Part shown: piece by piece, positions 1 through 64,000 of the stretch
Numbering within the stretch: the stretch's first letter is position 1
Layout of the letters: each line of letters starts with the position of its first letter
From: a virus
Virus record (IMG/VR): IMGVR_UViG_3300030060_005695
DNA length: 64,000 bases
Direction: 5' to 3' (one strand)
Translations under genes and position numbers: made by a program
Notes under the pieces: generated by a model
Seen by the model: the letters and a program-made list of their open reading frames with translations, nothing else
The model's database searches: none
Told to the model about the DNA's origin: nothing

Positions 1-2
1 TC

Positions 3-1703
3 ACCCTACTAGGTGCACCAGAAGCTTTAGTTGAATTTAATGAATATGTGGTCATAGCGGGAGCTCCAATAAACATGAATCCAGGTATGAGATTTGAGTG
101 GGTTCAAACAGCAGCCGGTGAAGTTCCTAGTTACAAAAAAATACAAAATAGATTTGATTACCAGTGGGAAAAAATATCAGGAGGTTCCTACACTACTGAA
201 ACACTAAATTATAGTATACCATTTAATCAATATTATGTTTCTACAGGTACTACTTTTAATCCTTTCATCTTAGATGACTATCCTATAGATGAACAGGGAT
301 ACCCAACAAAACCAAGACTCACAGAAAGTTACTTTTTTCAACGAGGTGCCGGTTGGTTTGAAATGACAGAAGAACATAAATCAGATTTAGTTTTAAATCT
401 AAGTGCTTCCACTTTGACTGGTTGTACACCTAACGCGGTAACTAAGTATGCTGAGTTCACATGGGGAGGTTTTTGGACTATGGGCCAATACTCTAATTTA
501 GTTAAAGCACCTTATCTTGATAGATTTAGAAGATTTCCACACATGTCATTTGGTTTTGGTCTTACCAGAATTAACGATGATAAAAAATCTTGGGTCTATA
601 AAGAAGGAAAACAAGATAGAGATTATTCTTTTAACAATAGAGACGCTTACTACCAAACATTAAATGAAAAACTAGTATTAAATGTAAAAAATGTTGACTT
701 ATCATTAAATATAGGACAAGGTTTAACTTATGATGTATGGCAACAGTCGGTTAAGTCGGATTGTTTCTTTAGTGGTGGTACATTACCTTCACCCTATCCT
801 AGGCCAGGAGGTGTTTGGGATTCTACGAATCCAAAAATAAATGCAAAAACCTTAGACTTTAAAACATTTAAAAATAATTTTTGGAAAGTTTTTATAGACG
901 CCAAAAATAGAATGACTATAAACGACGGTAAGACAGGAGGGTACCCAACACTACAACAAATTTATTTAGATTATTTGCATAAAAATTGTGGTGAAAATAA
1001 TCAGTACACATATCAAAAGATGATTGATTACGCTCAAGCATTAGGTGACTATTGGATAAAAATTGTAGAACAGATGGTACCTACTACAACATTATGGACT
1101 AGTGGGGTTAAGGTAGAAAATTCTGCATTTCATAGAGATAAATTTGTTTATAAATGTTTTAGTGTAAGTGGTGACCCACTACAAAGTGTGTACTCAATGA
1201 CGTTTACTACTTCCGCAAGTGGTTATACTGGTTATCCATGGCCGTTATTTAGTAACTCAGCTAGAATGATGTCTATGCCTACACCCCCACAATCTGGTAC
1301 AACTTACTATAATAATTTATTTTCTGGTTCAGGAACCATACCACTTTCTAGTTATGCAAATTCTTACAATATAAACAATCAAGGTAGATTTACGGGTAGT
1401 CCACTTCTTAGTAAAGAAACAAATAAACTATCAAATAGTTTTCAAACCAACAGAACAAAATTTACATCTAAGGCAGTCTTTACAAAAAAAGGAAGTACAG
1501 ATAATTTATTATGTATAAAAGGTTTGAAAGAATTAGGTTTTGATGACCTAAGTTGGTTAGAAAACTACACTTTAACCCCTACAGAAAACACACAAACTCT
1601 TAGAAGTGGTGTAGGTAGTAGTATAAACACAAATAGACCATCTAGTCCTTCTGGAGGAATGTCAACAGGAGGAGGTATGTCTAGTGGTGGTGGTGGATAT
1701 TAA
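3..1703 (+). CDS. Virion structural protein, probable baseplate component (5' truncated by window)
   Basis: Frame is open from base 3 (TLLGAPEALVEFNEYV...), so the true start lies upstream. YWIKIVEQMVPTTTLW resembles large-phage baseplate proteins; Gly/Ser tail ends GGGGY; first gene of the structural cluster. Confidence 0.55.
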   Translation, partial: TLLGAPEALVEFNEYVVIAGAPINMNPGMRFEWVQTAAGEVPSYKKIQNRFDYQWEKISGGSYTTETLNYSIPFNQYYVSTGTTFNPFILDDYPIDEQGYPTKPRLTESYFFQRGAGWFEMTEEHKSDLVLNLSASTLTGCTPNAVTKYAEFTWGGFWTMGQYSNLVKAPYLDRFRRFPHMSFGFGLTRINDDKKSWVYKEGKQDRDYSFNNRDAYYQTLNEKLVLNVKNVDLSLNIGQGLTYDVWQQSVKSDCFFSGGTLPSPYPRPGGVWDSTNPKINAKTLDFKTFKNNFWKVFIDAKNRMTINDGKTGGYPTLQQIYLDYLHKNCGENNQYTYQKMIDYAQALGDYWIKIVEQMVPTTTLWTSGVKVENSAFHRDKFVYKCFSVSGDPLQSVYSMTFTTSASGYTGYPWPLFSNSARMMSMPTPPQSGTTYYNNLFSGSGTIPLSSYANSYNINNQGRFTGSPLLSKETNKLSNSFQTNRTKFTSKAVFTKKGSTDNLLCIKGLKELGFDDLSWLENYTLTPTENTQTLRSGVGSSINTNRPSSPSGGMSTGGGMSSGGGGY

Positions 1704-1708
1704 AAGTT

Positions 1709-4700
1709 ATGGCAAATAAAACATATAAATCATATATAGACTTGAGAGTATTGGGTGATGAGATAAAATTTTTACTTTTACTCTCTAACACACCAGACAA
1801 TACTACAAGTAGGGCTTACAATAAGAAAAAATGTATGACCATAACTTACAATACTGAAAATTTAGTAGAAGCTATTTGTATGTATCAGGGTGAAGAAGAA
1901 AGGTTGTTCCTGAGATTTTCTGCCAACCATTTAAAAATTAAACAACATTCTTATGCTCCTAGAGGTACCCAAAACTCTAATGTTATAAACTTAAGAAAAA
2001 CAGATATGTTCCTAGAGGTATTCAAAACCAATAAAGGAGTACATAGTTTTGAAAGTGTTAAAGGTAATGGTTTTGGAGCCTTTTTATCGCACCCAAACTA
2101 CTTTTCTACAGAAATATCAAAAAATGCTGTTAGGGGTGTAGGGGCAATGCTACCATTCCAAAACATGGTTATGGGCAAATTTCACTCACTACAAATGTTA
2201 TTACCCGGAGCTTACATGCCAAAAAATGTAGCTAATATGTATTCTTTTGATTTGGATATACACATACAGTCCGAAGGTCAATTCATAAAATCTTTAGGGT
2301 TTAAAACACAAAAAGAAGAGATAACTATAGTACAAGGTACAGAATTACCTATTGTTTCACCGGAACCTATAATAAATGTAACACCTAACATAAAATTAGA
2401 TACGACATACATACCTTTAAGTAGTAATGATTTAGCTTCTAGAGAAATTATTTTTGATTACAATAAAGAATTAGTTAAACAAAATGTTGACGCATCTTCA
2501 TTAACATTAATGAGTAGTGAAGTATACACTATAAAAAACCCACAAAATTTAAATACAAATTTAGAAAATGTGGGGTTAACTGATAGTAATATTATTGAAA
2601 TACCTTACAATATATCTAGAGAAGTAGAATATGGTAAAATAAAAACAAGTAGAAAGGTAATAAAAAACGGTAAAGAAATGTATCCCCTAGGTTGGATTAA
2701 TGAACTTAGAGATAATAAAATTGTTTCCAGAAGTGATAAATGCTTTTCTTTATCATTTAATAGTAGAGAACAACTTATAGCGTTTTCAGAAAAACTAAAA
2801 AAACAACAAATAGGTAATATAGAAACTTATCCCGTAGTCAACAAACAATCTGATAGTAGGGATACGATAGTCCGACCTAAAAAAACTTACAGTAAAATAT
2901 CCCAGTGGATTGAAAGGTCTTTATTAGATGAATACAATGATGTTAGATTTACTTATGACAGTGACGCTTACATAGAGAGTATACTGATTTGCCCAAGGAA
3001 AAAAACAAAGGTAAATAATAATGCTGGAGTCACAAAAGAAATGTATAGCGATGGTACATTACTAAGACAACTTAATGGAGAACCATATATTGGTGATTAT
3101 CACTACAACCCAAAGTTAGGACCTGTTACAGGTAAAGATAGTAATAGTACAAACCAACAACTACTAACAGAATTATATTGTTATGCACCAATTAGTGCAA
3201 ATAGTACTACCGATTTTTATTTGACTACTTATGGTATGAAAAAAGTGGACATATATTCATCATTTACCTCCACCACAAGTTCTAGTTACGAACCAAATTA
3301 TACCTATGATTTACATATAAGTGGTGATTCATTCTCAGCACATTCAGCTACTACAGGAACCACAAGCATACCAATAAGTAATATGGATAGAGAATATATC
3401 TGTCCAATGATAAATGATGTTAACAAACAATATAAACCCTATAGTTTTAGTGGGGTTTATAGTGGTAATACTGGTGGGTCTTTAGCTTTAGATGAGAATG
3501 ACCCTAAACACTATATGACTTATACTGTTAAGAGTAGTGGAGTGTATAGATTTACCTATAAAGCATTTTTAAATGTTAAATACACAGACACTAAATGGTG
3601 TGATTATGTAAGTCGTATATGTCCTAGTGCGGTTACAGCAACTACCGGAATTTTTCCACAAAATGATTACCAGACTAAAAGACTAATAAACACATCTATC
3701 ATTCAAGGAGGAGAAGATGAAACTAGAACAACCTTACAAGATACTGGTGGTAAAGCTCATCCAGGTTATAGATTTAAGAGACCAGGTGATGGTTGGTGGG
3801 ACCAAACACCAATCAATAGTGGTATTATGAAATTTAATTTTGAGGCTTCTATATTAAAATATAGTAGTGGTTCTACAACAGAAGGTACTGTTACAGGAGG
3901 TACCTCTGGTACACCTTCTACGATAGTGAGTAGTAGTGTTAAAAGAGCGAATATTGATGGATATGCGGATAACTATCTAACACTAGACGTTAGTGAAAAT
4001 GATAAATACTCCAACACATACAATGTTTGTATAACCACAGGTGCATCAGCAACAACTATTTTTTCTAAACAAATACCAATTGTTCTAGATACCGGACTAA
4101 TAAGTTTAGCTGCGGGAGACATAATAGAGTTAGCTTATGATTTAAATTGGGAATCAATATCTAAAGGTAATTACTTTGGTGGAGGTGGTACTACAAATTT
4201 AGATATTAATCTAGGACATGAAATAGATAATTTAGGTAATAAAATAGCATCACCATGGTATAGAGGTGTTAAATTATCTAGTTCTATAATATATAAAAAT
4301 TTATTTTTTGACGCAAGTAAACAATCTAAACCATTTTTAATGAAAACAGATGGTATGGATAAAGAAGTTAGGTTAGATGGTACTTTATATTTATCCGACC
4401 GTAAATGTGGTAATATAAAAAGACCAACCATAACACCACAATCATTTTTAAACCAAACCTTTTTAGATAGTTCTGCACCTAACCATAAATTAGTTTGGGA
4501 TATAACATCACCGACACCAGTAAATAATTGGAAAAATTTACTAGAAGATAATATTATAAAAGACTACCAGTTAACAAATAGCCCACAAAATAAATTAACG
4601 GCTATGAAAAAAGAAGGAATATTCTGTTTCTACCTACCAACCTATAATAGTGAATTCGGAGCAAAATGTGATTTTAATTTTCCACAAATAACACAATCCT

Positions 4701-5674
4701 ATGTTATTATTAATAAATTTAAAAACTTTTTTGGTAATGATTTAACACACTATCTAGTTGTTACACCAACATGTAATTTTTATAAACCATGTTCAGGAAC
4801 TAAATTATTAAGTGATTATGATATTTTACATAAGACAAGACCAGATAGATGGAAAGTACAAAACGTAGATAAAAAAATAACAATAGACGGTAAAGAAATA
4901 ACCATATTAAGTAGTGAATCACACTCTAATCCTAAACCAAAAACCCTTTCCAACCAGACTATATGCAAGTACTTTTGTGATTGTGGACAAGATGTTGCGG
5001 AACATTTAGAAATAGACCCTATATATGGTATAACAGATTTATTTACTGATTTAGAAGGACAAAATTGTACTGATTGTGTAGAAAATTCTAGAAAACATTG
5101 TAGTCAAATACACGCAAAATGTAAACCAGTTATAATAGAAGACTGTTCAGAACTTAAAGACTATGCACAATCTACAACAGAAACAGGGATACCAATTAAG
5201 TTAAAAGGAACTATTATTGTTAACCCCGCAACTACAACTGGTGGTGGAAAACCTAAACCAGATGACAAAGATGATGATGTAGAAATAGAAGGAAAAGCAG
5301 ACGTAAAAGGTCCAGGAGGTACTAGTGAGATAGAAATATTCTATACTTGTAAGGGTGGATTATGTATCCAAGATACAAGAGGAATTTACAGTAGTTTGGA
5401 TGAATGTATCGCTAGGTGTGAAAGAGTAGATAATACTAGCGACCCATCTAAACCCAAAGAACCTGTAAGTCCAACAGAGGAAGCAGCAACTGAAGCGGTC
5501 ATAGATAGTAGAGCAGTAGTAGAAGAAGGTGTAAAAGGTAAACCAACATCTAAAGATGAAATAACACGGATTTTAAAAGAATCCATAAAAGAAAAAGAAG
5601 AAGCCGGTGTTTGTAAAAAAGGTTATTATTGGTGTGAAAAAAGAGGGTGTATACCATTAAAAGAAGAATGTTAA
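1709..5674 (+). CDS. Large structural/virion protein with Cys-rich C-terminal modules
   Basis: 1321 aa ORF in the structural cluster; S/T/G-rich beta-like middle; C-terminal Cys clusters. Confidence 0.5.
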   Translation: MANKTYKSYIDLRVLGDEIKFLLLLSNTPDNTTSRAYNKKKCMTITYNTENLVEAICMYQGEEERLFLRFSANHLKIKQHSYAPRGTQNSNVINLRKTDMFLEVFKTNKGVHSFESVKGNGFGAFLSHPNYFSTEISKNAVRGVGAMLPFQNMVMGKFHSLQMLLPGAYMPKNVANMYSFDLDIHIQSEGQFIKSLGFKTQKEEITIVQGTELPIVSPEPIINVTPNIKLDTTYIPLSSNDLASREIIFDYNKELVKQNVDASSLTLMSSEVYTIKNPQNLNTNLENVGLTDSNIIEIPYNISREVEYGKIKTSRKVIKNGKEMYPLGWINELRDNKIVSRSDKCFSLSFNSREQLIAFSEKLKKQQIGNIETYPVVNKQSDSRDTIVRPKKTYSKISQWIERSLLDEYNDVRFTYDSDAYIESILICPRKKTKVNNNAGVTKEMYSDGTLLRQLNGEPYIGDYHYNPKLGPVTGKDSNSTNQQLLTELYCYAPISANSTTDFYLTTYGMKKVDIYSSFTSTTSSSYEPNYTYDLHISGDSFSAHSATTGTTSIPISNMDREYICPMINDVNKQYKPYSFSGVYSGNTGGSLALDENDPKHYMTYTVKSSGVYRFTYKAFLNVKYTDTKWCDYVSRICPSAVTATTGIFPQNDYQTKRLINTSIIQGGEDETRTTLQDTGGKAHPGYRFKRPGDGWWDQTPINSGIMKFNFEASILKYSSGSTTEGTVTGGTSGTPSTIVSSSVKRANIDGYADNYLTLDVSENDKYSNTYNVCITTGASATTIFSKQIPIVLDTGLISLAAGDIIELAYDLNWESISKGNYFGGGGTTNLDINLGHEIDNLGNKIASPWYRGVKLSSSIIYKNLFFDASKQSKPFLMKTDGMDKEVRLDGTLYLSDRKCGNIKRPTITPQSFLNQTFLDSSAPNHKLVWDITSPTPVNNWKNLLEDNIIKDYQLTNSPQNKLTAMKKEGIFCFYLPTYNSEFGAKCDFNFPQITQSYVIINKFKNFFGNDLTHYLVVTPTCNFYKPCSGTKLLSDYDILHKTRPDRWKVQNVDKKITIDGKEITILSSESHSNPKPKTLSNQTICKYFCDCGQDVAEHLEIDPIYGITDLFTDLEGQNCTDCVENSRKHCSQIHAKCKPVIIEDCSELKDYAQSTTETGIPIKLKGTIIVNPATTTGGGKPKPDDKDDDVEIEGKADVKGPGGTSEIEIFYTCKGGLCIQDTRGIYSSLDECIARCERVDNTSDPSKPKEPVSPTEEAATEAVIDSRAVVEEGVKGKPTSKDEITRILKESIKEKEEAGVCKKGYYWCEKRGCIPLKEEC

Positions 5675-5688
5675 AAAAGAGATAAATA

Positions 5689-8600
5689 ATGTCAATATCG
5701 TATGTAGGTAATATGAAATTAAATGGTTATAAAATAACCAACACTTTAAGTGGTTCTTGTAATGGAAGTATTATAGGAGCCAATATATCTGCGAGTACTA
5801 ATAGTGCACCTTACCTAGTAACTTGGTCAGGTACTAATACTTTATATACAGCAGATACTTTTGATATTAGTAATTTATGTGCTGATGATTACGTAGCTAC
5901 TATAACAGATTATACGGGAGCTACTGCAACTACCACAATAACACTTAGTGCTTTCACAGTACCTAGTATAGAAGCTAGTTTAACTAACGATGATTGTGTA
6001 CTAGACCCAAATAAAAAGGGGGAAATAACAGTATCAGACTCTACTACCACCACACCCACATATACATATGAGTTAAGAAAAAATAATAAATTAGTAGACA
6101 TTTATTATGGTAATACAGGAAATACACGTCATGCTTTCAGTGGTATAGAAAATGGTTTATATACTGTTACAGTAATGGAAGAAAAAATAATAGATTTTGA
6201 TACCAGACCATCACAAAGTGGTTGTACAGCATATAATTTTAATGACAATGGAGCCAATTATGGTTGGTTACTACCTAATATAATCGGTAATACATGGGAA
6301 AATTTTCTTCCTAACGCACCTTTTCACTTAACATTTAAAAATGGTTGGGGTCCCGCTACAGGTGGTACCCAAATATATTATGAAACAGGAATATTACCAG
6401 ATGGTACTATAGATAGTGACAACCCTTATGTTTGGTTTTATACTGGTGATACTTTAACTAGAAAAACAGATTTGGGAAAAAATTGGTATTTAGGTGTTAG
6501 TGCATTAACTAAAGAAGAGGGTGATAATAATGTAGGCCCTGTTATGGCTAGGACCGCAGCTAACATAGGGTATTTTTATTACAATAGTGTGATTAACAAA
6601 TTTGAATATCTATGGCCAACATATGGTGCTGTTATAAGTTGGATAACTTACGACCCACGTCAAAATTATGGGATACCAGGTAACCCTAGAAGTTCTAATT
6701 TAACAGGAGCAACATCAGGATTTTCAATAGCTAACGTCTCAGCTATTGATGTTACAATTGACCCAGGAAGTGGTACAGTAGAACAATTTGGTGGTATATA
6801 TCCTGACAGTGGAACTAATGGTAAATTTTATGCTAGCTCTACAGCTAATAATGCTAGTGTTGGTGGTATGTTAAGTTTATGTTCGTATAATAATTATTCG
6901 TGGGAAACTACATTTAATGCTACTTCAGACAACGATAGTCTCTATATATTTTTGGCTGCATTTAGAGACGATGACGCAAAATATGGACCATCTGGGTTTA
7001 CATATAGTTTGTATTTACAAGCTAATGGTACATCAGGAAAAATTACTATAGGTCACAATGCGGGTAGTAGCGGTTTTGGTTTTAAAAGAGACGGTTATCA
7101 ATTTAGAGATTGTTTCCAAGGTGCATGTACTACTGTAAATCCTAACGCTGGTAAAGTAAGTATAGCTAATTTTGATGGTTATCTTACACCTTTTAGTGCG
7201 GGAACCGGAGCTTGGCAAGCTATGGGAGCAGTAAGAGTTAAAATAAATCGCTCAGGTACTACAGGAGAACACTTTCATATACAATTTACTGAAACAATGG
7301 GTACAGGTGCGAGTGCAACTAGAGCGATAGGACAAACAAACGGATATAATCCAAGGTACGACATTAATTTTAATCTTTTAGATAGAACTACATGGTCTGG
7401 AAACTCTTTTTCTGCTTATGATGAATATGATTGGTTACAAAGATATGATTTATGTAAATTTTTAGGTTCTAAAAGAATTGGTTATGGACAATCTTCACAA
7501 CCTAATTTGAGTTTCTATCATATTACTTTTACAGGTAACCCATCACAACAAGAAATTCTACCACCAGACTGTGGAAATAGTTTAGGTCCCGCAAATACAG
7601 TAACTATTACAGCTACTACTGGGACAACCACTAATGTAATACAAACTAATGATACTAGTAGTTACTCTTCTACGGAACCCAATGTCCCGAAAGTTAATCC
7701 AAGAGTCAATGTGTCTTTACAAACAATGCCATCACCTAGTGTTAGTATTGTTGGTTTAAGTAAACCAAATGTCAAACTAAGTACACAAATAGGTAATAAA
7801 CCAGCATTATCAGTTTATAATGCAAGTCAAGGTGGTGGTGGTGAAATAAAAGTATATTACGGGGGTAATAACACCGATATGTTATTCGGTAATATGTACC
7901 CAAAGTTTAGAATATATCCTTATATAACAGAAGAAGATAGAATCGCAACTTCACCAGTCTATGAAGCTATTTTTGATACTTTACCTAGTTATTATGATGA
8001 AACCAGTCAAAGTACTATAATAAGTGGAAGTACTTTTATTCCATGGTCAGGTTTCTGTACCGGAAGTAGTTGGGAATACATTGTAAGACCAAGTTACTTA
8101 TTTAAAGATAAAACATCACCTAACGATGTGTGGATTGACACAGCATTTTATCCACCACAAGAATTGGTTTCCACAAGTCAGGATTTTTACATGGCTCTAG
8201 TAAAAGACCCACCAGTACCAAGTCTATCATTAGACGATTTCAGACTACCATTTTCTGTACCACAGATGATGATAGATACTACCGTGGTAACTAATATGCC
8301 ATCACCAACCACACCTCAGTTTAGTAGTGCTACATATAGACACGAAATTAGAAGTGCTAGACCTAGTGTTCCACTAGTTACAGTTAATGGTATTGTAGTG
8401 TCAGAAGGAATGTCAGGTGTTACAGCGGTAGATTCTTTAACTGACGCTGGAGGTACCGATGTTTCTAATTACCACACCATACTACCTACTGGTGACTATA
8501 AATTATCTTTAGGTAATAGAGCAGTCACATTCTTTCCAGAGACAGTTCAAAACGGAGACCAACTACAATTTATTTATGATGCTGCGGGAGGTTCATGGGC

Positions 8601-9237
8601 ACAATTTTTTACAATGCCAGCAACTGTTAGTACAACAGATACTGAAATGATATTTGAGGAAAATGGTTATTACTATATTAATTTAGAAAAACAATCATTT
8701 GGGGGTGTATCATTAGCTATAAATGGTGTCACTCAAGGAGAAGGTTTAAGTGGGTATACTAAAGTAAGTGACACAAGAATACAATTATTGTCTTCTACAG
8801 ACACATATCAATCAGGTGATACTTTTGCGTTATTTTACAAAACTATTTACATGTTAGCGGGTCTTAGTATGAATAAAGAACCACAAATACCTATAAATTA
8901 TTTAAAAGATAAAGCATTAATTGATGTTGTTAGAGTTAGATTATTTAATGATGACGGTAATGTAGTACAACAATTAAGTAAGACAATACCAGCCGAAAAA
9001 GTAGGTGCTGTTTATTGTTCTTTCACATTATTACCACCAGAACCAGGTAATTACAAATATAGAGTAAGTATCACCAGACAATATCCTTTATTAAATGGTG
9101 AAAGTGTATATTCTACAAGTCAAACGGATGTAGTTCCATTTGAAATAACAAGAAATGTATTTTATTCCCCTTCAGGTATAAATCCACGTAATGATACGGG
9201 TCCAGGTGGAGCTGAGGGATTTAGGGGTGGATATTAA
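5689..9237 (+). CDS. Tail fibre/adhesin-like virion protein with SprB-like repeats
   Basis: SCNG...ISNLCADDYVATITDYTG and FSGIENGLYTVTV resemble SprB/Ig-like repeats; T/G/S/N-rich; 1182 aa. Confidence 0.5.
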   Translation: MSISYVGNMKLNGYKITNTLSGSCNGSIIGANISASTNSAPYLVTWSGTNTLYTADTFDISNLCADDYVATITDYTGATATTTITLSAFTVPSIEASLTNDDCVLDPNKKGEITVSDSTTTTPTYTYELRKNNKLVDIYYGNTGNTRHAFSGIENGLYTVTVMEEKIIDFDTRPSQSGCTAYNFNDNGANYGWLLPNIIGNTWENFLPNAPFHLTFKNGWGPATGGTQIYYETGILPDGTIDSDNPYVWFYTGDTLTRKTDLGKNWYLGVSALTKEEGDNNVGPVMARTAANIGYFYYNSVINKFEYLWPTYGAVISWITYDPRQNYGIPGNPRSSNLTGATSGFSIANVSAIDVTIDPGSGTVEQFGGIYPDSGTNGKFYASSTANNASVGGMLSLCSYNNYSWETTFNATSDNDSLYIFLAAFRDDDAKYGPSGFTYSLYLQANGTSGKITIGHNAGSSGFGFKRDGYQFRDCFQGACTTVNPNAGKVSIANFDGYLTPFSAGTGAWQAMGAVRVKINRSGTTGEHFHIQFTETMGTGASATRAIGQTNGYNPRYDINFNLLDRTTWSGNSFSAYDEYDWLQRYDLCKFLGSKRIGYGQSSQPNLSFYHITFTGNPSQQEILPPDCGNSLGPANTVTITATTGTTTNVIQTNDTSSYSSTEPNVPKVNPRVNVSLQTMPSPSVSIVGLSKPNVKLSTQIGNKPALSVYNASQGGGGEIKVYYGGNNTDMLFGNMYPKFRIYPYITEEDRIATSPVYEAIFDTLPSYYDETSQSTIISGSTFIPWSGFCTGSSWEYIVRPSYLFKDKTSPNDVWIDTAFYPPQELVSTSQDFYMALVKDPPVPSLSLDDFRLPFSVPQMMIDTTVVTNMPSPTTPQFSSATYRHEIRSARPSVPLVTVNGIVVSEGMSGVTAVDSLTDAGGTDVSNYHTILPTGDYKLSLGNRAVTFFPETVQNGDQLQFIYDAAGGSWAQFFTMPATVSTTDTEMIFEENGYYYINLEKQSFGGVSLAINGVTQGEGLSGYTKVSDTRIQLLSSTDTYQSGDTFALFYKTIYMLAGLSMNKEPQIPINYLKDKALIDVVRVRLFNDDGNVVQQLSKTIPAEKVGAVYCSFTLLPPEPGNYKYRVSITRQYPLLNGESVYSTSQTDVVPFEITRNVFYSPSGINPRNDTGPGGAEGFRGGY

Positions 9238-9279
9238 ACATTTTGAAATAAAATGTATTTATGTATAAAGTAAAAAACT

Positions 9280-11688
9280 ATGAGTTATATAATTAAAAAC
9301 AGTACACAAGGAGCGATAGTCGCTCGTCTTACCGATGCCGGTAGAAGAAAACTATCAGAAGGAAAATTAAACATCGGACTTTTCCAAATAGGTGATAGTG
9401 AAGTTAACTATGATTGTTACGCGCAACAACCAGCAGCAAGTCCAGGTTTATTTATATTACAGGCAGAACACAATGCACAGAACTTAAACCCTATGCCTGA
9501 AAAAAATAAAGGTCATGTGAAATACCCATTAGTGGGTGGGTTAAGTAGTGGTGATACCTTTGGCCCAACTATACCACAACACCAACAAAACGATGTTTAT
9601 AATACTGCAACTCTAAGAGGATTTTTTACTGGAACAACTGATAATACTGCTGCAGGACAAGGTTCTTATACTTATTTTTCTGCTAATACTGGTGGTTCTT
9701 ATACATTATCATCAGATTGGTTATTTTGTACCTCTGCAATGACAGGTGGAAGTCAGATGTTGTTACATACAGCTTATACTATATGTTCTTTACAACAATA
9801 TTCACCAGTAATTGGTGATTTATTATCGGTTACGTATGAATTTTCAGGTGCTAACTGTTCACAACTTAACTATAGTGCAGCTTCTACAACATTATTCTAC
9901 CAAGTGGTAGCTGGTAATAGTAATTCCGCACAGACCAATGCGGCACTATATCTCACAGTAGATAGGGCACTCCCTAATTTTAGTGGGGTGACCACTCAGA
10001 TGGATGATGTTTGTATGAGAGTACGAGTATATCCAGCATCATCTGCTAATTCTACTACCCTATCTAGTATATATAATACCGCTAGTACTATTAATTGTTG
10101 GTGTGACGATACATTATCTTTTAACAATTGTTGTGACACATCTAACTCAGATGTTAAAATATGGAATATGAATATAAATTGGACACATCAAGTAGCGGGA
10201 GTAGCATCACCAACAAATGGTGTTTTTGTAGGGGTGGACAATTATGGTTCTAGTGGTTATTGTGGGTCCAAGGAATATTTTGGTTTAGAAAGTAACGATG
10301 GACAATCTTTTACGAATCAAGTTACTGATACTTACCACCCTTCAGTTATTGGTGGTACTTTTTACTTTGATTCTTTTTATAATACAAGAGTGGTTTTACC
10401 AGAAGACCAGAAATGTGCTGGTTTCATACACTACACAAATAATTCTACTACAGATTTTTATGGTGAAAAATTTGCCATGAAAGATACTACCATGACTACT
10501 ATTGGAGAAGCTAAAAACTTTAAATTACATTTACCTTGGTTAATGTGGCATAAAAAGAGTTCACAGGGTTCAGGGGTAGGAACTGGTGCGGGTAATGAAA
10601 CCATATTAGGTCAAACTTTTTATGTAGACCCACAATCTTACCCAGATGTATTTCCAGTCAATCCTCACTTAATGTTATCTAGTAAAAACATAAACATGAA
10701 TGATGATGGTTTAAGATATTATCATTTGTGGGATGACAATATAGGTAGTGGAGCAACACCTAATAGAGTAGGTAAAGTATTCCCAGACTATAAAATGATT
10801 GTTATAGATGATGAAGAATTATTAGCTGCTATGTCTTATAAATCTAATAGAAGTTGGACTTTACCAGCACCTAGAACCCAAAAAGTTCCAGCTGGTACAG
10901 GATGTCCTACTGGTGCGTGTGCTACATTTGGAGCGGTACAAAATCCGGGGGATACACTATATATGACTTACTTATTTGAAAATAATACAGTTGGTAATGC
11001 TGGAGTGGGTACTGGTTTACATTGTAATTATTATGTTAATGAAACTTTAGAACCAGGTGAAACTGCATTTGATGTTGGGATTACCTTAGGTGCAGAATTC
11101 CCTTATTTAAGAGATAATTTTGCTCTAACTGGTACTGGGTGGGAAGCGGACACATTACATATATTATGGCAAATAGTACCAAACGGACAAAAAGTTTCTC
11201 CACATGGTTGGAACATGAAAGATATTACAGGTGACATCCCAGGACACACAGTAGGAACTAAAATAGCTGCAACTAACATCATAAATCAAACATTTTTTCT
11301 AACTGGAAATGACACAGACCCAACGTGTAATCCAACACCTACAAATTATAGTTTAAATGATTATATCACTATACCACAAAATGGTGATTTAGCGGGATTG
11401 AATTTTGGTGACGAATATTTCTTTTATGGTAGTATAGAAACTGATATTATGGCAACCATATACGAAATGAAACACGTGGTACAGTTAGGTGCTAATCAAT
11501 ACGTTACCTCCACCAACCCAACATGGTTAGATTATACAGCCGTTAATGGTTACACCAATCCAAGGTTAACCGAAATTGGTTTATATGATAATGAGAACGG
11601 GTTCCCAGACTTAATGGCTATAGCAAAATTGCAGTCACCTGTTGAAAGAACAAGTACTCAGCAATTTACTATATCTATTGATTTTTAA
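9280..11688 (+). CDS. Baseplate/tail-collar-type structural protein
   Basis: N-terminal LTDAGRRKL...FQIGDSEVNY and C-terminal LTEIGLYD...LMAIAKL motifs typical of tail-fibre-attachment/collar domains. Confidence 0.6.
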   Translation: MSYIIKNSTQGAIVARLTDAGRRKLSEGKLNIGLFQIGDSEVNYDCYAQQPAASPGLFILQAEHNAQNLNPMPEKNKGHVKYPLVGGLSSGDTFGPTIPQHQQNDVYNTATLRGFFTGTTDNTAAGQGSYTYFSANTGGSYTLSSDWLFCTSAMTGGSQMLLHTAYTICSLQQYSPVIGDLLSVTYEFSGANCSQLNYSAASTTLFYQVVAGNSNSAQTNAALYLTVDRALPNFSGVTTQMDDVCMRVRVYPASSANSTTLSSIYNTASTINCWCDDTLSFNNCCDTSNSDVKIWNMNINWTHQVAGVASPTNGVFVGVDNYGSSGYCGSKEYFGLESNDGQSFTNQVTDTYHPSVIGGTFYFDSFYNTRVVLPEDQKCAGFIHYTNNSTTDFYGEKFAMKDTTMTTIGEAKNFKLHLPWLMWHKKSSQGSGVGTGAGNETILGQTFYVDPQSYPDVFPVNPHLMLSSKNINMNDDGLRYYHLWDDNIGSGATPNRVGKVFPDYKMIVIDDEELLAAMSYKSNRSWTLPAPRTQKVPAGTGCPTGACATFGAVQNPGDTLYMTYLFENNTVGNAGVGTGLHCNYYVNETLEPGETAFDVGITLGAEFPYLRDNFALTGTGWEADTLHILWQIVPNGQKVSPHGWNMKDITGDIPGHTVGTKIAATNIINQTFFLTGNDTDPTCNPTPTNYSLNDYITIPQNGDLAGLNFGDEYFFYGSIETDIMATIYEMKHVVQLGANQYVTSTNPTWLDYTAVNGYTNPRLTEIGLYDNENGFPDLMAIAKLQSPVERTSTQQFTISIDF

Positions 11689-12470
11689 TGGGGTATTTAG
11701 GGATTTACAATAATACATTATCTGGTAACACATTTAGGTTATATCTTTCCGATTATGGTAGAAGCGTTATTGGTACAGGAAATGGTTTAATGGACGCAAT
11801 AGCACAATTTGGTTTGGGTGATTCTGATATTGATTATCGTAGATTTGTTGGTAGTGGTAGTTGTAGTGGTCAAACAGGTTTAAGTGCTTTTACAGGTTCA
11901 TGTTTTTATGATTTACCAGATGCAAGAGGTGGAGAACCAACAAGTACTAAACAAAGTTTTGGTACACTACCCTCGATTTTTAGAGGAGCAAGAACTAATA
12001 TTAAATCAGGTGTAGTATCTTTATTAGATACAACCCTAGGTGTTGGACCCACGAATACTAGTACACTTTGGGCAAAATACAAAAAACCAGAAAAACCGGA
12101 AGAAATAGAAAACCCAACCAGTGGAAATTTTGACACATGTTGGGAAGTAGGTCACAACGTGACAGAATTCTACCCCTCATATTGTGTGAGTTGTGCTGAC
12201 TTTAACGGAGATGGTATGGTAGATATAAAAGATTTAATAGTTTTTTTAAATTTAATAGGTACTGAAGCTAAAGTAGGTAATGAATTAATTGGGGATTTTA
12301 ACGGTGACGGTATTGTAGATAAAAAAGACTTGATGATTTTTATGGAATGTTTAAGGTATAATAATAGAAGTATAGAAAGTTATTGTAAAAATAAAGAAGT
12401 TTATTGTTTATTATGTAAACATTTAGGTGGTGAATCACCATGTAATGGTGATTGTTTAAAATGTGTGTAA
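11688..12470 (+). CDS. Structural protein paralog with C-terminal dockerin/EF-hand pair
   Basis: N-terminal LSDYGR...FGLGDSDIDY; tandem DFNGDGMVDIKDL and DFNGDGIVDKKDL Ca-binding loops. Confidence 0.7.
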   Translation: MGYLGIYNNTLSGNTFRLYLSDYGRSVIGTGNGLMDAIAQFGLGDSDIDYRRFVGSGSCSGQTGLSAFTGSCFYDLPDARGGEPTSTKQSFGTLPSIFRGARTNIKSGVVSLLDTTLGVGPTNTSTLWAKYKKPEKPEEIENPTSGNFDTCWEVGHNVTEFYPSYCVSCADFNGDGMVDIKDLIVFLNLIGTEAKVGNELIGDFNGDGIVDKKDLMIFMECLRYNNRSIESYCKNKEVYCLLCKHLGGESPCNGDCLKCV

Positions 12471-12522
12471 TAATGGTAAGAAATCGTTTAACGAGATAAT
12501 TATATAGTAAGAGAATAATAAT

Positions 12523-14394
12523 ATGGGTTATATAAGTGCACAAACAGCAACAACATTGACAGTTCAGTTAACTGAACAAGGTCGTCAATTAATGCTATCA
12601 ACAGGTAGTTTTATAAGTTTATTTGATAAATTTGTTATTTCAGATGGTAACATTGATTATAGAAATACACAAGCACATGGTGATAGTAGTAGCACCGCTA
12701 ACAATTCTGCACAATTAGGTTATATACCTGATGCAACAGGACAAGATAACAATTATAAGAACTCTATAAGTAATGGGTATACTATAAATAATGCAGTATG
12801 GCAAACACCATCCTCAAATAAAGTATTCACCAGAGATAAAAAATATGTTTCAGTGGGAGTTAGAGGAACAGATAACCTAGTAAAATACTATAGAAATGAA
12901 GTTGAGATAGATGTGTATTTGTCAGACTACTATGTTCTATGTAAATTATTAGCAGCCAAATATATAGACGACCACAAAGACATCCTATCTTCTGCAGCAA
13001 CAACAATCTCAACAGCTACAACTAATTATTTTGAAAATACATTAAATATTCGTAACAATAGTGATTATACTAATTTCTTAAATGAGTTATCACAACATGG
13101 TGTAGGTCAATATATTGACTATGTAGATTCAGTTAAAATATATGACGGAACTAATTTTACAACAAGTGGTATAAAATTAGTACCATTAAAGGATAGTAGT
13201 TATTATAATGCACTTGCAATGGCTGGGGGTGCATTTATGAATAGAGGACAACATACTGGTATTGATTTTACGGGTACAAACTTAAAAGGTTTACAACTAC
13301 CATCACCATTCTCTTTAGTATTTTCTCCTGGATTAGACGAAAATGGTACAAGATATTTAAGGGGTGCTGGGAGATATGGAATTGGATTCGCAGCATTTGA
13401 TGTTGGGTATTTAAATTGTGGAGGAATGTCAACATGGAACCAAAACGGACAATCTTACCCAACATTTAATATGAATTCAACACAAAACGGCTGGGTAAGT
13501 GATTTAGCAAATGAAGTAGAACCATTAATAGGATTTGTAAGTACTATAGATATGGAAAGAGAAGTAAGTATAACTGAAAGTGGGTTCAACAGTCCAGCTT
13601 ATAAAAATATAAACATAACTATACCAACTACAAGGTTAGTGATTAACGTGACAAATTCTAATTATTCACCAACGTACTACCCAATAAAACTAAAAAGATT
13701 AACACAAAATCAAGGTGAATATGTAGATATTAATAAAGATAATAATAAAGGTATTCGTATAACCTATACCACACACCCATCAGATACGTTTGGGTTATTA
13801 ATGGGTAGTATGGAATATACTGCTAATTGGAATAACAACGAACAAGGACTTAAAAGTGGTGGAGCAGACTTCTCACTATATCCATCTAAAGATAATGGAT
13901 TAAGTATAGTAGCTGGTAACGTTGTTGCGGAAACAGACCCATATTACACATTATTTACTAGACAAGCAAAAATGGCGGATAATATATTTACTACTATTGC
14001 TAGACAGAATAATAGTTATTGGAAAACTGATACTTATAGTGGTGGTTATATAGCTGGGTTAAGTGGTAGTGGATTAACTTCATATAATATTTCAGTACCA
14101 GTAAGTTGGGAAGTACAATCTTCAGAACAAAATGGTGTAGTACCATGTAAATTAACTGTTAGGTTTAAATTTAATAAAGCAGCACTATCACCATCTTTTG
14201 CTTACAAAAACGTTTCATCACAAAATTATTATAGAATGTACGATAACGCAACATTCCGTTTTTATGGTGAAGCGGGTGGAGACAGAAGTTCGTACTCAGA
14301 AGACCCTAGAGGGCATAACAGTTCAAATCCGTGGCAAACAAGTGGGGGTAAAGCTCTATTCTTTAAAGTTACAAGCGGACAAGTAATAAATTAA
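12523..14394 (+). CDS. Structural protein paralog (tail/baseplate)
   Basis: N-terminal LTEQGRQLM...FVISDGNIDY shared with the two upstream genes. Confidence 0.55.
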   Translation: MGYISAQTATTLTVQLTEQGRQLMLSTGSFISLFDKFVISDGNIDYRNTQAHGDSSSTANNSAQLGYIPDATGQDNNYKNSISNGYTINNAVWQTPSSNKVFTRDKKYVSVGVRGTDNLVKYYRNEVEIDVYLSDYYVLCKLLAAKYIDDHKDILSSAATTISTATTNYFENTLNIRNNSDYTNFLNELSQHGVGQYIDYVDSVKIYDGTNFTTSGIKLVPLKDSSYYNALAMAGGAFMNRGQHTGIDFTGTNLKGLQLPSPFSLVFSPGLDENGTRYLRGAGRYGIGFAAFDVGYLNCGGMSTWNQNGQSYPTFNMNSTQNGWVSDLANEVEPLIGFVSTIDMEREVSITESGFNSPAYKNINITIPTTRLVINVTNSNYSPTYYPIKLKRLTQNQGEYVDINKDNNKGIRITYTTHPSDTFGLLMGSMEYTANWNNNEQGLKSGGADFSLYPSKDNGLSIVAGNVVAETDPYYTLFTRQAKMADNIFTTIARQNNSYWKTDTYSGGYIAGLSGSGLTSYNISVPVSWEVQSSEQNGVVPCKLTVRFKFNKAALSPSFAYKNVSSQNYYRMYDNATFRFYGEAGGDRSSYSEDPRGHNSSNPWQTSGGKALFFKVTSGQVIN

Positions 14395-14399
14395 ATAAA

Positions 14400-14831
14400 A
14401 TGGATACAAAAGCTTTAGAATTTTATAGGGGTGAAAGTAAATGTACTGAAAATAGTGTTTTGGTTGGAAAAGAACCTATTTTATATGTAGATAACCAAAG
14501 AATAAGAGGTGCTAGAAATAGATTTGTCGACCAATCTAGAAGTAGTGAGGCCAGTAGATATTATGGTACACCTGGTGAATATAACGCAGTTTTTGCACCA
14601 TCCAAATACATCTCAGTGGTTAGTCCACCAGATAAAGGTAAGTACATGTTTGTTAGTTACACAAGTAGTCCGTCATTAACAACAAATAAAGTATTTCCAG
14701 GAATTCAAAACAATGCAAATGGTAGAACTGAAGGTAGTCCTTTTCATGTGGTACCCCTTTACTTTGCGGGTAGAGCATCTTTAGTTTTAGATAGAGCTAT
14801 AAATTCGAATAATTATAAAAGTTGGGTTTAA
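14400..14831 (+). CDS. Hypothetical protein in structural cluster
   Basis: 143 aa ORF tightly packed between structural genes. Confidence 0.5.
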   Translation: MDTKALEFYRGESKCTENSVLVGKEPILYVDNQRIRGARNRFVDQSRSSEASRYYGTPGEYNAVFAPSKYISVVSPPDKGKYMFVSYTSSPSLTTNKVFPGIQNNANGRTEGSPFHVVPLYFAGRASLVLDRAINSNNYKSWV

Positions 14832-14832
14832 A

Positions 14833-16050
14833 ATGGGAAAATTTAAAAAAATAAAAACAAGTGAAAAAAGAATAGAAGCGGTTCTAGTACCTTATAATGC
14901 TTCTGCAAGTACTGGATGGAACTACATAAGTGGGTCAAGCTTACCATTCACAATAATACAAAGAAACCCTTCAAACGGTAGAGCTTTTTCTAATCTATAC
15001 TCTTCCTTTAATATGCCAGCAAATAGTGGGGCAACAAATTCATTCCTATCAACTTGGGCAAATACAGGTTTTAGTGGACTTTCACAAGCACAAGCAATAG
15101 TAGCTGAAATTCCAAAAAGTGAATATGGGGTATTAATAGATGGTAGAACATTAAAACTATTAGTACCTAAAGGAAATCCTGGAGCAGAAGGTAATTATGA
15201 GTTGTATAGTTCTTACTACAATCCAATGCCAACCTCATCCGATAATTCTGATGAGGGTGAATTTTTTGGTAACCCAAAAATATCTGGTAACATAGTTGGT
15301 AATCCCGGACTACCATCAACTAATGTAGCCTTTTTGTTTTGTGATGAAATACTAGGACCTTCCTTATCAGCATCTAACACTAATATAACAAGCTGGTCAA
15401 GTGGGTGGGTTTCAGGAACCACACCAACAGGATATCCTAACGCTGGTGTAGATAATTTTAGATTTACAGAAACAGTCTCATCATCTAAAACACCTAAAGC
15501 TTATGCACAAGTACAAGACCGTCCAGTAGGTATAGCTTATCTAGATAAAGGATTTGCTGTTATAACGGACCCAGGTATTGTTGCTAATTTTAATTATAGT
15601 GGAGCTTCTACTGGAGGTACCTTAGCGTATCCATTCCATAAAGGAAACCCTAACGCGAATACAATGTCATTTGCATCTGCAGCTACTCAGATATATTTTA
15701 CTGGTTCTAGTTCTGCAAATTGTACTTTTTATTCTTTTGAAAAAGAATATAGAATAGTGGTAGATATTGTTGCTGCGGCAGGTGAATTTTATGTTACAGA
15801 AAATCAAACAGCTTCACCAGCGGAAACACCTTATTATGGTGCGGGAGGTGATGACACAGGAATACAATTCCAAACTCCATTTGGTGACGTACATAACATA
15901 TGGGATTTATCAGATGTAAGTTCTTCTTATATAACAGAAATAGGACTATATGACTCATCAAACCGACTAATAGCTGTTGCTATTCCAGATAGACCTATAG
16001 AAAAAGCAAAAAACACACCCGTAAACCTACAACTAGTACTTACTTTCTAA
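14833..16050 (+). CDS. Baseplate/tail-collar-type structural protein
   Basis: C-terminal YITEIGLYDSSNRLIAVA..DRPIEK, homologous to the C-terminus of 9280..11688. Confidence 0.6.
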   Translation: MGKFKKIKTSEKRIEAVLVPYNASASTGWNYISGSSLPFTIIQRNPSNGRAFSNLYSSFNMPANSGATNSFLSTWANTGFSGLSQAQAIVAEIPKSEYGVLIDGRTLKLLVPKGNPGAEGNYELYSSYYNPMPTSSDNSDEGEFFGNPKISGNIVGNPGLPSTNVAFLFCDEILGPSLSASNTNITSWSSGWVSGTTPTGYPNAGVDNFRFTETVSSSKTPKAYAQVQDRPVGIAYLDKGFAVITDPGIVANFNYSGASTGGTLAYPFHKGNPNANTMSFASAATQIYFTGSSSANCTFYSFEKEYRIVVDIVAAAGEFYVTENQTASPAETPYYGAGGDDTGIQFQTPFGDVHNIWDLSDVSSSYITEIGLYDSSNRLIAVAIPDRPIEKAKNTPVNLQLVLTF

Positions 16051-16090
16051 TATTATTTTATAGTATTATATAAAATAAAAAAGATTACGG

Positions 16091-16687
16091 ATGAATAATA
16101 TAGGAAATACCCCTAAAGTATTAGGTTTAGATATATCAACCAAAACTATAGGATGGGCACTTTTTGATATACAAAAACAAGAACTATTAGAGCTAACACA
16201 CTTCTCACCCAAAGTCAAACCTAAAAGAGAAGATAAAATAGAAGAAATGTTAGTAAAAGCCGACCAATTTCATGACAAATTAATAGACTATAAAAATATT
16301 GGTATAACTAAAGTTATTATAGAAGAACCCCTTATAAATTCTAATAATATTAGAACGGTAGCTACATTAATGAGATACAATTCTTTTATAACTAGAACAA
16401 TATATAATGTATTAGGTATTATCCCTTCATTCATATCAACCTACAACTCTAGAAAATTTGCTTTTCCAGAATTAGTTGCTGAAAATATAAAAGGTAGAAA
16501 AGTATTATTTGGTAAATATGAAGTAGGGTGTGATAAAAAACATATTATCTGGCAAAAGGTATCTAATAAAGAACCACATTTAACATGGGCTTATACGAGA
16601 AATAATACACTTAAAAAAGAAAATTTTGATATGTGTGACGCATATACTTGTGTATTAGGTCACATGAATCAAAATAATCTATGGTAA
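16091..16687 (+). CDS. RuvC-like Holliday junction resolvase
   Basis: VLGLDISTKTIGWA, VIIEE, and C-terminal DMCDAY acidic residues of the RNase H fold. Confidence 0.8.
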   Translation: MNNIGNTPKVLGLDISTKTIGWALFDIQKQELLELTHFSPKVKPKREDKIEEMLVKADQFHDKLIDYKNIGITKVIIEEPLINSNNIRTVATLMRYNSFITRTIYNVLGIIPSFISTYNSRKFAFPELVAENIKGRKVLFGKYEVGCDKKHIIWQKVSNKEPHLTWAYTRNNTLKKENFDMCDAYTCVLGHMNQNNLW

Positions 16688-16722
16688 TTGATTCCTTATA
16701 AAAAATTCCATACATTTATCAT

Positions 16723-17637
16723 ATGGAAGATTCACCACTATTATTAGAATTATTACAGGATGTTTTAGGAGAAATAAATTCACATTATCCTAATAAGGGA
16801 CAAATATCTTTTGATTGTCCAGTATGTTCTTACGATATTAAAGGATTAGATAAGGGTGACGGTAAAGGAAACTTTGAAGTAAACTACCAACAAGGAGTCT
16901 ATAAATGTTGGGCTTGTTCTGAAACATACGGTACTCACGGTTCTCTAAACAAATTATTTTTAAAGTGGGGTGATAGGAGACATAAGTCAACTTGGGAGTT
17001 AATAGGTGGTGACTTCATCAAAACAAAGAAAAGAAAGTACGAAGATGTAAAATTACCAAAACACTATATTTCATTTAGTAAAGGTAATAAACTCACAATA
17101 CCATATAAAGAAGCGTATAATTATTTAAGAAAAAGAAATATAAATGATGAGGTAATTTCTAAATATTCTATAGGTTATAGTACAGAAGGTCCCTATAGTG
17201 GTAGAATAATAGTACCATCTTTTGATGAAAATGAAGAAATCAACTACTTTGTTTCACGTTCCTATGTTGGACATAAAAATAAATACAAAAACCCTGAAGC
17301 CGAAAAAGATAAAATAATATTTAACGAACACTTAATTAATTGGGAAGAAAATATATATTTAGTAGAAGGTGTCTTTGATATGTTTTTTGTACCAAACGCT
17401 ATTCCCGTTTTAGGGAAAAGTGTTAGTGACAAACTATGGAATAAATTATATGATAATGCAAAAAAGAATATTATAATTTGTTTAGATGGTGATGCTTGGA
17501 AAGACGCACAAAATTTATATAGAAAACTAGATGGTGGTAAACTAAATGGTAGAATTAGGTTAATTAGATTGCCGTTAGATAAAGATGTTGGTGAATTAGG
17601 TGGGTTAAAAGGACTCAAAGAAATAAAATTATTATAA
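16723..17637 (+). CDS. DNA primase (Zn finger + TOPRIM)
   Basis: CPVC...CWAC zinc finger, GRIIVP, LVEGVFD, CLDGDA, KDVGE. Confidence 0.9.
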   Translation: MEDSPLLLELLQDVLGEINSHYPNKGQISFDCPVCSYDIKGLDKGDGKGNFEVNYQQGVYKCWACSETYGTHGSLNKLFLKWGDRRHKSTWELIGGDFIKTKKRKYEDVKLPKHYISFSKGNKLTIPYKEAYNYLRKRNINDEVISKYSIGYSTEGPYSGRIIVPSFDENEEINYFVSRSYVGHKNKYKNPEAEKDKIIFNEHLINWEENIYLVEGVFDMFFVPNAIPVLGKSVSDKLWNKLYDNAKKNIIICLDGDAWKDAQNLYRKLDGGKLNGRIRLIRLPLDKDVGELGGLKGLKEIKLL

Positions 17638-17638
17638 T

Positions 17639-18403
17639 ATGAAAATAACAAGAGAATTAGCAAAATTTAATAATATAAAGTTTCATGATAAGGAACACAT
17701 CTATTATTTAGATGGGGTAAGAACAAAATCTGTAACATCAATAATAGGAAAATATAAACATCCATTTGATAAAGATTATTGGTCACAAAAAAAGGCAGAC
17801 GAAAGAGGTATAACAAAAGAAGAAATCTTAAAAGAATGGAAATATAAAGCGGATTTTTCATGTGAAAAAGGTTCGGCTTTTCACGAGTACGCTGAAAATT
17901 TTTTAACGAATAAATTATTTCCATTTCCAGAATACAGAATAACAGAAGCTTTAGGTAGTAAAGAAAATATGTTAGAATGTAAAGAAGCTGTAAATAAATT
18001 AAAAAAAATGTTTGATGATTTTTACAATAAATCTTTTGGTAAATTAATACCAGTACGAGCAGAGGTTGTGGTTGGAGATAAAGATTGGGGTGTTACAGGA
18101 ATGATTGACCAATTATTCTATAACGAAAAATCACAAAAATTAGAAATTTGGGATTGGAAAACCAATAAAGCTATAAAAGAAAATAATAAATGGCAACAAT
18201 TTAAGGAACCTTTAAGTCATTTAGATGTTTGTGAATTAAATACATATTCACTACAATTATCTTTTTATAAATTAATAGTTGAAAGAAATACAAAACTAGA
18301 TTTAGGTGACAGTTATATCGTATGGTTTAATGAGAATAATGATACTTATAAAATTATTAAATGTTATGATTTTAGAGATGAAATATTAAAAATAATGAAC
18401 TAA
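17639..18403 (+). CDS. PD-(D/E)XK exonuclease (Cas4/RecB-like)
   Basis: SVTSII, GSAFHEYAE, GMIDQL, IWDWKTNK, YSLQLSFY. Confidence 0.85.
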   Translation: MKITRELAKFNNIKFHDKEHIYYLDGVRTKSVTSIIGKYKHPFDKDYWSQKKADERGITKEEILKEWKYKADFSCEKGSAFHEYAENFLTNKLFPFPEYRITEALGSKENMLECKEAVNKLKKMFDDFYNKSFGKLIPVRAEVVVGDKDWGVTGMIDQLFYNEKSQKLEIWDWKTNKAIKENNKWQQFKEPLSHLDVCELNTYSLQLSFYKLIVERNTKLDLGDSYIVWFNENNDTYKIIKCYDFRDEILKIMN

Positions 18404-19212
18404 TGGCAGAAATAACTAAACTAATACAATATGATGAACTTAAAAAAATAAAAATTGGACAAATCAAAGACTCCTGGAGTCACGACCTAAGACCAAGTTA
18501 TGTTAAAAACATTTTAAAAATATTAAGTGTAATTCTATTACTAGACTTTTTTCAAAAAAGAAGACTCAGAAAAATAAAAAATAGTATAGTTGAAAATGGG
18601 TATAATCCCGAAAAATATGGGTATATCCTAATCTTTCAAGAAAAAGGAAATAAAGACCACCCATATAGAGCTAGAGATGGTAATCATCGTTTAAGAATTC
18701 TAAAAGAACTATACGGTAATGAGCATGAAATTACGGTAATGTTAAGTGTTAATGCACCTGATGCAAAAAGAGAAATAGAAACTACTTGGGGTGAACTATG
18801 GGATGGAACCAGTAAACTACCAATAATATTGATACCCTCTATAATATTTTTTCTTTGGTATATGTTTTTAGATGTAATCCTAGTTTCTGTTACCTGTTAC
18901 TTTTTTATGATGTTCACTACAGATATAAGTTCTAGAGCACTAACAGACACACACCCTAAAAAAAGATTAGGGTGGTTACACGATAACGCAAAACTACTGT
19001 ATCAAGGCATAATGACAATTTATTACAACTATAGAAGAATAATATTATTACTCATTATTATTATTTATACTTATCATGTTGTTACTACTCACTTACTTGG
19101 GTTGTTAATTATAGGTGGTATAACAATTTTACTAAGATTAATTTTTGAAAAACTATATAATGACGTAAATATTAGTTTTCCAGAATTAATAGATAAAATA
19201 AAAAGTAGATAA
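18403..19212 (+). CDS. ParB/Srx-like domain fused to a multi-TM C-terminus
   Basis: IKNSIVENGY...RDGNHRLRIL ParB-N motif followed by about four hydrophobic helices. Confidence 0.6.
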   Translation: MAEITKLIQYDELKKIKIGQIKDSWSHDLRPSYVKNILKILSVILLLDFFQKRRLRKIKNSIVENGYNPEKYGYILIFQEKGNKDHPYRARDGNHRLRILKELYGNEHEITVMLSVNAPDAKREIETTWGELWDGTSKLPIILIPSIIFFLWYMFLDVILVSVTCYFFMMFTTDISSRALTDTHPKKRLGWLHDNAKLLYQGIMTIYYNYRRIILLLIIIIYTYHVVTTHLLGLLIIGGITILLRLIFEKLYNDVNISFPELIDKIKSR

Positions 19213-19994
19213 TGATAAATAAAATAATACATTATTCTGATTTACACTTAAAACTCTACAAACAACACAAAAGAGATAAAAAAGTTTTAGAAAAGGCTAT
19301 TGAGGAATGGACAGAACTAAAACCAGACAGAATTGTGTTTACCGGAGATTTCGTACACTCAAAAAATCAAATGACACCAGAGTTAATAAATTTAATGTCT
19401 TGGGTGATGACAGAAACAGCAAAAATTTGCAAGTGTGTTTATATTATAGGAAACCATGACTTTTTAGAAAATAATATGGATAGGATGGACGCTATATCAC
19501 CAGTGGTAGAAAGTTTAGATAACCCCAACATTGTTTACTATAAAGATAAAGGTTGCTACGTAGATGATAATATTTTATGGTGTGTTTACTCACTTACTAG
19601 TCATAATGTAAGTCCGGACATACCTGAAGATACGGATAAATATAAAATAGGTTTATTTCACGGACCGATAGAAGGAGCTTCAAATGACTTCGGATTTGTA
19701 TTTGACGATGGATTTAGTGTTGATAGATTTGATGGGTGTGATGTTGTTTTTGCTGGTGATATACACAAAAGACAAACATTTAAAATTCCTAGGGGTAAAA
19801 AAGCATATATGGTTGGTTCCACTATAATACAAAATTTCGGTGAAAGTATAAAAAATCATGGATATGGAGTTTACAACGTTAACACAGAAAAATATAAATT
19901 TTTTACACTTGATAATAACCAACCATATCTTAATTTTAAGATAAGAGACATTGGGGATATAGAAAAAGAAAAAGAAATTTTAACTAATGATTGA
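19212..19994 (+). CDS. SbcD/Mre11-like metallophosphoesterase (recombination nuclease)
   Basis: SDLH, TGDFVH, IGNHD, LFHG, GDIH motifs; GS..QNFGE. Confidence 0.9.
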   Translation: MINKIIHYSDLHLKLYKQHKRDKKVLEKAIEEWTELKPDRIVFTGDFVHSKNQMTPELINLMSWVMTETAKICKCVYIIGNHDFLENNMDRMDAISPVVESLDNPNIVYYKDKGCYVDDNILWCVYSLTSHNVSPDIPEDTDKYKIGLFHGPIEGASNDFGFVFDDGFSVDRFDGCDVVFAGDIHKRQTFKIPRGKKAYMVGSTIIQNFGESIKNHGYGVYNVNTEKYKFFTLDNNQPYLNFKIRDIGDIEKEKEILTND

Positions 19995-20433
19995 AATAAA
20001 TAAAACATTAAAAAAAGAATTTGATGAATATTGTAAATTAAATGAGATAGACAATATATCAGATTTTATTGTTAAATGTGCAAAGGATGGACTAACTTTA
20101 GATAAATACGGTGTTGCACCTTTTTTACCAAAATCTCAGATACAAGAAGTACCTGTAGAAAAAGAAATTATAAAAGAGGTTATAAAAGAGATACCGGTAG
20201 AGAAAGAGGTGATAGTAGAAAAGATAATAACAAAAGAGGTTAAAGACACTCATTTGATAGAAGAGTTAGAAAAAATAAAATTAGAACTAGTGGAGTCAAA
20301 AACCACTATCAACGAACAAAAAAATAAAATAAAAGAACAAGATGATGTATTGGAACACTTTAAAAACGTTACAGTAAATAGAAGGACAAAATACATGAGA
20401 ACATCTAACTTAAACGACACATACTTAGATTAA
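19987..20433 (+). CDS. Hypothetical protein with PVEKEV-type repeats and coiled coil
   Basis: EVPVEKEIIKEVIKEIPVEKEVIVEK. Confidence 0.6.
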   Translation: MIEINKTLKKEFDEYCKLNEIDNISDFIVKCAKDGLTLDKYGVAPFLPKSQIQEVPVEKEIIKEVIKEIPVEKEVIVEKIITKEVKDTHLIEELEKIKLELVESKTTINEQKNKIKEQDDVLEHFKNVTVNRRTKYMRTSNLNDTYLD

Positions 20434-20436
20434 ATT

Positions 20437-20769
20437 ATGGAAACACTTATATGGATTTTAGCAGCTTACGGAATGTCCCAAATATTAGTATTTGGTAGTA
20501 TATTTGACACCACAAGAGAATGGATAACAAAAAAATCAACTTTTTTTGGTGACTTACTTGGATGTATGATGTGTACATCTACATGGGTAGGATTCTTTTT
20601 CTCATTAACGTTCTACTCCCCAACAGAAAGCATGACGTTTATCCCTTACACTAGTATATTTTTTGATGGTATGTTAGCTAGTGGTTCAGTATGGGCAATT
20701 AATGCGATGGTAGAGTGGTTTGAAGAAAATAGACCCAAAGACGAAGACAACGGACCAGGAGTAGTTTAA
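20437..20769 (+). CDS. DUF1360-like small membrane protein
   Basis: Three hydrophobic segments and LLGCMMCTSTWVG (CxxC..W) motif. Confidence 0.65.
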   Translation: METLIWILAAYGMSQILVFGSIFDTTREWITKKSTFFGDLLGCMMCTSTWVGFFFSLTFYSPTESMTFIPYTSIFFDGMLASGSVWAINAMVEWFEENRPKDEDNGPGVV

Positions 20770-20805
20770 TTTGATTTATTATCCATAATATTTTATATTT
20801 AAATT

Positions 20806-21993
20806 ATGGATAAAACCCAAATACCCCTATTTAAAGTTTTTATGTCAGAGGAGGCACCTACTGAAGTAGGTAAAATACTAATGTCCGGTTTTGTGGGTGA
20901 AGGACCACAGGTAAAAAAGTTTGAAGATAAATTAAAAAACTATTTTGGTAGTAATAATCTTGTTACATTAAATTCAGCTACTTCAGCTTTACACCTAACT
21001 TTACATTTATTAAAAAACCCAACAAACACCATAGAATCTTCATCTGCTTATGCACCTCAACTAGGTGAGTGGCCTGGTTTAGAAGATGGTGACGAAGTAC
21101 TCAGTTGTCCCCTTACATGTACGGCTACTAACTGGCCTATACTAGCGAATAATTTAAATATAAAATGGGTTGATGTTAATCCAGAAACTTGTAACATGTG
21201 TTTAGATGATTTAGAAAAACAGATATCAGAAAAAACCAAAATCATCATGTTAGTACATTGGGGTGGTAACTCCATAGACTTAGATAGAGTAGAAAAAATA
21301 CAACAAAAATGTAAAAATAAATACGGATTTAGACCCGTAATAATCCAAGACGGAGCTCATGGATTTGGTTCCGAGTATAAAGGTAAAAAATTAGGAAACA
21401 CCAAACACGATACATTCACTATTTATAGTTTTCAAGCTATTAAACACCTTACAACAGTTGACGGGGGGTGTTTAATTCTACCAAATAATAGATACTATAA
21501 AAGAGCAAAACTTTTAAGGTGGTATGGTATTGATAGGGAGGATAATAGGAAAGATTTTAGATGTGAAAATGATATACCTGAATGGGGATTTAAATTTCAT
21601 ATGAATGATATTTCTGCGACCATAGGATTGTGTAATTTTAAACACATAGAAAGTATTTTAGAAAAACACAAACAAAATGCTCTTTACTATAATAAAGAAT
21701 TAAGGGGTTTAAAAAATCTTAAATTAATAAAAAGTGAAAACGAATGTTCTTATTGGATTTATACAATCAGGGTTAAAAATCAAAAAAAATTTATGGACAT
21801 GATGGAATCAAAAGGTATAATGGTTAGTAGAATACATGAACGTAATGACAAACACTCGTGTGTAGAAAAATATAAAAGAAATTTACCAAACTTAGATAAG
21901 TTAGTTAATGAAATGATTTGTATACCAGTTGGATGGTGGTTAAGTAAAGAGGATAAAGAATATATTGTTAAAGCAATAAAAGGTGGATGGTAA
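20806..21993 (+). CDS. DegT/DnrJ/EryC1/StrS family sugar aminotransferase
   Basis: NSATSALHL, VHWGG, IQDGAHG, SFQAIKHLTTVDGG (PLP lysine), GFKFHMND. Confidence 0.92.
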   Translation: MDKTQIPLFKVFMSEEAPTEVGKILMSGFVGEGPQVKKFEDKLKNYFGSNNLVTLNSATSALHLTLHLLKNPTNTIESSSAYAPQLGEWPGLEDGDEVLSCPLTCTATNWPILANNLNIKWVDVNPETCNMCLDDLEKQISEKTKIIMLVHWGGNSIDLDRVEKIQQKCKNKYGFRPVIIQDGAHGFGSEYKGKKLGNTKHDTFTIYSFQAIKHLTTVDGGCLILPNNRYYKRAKLLRWYGIDREDNRKDFRCENDIPEWGFKFHMNDISATIGLCNFKHIESILEKHKQNALYYNKELRGLKNLKLIKSENECSYWIYTIRVKNQKKFMDMMESKGIMVSRIHERNDKHSCVEKYKRNLPNLDKLVNEMICIPVGWWLSKEDKEYIVKAIKGGW

Positions 21994-23021
21994 ATAATAG
22001 TATTTCTTGTGTAGTAATTACAAATGGATTAAATAATAAGTTTTTAACTGAAAGAACTTTATCCAGTATTATGAGTACAACCGACCATATAGGTTGGCAG
22101 ATTGAGTTAATAGTTGTGGATAATAGTCCAGACCAAAACGTTAAAGATATTTTATTAGATGAAGGTTATATAAATGTGGTAAATAAAAGAATAAATGTAA
22201 TAAAATCTTTACCCAATCATTTACCCAAAGCTTTTAATACGGGCGTAATAAATTCACAAAGTAAGTACGTTGCACTTTTTCATGATGATTGTGAAATACT
22301 AGATAATAATTGGGTTAAAAAACTAACAAATCAATTAACTGAAAAAGTATATATGGTGGGTCCTGAGTTACATACAGATATTGAACCACTACAAATTATA
22401 AAACAAAAAAAATATCTAAAAGAAGTACCAGTAGTTTTAGAAAGAGAAAAATTTTTAGAAATAGATGGGTATGATGAAAGTTATTATTGGGGATTTGAGG
22501 ATGTAATGTTTTCTACAAAGATACTAAATCTAGGAAAGCAAATAAAAAAAGTACCAGTACAATACAACCACTTCAACGGAATGTCTACTATTCTTCTACA
22601 AAAAAAATACTTATCATCACCAACAGAGTTTAAAGATACTCAAGATACTTTTGTTAAAATGCTAACCAGAAAAGAATTTAATGAGTTTAAAAGAAAAACA
22701 ATGGGACACATTAAGGTAAAAATAAAAGAAGTAATTAAAAACCCACTACTAATAACCATACTTACTATTCTAAAATTTTCAACTAATTTAAAAATAACAA
22801 AAAATATAGGTGTTAACCTAGGATATATACAACTTTGTAGGTATTGGAAAACAGTACCAACCAAAGTACCTACAGAAATTTTAGTTGGTCTAATGCCTAA
22901 AACACAAAATGATATAGATGTATTAATGGAAGACATTAAACAACAAAAAGATGGGGAACTTTATAGTAAACTAGAAAAATATAAAGGAAAAATTTTTAAA
23001 GATTATTTTAAAACTATCTAG
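21987..23021 (+). CDS. Glycosyltransferase family 2
   Basis: ELIVVDN, AFNTG, LFHDD, GYDE..WGFED. Confidence 0.85.
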   Translation: MVNNSISCVVITNGLNNKFLTERTLSSIMSTTDHIGWQIELIVVDNSPDQNVKDILLDEGYINVVNKRINVIKSLPNHLPKAFNTGVINSQSKYVALFHDDCEILDNNWVKKLTNQLTEKVYMVGPELHTDIEPLQIIKQKKYLKEVPVVLEREKFLEIDGYDESYYWGFEDVMFSTKILNLGKQIKKVPVQYNHFNGMSTILLQKKYLSSPTEFKDTQDTFVKMLTRKEFNEFKRKTMGHIKVKIKEVIKNPLLITILTILKFSTNLKITKNIGVNLGYIQLCRYWKTVPTKVPTEILVGLMPKTQNDIDVLMEDIKQQKDGELYSKLEKYKGKIFKDYFKTI

Positions 23022-23724
23022 CGTTAGGGTCACAATACTTACCCTTTCTATTTTCACTACCACCAGCAGGAATAGTATGTCCACCAGCCATCACATTTAT
23101 AGGGTTAACTTTTTTACCACCCTTCCAAATAATGTAATGTAAGTGAGGACCCATAGAATTACCAGCACCTGGGTCACCTTCACCACCACCAGAAACCCCA
23201 ACAGGAAAACCTTTAGGTATTTTTAAACCATACAACTTTTCATTAACAACTTTCATATGGCAATAACCAACAGCATCCCCATTATTACAATCAACTTTTA
23301 TAAAACCACCACAATCACCACCATCATCACTAGCTTTACTAACAATACCCGCACATGCAGATATAAGAGGTTGGTCATTTCTTAAACCAGTAGTATCCAA
23401 ATCCACACCACTGTGTAATCTATTATTACCAGTAGCAGTTCTATACCCATAACAACTATTAATTTTTTTTGGTAAAGTGGGTATTGGGTACAATGTTGGA
23501 GCATCATTATTATCTTTATATTTGGAAGGAATGTAACTTAAAACTTTTTCTAATTTACTTCTAGATAACTCACGTAATATTTTATAATCATTAGGGCTAG
23601 GTTTAGTTAATCTACTGATAACAGCTTCCGCTATTTTTTTAAGTGGGTCAGGAAGATTTTTTATATTAAACCTCTGTTCCTTAACTAATTTAGTGTACTG
23701 ATTTTCGGTTATTCTAATTTTCAC
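23014..23724 (-). CDS. M23 family metallopeptidase with N-terminal leader
   Basis: HSGVD, YCHM, GNSMGPHLHY; GTG start. Confidence 0.9.
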   Translation of the reverse strand: MKIRITENQYTKLVKEQRFNIKNLPDPLKKIAEAVISRLTKPSPNDYKILRELSRSKLEKVLSYIPSKYKDNNDAPTLYPIPTLPKKINSCYGYRTATGNNRLHSGVDLDTTGLRNDQPLISACAGIVSKASDDGGDCGGFIKVDCNNGDAVGYCHMKVVNEKLYGLKIPKGFPVGVSGGGEGDPGAGNSMGPHLHYIIWKGGKKVNPINVMAGGHTIPAGGSENRKGKYCDPNAR

Positions 23725-23765
23725 TTCATATTGATTTATACTAATAAATATACGATATTTAAGAC

Positions 23766-26093
23766 ATGGAAATAGATAAGTTAGAAAATCCTTTCATTAA
23801 GGTTACATGGGACGACATACCAGAAAATTTTACACAAGAAAGAATTAAAAGAGTTAGAAGTTACTTTCAAAACAAATACAATTCTAAGAATGTAACAGTC
23901 CTTACTAGAGCTATTGATAGAAAGTCAGGAAACGAACTAGATATAGACCTAGAACAAAATGTAATGGACACCACATATCAAAGGAATCTCATGTCACAAT
24001 TTGTTATGGCAAATGATATGAGAGTGGATATAGATTTGTTGAAAAGATTAGATGATAAGGTAAACGCAAAAATTGCGGATGAAGTCGAAATGGACACCAA
24101 ATACAAAAGAGTATATATTAAAAATATAAAATTTTCCAATTTCTTATCATTTGGGGATAATAACACACTAAATGTGGAAAAACTAGGAGGTATTACCGTC
24201 ATAGACTCCAACCCACCCAATTTTGGAGGTAAATCCGTTTTAGCTGTAGACCTAATACTATTCTTATTCTTTAATACCACAACTAAAACTACTAAAGCAA
24301 TCGATATTTTTAATAGATTTAGAAAAAGTAATGAAGTTTTCGTTCAAGGAGAAGTTGAAATAGATGGGAAAGATTATATTATAGTTAGAAAAATTAAAAG
24401 AAGAAAGACAAAAAAAGGGGATTGGTCTGTTAGTACTAGTTTAGAGTTTTTAGAAAGAAAAAAAGACGGTTCATTACAAAATTTTACAGGAGAACAAAGA
24501 AGAGAAACGGAAAAGTTTATAAAGGAATCTATTGGTACTATGAATGATTTTTTACTAACAGTTTTATCTACTGCTGGTAATCTAGAATCACTTATAGAGT
24601 CAAAACCTACAGAAAGAGGTAATGTTTTAAGTAGATTTATAGGTCTAGAAGTTTTAAAAGACAAAGAAAAAACATGTAAAGAAATGTATTCCGCTTGGTC
24701 AAAAAAATTAATATCTAATGTTTATAATATTGAAGATTTAAAACAAGGTATTAAAAAAGAAGAGGAAACAAAAAATACCTTAACACAAAATAACATAGAG
24801 AATGAAAAAAATCTAAAAAAAGTAGAGGTTGAACTGTTAAAGAACAATAAAAATAGGGATGAATTAATAAGTAAAAAATTTATTGATATAGATAGTGAAA
24901 TAGAGAAGGTAAATCCTAGGTTATTAAAAGAAAATTTAGATGAAAATAATTTAAATTTATTAAGTTTAGATTTAAAATTAAAAGCTTATGGGGACAAAGA
25001 AATTCCAGAAGAGATAGACTTAGAAATTTTAAGTCATAAGACAAAAGAAAGGGATAACACCTTACATAAAAAGATACAAAATACAACTAATTTAAAAAAT
25101 TTAAATAAAACATTAAAAAATTTAATAGAGGCAGAAATATGCCCTACTTGTAAACAACCTTTAAAAGATGTAGACCATACAGATGAGATTGAATCCTTAA
25201 AAAAAGAAGTAAATCAACTAACCACTACAATAAATAAGGAAGAAATAAAACTAACTAACTTAAATGAAGATGTAGATAAGCTCACCACCAAAAAAACAAT
25301 TTTTGATGAGTACGAGAAAGAAATGTTAAAAAAAGAAAGATTAGTATTAGAGATAAATAAAAAAGAATTAGATATAAGGGAGTTAAGAAATAAATTAGAA
25401 GAATGGGAAAGTAATAAAAATAAACTTGAAGAAAATGCGGAAATAGATAAAAAAATATTAACCACTAACTCCACCATAGATGTATTAAAAACAAATAAGG
25501 ATTCTTTAATAAGAGATATAGAAAGTAATATTAGTGGGATAAAAGTAGCAGAAGACACTATAGTAGAACATAATACTAAGATAAGTAAAATTAAAAAAGA
25601 AAATGAAGTTGAAGAAATTTTTAGAGCTTATTTAACTGTATTTGGTAAGAATGGGATAATAAAAACAATAGTTAAAAGTGTCGTACCAAAACTTAATAGT
25701 GAATTAATGAGGTTATTATCCGACGTAACTAATTTTATGGTTGAAATAAGGGTTAGTGATAAAAATGAAGTAGAGTTTTGGATGGTAGATAATAATACTG
25801 GCGTAGAAAAATTATTAGTTACTGGGAGTGGTTTTGAAAAAACACTAGCATCTCTTGCTATTAGAACGGTATTGACTAAGGTATCTTGTCTACCACGACC
25901 AAACATAACTGTATTTGATGAAGTATTGGGTAAGGTAAGTAATGAAAATCTTGACCAGGTAGGTACATTTTTTAGTAGAGTTAAAGATTATTTTGAAAAT
26001 ATATTTTTAATCACACATAATCCTTTAGTAAGAGAGTGGTCCGATAATATAATAACAATCACTAAAGAAAGTAATATTTCTAAATTAAAATAA
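23766..26093 (+). CDS. SbcC/Rad50-like SMC ATPase
   Basis: NFLSFG, Walker A NFGGKS, coiled coil with CPTC zinc hook, SGFE signature, VFDE Walker B, LITH. Confidence 0.92.
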   Translation: MEIDKLENPFIKVTWDDIPENFTQERIKRVRSYFQNKYNSKNVTVLTRAIDRKSGNELDIDLEQNVMDTTYQRNLMSQFVMANDMRVDIDLLKRLDDKVNAKIADEVEMDTKYKRVYIKNIKFSNFLSFGDNNTLNVEKLGGITVIDSNPPNFGGKSVLAVDLILFLFFNTTTKTTKAIDIFNRFRKSNEVFVQGEVEIDGKDYIIVRKIKRRKTKKGDWSVSTSLEFLERKKDGSLQNFTGEQRRETEKFIKESIGTMNDFLLTVLSTAGNLESLIESKPTERGNVLSRFIGLEVLKDKEKTCKEMYSAWSKKLISNVYNIEDLKQGIKKEEETKNTLTQNNIENEKNLKKVEVELLKNNKNRDELISKKFIDIDSEIEKVNPRLLKENLDENNLNLLSLDLKLKAYGDKEIPEEIDLEILSHKTKERDNTLHKKIQNTTNLKNLNKTLKNLIEAEICPTCKQPLKDVDHTDEIESLKKEVNQLTTTINKEEIKLTNLNEDVDKLTTKKTIFDEYEKEMLKKERLVLEINKKELDIRELRNKLEEWESNKNKLEENAEIDKKILTTNSTIDVLKTNKDSLIRDIESNISGIKVAEDTIVEHNTKISKIKKENEVEEIFRAYLTVFGKNGIIKTIVKSVVPKLNSELMRLLSDVTNFMVEIRVSDKNEVEFWMVDNNTGVEKLLVTGSGFEKTLASLAIRTVLTKVSCLPRPNITVFDEVLGKVSNENLDQVGTFFSRVKDYFENIFLITHNPLVREWSDNIITITKESNISKLK

Positions 26094-26105
26094 ATATTTA
26101 TAAGT

Positions 26106-26663
26106 ATGGGACCAAGAGTTAAACAATACCTTTTATTTATGTTCGGTAATTGGAGTATGATTGAAAAAAATTCTGAAGTAGTTAATAATATTAGAGATGT
26201 TATGGAGACTATAGTTACTGAAGAAGAATTTACTTTTATTACCGGAGACCATGTAATAATAATGTGTGTAAAATCTAGATTGTCTTTTGAAGAAATAGAT
26301 GAAATACTAAAAGAATTTCTTTCACCATTTATAAATACTCTATTTCTAATGCCTAAACCTAGAAAACTAGCTTATAGAATGGACGAAAATTTAAAAAATC
26401 ATTTGTTTGGAAAGGCAAAACCAAAATATAAAAACATAGACCCTAAAATTGCCGAGATACTAACTCAACAGTTACAATCAATAGTTAACGACAGAGTAAA
26501 AAAGTTGAAGAAAGACATTGACAAAAGTAAAAATATTAGTACTTTTAAAAAAACAAAGTTAATTCCAATGACCATTGACGGACTTTTGGATAAAATAATA
26601 GAAGAGGGAATCGATAGTTTAACTATAGAAGAAAAAGAATTTTTAAATAAATTTAACAAGTAA
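26106..26663 (+). CDS. Hypothetical protein with DUF6576-like C-terminus
   Basis: IDGLLDKIIEEGIDSLTIEEKEFL. Confidence 0.6.
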   Translation: MGPRVKQYLLFMFGNWSMIEKNSEVVNNIRDVMETIVTEEEFTFITGDHVIIMCVKSRLSFEEIDEILKEFLSPFINTLFLMPKPRKLAYRMDENLKNHLFGKAKPKYKNIDPKIAEILTQQLQSIVNDRVKKLKKDIDKSKNISTFKKTKLIPMTIDGLLDKIIEEGIDSLTIEEKEFLNKFNK

Positions 26664-26668
26664 AAAAA

Positions 26669-27007
26669 ATGAAATTAGATACTAGTAAATATAAAATAAC
26701 TTTAATGACAGAAGCTGTTTGTCCTTCATGTCAAGAAATACAACAATTATTCGACAACAATCTTATTAAATACCAAAATAAATGTATTACAGCACAAATA
26801 CCACCTGACTATACGGTTAATCAAGAAAATGCTGCTAATAGATGGGAATTTCATGATTTAGCTGACAAACATCCAGATAAAGTTAGTAATACTCCAGTAA
26901 TGATAATAGAAGATGTTGATGGGAATCAAGAAATATTTAGTGCTGGTGCAGGTTATGAAACAGCAGAAGAGGCTTTAGAATTAATACAAAAAAATTACTG
27001 CATATAA
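26669..27007 (+). CDS. Glutaredoxin/thioredoxin-like protein
   Basis: CPSC near the N-terminus; cis-Pro-type NTPVMII motif. Confidence 0.65.
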   Translation: MKLDTSKYKITLMTEAVCPSCQEIQQLFDNNLIKYQNKCITAQIPPDYTVNQENAANRWEFHDLADKHPDKVSNTPVMIIEDVDGNQEIFSAGAGYETAEEALELIQKNYCI

Positions 27008-27024
27008 AATAAACCAACAAATCC

Positions 27025-27055
27025 TTGTTGGCCACAAATTAATTTTTTATATTTG
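27025..27055 (+). promoter_or_regulatory. Bacteroidota sigmaA-type promoter upstream of the sigma factor gene
   Basis: TTG-N20-TATATTTG. Confidence 0.6.
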
Positions 27056-27145
27056 TACACATATAATATATCTGACAAAAAGTCAGTTAATATTAAATGG
27101 TACGCTTATTGTACTATAGTATAGTAACTAATAAAAATTAATATA

Positions 27146-27943
27146 ATGGCAAAAAATACATTTATAAATCAGGCAGAAATATCACATTACTTAAAAGATG
27201 TGAGAAAAAGAAAAGTACTAACACCAGCTAGAGAAAAAGAATTAGCTAAAATAATGTTAGATAAGAATACCCCGATAGAAAAAAGAGAAGAAGTACATTT
27301 AGAATTACTAGAGGGAAACCTTAGATTTGTTATTAGTGTAGCGAAAGACTATCAAGGACAAGGGGTTGAACTTTCTGATTTAATTGCAGAAGGTAATTAT
27401 GGTTTACTTAAAGCGATAAAAAACTTTGATTGGGATAAAGGTTTTAGGTTTATTTCTTACGCTGTCTGGTGGGTTAAACAATCTATACTACAATGTCTAA
27501 ACGAAAACGCTAGGACTATAAGACTACCGGTGAACATAATTCAAGAACTACAAAGAGAAAAGAAAAAAATTAGTCAGGAAATAGAAAAGTGGAATAGTAA
27601 ACTTGCTATGTTACCAGTAACAATTAACTATGACCGACCAATAAATGAAGAAGGTGATACTCTCATAGATATATTAGTTAATCCAGATGCTGAAAATCCT
27701 GAAGATATTTTTGCAGATGAAGTTAATTTAAAAGATGAACTTTATAAATTAATGTCTAGTCTAGATGAAAGAGAAAGAAACATTATTATAGACTATTATG
27801 GTCTATGTGGTACACCGATGACCCTACAAGAAATTGGGGACGGACTAAGTCTAACTAAAGAAAGAGTAAGACAAATAAAAGAAAAAGTATTAAGAAAATT
27901 AAGAAATGACAGCTACCAACTGTTAGAATACCTGGGTGATTAA
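27146..27943 (+). CDS. RNA polymerase sigma-70 factor, RpoD/SigA family
   Basis: YLKDV region 1.2, NLRFVISVAK, DLIAEGNYGL, RFISYAVWWVKQSI, RTIRLP, TLQEIG...LTKERVRQI. Confidence 0.95.
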   Translation: MAKNTFINQAEISHYLKDVRKRKVLTPAREKELAKIMLDKNTPIEKREEVHLELLEGNLRFVISVAKDYQGQGVELSDLIAEGNYGLLKAIKNFDWDKGFRFISYAVWWVKQSILQCLNENARTIRLPVNIIQELQREKKKISQEIEKWNSKLAMLPVTINYDRPINEEGDTLIDILVNPDAENPEDIFADEVNLKDELYKLMSSLDERERNIIIDYYGLCGTPMTLQEIGDGLSLTKERVRQIKEKVLRKLRNDSYQLLEYLGD

Positions 27944-27964
27944 TATTTATCAATAAAGATAAAA

Positions 27965-29344
27965 ATGAAAAAAAGACTTTTTCCGTTATTAATTGCGTTA
28001 TCTGCATTGGCAGTATCTGGTTCAGCAGCCTTCTATTCAGTGTTTGGATTAAGTAAACTATTCGCCGGAGCTTCCACCCAAGTAATAATAATGGCAGGTT
28101 CACTAGAATTCGCAAAACTTGTAGTAGCTTCACTCTTATATCAATATTGGGACACAATTAACAGAGCTTTAAAAATATATCTTTCATTAGCCTGTTTTAT
28201 ACTTATCTTAATTACTAGTGGTGGTATATATGGATTCCTATCCGGAGCATATCAAGAAACAGCAACTAAATCTGAGTTATTAGACAAATCTTTAGCAATA
28301 ATAAACCAAAAACAAATTAGATTTGAAGAACAAAAAACGGACTTAACACTCGAAAAAACACAATTAAACCAATCAATCTCAGAACTAAGAATATCCCTAT
28401 CAAACCCAAGTTCAGTATCGTATTATGATAAAGAGGCTGAACAGGTAATTACAACAACTTCTAGTTCTACAAGACGAGCTTTACAAAAAGAATTAGAAAA
28501 CACAATAAAAGATAGAGATGAGATTAACATAAAATTAGAAGCTGTTCTTGACTCTATAAATTCAACTGATGTATTATTGTTAGATAAAGAAGTTAGTAAC
28601 GAAGCTGAAAGAGAATTAGGACCTTTAAAATACTTAGCGGAAACTACCGGTAAACCAATGAATGAGGTAGTTAATTGGTTTTTATTATTAATTATATTTG
28701 TATTTGACCCACTAGCAATCGCATTAGTCGTAGCAGCGAATTTCGCATTTGCACAAATAAAACCAAAAAAAGAAGAATTCATAGTCCAAACCAGTGGGAT
28801 TGACCCTAAAGATGTAAAAATGTCAAAACCAGACGGTTTAGAATTTGATACACCATATACTATGGAAGAAGTGTCAGAAGCTTTTGCAAGACAAGATAAA
28901 AAAGATGAAACTAAAGAGGAAGAACTATTTGAACAGGAAGTTATAGATGACCAATACTTTGAAGACTTAGAAAATTATATAAATTATACATCAGAAGAAA
29001 AACAGATGGATATAGATGAACAAAGAATGAATATCATAGGTCAAAACGGTAATGATGGTTTACATTACGACGAGACAGATATCCCATTAGATAGATTAAC
29101 AGACACCACACAAACTTTAATAGTAGACAGTAAAAAAGATGTGAGGGTTATTAAAACTAATGATGATTTAGAAGAAGAAGAACTAATAGCTTTAAGTAAA
29201 GAAGTAGGTAAAAATGAAATAATTGAAGAAATAAAACCAATAAATCCTACTGAAAAAGAACTTGAAAAATTAGCAGAAGCACTTAATATTAGTAAAAAAG
29301 AACAGGAAGATGACAACAAAACACTTAGATATAAGGGAAGATAA
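27965..29344 (+). CDS. Membrane protein with coiled coil and acidic tail
   Basis: Three N-terminal TM helices, coiled coil, IIFVFDPLAIAL TM helix. Confidence 0.7.
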   Translation: MKKRLFPLLIALSALAVSGSAAFYSVFGLSKLFAGASTQVIIMAGSLEFAKLVVASLLYQYWDTINRALKIYLSLACFILILITSGGIYGFLSGAYQETATKSELLDKSLAIINQKQIRFEEQKTDLTLEKTQLNQSISELRISLSNPSSVSYYDKEAEQVITTTSSSTRRALQKELENTIKDRDEINIKLEAVLDSINSTDVLLLDKEVSNEAERELGPLKYLAETTGKPMNEVVNWFLLLIIFVFDPLAIALVVAANFAFAQIKPKKEEFIVQTSGIDPKDVKMSKPDGLEFDTPYTMEEVSEAFARQDKKDETKEEELFEQEVIDDQYFEDLENYINYTSEEKQMDIDEQRMNIIGQNGNDGLHYDETDIPLDRLTDTTQTLIVDSKKDVRVIKTNDDLEEEELIALSKEVGKNEIIEEIKPINPTEKELEKLAEALNISKKEQEDDNKTLRYKGR

Positions 29345-29864
29345 GATAAATCAAATACTGTTATGTAATACTAATAGAGACATTAAAAATTACTTAAAGG
29401 GACTAAAATTTAGAAATAACGGTAAATACGAAAAAATACCAAATTATATAATAGATAAAAAAGGTGAAATTCATACACCAACGGACAAAGATGTCTCTAA
29501 ACACTATCTATTTGGTTATAGAAACGAGGGTGTTATTGTAGTGTGTTTAGAAAATAGGGGTTGGTTAAAAAGAAGAAGTACTGACGGTAAGTATGTTGAT
29601 TGGTTGGGGGATATTTATAGTAGTAAAACATTCTCTAAAAAATGGAGAAATAAACTGTTTTGGGATAAATATACTGATAAACAAATAGAAACAACTAAAA
29701 AACTAATAGATAAAATATGTAAAAATAAAAATATACCTAATGAATTTATAGGTCACAACGTTTTAGTTGATGGTATAGAAAATTTTAAAGGTATAGTATC
29801 TAGAAGTAATTATAATGAATATTGGACAGACATAAACCCATCATTTAATTTTGAAATATTATGA
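29310..29864 (+). CDS. Amidase_2/PGRP-like protein, possibly catalytically degenerate
   Basis: QILLCNT, NYIIDKKGEI, VCLEN, YTDKQIE...LIDKIC, IGHN, DINPSF. Confidence 0.6.
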   Translation: MTTKHLDIREDKINQILLCNTNRDIKNYLKGLKFRNNGKYEKIPNYIIDKKGEIHTPTDKDVSKHYLFGYRNEGVIVVCLENRGWLKRRSTDGKYVDWLGDIYSSKTFSKKWRNKLFWDKYTDKQIETTKKLIDKICKNKNIPNEFIGHNVLVDGIENFKGIVSRSNYNEYWTDINPSFNFEIL

Positions 29865-30400
29865 AAAAAATAAATAACATAAAAGATTATACCGAGTATA
29901 CTAATAATAGATACGACGAAATGAAATCTTTATTAAACAAATCTAGAAGGTTAACTGAACAAGTCACAGATATTGAAGATATTACTTTAGATAGGGAAGA
30001 AGAAAAAACCAAAGAATATGACGTATCTAGTGGAAAAATTATTGTTCATGGATACACCACTTCAGACATAACTTTAACGGACGAAGAAAAAAATACCTAC
30101 CAAGAAACTATGGACGACTTCATAGAACAAGTTTCTGATTTAGTAGACTATAACGCTTTAAATATATATGATAATAACGTAGAGTGGTCTGGTGTTTTAG
30201 TTAAGTTTGATACTGAATTTTTTTACAGTGTAGGTGAAGAAAATGGTGTTTATATAACTGGAAGTATGGTTAAAATAGATAGTGAAGCATTAGAGATGCT
30301 TAATAAGTTAAAAGATTATTATCAGATTTTTTCTGCAAAATGGGCAGCTGTATTAGCTGATAGAAAATCAACTAAAAAGATGGAGGAAGAAAACGAGTAA
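29861..30400 (+). CDS. Hypothetical acidic protein (possible head-associated)
   Basis: 179 aa; leader-like LLNKSRRLTEQ. Confidence 0.55.
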   Translation: MKKINNIKDYTEYTNNRYDEMKSLLNKSRRLTEQVTDIEDITLDREEEKTKEYDVSSGKIIVHGYTTSDITLTDEEKNTYQETMDDFIEQVSDLVDYNALNIYDNNVEWSGVLVKFDTEFFYSVGEENGVYITGSMVKIDSEALEMLNKLKDYYQIFSAKWAAVLADRKSTKKMEEENE

Positions 30401-30401
30401 T

Positions 30402-30713
30402 ATGGAATTTTTAAAAAAATCATGGAAATTTATAGTTGGTATCATTGGATTCTTTATAGGGTTTGTTTGGTTCATGAACGCTAACAGCAGTAAAAAAGTT
30501 AAAAAGATTAAAAGAAATATTAAATCTAACGAGAAGAAAACCAAAGAAGTTGATAAAAAAATAGAGAATGTAAAAAAGAAAAAGAAGAAGACAAAGAAAA
30601 AGATTGCGGATACAGATAAAGAACTCAAAGAACTTAAAACTAAAAAACCGGTAGTTAAAAAGAAAACAGGAAAACAGGCAACTAATTCCTTAAAAAATAG
30701 ACTTAAAAAATGA
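30402..30713 (+). CDS. N-terminally anchored Lys-rich membrane protein
   Basis: One N-terminal TM helix, then a basic coiled coil. Confidence 0.6.
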   Translation: MEFLKKSWKFIVGIIGFFIGFVWFMNANSSKKVKKIKRNIKSNEKKTKEVDKKIENVKKKKKKTKKKIADTDKELKELKTKKPVVKKKTGKQATNSLKNRLKK

Positions 30714-31084
30714 AAAAACTAATAATAATACTACTATTGTTTACTCCAGTATGGGTACTATCACAAACTCACACTTTTACAGAAAAAGAAGTAATTGAAA
30801 TGGACTCCTTATTCCAGGTTTATGAACAAACTGATAGTTTACAGAAATTAGAAATTAAGTTACTTAAAACACAACTAGTAAATTACAAAACATTACACAC
30901 CCAAGACAGTTTACATATAGCTTTTATGGGTGAGAAAACAAACCTCTTAAATCAAAGAATAGATTTATATATAGATTTAACAAAAGAATTACAACCTAAA
31001 TGGTATAATAAACCTGTAGTTCACTTCTTTTTAGGTGCTGCAACAATTGTTACTGCTTCTTGGGTCGTATCCAACGTTAAGTAG
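30710..31084 (+). CDS. Secreted coiled-coil protein with C-terminal hydrophobic segment
   Basis: Signal peptide MKKLIIILLLF...SQ; C-terminal KWYNKP + TM. Confidence 0.6.
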   Translation: MKKLIIILLLFTPVWVLSQTHTFTEKEVIEMDSLFQVYEQTDSLQKLEIKLLKTQLVNYKTLHTQDSLHIAFMGEKTNLLNQRIDLYIDLTKELQPKWYNKPVVHFFLGAATIVTASWVVSNVK

Positions 31085-31096
31085 TATTTATAGTAT

Positions 31097-31339
31097 ATGG
31101 CATTAACTAACACAGATAAAAGAGAAATCGAAAGAATCGCTCGTAAAGAGATAAAAGATTTCATGAATAAACCCCAGTTTAAAAACGAGGTACAAAAAGT
31201 TGTAGCGGATGAAATTAAAAAAGGGAGAAATACTAGGGCAGAAATCGTAGATATAGTTAGTAAGGTAATGTTAGAATTATATAAAACATTCTGGTTTAGA
31301 CGTAGTATGTGGCAATCAGAAATTAAAAGAGTAAAATAA
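31097..31339 (+). CDS. Hypothetical protein
   Basis: 80 aa ORF after a TATTTAT motif. Confidence 0.6.
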   Translation: MALTNTDKREIERIARKEIKDFMNKPQFKNEVQKVVADEIKKGRNTRAEIVDIVSKVMLELYKTFWFRRSMWQSEIKRVK

Positions 31340-32007
31340 TGGGGATAAAAAATAACTTTGAAAAAGCATTAAAAAAAGCAATAAGTAAAGACCCTATGGG
31401 TTATAAAGCTATTTTAGATGAAGACCATGATTGTGAAAAGATTCATCCAGAAATGACTCATGAGGAATGGAGTAAAACCAAAGAAAAAGAAATGGATGAA
31501 GCGACTACCGCAGCAAGTGCTGGAGCTTTTGTGGCACCTATGGGATTTGACCCTAGATTTGCTGGGGAGAAAAAGAAAAAAAAGAAGAAACAAGAAGAAT
31601 TTGATGAAGCAACTACAGCTGCAAGTTCTGGTGCATATGTCACACCACAAATGTGGGCAAAAGATGAAAAAAACTGGAGAGGAAAAGCAAAAACACAATG
31701 GCCAGGAGGAAAATTTGTAAAAGTAAAGAAAAAATGTAGTACTTTCCCTTATTGTAATCAGGGTGATATTAACGCTTTAGAATTAACAGATAATAAAATG
31801 GTTAAAGCTGCGATAACTGAAGTAGCAAAAAAAACAGGTAAAGATAAAACTTACATAAAAGAACTAGTTAAGAAAGAAATAGAAGAGATTATAAGAAGAA
31901 GTATCTATAAATCTCCTATAACTAGTTTAGTTGGGACAGGTAAAATGAACACACCAATAGGACAAATATATACTATGGGGTCAAATGTTGGTGGAAAATA
32001 CGAATAA
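31339..32007 (+). CDS. Probable head-associated protein with duplicated EATTAASxGA motif
   Basis: Two DEATTAAS(A/S)GA(F/Y)VxP repeats; CSTFPYC motif. Confidence 0.55.
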   Translation: MGIKNNFEKALKKAISKDPMGYKAILDEDHDCEKIHPEMTHEEWSKTKEKEMDEATTAASAGAFVAPMGFDPRFAGEKKKKKKKQEEFDEATTAASSGAYVTPQMWAKDEKNWRGKAKTQWPGGKFVKVKKKCSTFPYCNQGDINALELTDNKMVKAAITEVAKKTGKDKTYIKELVKKEIEEIIRRSIYKSPITSLVGTGKMNTPIGQIYTMGSNVGGKYE

Positions 32008-32033
32008 ATAGATATTTATAATAAAAAGAAATT

Positions 32034-32984
32034 ATGTCAATATTAGCACAAAGTCCGGATTTAGATAAAATAATCAGTAAAGCAGTTAAAAGAATTGGTG
32101 AAAACCATACATTAGCTAGAGATAATAAAGGGGTAGAAATGAAAGCTATGGAAATAGAAGAAGATAGAAAAAACTTCAGAAAAGGAAGAACTAATGAAGT
32201 AGGGAATGAAACAATGGAATCTGTTATTGAGGAATCTTTAAAAGCAGTTGCTGATGAGATGGCAGAAAAAATGGTGTTGGAAAATACTATTGATGGTATG
32301 ATTAAAGACGTTATCAAACCAACAGAAGAAGTGATAGACACTAAAAAAGAAGTAAATGAAACAACTACAGACACAATTAAAAAACTAGTAAGTAAAAAAT
32401 TAAAAAATAAATTAGAAGAAGCTAAGAATGTAAAAAGACATCCAGGTTACGACACTTATGAAAAGGCTGTTAAAAAATCTAAAAAAGAAAATGACGCAGC
32501 GATGAAAGAAACAGACAAAAAATTCAAAGAGTACGAAACTTTTGAAGGTAATGAAAGTCCAGCTTTCCCACATCAAGAAATGTCAAAAACTAACGCTGAC
32601 GGACAATACCAATATTATAGAAATAATGATGAAGACCAAGAATTTATTGATGATTTTGCGTACCCAGGATTAATAGATTTTGATGTAAATAATCAAAACA
32701 TGGAAAGACTAACTAAATATTTAGAGGGCTCTAGTGAAACAGGAAACGCACAAACTGATGATGAGGGTGTAGCTCTAGGTAATGTAGTACCAAGTGACTT
32801 AGGTGAAAAAATGTTAAAATCTAAAAAAAGAAGAGCGGAGAAAATAGCAGATGAAAAAGCTTCTATGACTAATTTACGAGGTTATACACCAGATGTACAA
32901 AAAGTAAAACAAGTAAAAGAAGGTGTTAACAAAGATATGGATACAATGAAAAAATTGTGGTCTTACAACAAAAAAACACAATAA
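32034..32984 (+). CDS. Charged hypothetical protein (possible head/scaffold-associated)
   Basis: 316 aa, E/K-rich, many [LIV]xE sites, TATTTAT upstream. Confidence 0.55.
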   Translation: MSILAQSPDLDKIISKAVKRIGENHTLARDNKGVEMKAMEIEEDRKNFRKGRTNEVGNETMESVIEESLKAVADEMAEKMVLENTIDGMIKDVIKPTEEVIDTKKEVNETTTDTIKKLVSKKLKNKLEEAKNVKRHPGYDTYEKAVKKSKKENDAAMKETDKKFKEYETFEGNESPAFPHQEMSKTNADGQYQYYRNNDEDQEFIDDFAYPGLIDFDVNNQNMERLTKYLEGSSETGNAQTDDEGVALGNVVPSDLGEKMLKSKKRRAEKIADEKASMTNLRGYTPDVQKVKQVKEGVNKDMDTMKKLWSYNKKTQ

Positions 32985-33025
32985 CACTATTTCCTCTAGT
33001 AATCTCAGTACCTATCTTTAAAACT

Positions 33026-33505
33026 ATGGAAGATATGGAAAGAAGACGATTATTGCCAGAACAATTTTTTAAATACGTGACTCAACCGTTAAGCCGCGAA
33101 GATATGAATTTATGGGTTAAGGCACATAATATTAATGTCTCTAAAGTAAGTTTATTTGGTGATTATTTAAATTCATTATACAATCTGGTAGAAGATACCT
33201 ACTTAGGTATTGATGTTATAAAAACTGATAAGGAAATCACAGGACACTTCAACTGGTGCTGGGAAAAAACTATAAATAACTTTAAAAAAGAGAATATAAT
33301 ATTTAACACTGAAGGTACACACTACGACTATTTTTTTCATTTTTTTTACGAATCTTTCTATAATAAGAAAAATGATGAACACCTAGAAAAATTAAGATAT
33401 TTTTTAACTATACTTTTTATATTACATACATCTAAAACCAAGTCTGAACTGGATATGTTATATGAGGTATATGTATTATTAAATGAAAGCTTGACAGTTA
33501 AATAA
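33026..33505 (+). CDS. Hypothetical protein
   Basis: ORF 32957..33505; the ATG at 33026 avoids the overlap. Confidence 0.6.
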   Translation: MEDMERRRLLPEQFFKYVTQPLSREDMNLWVKAHNINVSKVSLFGDYLNSLYNLVEDTYLGIDVIKTDKEITGHFNWCWEKTINNFKKENIIFNTEGTHYDYFFHFFYESFYNKKNDEHLEKLRYFLTILFILHTSKTKSELDMLYEVYVLLNESLTVK

Positions 33506-33525
33506 TAATTGACTAAAATTAAAAT

Positions 33526-33738
33526 ATGAGAATAATTAATATCATAAATAATGAATTAATAGTACAAAAACAAAAGTTAGAATCTGAATTAGAAAGGATT
33601 CTTAATGTACAAGATATGAGCATCGAAGATAAACTAGAAAAATCATTAGACCTCATAAATAAATTAACAATGGTAAACCAAAGTTTTGTAACTTGGGAAT
33701 CATACCAACAAAATGAAAAAGAAAATAAAGAAGAATAA
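33526..33738 (+). CDS. Hypothetical coiled-coil protein
   Basis: 70 aa ORF in operon. Confidence 0.55.
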   Translation: MRIINIINNELIVQKQKLESELERILNVQDMSIEDKLEKSLDLINKLTMVNQSFVTWESYQQNEKENKEE

Positions 33739-33739
33739 T

Positions 33740-33913
33740 ATGGAAACATTAACACAATTAGAAACACTAGTAACATCTATTAAAGTAGACGCTGAAAAAT
33801 TTTTTGATAAAAAAAATAAAAGTGCAGGTATTAGAGCTAGAAAATCAGCACAAGAACTAAAATCAGTATTACAAACTCTAAGAAAAGAAATTCTAGAAGA
33901 AAGTAAAAAATAA
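33740..33913 (+). CDS. Histone H1-like (Hc1 family) protein
   Basis: DAEKFFDKKNKSAGIRARKSAQELK...LRKE matches the Bacteroidota/Chlamydia Hc1-type motif. Confidence 0.8.
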   Translation: METLTQLETLVTSIKVDAEKFFDKKNKSAGIRARKSAQELKSVLQTLRKEILEESKK

Positions 33914-34093
33914 ATGGAACATTGGATATTCACATTTCTTTTTATATTTTCCTTATTAGTTATAGTGAGGAATATTATTATGTTAATAAGAAAACTATAT
34001 GCGGATGAACCAACAACTTATAATTTACCATACCAGGAAGCTTTATTACTGGGGGTAAGTGTAGCTTACACTATAACATATATAATAAATTAA
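33914..34093 (+). CDS. Small two-TM membrane protein (not in ORF track)
   Basis: MEHWIFTFLFIFSLLVIVRN...LLLGVSVAYTITYIIN, 59 aa, abuts both neighbours. Confidence 0.65.
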   Translation: MEHWIFTFLFIFSLLVIVRNIIMLIRKLYADEPTTYNLPYQEALLLGVSVAYTITYIIN

Positions 34094-34549
34094 ATGACAC
34101 TATACAAACAAATATCAATTTTTGGGGATACTTTTAATAGTATTAGAATGCATGAAAATTTTGTTGTTGTAGATTTAAAAATACCTATAGGTTGGGAAGA
34201 CCAGAAGATTATAACTAGTAGAGGTAGTAAAATACAAATTAAACCGGGGAATAGTAATGAAACACATAAACTAGTTTCTTTTTTTAGTGTGTTTACGGAA
34301 GAAGACTGTAATATTTTAATAGAGGAAATAAAAGCTGTTATTAAATGGAATACAGATGTGGAGGAAAAAAATAATCTTTTAGAGTTGAAAATGTTAGAAT
34401 TAAAAAAAGTATTTGCAGAAAATCCAGTAGATTCTTTAAGAAAATTAAACTTTGATTTTAATAAAATTAATTTAAATGGAGAAGAACAAAATAGAGGAAT
34501 GGTTCCGTCGGGAAGTCTCGAAGGACCAGAAGGAAATCCTACAACATAA
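34094..34549 (+). CDS. Hypothetical protein
   Basis: 151 aa ORF in operon. Confidence 0.6.
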   Translation: MTLYKQISIFGDTFNSIRMHENFVVVDLKIPIGWEDQKIITSRGSKIQIKPGNSNETHKLVSFFSVFTEEDCNILIEEIKAVIKWNTDVEEKNNLLELKMLELKKVFAENPVDSLRKLNFDFNKINLNGEEQNRGMVPSGSLEGPEGNPTT

Positions 34550-34685
34550 GAAAAAAATAATAGAGGAAATAAAAAAAACTAGTGTCCAGGAAGTGGTAAA
34601 TAGATACACCCAAACCAAAGAAAACTTAGAAAATAAAGAAAATAAAGGGATATGGAACAAAATCAAAAACAGTCTAAAATTCTAG
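34476..34685 (+). CDS. Hypothetical protein
   Basis: 69 aa; overlaps both neighbours. Confidence 0.5.
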   Translation: MEKNKIEEWFRREVSKDQKEILQHKKKIIEEIKKTSVQEVVNRYTQTKENLENKENKGIWNKIKNSLKF

Positions 34686-34885
34686 AAGACTGTGCAACAA
34701 TTGCTGAAAATTTAAAGTTAAATCCCTACGTCAATACCACACAAATTAAATTACACATAAAAGGCAGTCAATTTTTAGAAATATTATCAGAAATAGAAGA
34801 CTACGTTAGAATAAAAGTAGATAGAAATCAAAATAAACTATCAATAGATATTAATGACGTAGAATTTATTTTTATTAAAGATTAA
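34652..34885 (+). CDS. Hypothetical protein
   Basis: 77 aa ORF. Confidence 0.55.
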   Translation: MEQNQKQSKILEDCATIAENLKLNPYVNTTQIKLHIKGSQFLEILSEIEDYVRIKVDRNQNKLSIDINDVEFIFIKD

Positions 34886-35517
34886 TAAGTATATTGTTTT
34901 CTTAAAAATTCTCGTTTATAACCAACAGATTCTAGTAAATTATATAACTGTTTTCTTTGAACAGTACTGTTATCAGTTACAAATAAACAATCATACCGAC
35001 CATCATTTAAAAACTCTAACTCTATTACAGTTAATAATCTAAGAGCGTCTGAAACTGTTTTTAAACTAAAAACATTGAAGTTACTATCTTTTTGAATTAT
35101 AACTTTATTATTTAGGGTAAAAACTTGTTTAAATTCTTTATCCTCTAAATAATTTTTCATTAAAGTGACAAAATTAATTTTAGTTTGGGAGGTGTGGTCA
35201 TATATCTTTTCCTCTTTCCAGTAAGGTAACATTTTTATAAATCTATAATCAGAATCACCTAGAGTAATCTCTCTTGTCCTACCAACAGAATCTTTAACAT
35301 ATAAACTATCAGTTGTGGACTCTTTGGTTACAACGGCAAGTTCAAACATAACTTTTTTACGTGAAATATATTCCATTACGAATTTAGGCTTTTTTTCTTC
35401 AATAAATTTAGTATATTTCTTTAAGATACTTTTTTTACTGTTGGAAGAAAATAAAACTTTATTTCTTTCACCATTTTTAAATAAAACAATTTTATATTTA
35501 TTTCTATCGTAAACCAT
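34882..35517 (-). CDS. Hypothetical protein
   Basis: 211 aa; head-to-head with dnaJ with no intergenic space. Confidence 0.65.
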   Translation of the reverse strand: MVYDRNKYKIVLFKNGERNKVLFSSNSKKSILKKYTKFIEEKKPKFVMEYISRKKVMFELAVVTKESTTDSLYVKDSVGRTREITLGDSDYRFIKMLPYWKEEKIYDHTSQTKINFVTLMKNYLEDKEFKQVFTLNNKVIIQKDSNFNVFSLKTVSDALRLLTVIELEFLNDGRYDCLFVTDNSTVQRKQLYNLLESVGYKREFLRKQYTY

Positions 35518-36519
35518 ATGAATAAAGATTATTACAAAACTCTAAATATCAATAGAAATGCCACTCAAGATGAGATAAAAAAGGCATTTAGGAAATTATC
35601 CAAAACTCATCACCCAGATAAAGGTGGTGATGAAAATACATTTAAAGAACTATCCGAAGCTTACGATACTTTAGGTGATGGTGGTAAACGTGCGGAGTAT
35701 GATAATAAATTAAATAACCCATTTCATGGTAGACAGGGAGGAGGTCCAAACATGGACGACATATTCAATCAATTTTTTGGTGGGAGACAACAACAAAGAC
35801 AACAAAAAAAGGGTAGAAGTTTAAATATACCGTTAACTGTCACCTTAGAAGATGTATTTTTTGGTGAAATTAAAAAATTAAGATATAATAGACAGGTAAA
35901 TTGTACAACTTGTAGAGGTAGTGGTGGTAACTCACACCCGTGTAATATGTGTAAGGGAAGGGGGTTTGTAGAAAAAGCCGTAGGTAATGCTTTTTTTAGG
36001 CAAATCCAAAGGGAACAATGCCCCCAATGTAATGGGTCTGGTAAAATAGTAGTTGAAGCTTGTGGGGGTTGTGGTGGTATAGGCCAAACTAAACAACCCC
36101 AAACTGTAGACTTTAGAATCCCTGTGGACTTAATGACAGGTCAAGTGTTTACCATTAGAAATCATGGGGATGAAATTGATGGTGGTATTCCAGGTGATTT
36201 AAATATACAAGTAGTAATTGCAAGACATCCCCACTTTAAAGTTTTAGACAGAGACTTGGTGTATGATGTAGAAATACCAATAATAGACATGTTATTGGGC
36301 ACAGATTTAGAAATACCACATTTTAGTGGGCCTCTAAAAGCAAAAATACCACCACTTAGTAAAGTTACCGAAAGTTTTAATGTAAGGGGGAAAGGAATGA
36401 ATTCTCAGAGAGGTAAGGGAGACTTAATAATTAAACCACAAGTTAAAATACCTAATTCATTAACAAAAGAGGAAGAAGAGTTACTAATGAATTTAAAAAC
36501 AAAAGAAAATTTTAGTTAG
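35518..36519 (+). CDS. dnaJ: DnaJ chaperone
   Basis: J domain with HPD, G/F region, four CxxCxGxG repeats, C-terminal PGDL/GDL. Confidence 0.95.
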   Translation: MNKDYYKTLNINRNATQDEIKKAFRKLSKTHHPDKGGDENTFKELSEAYDTLGDGGKRAEYDNKLNNPFHGRQGGGPNMDDIFNQFFGGRQQQRQQKKGRSLNIPLTVTLEDVFFGEIKKLRYNRQVNCTTCRGSGGNSHPCNMCKGRGFVEKAVGNAFFRQIQREQCPQCNGSGKIVVEACGGCGGIGQTKQPQTVDFRIPVDLMTGQVFTIRNHGDEIDGGIPGDLNIQVVIARHPHFKVLDRDLVYDVEIPIIDMLLGTDLEIPHFSGPLKAKIPPLSKVTESFNVRGKGMNSQRGKGDLIIKPQVKIPNSLTKEEEELLMNLKTKENFS

Positions 36520-36752
36520 AAGAATGAAACTATAAATCTAATTATAGTGAAGTAACCAATTATCAAAGGAATCCAAGCAAATAGAATTATAACCAAACGT
36601 TCCCACATCCTAAGTTTACCCATTGAAGAGTCCCAAGTCTTCTCTAAGATTTGTTTTTTTCTAGCTTCGGTGTCAAAATTAACATTTGCACCCATCTTAT
36701 TTAACTGTTTTAAATATTTAGAAGTTTTTTCTTTACAATTTTTACAAGCCAT
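36516..36752 (-). CDS. Small membrane protein with N-terminal CxxC
   Basis: MACKNCKEK... plus C-terminal TM; start chosen at the ATG at 36752. Confidence 0.5.
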   Translation of the reverse strand: MACKNCKEKTSKYLKQLNKMGANVNFDTEARKKQILEKTWDSSMGKLRMWERLVIILFAWIPLIIGYFTIIRFIVSFF

Positions 36753-36835
36753 TTGTTTTTCTTTAAACATAAATATTAAGATTTGACAAGTAAATAAAAC
36801 TTGAAAACACCAACAAAATATCTTATTATTAAACC

Positions 36836-38011
36836 ATGGGAGAACAAACAACAATATTTGATATTATAGAAAATGAAGAGATTTTTGACTTTGAAGGTCA
36901 AAAACAAAACTTAATAGACAATCTTGATATGCTTAAAGAAATGTCTGTAGAAGAACAAACACTTTATAAAAAGTGGCAAGAAATGAATAAGGGTGGTAAA
37001 ATGTCTAAGGTAAAGAAAAAGTTAGCCACATACCAAAACAATTTATGGGCACCAACTGACATTACTAATCTAGAAAAAACCATTAAAGAAATAGAGTCAC
37101 TAGAACCTTATGTGGAAATGGCAACACCAGGAAAGGGTGTTACTGAGTGGGTAAACTATCGTAAACTTATCCATACAATGGAATGGGTTGCAAATCCAGG
37201 ACGAAACATGAAATTCTGGGTTAGAGATAGAAAAACTAATAAAGTCCTTGGTTTGATATGTTTAGGGTCTGATGTTACTAGTATTAAAGTTAGAGATGCC
37301 TACATAGGTTGGGATAAAACAAACAAATTCGACCAACATAAATTAAATAATACCGCTATAGCAACAACTATATGCTCCACCCAACCAGGTGGTTATAATA
37401 TGTTAATGGGTAAGTTAGTCGCAGCATTAACTACTTGTAAAGTTATTAGAGATGCTTGGGAAGAAAAATATGGTGATAAACTAATCGCTGTGGGAACAAC
37501 CTCTTTATATGGAATTAACTCAATGTATAATGGAATGCCACATTTTAAAACAATGGGTGAAACATCTGGTAAGGTGAGATTAAAACCAGATGATAGTGCT
37601 TACCTACCTTGGAACAAATGGTTGAAAGATAACCATCCAGAAGAACATAAGAAAGCTATAAGTGCTACAGGACCTAAACAGAACATTCTTAACAAGGTTT
37701 TTAAACATTGTGGTATAAAGGGTTCAGATTATGACCACGGATTCAAGAGAGGGGTCTATCTTGCAATGATGTATGATAATGGTTCTGAGTTTTTAAGGGG
37801 AGAGATAGAAGAGAAAGACCTAAAAATGAAGAAAAAATTCCAAGACGACATTCCATATACAGATAAGTGGTGGAAAAAGAAAGCAATTAGGAGATATAAA
37901 AATATGCACGAACAAGATAGAATTAAACCAGAACAATTATTTTATTGGGATGTTATTGATTTATCATGGGAAGACACAAAAGAAAAATATATAAAAGAAG
38001 TAGGGAGATAA
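36836..38011 (+). CDS. DUF4338 / Druantia DruA-like protein
   Basis: PGRNMKFWVRD...LGLICLGS...RDAYIGW, QPGGYNMLMGKLVA, TTSLYG..SMYN, GETSG. Confidence 0.75.
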   Translation: MGEQTTIFDIIENEEIFDFEGQKQNLIDNLDMLKEMSVEEQTLYKKWQEMNKGGKMSKVKKKLATYQNNLWAPTDITNLEKTIKEIESLEPYVEMATPGKGVTEWVNYRKLIHTMEWVANPGRNMKFWVRDRKTNKVLGLICLGSDVTSIKVRDAYIGWDKTNKFDQHKLNNTAIATTICSTQPGGYNMLMGKLVAALTTCKVIRDAWEEKYGDKLIAVGTTSLYGINSMYNGMPHFKTMGETSGKVRLKPDDSAYLPWNKWLKDNHPEEHKKAISATGPKQNILNKVFKHCGIKGSDYDHGFKRGVYLAMMYDNGSEFLRGEIEEKDLKMKKKFQDDIPYTDKWWKKKAIRRYKNMHEQDRIKPEQLFYWDVIDLSWEDTKEKYIKEVGR

Positions 38012-38012
38012 G

Positions 38013-38207
38013 ATGAACGACACAACATTATTAATAGCATTATTTATTTTAGAAGTAGTAGCCTTCGGATGGTTAATTTGGGAGGCAAAGGTAGGAAGAG
38101 AAAAAAGAGAACAAATAATCCAACTAGAGAATCAAATACTAAAACTAGAAAGAGTTATAATAGCAATGGAAAAAACAATAATTAAAAAAATAGATAAAAA
38201 GAAATAA
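38013..38207 (+). CDS. Small TM + coiled-coil protein
   Basis: N-terminal hydrophobic helix. Confidence 0.55.
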   Translation: MNDTTLLIALFILEVVAFGWLIWEAKVGREKREQIIQLENQILKLERVIIAMEKTIIKKIDKKK

Positions 38208-38208
38208 A

Positions 38209-38769
38209 ATGGAAGAAATATTAATTTACACACAACATTACGCAAATAGTATAACCGAAGTTTATTTAACAGAAGATAAAAAAACAGTAATCCAAAAAAA
38301 ATGTCTATATTCTTCATGTGGTGAATATAGATATGATATAGATGAATACTTGGAGAAAAAAATGGTAGGGTATAGACAAATTAGAAAACAAGTTAATAAA
38401 GTTAATTATATTATAGATATTGACGGGACTATTTGTGATGACATTCCAAATGAACAATTTGAAAGAATGTCTACAGCAAAACCATACCATAATTCGATAG
38501 AAACAATTAATAAATGGTATGAAGAAGGTAATATAATCACATTTTTTACATCGAGAAAAGAAGAACATAGAGAAATTACTGAACAATGGTTAAGAGACAA
38601 TGAAGTAAGATGGCATTATATAATTTTTGGTAAACCAAGAATCCACGAAGACGTTACAGAGTATCATTACATAGACAACCATAAAGTTAGAGCTACTAGG
38701 TATAAAAAAGATAGTGTGTGGGGCGATTTAGTAAGTACAACAAAAGAAATAAAAGTTTTTCCAAAATAA
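38209..38769 (+). CDS. HAD-superfamily phosphatase with N-terminal extension
   Basis: IDIDGTI, FFTSR, TEQWL, FGKP, YIDN. Confidence 0.85.
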   Translation: MEEILIYTQHYANSITEVYLTEDKKTVIQKKCLYSSCGEYRYDIDEYLEKKMVGYRQIRKQVNKVNYIIDIDGTICDDIPNEQFERMSTAKPYHNSIETINKWYEEGNIITFFTSRKEEHREITEQWLRDNEVRWHYIIFGKPRIHEDVTEYHYIDNHKVRATRYKKDSVWGDLVSTTKEIKVFPK

Positions 38770-38805
38770 TACACTAAAATAATAAAAAAGTCGTATATTT
38801 GTAGT

Positions 38806-39054
38806 ATGAAAGAAAGAAACGCATCAAACTGGGATACAATGGATTTTCAAGACTGGGTAGAAAGAAATATACACCTTCTTTTATCCGGTAAACAATTAGA
38901 ATTATTTATGAAAAATAATTTTGGGTATGATGACCTAAAACTTTTTGGTAAAATAAAAGAAGCTGAAAATCTAAAAAGTGTGTACCAATCTAGTATGTTT
39001 GATAAGACAATTACTTATAGTGGTAATTTACAATGGATGAGTATTAATTTTTAA
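38806..39054 (+). CDS. Hypothetical protein
   Basis: 82 aa; TATATTTG at 38794-38801 upstream. Confidence 0.55.
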   Translation: MKERNASNWDTMDFQDWVERNIHLLLSGKQLELFMKNNFGYDDLKLFGKIKEAENLKSVYQSSMFDKTITYSGNLQWMSINF

Positions 39055-39067
39055 AAAATAAAATAAA

Positions 39068-39352
39068 ATGGGTGGAAGTACAACAATGGAAAAAAGAGGT
39101 CACCACATCTGTAAGATGGTGAACTATGAGGTTAGACAAAAAATTACAAGAGAAACCTCGAAGAGAATAGGGGGTAAAATAGTAAAAACTCCAGGTAATG
39201 TAGAAGTTATGATTTACAAGACTAAAAGTAAGATAGAGGGGGGGATGAAAGATATAAAGGTCGCTGCACAAAAAATCTATGATATACTTAAAAAAGAGGG
39301 TAAAACAACAAACATAGACAAAAGAATAGTTAAAAAATACAACTTGGTTTAG
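39068..39352 (+). CDS. Hypothetical basic protein
   Basis: 94 aa ORF. Confidence 0.55.
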   Translation: MGGSTTMEKRGHHICKMVNYEVRQKITRETSKRIGGKIVKTPGNVEVMIYKTKSKIEGGMKDIKVAAQKIYDILKKEGKTTNIDKRIVKKYNLV

Positions 39353-39357
39353 TATTT

Positions 39358-39687
39358 ATGTATATGGAAGTTGATATACAAATCTATTTACAAAAACTTA
39401 AAGAGTTCTTTAAAACTGATAAAGAAGCATTTAGAGATATGTTTGGTTATGGTAAAATAGATATTGATGAGTTTTACAAAATGGTCGCTAAAAAAGCGAC
39501 CATTAACTTTAAAAAGAATGGTGACCCTATGTTAAGTTCTACAGAAATGTTAGAAATAGTTACTGATTTAGCAATACAAGATATAACCCAAGAAATAAAT
39601 GTGGGTGAATTTGTAAAACGTCAACAAGAAATAGAAAAATTATTCGTAAATATTAAAGACGGTTTCCCACCTTTTTGTCTTAATTAA
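39358..39687 (+). CDS. Hypothetical protein
   Basis: 109 aa ORF (start may be 39364). Confidence 0.6.
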   Translation: MYMEVDIQIYLQKLKEFFKTDKEAFRDMFGYGKIDIDEFYKMVAKKATINFKKNGDPMLSSTEMLEIVTDLAIQDITQEINVGEFVKRQQEIEKLFVNIKDGFPPFCLN

Positions 39688-39737
39688 AATCACCCAGTAC
39701 ATATTGACTATATTTTTAACTTTGTTTAAATTTTACT

Positions 39738-40076
39738 ATGTCTAAAGATATTACAAATACTGAAAGAATAGCGAACGAATTACTATTAGAAAAATATAGA
39801 CCACTAATGGTGGTAAAACTATCCAAACCAACTACACTAAGAATAGGAGATTTAGAAAAATTTGCTTTAGATTTAAGTGATAAGAGTGGTTATGAGGTAT
39901 TACTTTTTCCCGACGAAGAAGACACCGATATTAAAATAGTAAGTGTTTGTGACAGCGAGTTTAAAGATATTGAAGAACTTAAAAATTACATCTATAAAAG
40001 ATATGAAACTACATTATTAAGTAATTCTCAATACACAAAAGTAAAAGATTATATAAAAAAAGATAAAAATGAGTAA
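39738..40076 (+). CDS. Hypothetical protein
   Basis: 112 aa ORF. Confidence 0.6.
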   Translation: MSKDITNTERIANELLLEKYRPLMVVKLSKPTTLRIGDLEKFALDLSDKSGYEVLLFPDEEDTDIKIVSVCDSEFKDIEELKNYIYKRYETTLLSNSQYTKVKDYIKKDKNE

Positions 40077-40329
40077 GTACCCTACAAACGAAGAAATAAT
40101 AGAATTTAATCGTAAACAATCAGAAAAGGTAAATCACCCAAATCACTACGGTGGGAAAGATAACCCATATGAAGCTATTAAAGTTATTGAAGCGTGGGAC
40201 TTAGGATTTAACTTAGGTAACACAGTAAAATATATTTCTAGGGCAGGTAAAAAAATTAATACATTGGAAGACTTGGAAAAAGCAAGTTGGTATATAAACA
40301 GAGAAATTAATAAATTAAAAAAAAATTAA
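40069..40329 (+). CDS. DUF3310 family (T7 gp1.7-like nucleotide kinase domain)
   Basis: VNHPNHY...EAI..I...GFNLGNTVKYISRAGKK...EDLEKASWY. Confidence 0.9.
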   Translation: MSKYPTNEEIIEFNRKQSEKVNHPNHYGGKDNPYEAIKVIEAWDLGFNLGNTVKYISRAGKKINTLEDLEKASWYINREINKLKKN

Positions 40330-40332
40330 AAA

Positions 40333-40764
40333 ATGGCAGAAGTACTAATTAATGACAAAGTAAAGACCCACGAAGAGGGCAAACACACTTACATAGGAAA
40401 GTATAAAGGAAAAGATTTTAAAGTGAGTATGGTAGATATGAATGACGAAAGAGAACTGGTCTACATGGAAGGTGAAGAAAATTTCAATGATGAAGACAAA
40501 GATGTAATTTTTGAACAATTAGATGATATGTCTTATGTTGATACATTAGAAGAGGCTGGTGATGATAAAGTTTATGTTGAAAATAATTACGAAACTTGGT
40601 TCGCGTTTAAGTTTGAAGCTTATGGTTCTTATGGTGAACACAAGTTTATAGTAGAAGAGTATAGTGACGAACACGGTGGTGACGCTACATTTCTAGAAGG
40701 TGAGGAAAATTTTAATGAGGAAGAACAGGAATTGATATACGAAGCTGTTAATGAATATATGTAA
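40333..40764 (+). CDS. Highly acidic protein with internal duplication
   Basis: EGEENFNDEDKDVIFEQL / EGEENFNEEEQELIYEAV. Confidence 0.65.
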   Translation: MAEVLINDKVKTHEEGKHTYIGKYKGKDFKVSMVDMNDERELVYMEGEENFNDEDKDVIFEQLDDMSYVDTLEEAGDDKVYVENNYETWFAFKFEAYGSYGEHKFIVEEYSDEHGGDATFLEGEENFNEEEQELIYEAVNEYM

Positions 40765-40778
40765 TAAAAAATTAAAAA

Positions 40779-41207
40779 ATGAAAGGTAAAATTAATACAG
40801 ATAAAGGAACTATGGTGGTAGAGTTCTACGAAAAAGACGCACCAAACACAGTAAACAATTTTGTTAAATTAGCAAAAGAAGGTTTCTATAAAGACCTTAA
40901 TTTTCACAGAGTTATTCCAGGATTCGTAGCACAAGGAGGATGCCCAAATGGAAGAGGTGACGGAGGACCAGGATATAAGATTGATTGTGAGTTAAACGGA
41001 GAAAATCAATTTCACGATAGAGGAGTTCTATCAATGGCACACGCTGGTAGAAATACAGGTGGTTCACAATTTTTTATTGTACATACCAGAAACGCTACAC
41101 AACATTTAGACCGTAATCATACATGTTTCGGGAAAGTAGTTGAAGGGCTAGACGTTATAGAAAAAATACAACAAGGAGACAAATTTAACGTAGAAATAGA
41201 AGACTAA
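40779..41207 (+). CDS. Cyclophilin-type peptidyl-prolyl isomerase
   Basis: [34 protein letters not shown]. Confidence 0.95.
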
Positions 41208-42103
41208 TGAAGAATAGATTATCCCAATATGTAGGTAACACACCCCTTATTCCCATAAGGATTGGTAGATACACAGTATGGGGTAAGGCAGAATTTATGA
41301 ATCCATCCGGTTCTGTAAAAGATAGGATGGCAACTTTTATAATTAACAACGCAGAAAAAAACGGTCTTTTAAGTCCAGGTGATACTATGTGTGAAGCTAC
41401 TAGTGGTAATAGTGGGATAGCATTTGCTATGTTAGCAGCAGAAAGAGGGTATAAGATGGTAATAGTAATGCCATCCAACATGTCTGAAGAAAGAAAAAAA
41501 ATGTTTGAGTATTATGGGGCAGAATTAATTGAGGCACCTGAAGGAGACTTTGATGAAGCTATTAGGATGAGAGATGAACTATGTTACGTTAACGAATGGT
41601 TTAATTGTAATCAGTTCGCCAACCCACTAAATGTCCAAGCACACTACCAAACTACAGGTCCTGAGTTCTACAATCAATACAAAGAAATTAAAGGTGAAAA
41701 ATCATCACCAGCAGTTTTTGTAGCTGGAACCGGGACTGGTGGTACTTTAATGGGTACTGATAAATTTTTAAAAGAAATGTGGCCTAAAATAAAATCAGTA
41801 GCTATTGAACCAGCAGAAAGTGCGGTAATGTCGGGTTTTGAACCTGGGTTACATGGAATACAAGGTATTGGGGACGGAAGTAAATTTTTAGTAAATTTAG
41901 ATGTTGTTTCAGAAGTAAGAATAGTAAGTACAGAATGTGCTAAAGCATGTGCTAGACACTTAGCTAAAAATTATGGATTATTTGTTGGGATAAGTGCAGC
42001 AGCAAATGTATTTGCATCATTCCAGTGGTTAAGAGATAATGATAAAACAGAAGCTATAACGATATTATGTGATAGAGGAGAAAGGTATTTTAGTTGTATG
42101 TAA
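41207..42103 (+). CDS. cysK: Cysteine synthase (PLP-dependent)
   Basis: GNTPL, NPSGSVKDR, EATSGNSG, GTGTGGT, IQGIG, DRGERY. Confidence 0.92.
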   Translation: MKNRLSQYVGNTPLIPIRIGRYTVWGKAEFMNPSGSVKDRMATFIINNAEKNGLLSPGDTMCEATSGNSGIAFAMLAAERGYKMVIVMPSNMSEERKKMFEYYGAELIEAPEGDFDEAIRMRDELCYVNEWFNCNQFANPLNVQAHYQTTGPEFYNQYKEIKGEKSSPAVFVAGTGTGGTLMGTDKFLKEMWPKIKSVAIEPAESAVMSGFEPGLHGIQGIGDGSKFLVNLDVVSEVRIVSTECAKACARHLAKNYGLFVGISAAANVFASFQWLRDNDKTEAITILCDRGERYFSCM

Positions 42104-42166
42104 ATAACTAGAGTTTATTTATAGAGTAAGTCGTTTATGATTATATTTATTGTAAACGACTTTTTT

Positions 42167-42952
42167 ATGCGTATAATAATCACAGAAAACCAATATACTA
42201 AACTTGTAGAACAAGTTGGTGTTAGTTGTGTACCTACTGGAGAAACAGAATTTAACGAGGTAGATGTCTCTTTTTATGACATGGTAAGAAATGGTAGTAT
42301 ATTAAATTATGGTGATTATGATTTAGATAAAACACACCCAATATACGTTATTCAAAAAAAATTAGGTATAAGTAGAGATGGTTATTATGGTAAAGACATG
42401 TTGAAAGCATTATCTACTAAATTAAACATAGATTTATGTAAACAAATAAATAACAATATTCCATTAGGACCTAACGGTTTAAAAAAATTAGGACTTTATG
42501 TGAACATTCCTAAAGATGATGAAGATTATATTTTAGCTTCTACTTTAGTTGGTGAAAATCAAAGAGCTGGAACAAAAGAACTAAATGCGATACTATCCAC
42601 AATAAAAAACCGAGCAGATAAATGCGGATATAGTATGAAAGACTCTGTATTAAAAGGAAAACAATACTCTACTTGGAACTACTTTAATAGATTAGATAAT
42701 GAAGGTAAGTTTGAGGAGTTACACAATAGGATAACTAACCAAAAAGTAAAAGGTTTTGATAAAATGTTAAAAATAGTTGAAGGCTTTGGTGATGGGGATG
42801 TTATTAAAGTTAATCACTACGTTAACCCTAGTATAGTAGATTTAAGTACGGGTAGTACTAGAACTATCGCTAAATCTTACAATAACAATAAAAAGTCAGC
42901 TAAGAAAATAGGTGACCATATATTTTGGTGGGATAAAAGACATCCGTGTTAA
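42167..42952 (+). CDS. SleB/Hydrolase_2-like cell wall hydrolase with PG-binding-like segment and N-terminal leader
   Basis: IQKKLGISRDGYYG (PG binding), LASTLVGE, IKNR, QYSTWN, IGDHIF; start MRIIITENQ at 42167. Confidence 0.75.
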   Translation: MRIIITENQYTKLVEQVGVSCVPTGETEFNEVDVSFYDMVRNGSILNYGDYDLDKTHPIYVIQKKLGISRDGYYGKDMLKALSTKLNIDLCKQINNNIPLGPNGLKKLGLYVNIPKDDEDYILASTLVGENQRAGTKELNAILSTIKNRADKCGYSMKDSVLKGKQYSTWNYFNRLDNEGKFEELHNRITNQKVKGFDKMLKIVEGFGDGDVIKVNHYVNPSIVDLSTGSTRTIAKSYNNNKKSAKKIGDHIFWWDKRHPC

Positions 42953-42977
42953 TCAAATAAGTAGATATTTATATAAT

Positions 42978-44423
42978 ATGAAAATCGAGATAACAGCAAA
43001 ACAATTAGAACTTATTAATGAGTCACTTATAAATGAAGGTGGGATTAGAGACATTAATAAGTTAGCTCAAAGATACCCAAAGGCAGAAATATATTTTCAC
43101 CAGGATTTAGATGGGGTGGTATCCGCTTTAGGGATGAAGAACTACTTAGAAAAATATGGTATAGAAGTTATCGACACCCATGTAATACAATATGGTGACA
43201 AAGAATTTTCAGTAAAAAAACCACAAGCTAGTGAAGATGTAATGCCAGTATTAGTAGATTTTGCACACGGGAAACCAATATTTAAAATCCATACAGACCA
43301 CCACGATTCACAAGCAGGGGTAGAAGATGATACTGCAACACAATTTAGAGGAGCAAGGTCAAACGTAGAAACTATTTCACAAACTATAAGTCCTAGTGAT
43401 ATTTTTACGGATGAAGATATAATGATGATTAATACTGTAGATTCTGCGGATTATGCAAAACACGATATTGAACCAGAACAAGTAATGAATCTAATTAGAG
43501 ATTTTGAATCTGGTGACCAGACTTACGAAAAAAGATGGATGTTAGGTCTTTTAACTAATAAATTATTATTAGCTTATAAAAATAAACCAGGATTCCTAGA
43601 ACATCTAGTTATGAATTCTTCACCATCCTTGATGAATATCTACCAAAACATAACCTCATACGCAAAAGAAAAAGGTTTTGCTTCACCAGAAGAAATGGCA
43701 CAAAATCAAGCAGAATATATAAAATCCCAACAAGAAAGTGATAATCTAAATTTAGATGGTAATATAATAGTACAATATGGAGGTGGTAGATTATTTAAAC
43801 CAGGTTCCTATGATAGATACACACCATTCAAAATTTATCCTGACGCTGACTTTTTTGTGGTGGCGTGGCCAATGGGACTTGTACAAGCTTCGTGTAATCC
43901 ATTCAAAAAAGACAGAGCTCTTAAAGGTGTTAACTTAGGTGATATAGCACAAGAAGTACTTAAAGAAGTGGAACCACAACTTAAAAAACACCAAGTACCA
44001 GTCTCTGTGATTAAAAGAATAGGGGAGACAAAAGCAGAAGGAGAAAGTATTGGGTTTAAAACTTCAGACTTATTCGCTCTCTATAAAGACCACCTACAAA
44101 ATATGCCATCAACAGATTCTAAATACTATGATATGGCGGTTAGTATAATTGACACACCATGGGACAAGTTGAGTGAAAAACAAAAAGCAGTTTTAGATAA
44201 GATAACTGTACCAGCTTGGGATGTTATACAAGCTAATAGTGGCGGTCACAAATGTATAACTAATATTAGTGGGTTAAATTTCTTTAGTAGAGCAACTAGA
44301 CAACCAGAAGGACCTTACAAGAAAAAATCAGACGCCAAACCAACAAGATATGTAGAATTTGTAAAATGGGTACAGAAAGAAATGGTTAAGAAAATTAAAG
44401 AAAATATAGACGCTAATCAGTAA
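42978..44423 (+). CDS. DHH-family phosphoesterase with N-terminal leader
   Basis: HQDLDG, LVDF, TDHH, C-terminal SGGH; start MKIEITAKQ at 42978. Confidence 0.8.
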   Translation: MKIEITAKQLELINESLINEGGIRDINKLAQRYPKAEIYFHQDLDGVVSALGMKNYLEKYGIEVIDTHVIQYGDKEFSVKKPQASEDVMPVLVDFAHGKPIFKIHTDHHDSQAGVEDDTATQFRGARSNVETISQTISPSDIFTDEDIMMINTVDSADYAKHDIEPEQVMNLIRDFESGDQTYEKRWMLGLLTNKLLLAYKNKPGFLEHLVMNSSPSLMNIYQNITSYAKEKGFASPEEMAQNQAEYIKSQQESDNLNLDGNIIVQYGGGRLFKPGSYDRYTPFKIYPDADFFVVAWPMGLVQASCNPFKKDRALKGVNLGDIAQEVLKEVEPQLKKHQVPVSVIKRIGETKAEGESIGFKTSDLFALYKDHLQNMPSTDSKYYDMAVSIIDTPWDKLSEKQKAVLDKITVPAWDVIQANSGGHKCITNISGLNFFSRATRQPEGPYKKKSDAKPTRYVEFVKWVQKEMVKKIKENIDANQ

Positions 44424-44748
44424 ATTCTAATAAATCACCCTCACTTACATTAAATTGTCCAGAAGGTATCTCCAAAACCTTATCAGCAATGCCTTGATAG
44501 GATTCACAATTATTTTCATAACAGGGTGGACAATTATAATGAACTTTAGTAACTTTATTATTAATGATAAAGATTATATCTAAAGAAATTAAACAATCTT
44601 TCATCCAGAAAGAACGTTCTGAAATCTCAGGAAAAACAAAAAGCATTCCACCATCAAGAAATTCCCTACCCATCATACCAGTACTAATAGCATTAGGGGT
44701 AGACATAATCTCTAGTGGGAGGACTTTATTATCTAAAATAACATTCAT
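44413..44748 (-). CDS. DUF192 family protein
   Basis: GMMGR...GMLFVF...FWMKDC..SLDIIFI...VLEI. Confidence 0.9.
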   Translation of the reverse strand: MNVILDNKVLPLEIMSTPNAISTGMMGREFLDGGMLFVFPEISERSFWMKDCLISLDIIFIINNKVTKVHYNCPPCYENNCESYQGIADKVLEIPSGQFNVSEGDLLEFTD

Positions 44749-44765
44749 ATTATTATAAATATAAA

Positions 44766-44918
44766 ATGACTAAGAAAGCGAAGGAAGATATACAAAAAGA
44801 AATAAGAGAAATACAAAAAATTCTCACAAGTTTAAAGTTGCAGGATTATAAAAGTAAAGAAGACGTACAAAAGTTGCAACAAAAACTAGATAAATTATAT
44901 AACCAAATTGAAAAATGA
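44766..44918 (+). CDS. Small coiled-coil protein (not in ORF track)
   Basis: 50 aa MTKKAKEDIQKEIREIQK..., ATGA overlap with glnII. Confidence 0.5.
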   Translation: MTKKAKEDIQKEIREIQKILTSLKLQDYKSKEDVQKLQQKLDKLYNQIEK

Positions 44919-45961
44919 CAAAAATTAAAACAAAAATTGAATACATCTGGTTAGACGGAACCCAACCAGAACAAACACTAAGGAGTAAAACTAAGATTGT
45001 AGACTTAGACAGTACTATTACGACACCCAAACCTGAAGACTTACCAGAATGGTCGTTTGATGGTAGCTCAACAGCACAAGCCGTTGGTAATAATTCCGAT
45101 TGTATCTTAAGACCAGTAAGGGTTTATCCAGACCCACAGAGAATAGGTTCTTATCTTGCATTATGTGAAGTATTAAATGAAAAAGGAATGTCTCATAAGA
45201 CTAACGAAAGAGCAGAATTAGAAGATATAGATTTTCATAGACACAAAGAAGGGTGGTGGTTTGGATTTGAACAAGAGTACGTCTTAATGAAAGACGGTAA
45301 ACCACTAGGATTCCCTAAAGAAGGATATCCAGAACCACAAGGAAAATATTATTGTGGTGTAGGAACAGATAGAGTTATTGGTAGAGAAATTGTGGAACAA
45401 CATTTAGACGCTTGTATGAATATTGGTTTAGACATCACAGGTGTTAACGCGGAGGTAATGTTAGGTCAATGGGAGTACCAACTATTCGGTAAAGGAGCTC
45501 TAAAGGTTTCTGATGATTTATGGGTTAGTAGATATCTTTTATATAGAATTACTGAAAATCATGGAGTAACAGTAGACCTACGACCAAAACCAGTGGAAGG
45601 TGATTGGAACGGTTCAGGAATGCACGTAAACTTTTCTACTAAAGAAATGAGAGAAGAGGGTGGTAAAGATTTGATAGAAGGTATTTGTGATACATTATCA
45701 TTCTACCATGAAGAACACATCAATAATTACGGTAGTGATAATGAAAAAAGGTTAACGGGATTACATGAAACACAAGCTATAGACAAATTTAGTTATGGTG
45801 TGTCTGACAGAGGAGCTAGTATTAGAATTCCAGTGTCTACAGTAAAAAATAATTGGAAAGGTTATGTTGAAGATAGAAGGCCGGGAAGTAACGGAGACCC
45901 ATACAAAATAACTAAAAGATTATTACAAACTTTACAACCTCAACCAGAATTAGTAGACTAG
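44915..45961 (+). CDS. glnII: Glutamine synthetase type II
   Basis: EYIWLDG, LRSKTK, WSFDGSST, GFEQEY, NAEVMLGQWEYQ, DWNGSGMH, RGASIRIP, EDRRP. Confidence 0.95.
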   Translation: MTKIKTKIEYIWLDGTQPEQTLRSKTKIVDLDSTITTPKPEDLPEWSFDGSSTAQAVGNNSDCILRPVRVYPDPQRIGSYLALCEVLNEKGMSHKTNERAELEDIDFHRHKEGWWFGFEQEYVLMKDGKPLGFPKEGYPEPQGKYYCGVGTDRVIGREIVEQHLDACMNIGLDITGVNAEVMLGQWEYQLFGKGALKVSDDLWVSRYLLYRITENHGVTVDLRPKPVEGDWNGSGMHVNFSTKEMREEGGKDLIEGICDTLSFYHEEHINNYGSDNEKRLTGLHETQAIDKFSYGVSDRGASIRIPVSTVKNNWKGYVEDRRPGSNGDPYKITKRLLQTLQPQPELVD

Positions 45962-45988
45962 TTAAAAAATAATTATTATATTTGTGAC

Positions 45989-46186
45989 ATGAAAAGTCCT
46001 AATATTAAAAAAGATGCTGATTTTGTACTAAAAGTACTAAATAATCCCCTTAATAAAGAAGTTCATAGACCAGCTTTAAAAAAGTTGATTGATAATTTTG
46101 AAAATAAGTGGAATGATTTATTAGGGCCAGGAGTAGCAGATTTTTATATTAACCTTTTAAATAAAAAATACAAAAATGCCATATAA
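45989..46186 (+). CDS. Hypothetical protein
   Basis: 65 aa; TATATTTG at 45977-45984 upstream. Confidence 0.55.
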   Translation: MKSPNIKKDADFVLKVLNNPLNKEVHRPALKKLIDNFENKWNDLLGPGVADFYINLLNKKYKNAI

Positions 46187-46370
46187 TATAGTAAAAGAAA
46201 TGATAGACCCTAAAACAGGTAATAAATCGTTTGTCCTATTAACAGACGGATTATCTCAAATATGGGATGTAAAAAATGAAAAAGAAGCTCAAAGAATAGC
46301 TACAATGATGACAGAAAATTCAGATAGTGGTTGGGTTTATAAAATTAGAAAAACTTGTAATATTAAATAG
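46176..46370 (+). CDS. Hypothetical protein
   Basis: 64 aa ORF. Confidence 0.55.
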   Translation: MPYNIVKEMIDPKTGNKSFVLLTDGLSQIWDVKNEKEAQRIATMMTENSDSGWVYKIRKTCNIK

Positions 46371-46372
46371 AA

Positions 46373-46765
46373 ATGTTAAAAAAAACCACACATCAATATA
46401 AGTTTAACAGGAGAAGAGCTCTGGAATGTAAATTTGTAGAAAAAAGTAAAAATAATCCAGGATACCTGAAGTACTTGGTTACAATAGGTGAAAAAGATGG
46501 AACAAAACACACCCAACCAGTATACGGTAAAGATATGCAAGATGCACTAAGTAGACTAATAAACCAAGAAAGAACTGTTAAGGTGGAAAAGAAATTAGAA
46601 AATAATACAGGATTTATATTTCTAATATGGTTGGTATTAATGGGTGTACCAGCATTTTTTGTTGAACACCACACACCGTGGTTCCTAGTATATACGATGG
46701 GGACACTATTAGTATTAATATTAGCCGCAACTTGGTGGTATAATTATATTAGAAAAGGAGAATAA
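46373..46765 (+). CDS. Membrane protein, two C-terminal TM helices
   Basis: Hydrophobic C-terminus. Confidence 0.6.
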   Translation: MLKKTTHQYKFNRRRALECKFVEKSKNNPGYLKYLVTIGEKDGTKHTQPVYGKDMQDALSRLINQERTVKVEKKLENNTGFIFLIWLVLMGVPAFFVEHHTPWFLVYTMGTLLVLILAATWWYNYIRKGE

Positions 46766-46766
46766 T

Positions 46767-46988
46767 ATGTATAGAATAGTAAAAGAAGAAAATAGATTAA
46801 GTGGTAAAATACAATATATTATAGAAAAACGTAAAAAGTTTTTATGGATGGTATCTTGGACAAGGGATTTAGATTTAGACGTACAACAGATAGGTCCTGT
46901 AGGGGCCCCTACATTAAGTGGTGCTAAATATAAAATGGACCAGATAATTGCATGGGATGGTAAAATTCTTAAAAAAACCACAGTTTAA
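46767..46988 (+). CDS. Hypothetical protein
   Basis: 73 aa ORF. Confidence 0.55.
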   Translation: MYRIVKEENRLSGKIQYIIEKRKKFLWMVSWTRDLDLDVQQIGPVGAPTLSGAKYKMDQIIAWDGKILKKTTV

Positions 46989-47227
46989 TGATGTTAGACC
47001 CCTTAGAAAAAAATGCAGCTTTTAGATTAGCTTACGAATTTATTATAAGTTCTATGGAAGAAGATGAAGTATACGAAAACTTAGAATTTGTTAATAAAGA
47101 CCTACCACACAAAACACTAGACAAACTTATTAACTTCTTTGAAAAAACAGAAGAGTACGAAAAATGCTCCAAACTTCAAAAAATAAAACATACTAGACTT
47201 TCCAACTATTCCAAATATAACTTGTAA
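46988..47227 (+). CDS. Small protein with UVR-like motif
   Basis: LINFFEKTEEYEKCSKL. Confidence 0.6.
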   Translation: MMLDPLEKNAAFRLAYEFIISSMEEDEVYENLEFVNKDLPHKTLDKLINFFEKTEEYEKCSKLQKIKHTRLSNYSKYNL

Positions 47228-47253
47228 TTACTTTATATTTATAGTAGATAACT

Positions 47254-48879
47254 ATGAATATGTTAAACGAACAGGTAAATAAAAGAGTTGTATACGAGGA
47301 TGATAAATATGAACTCGTATTACCTTATAATATTGCATCTATTTGTTCTATAGCACCCCAATGGTGTAAGGACGAAAAAATTAAAGAAGCTACCGTAAAC
47401 GCGTTTAAAAGTGGTGGGGTAACTTATATAATCATAGAAAAGGATAAAAATAAAGTAGGGATAGTACACGACACCAAAAGTAAAATACCTTTAAGATTTA
47501 GTGGGGAATACGCTCTTTTTGACCCGCTCAGAGACCACGCGTTAAATCCAAGTTGGTACCAGAAAAAAGACGCAAAAAAATTCTTTAGTGACAAACCCAC
47601 ACTAATAGAAAAACTAAACATACCTTACTCCCTCAAAGAAAGATTAAAATTTGAAATGCCTTTTACTGAAAAGGAAATGAGACAATTTTCAGAAAAGAAT
47701 GATTTTGCAAAAGCAGTTTATGATGAGATAAGAGGTGAGAAAGGACAAAATCTGGACTGGGAAAAGTTTGAAGGTAACGACAACACTACAGTATCTACAG
47801 ATAGTTGGTTTTTTGATAATATGAATGACGATGAAATAGGAATCATGCCTGATGGAGAAGGAATCTTAATAATCGCCAACGACGAAACTTTTAAAGATAA
47901 GTTTTTAGATTTAAGTCAGGATGATGACTGGGCATATAACGCAGCTATGGGTTACCGTGGTTATTATGATGATTGTGAGGAAATGGATACAGAGGAATTA
48001 AACTATATGAACGGTTATTTAACCCCAGAAAACCGTGGACGATTACAAAATCTTAGAGAGTTAGTGGGAGAACCAAAATTTACAGAACAGGAATTACAAC
48101 ACGATGAAGGAACCGTATATGATTTCCTTGAGAAGTATTTTCCAATAGAAGCAGATGATATGGCTGATGAGTGGTTAAGTAGTTTAGGTTGTGCAGTTTG
48201 GAGAAGTAGAGCACAAGCTACTAAAGACGAGATAGATGAAGCAAAAGTATTTGACTGGGATGAAAGAGGTAGAAACACCGAAATGTATATAACATGGAAA
48301 CAATTATTACAAGTTATTGGTACAAAGAGTGTTGAAAATTTTGCTGATTTGGGTGAAATAGAACTAAATGGGTTACCTAATTTATATGATGGTTGGTATG
48401 ATGCGTGGGATGTAGATGATGAAGGAAGTAATGATATGAATGCAGCTTTTACAAAAATGTTGGATGATATAGAAGAAGATGGGGTAGACACGATTATGGA
48501 TAGAGTTAAAAGAAGAGAAAGTTTTCTTAAAACACTTGGTGAACTAGGATTTAAAAAAGCAACAGGATGGAATCCTGGATTCTCAAACAGAACAGATGTA
48601 CATAATTGGAAAACTAGTGATGGTAAGTCTACTGTATTGGCAAATATAACAGTCGGAAATTATGACTCCAAAGACGAAACAGTATCATTTAAGGATGAAA
48701 GTCACAACTCAACCAATACGGATAGAATGGACGATGTTAAATTAGAAGATTTCCTAGAGTACGTAACCAACCCAAGACTACCATTTAATCAAGAAGAAAA
48801 AGAAGTTAACGAAAACTATACAAATAGAATTATTAATAATATTATTAATAATATAATCACAGAAAATGTACGTAAGTAA
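47254..48879 (+). CDS. Large acidic hypothetical protein (possible virion-packaged)
   Basis: 541 aa; N-terminal VYEDDKY.LVLP...C....WC segment resembles a segment of 50137..51549. Confidence 0.6.
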   Translation: MNMLNEQVNKRVVYEDDKYELVLPYNIASICSIAPQWCKDEKIKEATVNAFKSGGVTYIIIEKDKNKVGIVHDTKSKIPLRFSGEYALFDPLRDHALNPSWYQKKDAKKFFSDKPTLIEKLNIPYSLKERLKFEMPFTEKEMRQFSEKNDFAKAVYDEIRGEKGQNLDWEKFEGNDNTTVSTDSWFFDNMNDDEIGIMPDGEGILIIANDETFKDKFLDLSQDDDWAYNAAMGYRGYYDDCEEMDTEELNYMNGYLTPENRGRLQNLRELVGEPKFTEQELQHDEGTVYDFLEKYFPIEADDMADEWLSSLGCAVWRSRAQATKDEIDEAKVFDWDERGRNTEMYITWKQLLQVIGTKSVENFADLGEIELNGLPNLYDGWYDAWDVDDEGSNDMNAAFTKMLDDIEEDGVDTIMDRVKRRESFLKTLGELGFKKATGWNPGFSNRTDVHNWKTSDGKSTVLANITVGNYDSKDETVSFKDESHNSTNTDRMDDVKLEDFLEYVTNPRLPFNQEEKEVNENYTNRIINNIINNIITENVRK

Positions 48880-49081
48880 AACAAGAAGTATTCTCAAAGC
48901 TATCAGTTGGAGAATCGTAGGAACATTGGATACAATGGCTCTAGGATGGATAATAACTGGTAACCCAGTAATGGGGTTAAAAATTGGTGCGTTAGAATTA
49001 TGCACCAAGTTCGTATTATACTATATCCATGAAAGAATCTGGGTAAAATCCCAATGGGGCACAAAAAAGAAAAAATCCTAA
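48866..49081 (+). CDS. DUF2061 membrane protein
   Basis: RSILKAISWRIVGTLDT...KFVLYYIHERIW. Confidence 0.9.
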   Translation: MYVSKTRSILKAISWRIVGTLDTMALGWIITGNPVMGLKIGALELCTKFVLYYIHERIWVKSQWGTKKKKS

Positions 49082-49390
49082 TATATATTTTGTTATTCTC
49101 AAAATTTTATTTATATTTGTCTTATGGAAAAATTAGTACAAATAATAGGTATAGCTTGGGTGATAATGTGTGTAGGGCTAATAACATGGACCTTTTTAGA
49201 ATATCTATTTCTTAAATTTAAAGACCCAAAAATATGAAAGTAATAATCTGGATAGAAGAAGACCAACTAGACGAGTTAATTAAAGGTAATACAATAGACT
49301 ACTGGGAAAGAGAACCAGGTATGTTTGAAAAAGTAATCCAAGTGACAGTAGATACTGACACGTACCAAAAATTAAAAGATAATAGAACAA

Positions 49391-50092
49391 ATGATAGACC
49401 AAATACAGACTAATAAATTATTATTTATAGATATTGAGACGTGTGGTTGTTACGCAACTTTAGATGAGGTAAAAGAAAAAAATACTACTTTATTTAATTT
49501 GTGGAATAAAATGGGTGATTCTTATTTTAGAAGACACTATCCTGAGGATTTAAGAATGTCTGAAGGTGAATTATTTAAAAAATACTCTGGTTTATTACCA
49601 GAATTTGGGAGAGTAGTTTGTGTAAGTGCTGGTTTTATAACAGGAGAAGATAGAAAAATACAATCATTCACAAAAGGGGGAGAAGACGACATTTTAAAAG
49701 AAACGGTAGAACTACTTAACAGGGTAAATAAATTAGGTTTTTCTCTTTGTGGTCATAATATTAAAACTTTTGATTTACCTTATTTAGGTAAAAGAATGTT
49801 AATAAACAAGATTAAACCATCACCTATAATGCCTTCTCATGACACCAAACCCTGGGAAATAAAAGCATTGGACACCAAAGAACTCTGGAACTTTGGTTCG
49901 TACAAAGGTTTGTCAGCCTTACACTTAATATGTAGTGTGTTAGGTTTTGAAACCCCTAAAGATGGAAAAGTAGATGGTTCTAACATCCATAAAAGTTATT
50001 ACATGGATAATAATATTTCAGAGATAAAAGAATATTGTGAAAAAGATGTAAATGCATTGATGGATATAGTTTCTCACGTAAAATCTCTATAA
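49391..50092 (+). CDS. PolB-type 3'-5' exonuclease (DEDD)
   Basis: FIDIET, GHNIKTFDLPYL, YCEKDV. Confidence 0.9.
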   Translation: MIDQIQTNKLLFIDIETCGCYATLDEVKEKNTTLFNLWNKMGDSYFRRHYPEDLRMSEGELFKKYSGLLPEFGRVVCVSAGFITGEDRKIQSFTKGGEDDILKETVELLNRVNKLGFSLCGHNIKTFDLPYLGKRMLINKIKPSPIMPSHDTKPWEIKALDTKELWNFGSYKGLSALHLICSVLGFETPKDGKVDGSNIHKSYYMDNNISEIKEYCEKDVNALMDIVSHVKSL

Positions 50093-50136
50093 ATTCTTTC
50101 TAATTAACATATATTTATATAAAAACAGATTTAAAC

Positions 50137-51549
50137 ATGGCCTTTAACTTTAAGGAAATCTTAACTAATTTAATTATTGAGGACAGTCGTTACGATGTTC
50201 TCATGAAAAAGTACACCCAACCAAAAAAGAAAGGTAAGAAAGCTCAAATGGATAAGGATTTATTAATAGACCTTATGCAAGCAGACCCGACCACTAAAGG
50301 TGATTTTGATGGAGATAGAGATACTAGAGATGTTACTAAAGTAGGAGCTTATACTAACTGGTTAATTAAACAATGGTTAGGCTTACAACAAAAGGCAGAC
50401 GCAGAACACGACTATGGGACACCAGAATGGACTCAAAAGTTGGAGAGACTACAAGAATTATTTATGGAAGACCTTTATAAGGTAACTGAAGACTTAGAAA
50501 AATTCCATTACCTAAAGAAAACAAAAAAATATAAAGGACAAAAAGATATAGGACAAATAAAATCCGTAGATGACTTATATGACAATGTAAAAGACTATCA
50601 AGTCAGTAAGGATGAGATAACTAAGACTAAAGCAGAAAGACTAAGAGATGATGTTGATAAAGTTTATGAAGATGATAAATGGTTAATCTTAGTACCTAAA
50701 TCTAAAGAAGCTTCGTGTCATTACGGTGGTGGACAAACTAGATGGTGTACGGCCTCTAAGAGTAGTAATTATTATGACCACTATTCTAAACAAGGTCCTC
50801 TATATATGATGATGTATAAGGAAGATGCCGGTAAAGCCCCAGCTGAAAATAGAAGTCATCAGTTCCACTTTGAAAGTAATTCATTTTATAATGCAGAGGA
50901 TAGAAGTATTGATTTAGGTTCGTTCTTTGCAACATATCCTGAACTTAAACCATTCTTTAAAGAAAAGTTTGCAACGTTTATGGGTAAAGATTATGGTAAA
51001 CAAGTACAATTAAGATACCCTAATGATACAGCATCTAAATATATTTCTATTTATGGTTTTGATGAGTTCTTTGAAGCTTTACCAGAAACCTTAGAGAGAC
51101 TAGATATTGAGATATCAAATAATAGAGGGTACGGTCAAAAAGACCAAAAAACACCAGCTTTTAGATTACCAGATGATATTACAAGATTTAAAAATTTAGA
51201 AATGTTACACATTGAAGGTATGTTAAGTGAGTTACCAGATGAGGTAGGTGAGTTAAAAAACTTACAATTTATATCCATACCTAACAACCCTAATTTAGTG
51301 CACATTCCAGAAGCGATAGCTAATCTACCAAACCTAGAAGTACTAAATGTTAAAAATAATAGTAAAATGGTTATACCACACAAAATTATGGAAAAAGCAG
51401 CTTGTGGTGAACTAGTACTAATTAAAACACAACCCGACCAGTCCTTTGGAGTTGGAGAATGTCAAAATGGACAAAAAGTAGTAGTTAATTACGTTGATAA
51501 ACAGGGTGATTACAAGACTGCTGAAGAAGCAGAAGCTTCGATACAGTAA
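50137..51549 (+). CDS. Leucine-rich repeat protein with WCTA-motif domain
   Basis: ASCHYG..TRWCTA; LPDDITRFKNLEML / LPDEVGELKNLQFI / IPEAIANLPNLEVL repeats. Confidence 0.75.
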   Translation: MAFNFKEILTNLIIEDSRYDVLMKKYTQPKKKGKKAQMDKDLLIDLMQADPTTKGDFDGDRDTRDVTKVGAYTNWLIKQWLGLQQKADAEHDYGTPEWTQKLERLQELFMEDLYKVTEDLEKFHYLKKTKKYKGQKDIGQIKSVDDLYDNVKDYQVSKDEITKTKAERLRDDVDKVYEDDKWLILVPKSKEASCHYGGGQTRWCTASKSSNYYDHYSKQGPLYMMMYKEDAGKAPAENRSHQFHFESNSFYNAEDRSIDLGSFFATYPELKPFFKEKFATFMGKDYGKQVQLRYPNDTASKYISIYGFDEFFEALPETLERLDIEISNNRGYGQKDQKTPAFRLPDDITRFKNLEMLHIEGMLSELPDEVGELKNLQFISIPNNPNLVHIPEAIANLPNLEVLNVKNNSKMVIPHKIMEKAACGELVLIKTQPDQSFGVGECQNGQKVVVNYVDKQGDYKTAEEAEASIQ

Positions 51550-51575
51550 AATCGTTAAATTTAAAAACATTATTT

Positions 51576-51764
51576 ATGGAAAATTTTCTATTAAGTTTAG
51601 ATAGAAAAAAGCAAATCAAAATGCTAGAAGACGCATTAAAAGAGGATAGGTTCGATATATTTACAACCCTATCAAAAGTATTATTGGATGCACCTTTAGA
51701 TAAAGGAGGTATACCAACTGAAGTAATTGAGGACCTATTTAAAAAATACCAAAAAACTTACTAA
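51576..51764 (+). CDS. Hypothetical protein
   Basis: 62 aa ORF. Confidence 0.55.
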   Translation: MENFLLSLDRKKQIKMLEDALKEDRFDIFTTLSKVLLDAPLDKGGIPTEVIEDLFKKYQKTY

Positions 51765-51820
51765 CTCTTCTTGTCTAAACACAAAATTTATTATATACTT
51801 ATACTGAGTTAAAGACACAT

Positions 51821-51890
51821 GCGGGTGTAGCTTAATGAAAAGCGGCATACATTCCAGTAGGTAGATGGTGATTCGTTTCACCCACCCGCT
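51821..51890 (+). tRNA. Atypical tRNA-Gly(TCC)-like RNA
   Basis: Acceptor GCGGGTG/CACCCGC + T73, D stem GCTT/AAGC, T stem GGTGA/TCACC, TCC in the anticodon loop; loops non-canonical; no encoded CCA. Confidence 0.7.
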
Positions 51891-51909
51891 CTAAAATTTA
51901 AAAATAATT

Positions 51910-52197
51910 ATGGCAAAAGTAAGAAAACACGGACAAACCAGTAGAAGTACAAGAAGAAAAGCTGCGGAACTTAGACAAGAGTATTATAATAGTTTAACAC
52001 CCCAACAAAAATTAGATAGGTTACCTATTAATGGTGAATCAAAAAAAGAAATTAAAAGATTGACACATCTAATAAAATTTGGTAGAAAACTAAATGAAGC
52101 AGCGACACCTTCTAAAACTAAAAAATTAAAAGATGCTAAACCATCAAGAAAAGAAAGGTGGGAAGCTAAACAGAAAATAAATAATAAAAATAATTAA
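51910..52197 (+). CDS. Highly basic hypothetical protein
   Basis: 95 aa, K/R-rich, YNSLTPQQKLDRL. Confidence 0.6.
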   Translation: MAKVRKHGQTSRSTRRKAAELRQEYYNSLTPQQKLDRLPINGESKKEIKRLTHLIKFGRKLNEAATPSKTKKLKDAKPSRKERWEAKQKINNKNN

Positions 52198-52211
52198 AAA
52201 AAAAGAAAATT

Positions 52212-52448
52212 ATGAATTTACAAGTATACACCTTTTTAAAATCACAGGCTGAAGCAGATAAAAACAAAGCATTAGCTAGTTTACATTTATTAACTAATCA
52301 CCCAGCAGGGATAGGTGACCACTCAACTAAAGACTATTGGGATAATTGTAACGAAGCAATTAGATTACTAGCTTCAGCAGATGAAAGGTTGGAGACACTA
52401 GAAAGATATTTTACTAAACCTACAGAAACAACAAGTACAGAAGAGTAG
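52212..52448 (+). CDS. Conserved small phage protein (GIGxH motif)
   Basis: LLTNHPAGIGDHST...LASADERLETL. Confidence 0.65.
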   Translation: MNLQVYTFLKSQAEADKNKALASLHLLTNHPAGIGDHSTKDYWDNCNEAIRLLASADERLETLERYFTKPTETTSTEE

Positions 52449-52468
52449 TAAAATATATAACTAGAAAC

Positions 52469-52497
52469 TTGACAGACAAAAAAAATTAATATATAAT
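52469..52497 (+). promoter_or_regulatory. Promoter upstream of the TROVE gene
   Basis: TTGACA-N17-TATAAT; also fits TTG-N20-TA spacing. Confidence 0.55.
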
Positions 52498-52529
52498 TAA
52501 AGAACGTTTTAAACTTTAAAAAGATAACT

Positions 52530-53963
52530 ATGAATCTAATCGACGCTTTACAAACAAAAGACACACTGACAGAAAATGGTATGAGTACAAACTCATCCTC
52601 TTTAAATCACTGTGTCAATCTTTTTTTCCAAATCGGAGCAATGCGAGGTATGGATAAGAAGAGACTACTCGCCAAAGTCTCTAAAGCGTTTAATGAAGAC
52701 CCTCTCACAACAATTAAAATTATTTTTTGGACACGTGATGTCCGTGGTGGAGCTGGTGAGAGACAAATCTTCAGAGATTGTTTATTATGGTTATGTGACA
52801 ACCACAGAAATGTACTTAATAAAAACATTCACTTAATTAGTGAATACGGTAGATGGGATGATGTATTAACATTAGTGGGTACAATGAATTGTTGGGAATC
52901 TGCTTTACACATAATTAAAACTGCGTTAGACAAACAAGATGGGTTATGTGCAAAGTGGATGCCAAGAAAAGGACCAAAAGCGAATATTATTCGTAGGTAT
53001 TTAAAATTGTCACCCAAACAATATCGTAAGTTATTAGTAGGACTTACAAATGTGGTTGAAACCAAGATGTGTGCAAAGGACTGGTCAAGTATCGAGTATT
53101 CGAAACTTCCGTCCCTAGCATCGTCAAGGTATCAGAAAACTTTCATGAAGAATGACGAGGAGAGGTATGAGGAGTACAAAAGAGCTTTAGTTGATGGTAA
53201 AACTACCATCAACTCTGGAGCTATATACCCTTATGACATTACTAAATCCATTAAATATGGTGGAGAAAAGGATGTTGCACAAGCACAATGGGAGTCTCTT
53301 CCAAATTACATGGAAGGAATTAGTGAAAGAGTGTTACCTGTAGTTGATACCTCAGGTTCAATGACTACATCAGCAGGAAATAACGGTAAAGTTACTTGTA
53401 TGGATGTGTCAACATCATTGGGTCTGTATATCTCAGAGAGAAACGAAGGTGTATTCAAAAACACATTCATAACCTTCTCTTCGAGACCACAACTACAATT
53501 ACTTGAAGGTTCGTTAGCCGATAGGTTAGACCAACTGGAGAGAGCAGATTGGGGAATGAATACTGATTTAAAAGCAACGTTTGAGTTAATCTTGGACCAA
53601 GCAGTAAAACATAATGTTCCACTATCACAGATGCCAACCAAAGTTCTTGTCCTTTCGGATATGGAGTTTGATGAAGCAATTGGTAGTAGAATGTATGATA
53701 TATCAGATTGGAATCCAACTGCACAAGAAATGATTAAAGGGATGTATGAGGAAGCTGGTTACGAAATGCCAGGAATTGTTTACTGGAATATCCAAAGTAG
53801 ACAAGACAATGTACCAACTCGTTTCGACGAGATGGGAACAGCATTAGTATCAGGATTCTCACCCTCAATCATGAAAAGTATTTTAAGCTGTGAGGAACTT
53901 ACTCCTTATAATATGATGATGGAGACTATTGGGTCCGCTCGATACGAATCTATTACGGTCTAA
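52530..53963 (+). CDS. DUF2828 family TROVE/Ro60-like protein with C-terminal vWA domain
   Basis: TENG, RDVRGGAGER, EYGRWDD, AKWMPR, VVDTSGSM (MIDAS), WGMNTD, LSDMEFD, VSGFS. Confidence 0.88.
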   Translation: MNLIDALQTKDTLTENGMSTNSSSLNHCVNLFFQIGAMRGMDKKRLLAKVSKAFNEDPLTTIKIIFWTRDVRGGAGERQIFRDCLLWLCDNHRNVLNKNIHLISEYGRWDDVLTLVGTMNCWESALHIIKTALDKQDGLCAKWMPRKGPKANIIRRYLKLSPKQYRKLLVGLTNVVETKMCAKDWSSIEYSKLPSLASSRYQKTFMKNDEERYEEYKRALVDGKTTINSGAIYPYDITKSIKYGGEKDVAQAQWESLPNYMEGISERVLPVVDTSGSMTTSAGNNGKVTCMDVSTSLGLYISERNEGVFKNTFITFSSRPQLQLLEGSLADRLDQLERADWGMNTDLKATFELILDQAVKHNVPLSQMPTKVLVLSDMEFDEAIGSRMYDISDWNPTAQEMIKGMYEEAGYEMPGIVYWNIQSRQDNVPTRFDEMGTALVSGFSPSIMKSILSCEELTPYNMMMETIGSARYESITV

Positions 53964-54079
53964 TGGGTAGACCAAAGAATCTCTTCGGCAAATTAAACTA
54001 ACAAAGAGAGAGAGGTGGACATTATCCCCCACCTTAACGATAAAATAAACTAGGGATAAAAAATGATTCTGACTACCCA
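53964..54079 (+). ncRNA. Candidate structured RNA with pseudoknot directly after the TROVE gene
   Basis: TGGGTAG/CTACCCA and AGAATC/GATTCT closing stems; AGGTGG/CCACCT hairpin whose loop TTATCCC pairs with downstream GGGATAA. Confidence 0.6.
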
Positions 54080-54120
54080 AAAGATTAAAATTCTTCACCC
54101 CAGGGTGATTTTTATATGAA

Positions 54121-54175
54121 AGGAAGATTACTGCAATCTTTACAATTACTAAAATTAAATTGAAACCTCTTCCTG
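54121..54175 (+). ncRNA. Second candidate RNA sharing the AG-stem/TT(A)CnGCAA/stem-CTG motif
   Basis: AGGAAGA/TCTTCCT+G stem enclosing TTACTGCAA. Confidence 0.45.
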
Positions 54176-54213
54176 AGAATCCTCGTATTTAACCATACGG
54201 GGATTTTTCTTTT
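54176..54213 (+). terminator. Rho-independent terminator
   Basis: AATCCTCGTAT-TTAACC-ATACGGGGATT followed by T run. Confidence 0.75.
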
Positions 54214-54241
54214 ATGAGAATTTTTTCTATATTTATTATAT

Positions 54242-54802
54242 ATGAGAAAGTTATTAACAATATTACTAATGGTGTTGTCGTTTACATCCTATTCACAATG
54301 TGTAATTAATCAGTCACATGTTATATCTCCAGCTGGTCCTTATTCTCCAGGACAAACTGTGACAGTGTGGTATACACTACAAGATTATACCGGGATAAAT
54401 ATAAACTGGATACATGCCATCCAAATCAATCTAGGAATTGGGTGGGTGAACCTAACACCAACACAAGCTCCAGGTAATCCATTAGGCTCAACAGGTAATT
54501 GGTTGTGGGATTTACAACATACATACCCCGGAGGGTTTAACTTTGGGCCAGGTTGGAGATTTGTTAATGCAGGAACAGCTGGATGGGGAACCAGTTCTAA
54601 CGGTCCATTTATCACTAGTTTTCAAATAACAGTTGGACAAACATGTACAAACGAAGATTTAAGTATTAGTATAGAGGTTTTCGATGATTGTACAACAGGA
54701 GGTTGGGCTAACGGAAATTGTTGTAACGACCCAGCATATCAAATATACAACGGAACCGTTCAAGTAGTGATACCCACTACATCGAACATAAATCATTATT
54801 AA
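54242..54802 (+). CDS. Secreted beta-rich protein
   Basis: Signal peptide ending YSQ; C-terminus PTTSNINHY. Confidence 0.75.
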   Translation: MRKLLTILLMVLSFTSYSQCVINQSHVISPAGPYSPGQTVTVWYTLQDYTGININWIHAIQINLGIGWVNLTPTQAPGNPLGSTGNWLWDLQHTYPGGFNFGPGWRFVNAGTAGWGTSSNGPFITSFQITVGQTCTNEDLSISIEVFDDCTTGGWANGNCCNDPAYQIYNGTVQVVIPTTSNINHY

Positions 54803-54813
54803 AAAAATAAATT

Positions 54814-55353
54814 ATGAAAAGAATTTTAACAGTTTTATTAATCCTAATAGGATTAACGACTTACGGTCAAACAACAATCAACCCAGACACAGTATGTGCA
54901 AACGCAGTAGGTGAACAGTATTTTGTTACTAATACCCCTACATCAACTTATAACTGGACTATCACAGGTGGTGGTGGTGTTTTACAAACAGGACAAGGAA
55001 CCAATTCAATCACAGTAGATTGGGGAGGTGTTAGTGGACTTTTTCCAAACGCTGTTGAAGTTATTGAAACCAATGCAGCCAACTGTCCTGGAACACCCGT
55101 ATTATTAGATGTGTTTGTACTAGATTTAAATGGGAATGCAATTGGACCATTCTGTCCAGGAGACCCAACAACTCCATTAGTAGGAACACCAGCAGGTGGA
55201 ACATGGTCAGGAACAGGTGTAGTAGCAAATTCATTCCAACCATCAACAGGGGTGGGGAATTACGTATTAACTTATTCTATGGCTGGTTGTAACACAACAA
55301 TAAATGTGGTCGTTAATAACGGACCAGTTACAGGACCAATCCAACACTACTAA
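54814..55353 (+). CDS. Secreted PKD-like domain protein
   Basis: Signal peptide ending YGQ; STYNWTITGG...GQGTNSITVDW; GTPAGGTWSGTGV; ends PVTGPIQHY. Confidence 0.8.
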   Translation: MKRILTVLLILIGLTTYGQTTINPDTVCANAVGEQYFVTNTPTSTYNWTITGGGGVLQTGQGTNSITVDWGGVSGLFPNAVEVIETNAANCPGTPVLLDVFVLDLNGNAIGPFCPGDPTTPLVGTPAGGTWSGTGVVANSFQPSTGVGNYVLTYSMAGCNTTINVVVNNGPVTGPIQHY

Positions 55354-55354
55354 T

Positions 55355-55885
55355 ATGAGATGGTTAGTATATATACTACTACCACTTCAATTATTTGCTC
55401 AAGAAACTTACACTAATTGTGAGGGGATAGCACCACAAAATTATCAAGTAAGTTATGATGCGGATAAGGTATATTATTGGGATATAATAGGTGGAGAAAT
55501 ACTATACAATAATAATAATTCTATTACTGTACAATGGCCTGATTCTATAGGTACCTATATTTTATCGGTACACACAACTAGATTTGGTTGTGAAGGAGAT
55601 ACATCCTACCATGAAGTAATTGTGGAGGATTGTCCTTATCTACAAATATTTGTGCCTAACTCGTTCACACCAAACCAGGACGATTACAATGAAACATTTT
55701 ATGTTCACGGTGCTGATAAAGACGATATAGAGTTAATGGTTATATATAATAGATGGGGTGAAGTGATATATCAAACAACAGATAACATTCCATGGGATGG
55801 AAAGAATTGCCAGGTAGGGGTCTACACATACTCGATTAGGACACACAACCAACATTATACAGGACACGTTACTTTGATAAGGTAG
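55355..55885 (+). CDS. Secreted PKD-like protein with T9SS type B (gliding-motility/CHU_C) sorting domain
   Basis: IFVPNSFTPNQDDYNETF, IYNRWGEVIY, WDG, GVYTY, GHVTLIR; signal peptide ending FAQ. Confidence 0.9.
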   Translation: MRWLVYILLPLQLFAQETYTNCEGIAPQNYQVSYDADKVYYWDIIGGEILYNNNNSITVQWPDSIGTYILSVHTTRFGCEGDTSYHEVIVEDCPYLQIFVPNSFTPNQDDYNETFYVHGADKDDIELMVIYNRWGEVIYQTTDNIPWDGKNCQVGVYTYSIRTHNQHYTGHVTLIR

Positions 55886-55991
55886 TTTGAACTTGTAAGA
55901 TTTTGAAAATCAAAAATAATCTAATAGTGGACAATCTTAATTATTTTTTCTATTTATTATATGAAATAATAATTAAATTAAAAATTAAAAA

Positions 55992-56783
55992 ATGAAAAGA
56001 ATTTTATTAGCACTATTAGTCTTGCTTGGACTACAAACACAAGCACAAATCAATCTTTGTGACTCAATGACTGCATCGGGAGCACAAACTCAGCTAGTAC
56101 TCCAAGTTAATAATGCAAATACATTTATTGATTATTGGTGTACAAATTCCACATGTGGTTCATTACTAGGAGAGGATAGTATGAGTTTATATCATAATGT
56201 ATATAACTCAAACCTTCATGATACAATTGTTACTTGTATTACTTATGGTATGGGAGCCACTAATACATGTTGTGTAACCTGGATATGGGATGCAAATATG
56301 TGGTTAAAAATGAGTATGCAACAACAACCTTATTTTTGTTGTGACTCAATAACATACTGGACAGACCAAAGTCAAGGATTAACTGTTGGTCTTGATACAA
56401 CAAACATGGTTCATAATCCTGACTCTATGACAGTATACTGGGGAGTATGTACTGGATATGCAGGAGCTGGTATATGTTATGCAGGAAATGGTATAAGTGA
56501 TTATTTTCCTCAAGTCACAACATCAGATACAATAAAGGTTGGTTATGATGTGTCTATTTACGAAAATGGTTCAGTAGAATACTGTAGTATGGAAGAATGG
56601 TTAATATTTGACCAAAACACATATTCATGGGTATTACTTAATATGTTACCAACTTCAATAAATGAATTAACATTTAATAGAAGTAATGATGGTAAAATTT
56701 ATGATTTACTAGGTAGAGAATTAACTGAAATACCAGTAGGTAAATTATATATTAGAAATCAAAAATTATATATTACTAGATAA
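55992..56783 (+). CDS. Secreted protein with short T9SS type A-like C-terminal domain
   Basis: Signal peptide ending QAQ; TSINE...KIYDLLGREL...GKLYIRNQKLYI. Confidence 0.75.
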   Translation: MKRILLALLVLLGLQTQAQINLCDSMTASGAQTQLVLQVNNANTFIDYWCTNSTCGSLLGEDSMSLYHNVYNSNLHDTIVTCITYGMGATNTCCVTWIWDANMWLKMSMQQQPYFCCDSITYWTDQSQGLTVGLDTTNMVHNPDSMTVYWGVCTGYAGAGICYAGNGISDYFPQVTTSDTIKVGYDVSIYENGSVEYCSMEEWLIFDQNTYSWVLLNMLPTSINELTFNRSNDGKIYDLLGRELTEIPVGKLYIRNQKLYITR

Positions 56784-56805
56784 TAGTTACCACTATAAAA
56801 TAATT

Positions 56806-56837
56806 AAACCGAAACTTAAAACTTTCGGTTTTTTTTT
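56806..56837 (+). terminator. Rho-independent terminator
   Basis: AAACCGAAA/TTTCGGTTT hairpin plus T run. Confidence 0.75.
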
Positions 56838-56850
56838 ATATATTTGTAAT

Positions 56851-57756
56851 ATGAACTTAGGATATGCTTGTATAAACATGACACTTGGGGGACAGAAACC
56901 CAAGATTACTACTAATAGGTCTATGATTAAAAAAACCTTTATAGATAGGGGTATAGACTATGCGGGAGAACTTTCCCTACTTAATTCCAGAGATTTATGT
57001 GAAATAGTAAAATGGAATGTAGAGAACGGAATTAATTTTTTTAGAATCTCTTCCGATATTTTTCCTTGGGCGTCAGAATACAACATAGAAGACCTACCTC
57101 AATATCAAAGAATCAAGACTGTTCTTTCTAGTTGTGGTAATTACGCTAGAGATAATGGTGTTAGATTAACTTCACACCCAGGACCATTTAATGTCCTGGT
57201 TTCACCCCGAGAACATGTGGTACAAAATACAATAACGGACCTAACCAACCACGGTAAGGTATTTGATTTACTGGGACTAGATAGAACACCATACAATAAA
57301 ATCAATATACATTGTAATGGTGTATATGGGGATAAACAATCTGCTCTAGATAGATTCTGTAAAAACTTTGAGTTACTTCCTGAATCAGTACAGACACGTC
57401 TTACAGTTGAAAATGATGATAAGGCAACTATGTACTCAGTAAAAGACTTAATGTATATACATGAACGTATTGGTATTCCTATTGTATTTGATTATCACCA
57501 CCATAAGTTTTGTACGGGTGACATGACAGAACAAGAAGCCCTTGAGTTAGCCATCTCTACATGGCCTAAAGGTATAACACCAGTGGTGCATTATTCAGAG
57601 TCCAAAGCTTTACACGAAAGTAATGATAAATTAAAACCACAAGCACACTCAGACTACATAAATGACCTACCAAATACATATGGTAATAAGGTAGATATTA
57701 TGGTGGAATCTAAAGCAAAAGAATTGTCTATTTTACCTCACATAAATTTAATATAG
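56851..57756 (+). CDS. uvsE: UV damage endonuclease
   Basis: LGYACIN, FFRISSD, RLTSHPG, RLTVENDD, VFDYHHH, HYSES, AHSDY, MVESKAKE. Confidence 0.95.
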   Translation: MNLGYACINMTLGGQKPKITTNRSMIKKTFIDRGIDYAGELSLLNSRDLCEIVKWNVENGINFFRISSDIFPWASEYNIEDLPQYQRIKTVLSSCGNYARDNGVRLTSHPGPFNVLVSPREHVVQNTITDLTNHGKVFDLLGLDRTPYNKINIHCNGVYGDKQSALDRFCKNFELLPESVQTRLTVENDDKATMYSVKDLMYIHERIGIPIVFDYHHHKFCTGDMTEQEALELAISTWPKGITPVVHYSESKALHESNDKLKPQAHSDYINDLPNTYGNKVDIMVESKAKELSILPHINLI

Positions 57757-57806
57757 ATTTAACGATTTCTTAACATTGAATGCTCCAACTAATCCTATTT
57801 ATTAGT

Positions 57807-57890
57807 ATGGAACAAGAAGTAAAAAAAATAGACATAGCCCCAATTATTTACATTGTATTAATGGTTGTGGTTTTTAGTTTAGCGTTATAA
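57807..57890 (+). CDS. 27 aa hydrophobic peptide (not in ORF track)
   Basis: MEQEVKKIDIAPIIYIVLMVVVFSLAL, preceded by TATTTAT. Confidence 0.5.
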   Translation: MEQEVKKIDIAPIIYIVLMVVVFSLAL

Positions 57891-57949
57891 CATTAGTAGG
57901 TCTCAGTATACGGAGGTTCAACAACCATAAGGGTTCTGAAAATGTTGTT

Positions 57950-57972
57950 AGAGGTTCATACCTCTTTTTTTA
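57950..57972 (+). terminator. Rho-independent terminator
   Basis: AGAGGT-TCAT-ACCTCT plus T run. Confidence 0.7.
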
Positions 57973-57982
57973 TGCCTTATTG

Positions 57983-58014
57983 TTTGGTCACTTCTTTAAT
58001 TTTTCTTATCTTTG
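57983..58014 (+). promoter_or_regulatory. Consensus Bacteroidota sigmaA promoter
   Basis: TTTG-N20-TATCTTTG. Confidence 0.75.
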
Positions 58015-58020
58015 TACTAT

Positions 58021-58124
58021 ACAAGGAGGTGGCACACAGGGTCTGATAACTAATAGATTATTTCATAGCTGGTGTAGATTGGGCAGAACTCTAAAGGAGA
58101 AAGGAACCCCCCTCCTTGTTTTTT
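58021..58124 (+). ncRNA. Candidate ~100 nt ncRNA or structured leader
   Basis: ACAAGGAGG/CCTCCTTGT terminal stem, GC-enriched, begins 6 nt after a consensus promoter, followed by T run. Confidence 0.55.
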
Positions 58125-58136
58125 AAAAATTAATAT

Positions 58137-58355
58137 ATGATGGATAACTTTATAAACACAGGTATAGTAAATTCTTACAAGTTAATTGTGGGAGAAAAAA
58201 CAATGGATGAATTGGTGGAAAAATCAAAAATACCAATATTCTTTATCCACCCAGAAGAAAATTACGATAATGAAGATTTGGATACCATGATAGATTATTT
58301 CATATCTACAGAAGAATATGAGAAATGTGCGACATTAACTAAACTAAAGAAATAA
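58137..58355 (+). CDS. Small protein with UVR-like motif
   Basis: MIDYFISTEEYEKCATL. Confidence 0.6.
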   Translation: MMDNFINTGIVNSYKLIVGEKTMDELVEKSKIPIFFIHPEENYDNEDLDTMIDYFISTEEYEKCATLTKLKK

Positions 58356-58485
58356 GTGTGAAAGAGATAGATATACTCCTAGAACGGTGGATACCCGTAA
58401 ATACCATAATAAGAGCTGAAGTACGAGCTGCTATAGTTAAAGAAATAGAAAAACAAAGAAACGAAGAAAGAATAAAAATAAGAAA

Positions 58486-59790
58486 ATGAACGAAAGCAAA
58501 GATTTAAAAAGAATACAAGAATTTGTGGATAAACTAAAAGCCACCAACTCAACTAATGATAAGATTGATATTATTAAAGAGTACAAGGATGACTATCTGA
58601 TTAACCAGGTTTTAAAATACACATATTCACCATTCAAACAATTTCATTTAACTAGTACAACAGTAAAGAAGAATAAAAAATTAGAATCTAAAATAGGTTA
58701 TAATGATTTGTTTTATTTGTTGGACGCATTAAGTAAACGTACGATAACAGGACATGACGCAATCCAGTATACCAAAGGTTATATTGCTGCTATGGAGGAT
58801 TGGCAAAAAGATTTAATATTCTGTATTTTAGATAAAAACTTAAAGACAAGAACGGGAGCGGACCTAATCAACAAAGCAATTCCAAAATGTGTCCCTACTT
58901 TCAAGGTAGCACTAGCTAACTCTTATGATAAACAAAAGGGTAAAGTTGATTTTAATAAACAAACTTGGTTCGCCTCCCAAAAGTTAGACGGTGTAAGATG
59001 TTTAGCGATAGTAGATGAAAATGGTAAATGTAATTTCTATTCAAGACAAGGTAAAACATTTGATACTTTAGATACCCTTAGAAAAGAAATAGAGAGTTTA
59101 GGACTAACTAATGTTGTATTTGATGGTGAGGTATGTATTGTGGATGATAATGGTGTAGAAGACTTCCAAGGGATTATGAAGGAAATTAAAAGAAAAGACC
59201 ACACCATTGAAAATCCTAAATATAAAATATTTGATTATCTTACACTAGAAGAATTTGACACACAAACCAGTACAAGAAATTTAAGTTTAAGATTAAGTAC
59301 TTGTGTTAGACCTAAACTAAATTGTATAGAAATGTTAGAACAATGGAAAGTAGAGTCAGATGAACACTTCCAAGAGTTGGCAGAACTAGCAACTAAAAAT
59401 AACTGGGAAGGTTTAATGTTACGTAAAGATTGTGAGTACAAAGGAAAAAGAAGTAATGACTTATTAAAAGTTAAGAAATTCTTTGATGAAGAATATGTGG
59501 TAAAAGGTGTTGAAGTTGCGGTTCACAGAATTATTGTAGATGGTTTAGAAGTAGAAGAAGAAATGTTAAGTAACGTTATAATAGAACATAAGGGTTGTGA
59601 AGTAAGAGTAGGTTCTGGTTTTGACCATGAAGAAAGAAGAATGTATTATGTTCCTGATTTTCACCCAGACAGTTTAGTCGGAAAAACAATTACAGTACAA
59701 TACTTTGAAGAAACCCTTAACCAGGATGGTTGTCACTCATTAAGATTTCCCGTTGTAAAACATGTGTATGATGGGGAGAGAACTACTTAA
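58486..59790 (+). CDS. ATP-dependent DNA ligase
   Basis: QKLDGVR, FDGE, IFD, EGLMLR, LLKVK, VGSGF, LRFP. Confidence 0.95.
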   Translation: MNESKDLKRIQEFVDKLKATNSTNDKIDIIKEYKDDYLINQVLKYTYSPFKQFHLTSTTVKKNKKLESKIGYNDLFYLLDALSKRTITGHDAIQYTKGYIAAMEDWQKDLIFCILDKNLKTRTGADLINKAIPKCVPTFKVALANSYDKQKGKVDFNKQTWFASQKLDGVRCLAIVDENGKCNFYSRQGKTFDTLDTLRKEIESLGLTNVVFDGEVCIVDDNGVEDFQGIMKEIKRKDHTIENPKYKIFDYLTLEEFDTQTSTRNLSLRLSTCVRPKLNCIEMLEQWKVESDEHFQELAELATKNNWEGLMLRKDCEYKGKRSNDLLKVKKFFDEEYVVKGVEVAVHRIIVDGLEVEEEMLSNVIIEHKGCEVRVGSGFDHEERRMYYVPDFHPDSLVGKTITVQYFEETLNQDGCHSLRFPVVKHVYDGERTT

Positions 59791-60676
59791 AGTTACCCAA
59801 GAAAGGCCACAATTCATCATCAATAAGAACCTTAGTAACCGAAGGTAACAACCAAGGAGAAACGTTTGATAATTTCATACCATTAGTTAACCATAAAAAT
59901 ACTTGTTGATTTTTAAGTGCTGACACCTGAGCTTCACCAAATGTACCAGCTCCAGCTGTACCATCAAAGTTAATGAGATTAGTATCACATACTTGTAACA
60001 TATATAAATCTTGGTGTACAATTTGTTCCCTTATTTTTTCTTGAAATATTTTAAATTCTTCTGGTGTTAATTCGTTAGATTTCCATTTTTTAAACATGTC
60101 TTTAAATTCTGTATCAGCTTCTCTAACAGTTTCTGCTCTCATAGGATTTAAAAGTACTGGTGGAGTCAACCCTTCATAACTTAGTTCCCCTGTTGTTACA
60201 AGAGTAAGTAGTCTTTCATCCTTTACAACATGACTAGGACCATAAAAATCTTCTACCTGAGTCCTCCAAGAAACAGCGTCTTTTGCAAAATCAATTCCCC
60301 CACCAAGATACATAGCCTTAGGGGTGAATATACCAACAGTAGAAGTAGGGTCCATCACATCTAAAATATCAATGGTCTGTTTAATTTCATCCATTGATGC
60401 GTTAATTAAAAAATTAGTTGCTTTATCAGTGATATAACGTTTAACCCACTTTAATAGTTTTCCTATTGTAGTTTTCGCTTTAATTTCTGGTATACCTTTA
60501 TAGGATATTTGTTCGTCTATGTCCGTATATTCTTCTTCAGAATTCATACTAACTGTATCGGTTAAATCATCACGTAGTTTTTGACGAGCATCTAAAGGCA
60601 TCATCAATAGTTCATCTTGAATGTCTGTGATATCTACAACTTCTTCTTTTAAAATTTTTCTAATTAAGTTTTTCAT
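59783..60676 (-). CDS. Nucleoside 2-deoxyribosyltransferase / nucleotide N-hydrolase-like domain with N-terminal extension
   Basis: MYLGGGI...SWR, LLNP, DLYMLQVCD, GAGTFGE (catalytic Glu position). Confidence 0.7.
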   Translation of the reverse strand: MKNLIRKILKEEVVDITDIQDELLMMPLDARQKLRDDLTDTVSMNSEEEYTDIDEQISYKGIPEIKAKTTIGKLLKWVKRYITDKATNFLINASMDEIKQTIDILDVMDPTSTVGIFTPKAMYLGGGIDFAKDAVSWRTQVEDFYGPSHVVKDERLLTLVTTGELSYEGLTPPVLLNPMRAETVREADTEFKDMFKKWKSNELTPEEFKIFQEKIREQIVHQDLYMLQVCDTNLINFDGTAGAGTFGEAQVSALKNQQVFLWLTNGMKLSNVSPWLLPSVTKVLIDDELWPFLGNFK

Positions 60677-61482
60677 TAATAATCTGTATTAGCTTTTTCA
60701 CCTTTCATTATTTCTAATCCTGCAGAAGTACCTATTCGGGAAGCTCCAGCATCAACCATTTTTTCAAGGTCTTCTCTACTATAAATACCCCCAGAAGCTT
60801 TAACTTTTAATGGACCTGCATTTATAGACATTATTGATACGTCATCTACAGTTGCCCCACCAGGACCACCATCTTCAGGTTTATAAAATCCTGTGGAAGT
60901 TTTTACAAAAACATCACTTGCTTTTTGTTCCCCAACTGTTTCTATAACGACATCTCTAATTAAACTTGTTAATTCAGCAACTTGGTCTGAAGTTAACGCT
61001 GCAGACTCTATAATCCATTTCACCACTCTACCCTCATCTATCCCTATAGATGTACCTTCACTAACCTCATTCTTAACTTTATCCAAATCACCATTTTTAA
61101 AAGCATTGTAGTCAACAACAAAATCTAATTCATCAACATTATTGTTAATAGCTTCCATAGCTTCACTTATTTTTTCACTAATACTAGCATCCCCACCAGG
61201 GAAACCAATAACAGTACCAACTAGAAGGTCTGAATCATACTCTTTAATCATTTGGTCAGCTAAACTAACAAACTCAGGTCTTATCATAACTAACTTCATA
61301 TTGTGGTCTATAGCATCTTGAATAGTTTTGGAGACTAATCTAGTAGTCTCATCATCACTAATACCTGCTTGGTCCGAGGTTTTTAAATAAGTAGAGTCTA
61401 TATATTGACCTATATTATCCCCTTCTGTTAGTCTAATTAGTTCTTTAATCCTTCGGATGTCTTCTGTAATCATATCTTTCAT
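60676..61482 (-). CDS. deoC: Deoxyribose-phosphate aldolase with N-terminal leader
   Basis: IDSTYLK, TVIGFP, DELDFV, KWIIES, FVKTSTGF, VKASGGI, RIGTS. Confidence 0.93.
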   Translation of the reverse strand: MKDMITEDIRRIKELIRLTEGDNIGQYIDSTYLKTSDQAGISDDETTRLVSKTIQDAIDHNMKLVMIRPEFVSLADQMIKEYDSDLLVGTVIGFPGGDASISEKISEAMEAINNNVDELDFVVDYNAFKNGDLDKVKNEVSEGTSIGIDEGRVVKWIIESAALTSDQVAELTSLIRDVVIETVGEQKASDVFVKTSTGFYKPEDGGPGGATVDDVSIMSINAGPLKVKASGGIYSREDLEKMVDAGASRIGTSAGLEIMKGEKANTDY

Positions 61483-61544
61483 TATTAATAAATATATTTA
61501 AATCCTTTAATATTATCTAGGACTATTTATAATAAAAAAGAATT

Positions 61545-61703
61545 ATGAAAATCAATTGGATAAACGGTTTCGATGCCGGTAACAAAAAAGAAAAGTATAG
61601 TTTAACCCTAAGATGTGGTACATTAACCCTTCTAGAACTCAAAGTTGATAAAACACAACTTAGGTTTATGTTAGTAAACTTTGGTTTTGAAATTTATTTT
61701 TAA
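61545..61703 (+). CDS. Small hypothetical protein (not in ORF track)
   Basis: 52 aa MKINWINGF...NFGFEIYF after TATTTAT. Confidence 0.55.
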   Translation: MKINWINGFDAGNKKEKYSLTLRCGTLTLLELKVDKTQLRFMLVNFGFEIYF

Positions 61704-61705
61704 AA

Positions 61706-62107
61706 ATGGACAAATATATTTACAGAGGTAAGTTAGAAAGAGTTGTAGATGGAGATACTATTGATGCTCTTATTGATGTTGGTTTTGATATCTGGGTTAA
61801 GAAAAGAATCAGATACAAAGGAATTGATACTTGGGAGTCTAGAACTAGAAATCTAGAGGAAAAAAAATTAGGTTTAGCAGCTAAAGAAAGAAATAGACAG
61901 CTATTAGAAGAAGTAAGTACTAAATCAGGATTTTTTAGATTAAAATCTTACGGTGTTGGAAAGTACGGAAGAGTGTTGGCAGAAATATTTATCATGGATG
62001 AAAATGATAATACTATATCTATAAATAACCAACTTATTGTAGAAGGTCACGCATACATATATGATGGTGGAAAGAAAAAAGTATTAACAGAGGTAAAAAA
62101 TGGCTAA
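61706..62107 (+). CDS. Thermonuclease (SNase-like)
   Basis: RVVDGDTID, RIRYKGIDTWE, GKYGRVLA, LIVEGHA. Confidence 0.92.
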   Translation: MDKYIYRGKLERVVDGDTIDALIDVGFDIWVKKRIRYKGIDTWESRTRNLEEKKLGLAAKERNRQLLEEVSTKSGFFRLKSYGVGKYGRVLAEIFIMDENDNTISINNQLIVEGHAYIYDGGKKKVLTEVKNG

Positions 62108-62453
62108 ACAAACACAAACTGAAATATTAAATGAAGTTTTAATAGAACTACAAGAGATTAAAAGAGGTCTACCTAACGGTGAACTAGCTTTAATGCAAAA
62201 ATCTTTAGAAGATTTAGAGGAAGGACAAAAAGCTTTAAAAAGTGAAATCAGGACAGTTCAAAAAAGACTATTTAATCCAGATAGTGGTGTTATAGTAGAA
62301 GTAAATAAAAATACAGAATTCATGAAAGAAACTCAACCAAAACTAAAGGAGGTAGATAATGTAGTTTCATGGAAAGGGAATGTTACAAAAGCACTCTGGG
62401 TTGTTTATTCCGCAATAATAGGTGTTATCATTAAGTTATTATTTTGGAATTAA
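62100..62453 (+). CDS. Coiled-coil protein with C-terminal TM
   Basis: Heptad N-terminus and hydrophobic tail. Confidence 0.6.
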   Translation: MAKQTQTEILNEVLIELQEIKRGLPNGELALMQKSLEDLEEGQKALKSEIRTVQKRLFNPDSGVIVEVNKNTEFMKETQPKLKEVDNVVSWKGNVTKALWVVYSAIIGVIIKLLFWN

Positions 62454-62699
62454 TAGTTACCATAATCATATCTCTTGTCTTAGGTAAGGCAATTTGTTAT
62501 TTTGCTCACCAGAGAGACTCAAAATAATAACTTGTCAAACCCAATAAAATTTACTATTATTAAAATAAAATTATGAGTGAAAGAAAATTAAATACCACAC
62601 ACCAAACTAACAAAGATTTGTTAGATAAGTCTAAACAAATGATGGAAAGACTTAAAACCACAAAAAAAGAGTACAACCCAGCACCTAAAGAATCTAAAA

Positions 62700-63002
62700 A
62701 TGGAAAGGTACAAAAATAAGTGGTTTAGACTTACACTAGAAAAAGACCTAAAAACTCAAGACTTAGGTGTAAACGTACATTGTAAAGAAGATGGTATATA
62801 TTTAACAGTTCCACCCTACCCACCTACCGGAGACAAATTTACAGATGATTACGCAAAAGAAAGTTTAAGGGAAGACCATGACACCAAAAGGTTAGTAGAT
62901 AGAGTAAAAAACTTAGTTAAAGACTATGAAATTAATGTAGATATAGAAAAAGCTCTTTATGGTGATAATATTAAAATAAAACTTAAAGTAGAAAATGCTT
63001 GA
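62700..63002 (+). CDS. Hypothetical protein
   Basis: 100 aa ORF. Confidence 0.55.
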   Translation: MERYKNKWFRLTLEKDLKTQDLGVNVHCKEDGIYLTVPPYPPTGDKFTDDYAKESLREDHDTKRLVDRVKNLVKDYEINVDIEKALYGDNIKIKLKVENA

Positions 63003-63213
63003 ACAAATTAAACTAACATTATTAACTTGGGGGATTATCTTTATGATGATTCTAATGTTTATAACCTTTAGTCTTTGGTCTCTCTTTTCTATTTGGTGGT
63101 TGATAACCAACAATATGATAGATAGGAATTTATTTGTAATCTTATCTTTTTCTTCCTCATTTATTCTATCCCTCATCCTGGTATTACTTAGTATAGTATC
63201 TAAAGAAAAATAA
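62995..63213 (+). CDS. Small two-TM membrane protein
   Basis: Highly hydrophobic 72 aa. Confidence 0.5.
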   Translation: MLEQIKLTLLTWGIIFMMILMFITFSLWSLFSIWWLITNNMIDRNLFVILSFSSSFILSLILVLLSIVSKEK

Positions 63214-63226
63214 AATCACTCCCTTC

Positions 63227-63257
63227 TTGTTTATTTAATTATAATTGTTTATCTTTG
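63227..63257 (+). promoter_or_regulatory. Bacteroidota sigmaA-type promoter
   Basis: TTG-N20-TATCTTTG. Confidence 0.6.
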
Positions 63258-63288
63258 TGGTACAAATTTAATCTAATATATAAAATAA

Positions 63289-64000
63289 ATGAAAAATAAC
63301 AATTCACTCACAAGAACCGAACTACTAGAATTAGTCCCATCCGCTTTCGCAAGTCAACAATCCCCAAAAGTTTCTAACAAGTACACTTTTATCTCTACTG
63401 CAACAGTATTAGATGATATGGAAAAATTAGGTTGGGAACCATTTAACGCATCACAAAGAAAATCTAGAAAAAGTCAAGATGCTATGTTTACAAAACATAT
63501 GATAAGATTACGTAATGGCGATGTGGGTAAAATAGGAGACTCAATTCCAGAAGTAGTATTAACAAACTCACACGATGGTAGAAATGCTTTTACACTACAC
63601 GCGGGACTCTTTAGAATGGTATGTTCTAATGGATTGGTTATTGCGGACACTACGTTTGAACAGGTAAAAATTAAACACCAATGGTATAGTTTTGATGAAA
63701 TTAGAAAAATTATGGATGGTATGTTAGAAGTGGTACCTAAAGTTATCACACAAGTACAAGAATTAAACTCAGTAACTTTAAGTGATGACCAACAGATAGA
63801 TTTCGCTTCACAAGCTTTACTTACACGTTACCCAAAAGGTAATGAAAATTTAAACGTAGAAGATTTATTATCCCCAATAAGACAAGGAGATAGAGGTGAC
63901 CAACTATGGAAAATATTTAATGTAGTCCAAGAAAAACTTATAAAAGGTGGCTTAGTATTTAATGACAAAAAAGAAAAAATGCAAAAACTAAGACCAATCG
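63289..64000 (+). CDS. DUF932/DUF945 family protein (3' truncated; not in ORF track)
   Basis: Translated by hand: VPSAFA...SNKYTFIST...FTKHMIRLR...PEVVLTNSHDG...AGLFRMVCSNGL. Confidence 0.85.
   Translation, partial: MKNNNSLTRTELLELVPSAFASQQSPKVSNKYTFISTATVLDDMEKLGWEPFNASQRKSRKSQDAMFTKHMIRLRNGDVGKIGDSIPEVVLTNSHDGRNAFTLHAGLFRMVCSNGLVIADTTFEQVKIKHQWYSFDEIRKIMDGMLEVVPKVITQVQELNSVTLSDDQQIDFASQALLTRYPKGNENLNVEDLLSPIRQGDRGDQLWKIFNVVQEKLIKGGLVFNDKKEKMQKLRPI

What the first reader, a model, noticed from the sequence alone, without database searches (positions are those of the whole stretch)
53964..54079. H-type pseudoknot nested in a long closing stem
Seen: TGGGTAG(53964-70)/CTACCCA(54073-79) and AGAATC(53976-81)/GATTCT(54065-70) close the element. 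Inside is the hairpin AGGTGG(54013-18)/CCACCT(54029-34), whose loop TTATCCC(54022-28) is perfectly complementary to GGGATAA(54053-59). Four mutually compatible 6-7 bp helices in 116 nt of otherwise AT-rich DNA look unlikely by chance (not computed). Inference: a functional RNA such as an exonuclease-resistant element, a protein ligand or decoy, or a ribozyme.
Basis: seen in the sequence. Interest (0 to 1): 0.75.

Follow-up and report, generated by a model that had tools for sequence, protein, structure and literature searches.

The report
Y-RNA-like partner of phage Ro protein
The 116-base pseudoknotted element is real and conserved, and is most likely a non-coding RNA that partners the Ro60-like RNA-binding protein encoded just upstream; it belongs to a widespread phage RNA family that I found neither in Rfam 15 nor in the papers searched.

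Summary
All four helices lie at the stated coordinates. None of 5000 dinucleotide shuffles gives four compatible perfect helices. In 52 natural variants the pseudoknot keeps pairing through compensatory changes.

The element starts one base after the stop codon of a 477-aa DUF2828+vWA protein. Its predicted fold matches Ro60/TROVE rings, and only those, over its full length.

The inner closing stem plus the adjacent single-stranded UUCGGCAA is a diverged copy of a module. The module is a 5'-AGG stem, then WCNGCAA, a variable domain, and a stem-CCUG-3'. It flanks this gene in phages from marine Bacteroidota phages to mycobacteriophage Moostard and E. coli Felixounavirus HY02. A simple second copy lies at 54121-54174. 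The module's stem covaries strongly.

In three phages the variable domain is a YrlA-type tRNA mimic. In this element it is a hairpin plus pseudoknot.

Best reading (about 0.65): a Y-RNA-like ligand of the Ro-like protein, co-transcribed with it. No protein binding or function was shown here.

It is not in Rfam 15. Its closest Rfam look-alike is the Dictyostelium Class I RNA, below that family's threshold.

Two other first-stage notes on this same window had already proposed the Ro-like RNP reading. I tested that reading here.

The parts
52469..52497 (+). Promoter-like site, TTGACA-17-TATAAT, 12 of 12 matches, 33 nt before the Ro-like gene
   Evidence: This is a consensus match only. Its use is inferred and the host's promoter type is unknown.
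52530..53963 (+). Ro60-like RNA-binding protein gene, 477 aa, DUF2828 + DUF7788/vWA
   Evidence: Pfam PF11443 (E 8e-38) and PF25043 (E 2e-50). PHROG 850 'RNA-binding protein', E 2e-150. AlphaFold model pLDDT 78.8. The top 13 Foldseek PDB hits are all Ro60/TROVE at full length, E 1e-7 to 1e-3.
53964..54079 (+). Element 1 (the finding): a structured RNA with outer stem P1, an internal loop, module stem P2, the UUCGGCAA motif, hairpin P4 and a pseudoknot
53964..53970 (+). P1 5' strand, pairing with 54073-54079. The internal loop is 53971-75 (ACCAA) opposite 54071-72 (GA).
   Evidence: Invariant in all variants. In relative L006 the interior is deleted and P1 remains as a short hairpin.
53976..53981 (+). 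P2 5' strand (AGAAUC), pairing with 54065-54070 (GAUUCU) and followed by G54071. It corresponds to the family's AGG...CCU-G closing stem, with one G-C pair replaced by A-U.
   Evidence: Model R2 aligns 53973-54073 end to end at 7.8 bits, the second-best hit in the intergenic region.
53984..53991 (+). Single-stranded motif UUCGGCAA, a variant of the family motif WCNGCAA
   Evidence: CGGCAA is invariant except for one variant with CAGCAA.
54013..54034 (+). Hairpin P4: AGGUGG, a 10-nt loop, CCACCU
   Evidence: 98% paired across 52 variants and nearly invariant.
54023..54028 (+). Pseudoknot 5' strand in the P4 loop, pairing with 54053-54058
   Evidence: 4 of 7 tested pairs show compensatory changes. 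Slid controls pair 32-53% against 98% for the whole structure.
54095..54108 (+). Short G+C hairpin followed by a T run: a weak terminator or processing hairpin between the two elements
   Evidence: Relatives keep a hairpin here with a different sequence, for example GCGGGAAACCGC, CGCCCTAGGCG and CGTGACTTGGTCACG.
54121..54174 (+). Element 2: a simple module copy, AGGAAGA-U-UACUGCAA...UCUUCCU-G
   Evidence: R2 scores 32.8 bits, E 4e-7, the only significant hit in the window. It is the top hit of model R1, which was built without any window-group sequence, over all 64 kb with filters off. Rfam RF01414 scores 23.8 bits, E 0.03.
54175..54208 (+). Strong intrinsic-terminator-like hairpin plus T run, the likely end of the transcription unit

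Best explanation
Element 1 is a non-coding RNA that serves as a ligand of the Ro60-like ring protein encoded immediately upstream. It is the functional analogue of a Y RNA.

The gene, element 1 and element 2 are probably transcribed as one unit. That unit would run from the promoter-like site at 52469 to the terminator at 54175-54208.

The protein is proposed to recognise the closing stem P2 together with the adjacent single-stranded UUCGGCAA. The outer stem P1 and its internal loop may add to the contact or protect the ends.

The interior, hairpin P4 locked by the 6-bp pseudoknot, is the variable effector domain. It occupies the position where related phages carry a tRNA-like (YrlA-type) domain or almost nothing. 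By analogy with Ro60-Y RNA complexes, it would tether or block another factor, such as a host exoribonuclease or a host defence protein.

Shown here: the structure, its covariation, its conservation, its linkage to the gene and the Ro60 fold of the protein.

Inferred: binding, processing and the downstream effect.
For: 1. The protein has a Ro60 fold. The top 13 PDB matches are all full-length Ro60/TROVE, including the Thermus phage phiLo Ro60.

2. The element starts 1 nt after the stop codon on the same strand.

3. Among the 71-89% identical relatives, 13 carry a complete element at the same place and three more carry it cut off by a contig end. The two closing stems and their nearest flanks, including UCUCU-N-CGGCAA, are identical, while the protein differs by up to 29%.

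4. The pseudoknot covaries.

5. The module (AGG stem, WCNGCAA, CCUG) accompanies the gene at 39-89% protein identity, with wholly different stem sequences. In 28 copies, 96.4% of stem cells are paired and 5 of 7 pairs changed on both sides. The covariation score is 0.68, against 0.14 for shuffles (0 of 500 reach it) and at most 0.12 for slid controls.

6. Whole-record scans give a single hit in a 297-kb, 93%-complete relative, next to the gene. In four further records the best hit is also next to the gene.

7. Cultured phages carry the module too. Moostard has two copies in the gap after its 'Ro-like RNA binding protein' gene. HY02 has two copies in its tRNA array.

8. In Moostard, L045 and L052, a YrlA-type tRNA-like domain (RF02553, 37-39 bits, E 3e-5 to 2e-4) sits inside the same closing module, and the canonical YrlA closing stems are not matched. 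This links the module to known Y-like RNAs.

9. Published phage and bacterial Ro60 proteins bind RNAs encoded next to them that have a stem-bulge-stem anatomy (PMC4201824; PMC12135203).
Against: - No binding or expression data exist for this element.
- The canonical Ro-binding motifs (GGUCCGA; GNCGAAN0-1G) are absent. GACCAAAG is one base off.
- Rfam Y_RNA and YrlA do not match the element even at E<=10.
- R2 aligns element 1 only weakly, at 7.8 bits.
- One close relative (L006) keeps the protein and element 2 but lacks the interior of element 1, so element 1 is dispensable in at least one lineage.
- More distant homologues have the simple module but not this elaborate form.
- The protein belongs to DUF2828, not Pfam TROVE, and its RNA binding is only annotated, never tested.
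Confidence: 0.65

Rival explanations
1. A cis-acting 3' UTR element of the Ro-like mRNA. The structured block would protect the message from 3'-5' exonucleases, or would be an autoregulatory binding site for its own protein, rather than a free trans-acting RNA.
For: The element begins on the base after the stop codon, with no promoter between. One metatranscriptome contig runs from the end of the gene into a variant of the element. A pseudoknot inside a closed stem is a plausible exonuclease block.
Against: In other phages the same module lies upstream of the gene, between tRNAs, or up to 100 kb away, so it does not need to be a 3' UTR. The conserved single-stranded motif and invariant stem sequences point to sequence-specific recognition rather than a mere block. 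Bacterial Y RNAs are also cut out of co-transcripts.
Confidence: 0.15
2. An RNA that acts independently of the Ro-like protein. It could be a decoy or substrate mimic for a host tRNA- or RNA-targeting nuclease, or a processing module of tRNA-array transcripts. In that case it is linked to the gene only because both sit in the phage's RNA-metabolism region.
For: Module copies are interleaved with tRNA genes in L056, L045 and HY02. Some carry tRNA-like domains. An atypical tRNA-like gene lies 640 nt upstream in the window.
Against: In a nearly complete 297-kb genome the only copy is beside the gene. Linkage holds across hosts from Bacteroidota to Actinobacteria. The window locus has no tRNA array.
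Confidence: 0.12
3. A self-cleaving ribozyme with a pseudoknot, for example a pistol-, twister- or hatchet-like fold.
For: It has a compact pseudoknotted fold in a phage genome.
Against: No ribozyme family of Rfam 15 matched, even at E<=10 in a 361-nt search. The conserved core is shared with simple 55-nt hairpins that have no tertiary fold. Relatives tolerate 30-60-nt insertions next to the pseudoknot.
Confidence: 0.03

Closest known systems
Bacterial and phage Y RNAs (YrlA, Rfam RF02553; Yrl1/Yrl2 of Thermus phage phiLo)
   Same: They are encoded on the same strand beside a Ro60-fold gene. The 5' and 3' ends pair into a stem-internal loop-stem, a conserved sequence lies on the 5' side, and a variable effector domain fills the interior. 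In three related phages that interior is a YrlA-type tRNA mimic (PMC4201824; PMC12135203).
   Different: The partner protein is DUF2828, not Pfam TROVE. The recognition motif is WCNGCAA next to an AGG...CCUG stem, instead of GNCGAA or GGUCCGA. Element 1 has a hairpin-pseudoknot domain instead of T and D arms. No Rfam match was found.
Dictyostelium Class I RNAs (Rfam RF01414)
   Same: Both have a 6-7-bp terminal stem that covaries, a start of AAG with a conserved G pairing to the C of a 3' CUG(U), and an adjacent motif CCUUACAGCAA. The 61%-identity phage group carries CUUACAGCAA exactly. Both are about 55-60 nt with a variable A-rich remainder (PMC7919456). RF01414 was the best Rfam hit on four module copies and hit nowhere else.
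   Different: All scores (16-33 bits) are below the family's gathering score of 41.5. Class I RNAs are reported only from dictyostelids, are made from DUSE promoters and bind the RRM protein Rnp1A. No link to a DUF2828 protein is known. Element 1 itself departs further, with C instead of the conserved U3 and a 58-nt structured insert.
Metazoan Y RNAs (Rfam RF00019)
   Same: Both have a closing stem with an internal loop or bulge that serves as the Ro60 site, plus a variable loop domain.
   Different: There is no sequence or covariance-model similarity. Metazoan Y RNAs are RNA polymerase III products that end in a U tract bound by La.

Membership tests
Y RNA / YrlA (RF00019, RF02553) | Encoded near a Ro60 orthologue (within 4 kb) on the same strand | tested here: met
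   The element starts 1 nt after the stop codon of the Ro60-fold gene, on the + strand.
Y RNA / YrlA (RF00019, RF02553) | 5' and 3' ends pair into a stem-bulge-stem | tested here: met
   P1, then the internal loop ACCAA/GA, then P2. The stems are invariant, so covariation says nothing about them.
Y RNA / YrlA (RF00019, RF02553) | Ro-binding motif GGUCCGA or GNCGAAN0-1G on the 5' strand | tested here: not met
   The nearest string is GACCAAAG at 53970-77, with C where G is required (motif taken from PMC4201824).
Y RNA / YrlA (RF00019, RF02553) | tRNA-like domain (T and D arms), or a match to the covariance model | tested here: not met
   No RF02553 or RF00019 hit at E<=10. ARAGORN found nothing. 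Relatives L045, L146 and L052 do have sub-threshold YrlA hits inside the same closing module.
Y RNA / YrlA (RF00019, RF02553) | Bound by the Ro60 protein | not testable with these tools
   This needs EMSA or RIP.
Phage 'AGG stem + WCNGCAA' module family (defined here; models R1 and R2) | 6-8-bp closing stem starting (A/U)GG and ending CC(U/A), followed by G; the stem covaries | tested here: met
   Element 2 has AGGAAGA/UCUUCCU-G. Element 1 has AGAAUC/GAUUCU-G, with A-U in place of G-C.
Phage 'AGG stem + WCNGCAA' module family (defined here; models R1 and R2) | Motif WCNGCAA 1-2 nt after the 5' strand | tested here: met
   Element 2 has U-UACUGCAA. Element 1 has UC-UUCGGCAA.
Phage 'AGG stem + WCNGCAA' module family (defined here; models R1 and R2) | Significant covariance-model score | tested here: inconclusive
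   Element 2 scores 32.8 bits, E 4e-7. Element 1 scores only 7.8 bits, E 0.05 within 401 nt, in the right register but penalised for its 58-nt insert.
Dictyostelium Class I RNA (RF01414) | Score at or above the Rfam gathering threshold of 41.5 bits | tested here: not met
   Element 2 scores 23.8 bits. The best phage copy scores 33.3 bits. Element 1 gives no hit.
Dictyostelium Class I RNA (RF01414) | Terminal stem plus an 11-nt motif with conserved U3, C6, C9, A10, A11; 5' AAG and 3' CUGU | tested here: inconclusive
   Element 2 has all five conserved bases, AAG at the start and CUGA at the end. Element 1 has C at position 3 (features taken from PMC7919456).
Ro60 / TROVE protein (for the neighbouring gene) | HEAT-repeat ring plus C-terminal vWA domain | tested here: met
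   Foldseek gave full-length matches to 9kop, 9l5y, 2nvo, 1yvp and 9nen with TM 0.4-0.58. The vWA part also gave a weak PF13519 hit.
Ro60 / TROVE protein (for the neighbouring gene) | Sequence match to Pfam TROVE or to solved Ro60 chains | tested here: not met
   Pfam gives DUF2828 and DUF7788 only. phmmer against PDB found nothing. The profile search gave TROVE chains at only E 0.69.
Known self-cleaving ribozymes (Rfam) | Covariance-model match | tested here: not met
   None at the gathering score, and none at E<=10.

The most novel reading that the evidence does not exclude
The phage module and the Dictyostelium Class I RNAs are the same kind of RNA: the cognate ligand of DUF2828-type Ro60 paralogues. 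Such proteins also exist in plants, fungi and green algae.

If so, an old Ro-paralogue ribonucleoprotein spans phages and eukaryotes. The long-orphan Class I RNAs would gain a candidate protein partner.

Element 1 would then be a lineage-specific version whose pseudoknot domain replaces the tRNA mimic of YrlA.
Probability: 0.2. Interest if true: 0.85.

Novelty: new variant of a known kind. Interest (0 to 1): 0.68.

Why it matters
Ro60-Y RNA particles are a classic RNA quality-control system and a human autoantigen. Their phage versions are only starting to be studied.

The DUF2828 Ro-like protein occurs in at least 711 sequenced phages. These include Felix O1-like coliphages, Listeria, Staphylococcus and Campylobacter phages, and mycobacteriophages. 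A Ro60-like protein in the Felix O1-like coliphage Bas63, probably the homologue of the window's gene, was reported to counter the Ppl defence system (PMC11482910). That report only guessed at its RNA partner.

A defined RNA signature beside the gene gives that field concrete candidates to test in tractable hosts. It suggests that the recognition module is constant and the effector domain is swappable. It also offers a testable link to Dictyostelium Class I RNAs.

Tried and rejected
- Rfam at gathering scores on the whole window found nothing. This scan even missed a tRNA-like gene that scores above threshold in a small-region scan.
- ARAGORN found nothing.
- Rfam at E<=10 on 53900-54260 gave no Y_RNA, YrlA or ribozyme hit on element 1.
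- Model R1 with default filters missed element 2. It was found only with filters off.
- A crude regex for the module over the whole window gave many chance matches in AT-rich DNA and was dropped in favour of covariance models.
- The third nested helix proposed by RNAfold (UCUCUU 53980-85 / AAGAGA 54004-09) overlaps P2 and would bury bases next to the motif. Both of its strands are almost invariant, so it could be neither supported nor excluded. I treat it as an alternative.
- The window's own assembly is not held. The nearest record, G001, is a 19%-complete fragment with no hit, which is uninformative.
- Metatranscriptome contigs from four studies cover the gene but not 54038-54260 at 90% likeness or above. 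Contigs cannot show ends or levels, and DNA carry-over is possible.
- I looked for a Dictyostelium DUF2828 protein. The Atlas search returned only viral clusters. The 'longer' protein search returned plant, fungal and algal homologues but no amoeba. A follow-up search with the algal protein returned almost nothing.
- The paper naming the Class I pull-down proteins is not held. The preprint names GuaB, NdkC, DDB_G0281243 (function unknown) and CIBP, and nothing more could be found on DDB_G0281243.
- Literature searches for DUF2828, PF11443 and 'Ro-like' with mycobacteriophage found no description of these RNAs.

Full report
THE OBSERVATION

The native 116 nt contain five perfect Watson-Crick helices of at least 6 bp, four of them mutually compatible. 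In 5000 dinucleotide-preserving shuffles none reached four and only 70 reached three. Nested folding gives a modest z-score of -2.7 on either strand, which is expected because the pseudoknot is invisible to it.

THE CONTEXT

The element begins on the base after the TAA stop codon of a + strand ORF (52530-53963, 477 aa).
- The protein carries Pfam DUF2828 and DUF7788 and a weak vWA signal.
- It belongs to PHROG 850, 'RNA-binding protein'.
- Sequence searches against solved structures find nothing significant.
- An AlphaFold model built on 17 homologues has pLDDT 78.8 and pTM 0.73.
- That model matches Ro60/TROVE proteins, and only those, over its full length. The matches are Thermus phage phiLo Ro60, Deinococcus Rsr, and Xenopus and human Ro60, with E from 1e-7 to 1e-3. 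Isolated vWA domains follow.

The neighbour is therefore a Ro60-fold protein.

Around the gene:
- A 12-of-12 sigma-70-type promoter match lies 33 nt before it.
- A weak terminator-like hairpin follows the element.
- A strong terminator closes the non-coding block at 54175-54208.

RELATIVES OF THE ELEMENT

A protein-based scan of IMG/VR gave 58 loci. Of the 17 relatives with 71-89% protein identity, 13 carry the complete element at the same place, with identical closing stems. In three more a contig end falls inside or before it. L006 lacks the interior, and only P1 is left there as a short hairpin.

A pattern scan of metagenomes added 86 loci and brought the total to 53 distinct variants. They fall into three size classes:
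- 116-119 nt;
- 149-164 nt, with one extra hairpin;
- 172-175 nt, with two extra hairpins.

The inserts all lie between the 3' strand of the pseudoknot and the 3' strand of P2.

Counting pairs on 52 variants gave these results:
- The pseudoknot is 94% paired, and four of its seven pairs changed on both sides.
- The seventh pair is not conserved.
- The whole structure pairs 98% of cells, against 32-53% when partners are slid by 1-3 columns.
- P1 and P2 never vary. In the metagenome set this follows from the search pattern, but it also holds in the protein-selected set.
- U-G wobbles in the pseudoknot fix the strand as +.

THE WIDER FAMILY

Downstream of the element there is a second conserved unit at 54121-54174: AGGAAGA, one base, UACUGCAA, an A-rich stretch, UCUUCCU, then G.

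Scanning the flanks of all homologous genes showed the same anatomy almost everywhere, at 39-89% protein identity. The anatomy is (A/U)GG-stem, 0-2 nt, W-C-N-GCAA, 25-140 nt, then stem-CC(U/A)-G. The stems are completely different between groups, for example GGUUCC/GGAACC, GGAUCG/CGAUCC, GGUUUAU/GUAAACC, GGAUGCG/CGCAUCC and GGUUAAU/AUUAACC.

Two covariance models tested this.
- R1 was built without any sequence from the window's group. With filters off, it ranked element 2 first in the whole 64-kb window on both strands.
- In 28 copies aligned to R1, the stem is 96.4% paired and 5 of 7 pairs changed on both sides. The covariation score is 0.68, against 0.14 in shuffles (0 of 500 reach it) and at most 0.12 in slid controls. 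That alignment was fitted to the model, which favours it somewhat.
- R2, built from those 28 copies, scores element 2 at 32.8 bits (E 4e-7), the only significant hit in the window.
- R2 has a single hit in a 297-kb, 93%-complete relative, and that hit is beside the gene. In four other records its best hits are also beside the gene.

Cultured phages have the module too.
- Mycobacteriophage Moostard has two copies in the 382-nt gap after its 'Ro-like RNA binding protein' gene.
- E. coli Felixounavirus HY02 has two copies in the tRNA array that follows its homologue.
- tblastn finds the protein in 711 phage records.

ELEMENT 1 AS A MEMBER OF THE FAMILY

P2 (AGAAUC/GAUUCU, then G) together with UC-UUCGGCAA matches the module.
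- One G-C pair is replaced by A-U.
- G sits at the variable motif position. One natural variant has CAGCAA there.
- With filters off, R2 aligns 53973-54073 end to end in exactly this register. It is the second-best hit in the intergenic region, but it scores only 7.8 bits because of the 58-nt insert.

Element 1 is therefore best described as a module copy with two additions: an outer stem P1, and a structured interior made of P4 plus the pseudoknot.

THE LINK TO Y RNAS

Published bacterial and phage Y RNAs have three features (PMC4201824; PMC12135203):
- they are encoded beside Ro60 on the same strand;
- their ends form a stem-bulge-stem that carries a conserved motif (GNCGAA or CGAA);
- many (YrlA) have a tRNA-like interior.

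An E-value Rfam scan of nine loci gave sub-threshold but significant YrlA hits next to the gene in L045, Moostard and L052, at 37-39 bits and E 3e-5 to 2e-4. In each case the tRNA-like T, acceptor-like and D arms lie inside the module described above. In Moostard the arrangement is UGGACCCC, C, ACAGCAA, the tRNA-like domain, GGGGUCCA, GU. The canonical YrlA closing stems are not matched there.

The picture is a constant closing module with a swappable interior. That interior is almost nothing in element 2, a tRNA mimic in those three phages, and a hairpin with a pseudoknot in element 1.

FUNCTION

Binding was not tested here. By analogy with Ro60-Y RNA particles, the ring protein would hold the closing module and the interior would engage another factor.

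A preprint reports that the Ro60-like gp130 of the Felixounavirus Bas63 counters the Ppl defence system. That gene lies directly upstream of the tRNA array, and the authors guess that some of the 'tRNAs' are Y RNAs (PMC11482910). The position of the HY02 homologue matches, so it is probably the same gene. I did not verify this.

Metatranscriptome contigs from four studies cover the gene. One of them runs from the end of the gene into a variant of element 1. This is only a weak hint of co-transcription.

THE DICTYOSTELIUM RESEMBLANCE

The only Rfam family that hits module copies is RF01414, Class I RNA.
- It scores 23.8 bits on element 2 (E 0.03) and 16.4 bits in L026.
- It scores 33.3 and 32.5 bits in L056 (E 0.02-0.03 in a 61-kb search).
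- All of these are below the gathering score of 41.5. The family hit nowhere else.

The published features of Class I RNAs are also those of the phage module (PMC7919456):
- a covarying 6-bp terminal stem;
- a start of AAG whose G pairs with the C of a 3' CUGU;
- the adjacent motif CCUUACAGCAA, with conserved U3, C6, C9, A10 and A11;
- a length of about 60 nt.

DUF2828 proteins exist in plants, fungi and green algae. I could not establish whether Dictyostelium has one. One Class I pull-down protein, DDB_G0281243, has no known function. This remains a lead, not a finding.

VERDICT

- The most likely role is a Y-RNA-like ligand of the adjacent Ro60-like protein (about 0.65).
- It fails the membership tests for YrlA, Y RNA and Class I RNA, but it works like a Y RNA.
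- I file it as a new variant of a known kind.
- Two other first-stage notes on this window had already suggested the Ro-like RNP reading. The tool evidence here supports them.

Noticed in passing
window 51821-51890 (+): An atypical tRNA-like gene about 640 nt upstream of the Ro-like gene. Rfam tRNA scores 36.4 bits (gathering score 29) in a small-region scan, yet ARAGORN and the whole-window gathering scan both missed it. The T loop is one base short and the D loop lacks GG.
   Followed up: partly
window 52469-52497 (+): A perfect 12-of-12 E. coli-type sigma-70 promoter match before the Ro-like gene. This is odd for a phage whose neighbouring genes carry Bacteroidota T9SS sorting domains.
   Followed up: no
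L006 4432-4500: A close relative (86% protein identity) has the interior of element 1 cleanly missing. P1 is left as a short hairpin (UGGGUAG-UACAA-CUAUCCA) and element 2 is kept. This suggests the interior is gained or lost as a cassette.
   Followed up: partly
L018, L020, L026-L033, L038, L039: about 20-380 nt after the gene: The 61%-identity group has a conserved non-coding block of about 360 nt. It holds a module copy with the exact 10-mer CUUACAGCAA, a second GGUACAGCAA, and further on GGAUGGGUCGAAG. The last string fits the published YrlA Rsr-site motif GNCGAAN0-1G. The block ends in a terminator.
   Followed up: partly
L056 745-2990 and 6847-7110: At least six module copies are interleaved with tRNA genes upstream of the Ro-like gene. 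A group I intron (RF00028, 57 bits) sits in the downstream tRNA array.
   Followed up: partly
L004, L073, L082, L133: the extra hairpin inside element 1: In part of the 149-164-nt size class (these four loci), the loop of the extra hairpin can pair with a downstream stretch, and the pairing covaries (GAAAUC/GAUUUC, GAAAUU/AAUUUC). This may be a second pseudoknot. The L008-type variants do not show it.
   Followed up: partly
record of L021 (handle G005): 44241-44304 (-): A second good module hit (35 bits, E 1.5e-7) lies about 100 kb from the Ro-like gene in a 234-kb phage record, so not every copy is adjacent to the gene.
   Followed up: no
window 54242-55885 and 56851-57756: A cassette of small secreted-looking proteins includes a PKD-like domain and a CHU_C type IX secretion sorting domain, which points to a Bacteroidota host. 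A UvdE UV-damage endonuclease gene follows.
   Followed up: no

Follow-up and report, generated by a model that had tools for sequence, protein, structure and literature searches.

Three consecutive genes in a 64,000-nucleotide stretch of DNA from a large T4-like marine phage (IMG/VR virus record IMGVR_UViG_3300030060_005695; this whole stretch is called the window below) encode proteins, p1, p2, and p3, that we judge, with slightly better than even confidence, to be the head, the adaptor, and the anchor of one surface adhesin, assembled through short C-terminal tags and exported by way of the C-terminal domain (CTD) of the anchor. We infer the tag-mediated assembly, the co-export, the anchoring, and a role in infection from the comparisons below. 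The first-pass annotation had described a phage cassette of four proteins meant for the host's type IX secretion system (T9SS); that description is supported for p3 and plausible for the set, but the proteins do not look like four independent cargos.

Layout and phage setting of the cassette

The cassette comprises four consecutive open reading frames (ORFs) on the plus strand, at 54242-56783, flanked by two terminator-like hairpins. The upstream hairpin (54175..54208, plus strand), a 14-pair stem followed by a T run, marks the end of a Ro/ncRNA unit, and the downstream hairpin (56806..56831, plus strand) is bidirectional. Signal peptides were called by a hydropathy heuristic together with inspection and conservation, and each of the four proteins, p1 through p4, has a predicted Sec signal peptide with a basic n-region, a hydrophobic core of 10 to 12 residues, and Gln at +1. 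The predicted cleavage sites lie between S18 and Q19 in p1, G18 and Q19 in p2, A15 and Q16 in p3, and A18 and Q19 in p4, and alignments of all four families show no variation, or almost none, at the +1 Gln. The ORFs and hairpins agree with the initial view of four consecutive secreted proteins between two terminators, the secretion itself being predicted, and heuristic, inspection, and conservation all uphold Sec signal peptides that would expose an N-terminal Gln on all four.

The phage-encoded setting was likewise confirmed. Nearly all ORFs of at least 70 amino acids on both flanks of the cassette have a homologue in G002, a 297,623-bp IMG/VR contig that is 93% complete by CheckV, and the immediate neighbors all have a G002 homologue except for a UvdE-like gene. 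PHROG matches lie on both sides of the cassette, and the window from 1 to 40 kb is collinear with G002 from 116 to 72 kb. No capsid gene was found within the window itself; G002 carries a T4-type Gp23 capsid gene (PF07068, 211.6 bits), and through this syntenic relative and the flanking phage genes the window is assigned to a T4-like (Gp23-type) jumbo phage. The host-like look of the genes, with as much as 60% identity between p1 and a MAG gene, might suggest host DNA misassembled onto phage DNA, or a bacterial contig, but the chance of this is practically nil: eight independent IMG/VR contigs also carry the cassette, the 297,623-bp genome with the T4-type Gp23 among them, both flanks have homologues in that genome, and GC content is uniform.

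Against GenBank phages, blastn of the region from 52.1 to 60 kb gave short matches within Ro genes and no others, and tblastn with p1 or p3 matched only two uncultured huge phages, so that no cultured phage of known host was found with the module. The large ORFs at 48-16050 had no PHROGs or Pfam match beyond a dockerin/EF-hand-like match and a below-cutoff match to DUF1398, and the 1321-amino-acid ORF of the window is not a type A CTD protein.

The three putative subunits and their counterparts

The putative anchor, p3 (55355..55885, plus strand; 176 amino acids), consists of a signal peptide (amino acids 1 to 15), a PKD-like domain (55400-55648, plus strand), and a T9SS type B CTD (55649-55882, plus strand). 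Homologue starts place its own start at the ATG at 55355 and not at 55304, and the cleavage site between A15 and Q16, the basic n-region, and the hydrophobic core are conserved, by heuristic and inspection, in 7 of 7 locus homologues. The early call of a type B (gliding-motility/CHU_C) CTD on one protein was correct: p3 scores 45 bits against TIGR04131 (cutoff, 35), covering model positions 3 to 85 of 85 and ending at the last residue, and 46.8 bits against PF13585 (cutoff, 27). Five conserved motifs of the type B CTD, A to E, are required for secretion (PMC12618676). The p3 CTD has the usual strings FTPN, YNRWG, WDG, G-x-Y, and a final L-I-R. Relatives of p3 form 243 clusters, nearly all 176 amino acids long and all with PF13585. 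According to an earlier study, as cited in PMC10202324, type B CTD regions below a length of some 200 residues did not suffice for secretion. Mature p3 has only about 160 residues, which was counted against T9SS export of the cassette.

The putative head, p1 (54242..54802, plus strand; 186 amino acids), has a signal peptide (amino acids 1 to 18), a beta-sandwich head of about 155 amino acids, and a C-terminal tag. It has no match in Pfam or NCBIfam, and long SprB-repeat/PKD/CHU_C proteins carry a homologue of it as their N-terminal domain. The putative adaptor, p2 (54814..55353, plus strand; 179 amino acids), has a signal peptide, a PKD_6 domain, a second Ig-like domain, and a C-terminal tag; at residues 21 to 88, it scores 31.7 bits against PKD_6 (PF19408; gathering score, 25) and so belongs to that family. 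Two other accounts of these proteins were rejected. Joining of p2 and p3 by frameshifting does not fit, p3 having its own signal peptide and p1 following p3 in other phages, and a role as virion decoration proteins was discarded on account of their Sec signal peptides and of the CTD.

The same parts also occur in one polypeptide. The single-chain phage protein P0269 (522 amino acids) runs from a head through PKD, Ig, and PKD domains to CHU_C, and p1, p2, and p3 align to it in order and without overlap, p2 with residues 199 to 332 (34% identity, E 2e-15) and p3 with residues 359 to 522 (35% identity, E 4e-20). The single-chain family has 691 members and is present in related phage contigs. In the structure model of P0269, the CTD superposes both on that of NucA, bound within the SprA translocon (8glk_D; Z 8.9, rmsd 1.9, 72 of 75 residues), and on that of PorZ. 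The head domain of the same model resembles Gram-positive pilin/adhesin domains at Z 8.4 to 9.2; this range is common, and the likeness was therefore given no weight.

Bacterial counterparts keep the genes separate. Four MAG loci (L027 to L029 and L033), one of them on a 1.06-Mb contig, have the same three-gene order, and in loci L034 and L037 the second and third of these genes are present. This host operon encodes a tagged head, a tagged PKD_6 protein, and a PKD_6-PKD-CHU_C protein, each with a predicted signal peptide, and its bearers are MAGs of small-genome marine Flavobacteriales/Cryomorphaceae (for example, CALSUJ010000001.1 around 604 to 608 kb). Small-genome marine Flavobacteriales are the likely hosts. 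Among the genomes sampled, the head domain was restricted to those of 1.5 to 1.7 Mb, a limit that helps to pin down which clade is likely to host this widespread, uncultured lineage of jumbo phages. The operon and the cassette are alike in head-adaptor-anchor order, tag consensus, PKD_6 starts, and CHU_C on gene 3, and p2 is 32 to 39% identical to host gene 2. However, the host subunits reach two to four times the length of the phage ones and have extra SprB repeats, GEVED, Ig_7, and PKD domains, and their tags mostly end in H-N, whereas those of the window's phage lineage end in H-Y/F. A tripartite module also occurs in unrelated phage contigs with GC contents of 31 to 47%. If a tripartite tagged type B adhesin module is taken to be three signal-peptide proteins, namely, a tagged head, a tagged PKD-led adaptor, and a PKD-led anchor bearing CHU_C, its predicted features can be recognized in the window, in host MAGs, and in other phage contigs. 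Gene order among the phages varies, being p1-p2-p3 or p2-p3-p1, and adjacency therefore says little about the order of assembly.

These relationships bear on the idea that only p3 uses the T9SS and that p1 and p2 are periplasmic effectors merely cotranscribed with it, blocking, for example, host envelope functions or the entry of superinfecting phage DNA, as T4 Spackle or Imm does. T4-like phages make periplasmic exclusion proteins, and p1 and p2 have signal peptides and no CTD, as that idea expects. We nevertheless consider it rather unlikely, given that p1 shares 48 to 60% identity with the head of a surface adhesin subunit of the host, the product of gene 1 of the host operon, that homologous heads stand at the tip of SprB-repeat/CHU_C proteins, and that the three proteins are fused in p1-p2-p3 order in hundreds of natural proteins.

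The host operon also bears on the earlier suggestion that p3 is a minimal decoy, which would saturate the host type B shuttle or translocon and so halt host adhesin export or gliding. The protein is indeed minimal, with one PKD-like domain plus the CTD, and highly conserved at exactly 176 amino acids. No PorP/SprF-like shuttle gene lies beside the cassette and none scores over the cutoff in the 93%-complete G002, so that p3 would need, and have to compete for, a shuttle of the host. The same dependence is documented for orphan type B cargos, which have no adjacent shuttle gene and use an unlinked one (PMC12618676), and the missing neighbor therefore does not exclude p3 from type B. Candidate host genomes have 3 to 6 PorP/SprF genes and 45 to 55 type A CTDs each. 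However, the host operon has an anchor subunit of the same kind, so architecture explains the small size; p3 would be little more than a PKD domain and a CTD because it is the anchor. Since a head and an adaptor always accompany the anchor, jamming becomes less likely still, and we regard the decoy as very improbable, though competition for the host shuttle could occur as a side effect.

C-terminal tags and the proposed assembly

In the cassette, the host operon, and the unrelated phage modules, the two proteins that lack a CTD end in Phi-x-H-[N/Y/F/D]-COOH. The tag of p1, its last nine residues (54773..54799, plus strand), ends in NINHY and is conserved in all phage variants; that of p2 (55324-55350, plus strand) ends in PIQHY and is invariant apart from Y/F. 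The consensus in the window's lineage is P-x-T-x-x-I-x-H-Y. Such endings are confined to p1 and p2 among the 89 ORFs of the window and to the p1 and p2 homologues among the 416 ORFs of G002. Across 150 representative head-domain proteins, 19 have a Phi-x-H-[N/Y/F] end, and at the end of head-domain proteins a tag, a type A CTD, and a type B CTD apparently stand in for one another.

The tag has an equivalent inside the single-chain proteins. The p1 tag aligns to linker 1 of P0269, with its Ile on the near-invariant I194, and within the single-chain family the tag Ile aligns to I194 (conserved in 62 of 64) and I349 (57 of 64). Structure prediction covered single chains only, and PKD-type structural matches to the P0269 model start at residues 185 to 189 and 343 to 345, so the tag-equivalent segments would belong to the downstream domain; the model shows the tag-equivalent linker segment as the N-terminal edge of the PKD domain that follows. 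The mature adaptor and anchor begin only 5 to 9 residues before the first of their conserved Cys residues, level with the Ile position or beyond it. The fission at junction 1 is not clean, the tag of p1 overlapping the mature p2 N terminus by about five aligned positions.

An alternative is that the tag works on its own as a C-terminal signal for sorting or processing, that its reader is a machine of the host, such as a PDZ protease or chaperone of the periplasm, a sortase-like transpeptidase (for example, PorU), or some unknown T9SS adaptor, and that the head and adaptor are exported or attached independently of p3. The terminal His and the Asn, Tyr, Phe, or Asp after it are far more conserved than the equivalent single-chain positions, which suggests recognition of the terminus itself; on head-domain proteins, tags occupy the place of a type A or a type B CTD; and many tags contain a P-x-T-G-like string. 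We give this alternative some weight but hold it to be unlikely, as every tagged protein found lies beside a CHU_C anchor in whose N-terminal PKD domain the Ile-bearing segment is missing, the tag has its homologue in a domain segment that lies within one molecule, and the module encodes no candidate reader.

Under the split-adhesin reading that we favor, an infected cell would make a phage adhesin and its own machinery would export it. The proteins p1, p2, and p3 would each cross the inner membrane by Sec, with signal peptidase I exposing the Gln. The tags of p1 and p2 would supply the first strand segment of the N-terminal PKD-like domain of the next subunit, where it is missing, and most likely complete that domain by donor-strand complementation, giving a chain from head to adaptor to anchor. 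The host T9SS would then recognize the type B CTD of p3, the whole p1-p2-p3 complex would follow it, and a PorP/SprF-type shuttle of the host would hold p3 at the surface. The cassette would be a shortened copy of the three-gene operon of marine Flavobacteriales and of the single-chain versions of related phages. Its role in infection is a guess; a probable use would be to alter the adhesion or exposure of the infected cell, for example, through particle attachment, receptor masking, or superinfection exclusion.

More tentatively, and with less than even confidence, we suggest that the tag marks an unrecognized T9SS route in which CTD-less proteins ride a CTD-bearing partner by completing a split PKD-like domain, that the split adhesin is native to streamlined marine Flavobacteriales and has been repeatedly captured and miniaturized by phages, and that phages may re-dress the infected cell with it. 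We found no published precedent for passage of CTD-less proteins through the T9SS along with a partner. Current prediction of T9SS cargo looks for the CTD; if tagged subunits do ride a CTD-bearing partner, a class of surface proteins goes unseen in secretome predictions for marine Bacteroidota, and complexes that are already assembled must be handled by the translocon. Large marine phages would then copy a host surface structure piece by piece, and the split adhesin would offer a testable handle on changes in adhesion and receptors in infected, abundant, uncultured Flavobacteriales.

Known systems, p4, and the upstream element

The type B adhesins of Flavobacterium johnsoniae (SprB, Fjoh_3952, and orphan cargos) resemble the cassette proteins in having a Sec signal peptide, a TIGR04131/PF13585 C terminus, and PKD, SprB-repeat, and Ig domains and in needing a PorP/SprF-type shuttle (PMC12618676, PMC9143113). 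Those known cargos are single chains, whereas the cassette has three polypeptides, two of them CTD-less and tagged, and its genes are phage-borne and miniaturized. Bacteroidota phages are known to carry genes for T9SS sorting domains in variable regions, as in "Cryophage" (PMC7468147) and the BACON/T9SS ORFs of crAss-like phages (PMC6949934), and the authors of both papers proposed hijacking of host secretion. In Cryophage, type A sorting domains are on enzymes or a PA14 protein (PMC7468147); the crAss-like paper does not give the CTD type, and neither paper reports a type B anchor, a multisubunit architecture, tags, or a host operon counterpart. Phage T9SS cargo has thus already been published, but we found no description of the split, tagged architecture.

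The best match to the whole P0269 model was the grappling-hook protein GhpA of Aureispira (9flp; Z 10.3, 379 residues). GhpA, too, is a chain of Ig-like domains, in its case from a bacterium, and since the rmsd is 11.5 A over a flexible Ig-like chain, the likeness is generic and no sign of shared function. In the type V pili (FimA/Mfa1) of Bacteroidota and in chaperone-usher pili, a terminal strand completes the incomplete Ig-like fold of a neighbor; the type V pilins are lipoproteins that are activated by proteolysis and form homopolymers. The proposed assembly of p1 through p3 would be like these pili in mechanism only, as an analogy with no sequence relationship, and it differs from them in having three different subunits with a CTD anchor and in showing no sign of polymerization.

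The fourth protein, p4 (55992..56783, plus strand; 263 amino acids), has a signal peptide, Ig/FnIII-like beta-sandwiches at amino acids 20 to 107 and 116 to 215, a disordered linker, and a short conserved C-terminal tail, a 45-residue module (56646-56780, plus strand). Its relatives comprise 1174 metagenomic proteins with no Pfam domain. In the AF2 model (pLDDT 77), residues 218 to 232 are disordered (pLDDT 30) and residues 233 to 263 form only a few short strands; Foldseek with this model returned only generic FnIII or cytokine-receptor tandems, which offer no lead on function. The tail matches the C terminus of a rumen GH43 enzyme (4kca_A, E 0.0039) and the C termini of secreted proteins in host MAGs. 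It had first been described as type A-like, and what stands is that the tail is real and conserved. Neither type A model, TIGR04183 or PF18962, matched p4 even at an E value of ≤1, and seven further proteins with this type of tail had no type A match at an E value of ≤10 (NCBIfam); the same models readily pick up genuine type A CTDs, both from G002 and from host genomes. The type A CTD is a compact 3+4 seven-stranded Ig-like beta-sandwich (PMC11285876), and, judging from the model, the p4 tail does not fold in that way. As for sequence motifs D and E of the type A CTD, an hhalign comparison of 108 tails with 11 type A CTDs aligned only a Y-D-x-x-G-R strand (14 columns, probability 31%, P 5e-4), where type A against type B CTDs, in the same setup, gave a probability of 26%. 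In G002, the p4-like gene follows a Ro gene some 240 kb from p1 through p3; p4 is a separate, coregulated secreted unit with two Ig-like domains. Its tail, which host secreted proteins share, is probably a sorting or attachment signal and is possibly T9SS related.

An A/T-rich upstream element is common to p1 and p4 and is a candidate promoter. One copy abuts the p1 ATG (54222..54241, plus strand), and the second lies 30 nt before p4 (55943..55962, plus strand). TATTTATA is the reverse complement of TATAAATA, so that, if the element is read as a T4 late promoter, its orientation is not the canonical one. The exact 12-mer TATTTATTATAT has only two copies in the window, upstream of p1 and at 55951-55962, and TATTTATA-like strings are found upstream of homologous modules.

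Cassette layout and phage setting

The cassette consists of four open reading frames on the plus strand, p1 (54242-54802, 186 aa), p2 (54814-55353, 179 aa), p3 (55355-55885, 176 aa), and p4 (55992-56783, 263 aa), and terminator-like hairpins were found at 54175-54208 and 56806-56831. An in-frame ATG upstream of p3, at 55304, is the start in no homologue in the alignment. By a hydropathy heuristic, inspection, and conservation, all four proteins were assigned signal peptides, with a basic start, a hydrophobic core of 10 to 12 residues, and a Gln at +1 that is invariant or nearly so in family alignments. The first-pass annotation had described four secreted proteins in a row, with an exposed Gln, between two flanking terminators, and these features were all seen, the signal peptides as predictions. 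Signal peptidase I substrates of Bacteroidota follow a "Q-rule" of Gln at +1 (PMC5837995), and the presence of this residue here therefore also indicates a Bacteroidota host. Near-identical A/T-rich 20-nt elements precede p1 (54222-54241) and p4 (55943-55962). Their 12-mer core, TATTTATTATAT, occurs at two sites only in the 64-kb window, and TATTTATA-like strings lie upstream of homologous modules on other contigs; the element may represent a phage promoter class that co-regulates secreted-protein genes.

The window has a uniform GC content of about 31%, and the cassette is flanked by genes with PHROG matches, encoding a Ro60/TROVE-like protein (52530-53963), a UvdE-like endonuclease (56851-57756), an ATP-dependent ligase (58486-59790), and an exonuclease (49391-50092), with an SbcC-like protein (23766-26093) more distant. 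Relatives of p3 were found in eight IMG/VR contigs, one of which, G002 (297,623 bp; CheckV, 93%), carries a T4-type Gp23 capsid gene (211.6 bits). Positions 116 to 72 kb of G002 are collinear with window positions 1 to 40 kb. The remaining 40 to 64 kb are mosaic: almost every gene has a G002 homologue, and adjacent genes in 40000-64000 map to G002 positions scattered genome-wide, which places the cassette in a rearrangement-prone accessory region. A chimeric assembly, which the first-pass annotation had considered, is very unlikely because, besides the PHROG-type flanks, the Gp23-bearing G002 has a p3 relative, the collinear stretch, and homologues of window genes.

A type B protein split over three genes

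The expected type B CTD (C-terminal domain) of the T9SS (type IX secretion system) was confirmed in p3, which scored 45 bits against TIGR04131 (cut-off, 35; model positions 3 to 85 of 85) and 46.8 bits against PF13585 (cut-off, 27). A PKD_6 domain was found in p2 (31.7 bits; cut-off, 25), and p1 and p4 had no match in Pfam or NCBIfam. In an exhaustive phmmer search, the p1 domain proved to be the N-terminal "head" of many long SprB-repeat/PKD/CHU_C proteins with a type B CTD. One match, the 522-aa P0269, runs collinear with p1 to p3, aligning with p1 at residues 1 to 185, with p2 at 199 to 332 (34% identity; E, 2e-15), and with p3 at 359 to 522 (35% identity; E, 4e-20). A threshold of E<=1e-5 gives 691 members for this single-chain family, and genes of its type occur in IMG/VR contigs whose neighboring genes resemble those of G002. 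The collinearity and the related-phage contigs together indicate that what is one gene elsewhere is three signal-peptide genes in the window lineage. In eight related loci, p1, p2, and p3 are mutually adjacent as far as the sequence extends, in the order p1-p2-p3 or p2-p3-p1. The AlphaFold2 (AF2) model of P0269 (pLDDT, 87.4) has five domains, a head (20 to 185), PKD (187 to 273), Ig (275 to 342), PKD (343 to 431), and a CTD (432 to 522) that superposes on the NucA CTD in complex with the SprA translocon (8glk_D; Z, 8.9; rmsd, 1.9). The earlier observation was real and mostly as described, and its interpretation as T9SS cargo partly right: p1 to p3 correspond to one split protein, with p4 a separate unit.

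The head (p1) and the adaptor (p2) both end in a short tag, ...NINHY and ...PIQHY, in which only Y/F varies across phage variants. Of 150 head-domain proteins taken as representatives, the end Phi-x-H-[N/Y/F] occurs in 19, a terminal type B CTD in about 30, and a terminal type A CTD in some. Tag-type ends are confined to p1 and p2 among the 89 window ORFs and to their homologues (2 of 416 ORFs) in G002. The tag Ile aligns with I194 (conserved in 62/64) and I349 (57/64) of the single chains, where the following residues are variable, in contrast to the fixed H-[Y/N] of the tags. PKD/Ig matches to the P0269 model in a VIA-align search begin at residues 185 to 189 and 343 to 345, so that in the model the tag-equivalent segments form the N-terminal margin of the PKD domain that follows. 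Junction 2 is a clean fission, the p2 tag ending where mature p3 starts; at junction 1, the mature p2 N terminus overlaps the p1 tag by about five aligned positions. In all adaptor and anchor subunits, the mature N terminus precedes the first conserved Cys by 5 to 9 residues, which puts it level with the Ile position or beyond it.

We propose that each tag would supply the missing first strand segment to the PKD domain of the next subunit, giving a head-adaptor-anchor chain that the type B CTD of p3 would carry through the T9SS onto a host PorP/SprF-type shuttle. From these comparisons, tag-mediated assembly, co-export, and anchoring is the most likely course. Type B cargos require such shuttles, and orphan cargos share an unlinked shuttle (PMC12618676); G002 had no PorP/SprF gene above the cut-off. 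Short type B regions were insufficient for secretion in work cited by a review (PMC10202324), and our literature search turned up no publication on piggyback export via the T9SS. Phage genes that encode T9SS sorting domains are already on record for "Cryophage" (type A; PMC7468147) and crAss-like contigs (PMC6949934), so the general idea of phage T9SS cargo is not new; the same search brought up no account of a type B adhesin in split form, of the tag, or of the host operon described below.

Counterparts in candidate hosts and unrelated phages

Scanning a genome collection with the head-domain protein P0246 gave loci in metagenome-assembled genomes (MAGs) that belong to uncultured Flavobacteriales and Cryomorphaceae of marine origin; one locus lies on a contig of 1,057,045 bp. 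Four loci (L027 to L029 and L033) hold a three-gene operon 3' of guaA and a LysM gene, with lolA and a long gene downstream as far as the contig extends; L034 and L037 have operon genes 2 and 3 upstream of lolA. All three products have signal peptides. The first has a p1-like head, SprB/GEVED or Ig_7 domains, and the end ...I-x-H-N, the second runs from PKD_6 to Ig_7 and ends in ...G-P-I-x-[H/F/Y]-N, and the third has PKD_6, PKD, and CHU_C domains. Identities are 48 to 60% between p1 and the heads, 32 to 39% between p2 and gene 2, and 33 to 39% between p3 and gene 3. The candidate host genomes, of 1.5 to 1.7 Mb, encode 45 to 55 type A CTDs and 3 to 6 PorP/SprF genes apiece, a content by which they are T9SS proficient. 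The head domain was present in 6 of 61 sampled genomes of the order (G007, G019, G036, G052, G053, and G065), every one of 1.5 to 1.7 Mb, a restriction that possibly points to the clade hosting this lineage of jumbo phages.

Two distant stand-alone heads, P0263 and P0287, served as queries for scans that yielded IMG/VR contigs with GC contents of 31 to 47% and differing neighbor genes. Five of six contigs examined encode a full trio: a head of about 200 aa that ends in the tag, a small adaptor that has a signal peptide and ends in T-G-x-I-T-H-D or ...I-E-H-N, and a CHU_C protein of 187 to 191 aa with a signal peptide (local HMM E, 1e-21 to 3e-29). The sixth (L049) yielded ORFs for the adaptor and anchor only. 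Candidate hosts, the single-chain genes of phages, and several phage lineages have the tripartite tagged architecture in common, and it is the more interesting content of the cassette. Separately, a 642-kb uncultured huge phage (LR756502.1, 513500-520500; L053) encodes a 1670-aa single chain that combines a signal peptide and a p1-like domain with a type B CTD, so large T9SS type B adhesins also occur in huge phages.

p4 and other envelope proteins

In G002, the gene next after Ro is p4-like (172 aa), with p1 to p3 about 240 kb away, and p4 is a unit separate from them. Its AF2 model (pLDDT, 77) shows a pair of Ig/FnIII-like sandwiches and, after a disordered linker, a beta tail of 30 residues; Foldseek returned generic tandems only. 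The 1174 family members, all metagenomic and viral-looking, comprise a long form of about 260 aa with two sandwiches and a short form of about 170 aa with the second only. Both forms (including P0053 to P0120) share the signal peptide and tail, a pattern that points to domain gain or loss. The tail, which the first-pass annotation took for a short type A-like CTD, is indeed conserved, but p4 gave no hit with either TIGR04183 or PF18962 at a threshold as loose as E<=1, seven further proteins with this tail gave none with TIGR04183 at E<=10, and the likeness to type A CTDs covers one strand motif only. A type A CTD is defined by a seven-stranded sandwich (PMC11285876), which the p4 tail, in its predicted structure, cannot form. 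The same tail occurs on secreted G002 proteins (a thioredoxin-like one of 432 aa and another of 335 aa), at the extreme C terminus of signal-peptide proteins in host MAGs, and at the C terminus of the GH43 arabinanase 4kca_A (E, 0.0039), from a rumen metagenome (PMC11813348). It is probably a compact module at the C terminus for sorting or attachment, possibly T9SS related.

Elsewhere in the window, a 260-aa ORF (11688-12470) matches dockerin type I/EF-hand-like calcium-binding sequences (PF00404, 28.6 bits; cut-off, 22.9), and the large ORFs around it (1321, 1182, and 802 aa) had no PHROG or Pfam match. The lineage of the window phage and G002 invests heavily in host-envelope proteins. On its minus strand, G002 carries an envelope gene cluster (32099-43320; L010, which is G002 20001-40000, and L011) that the window lacks. 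Encoded there are a protein of 1321 aa whose type A CTD is bona fide (TIGR04183, 44.5 bits), the secreted thioredoxin-like 432-aa protein that has the short p4-type tail, and three proteins with signal peptides, of 801, 445, and 184 aa, the first two of which have C termini like those of outer-membrane beta-barrels.
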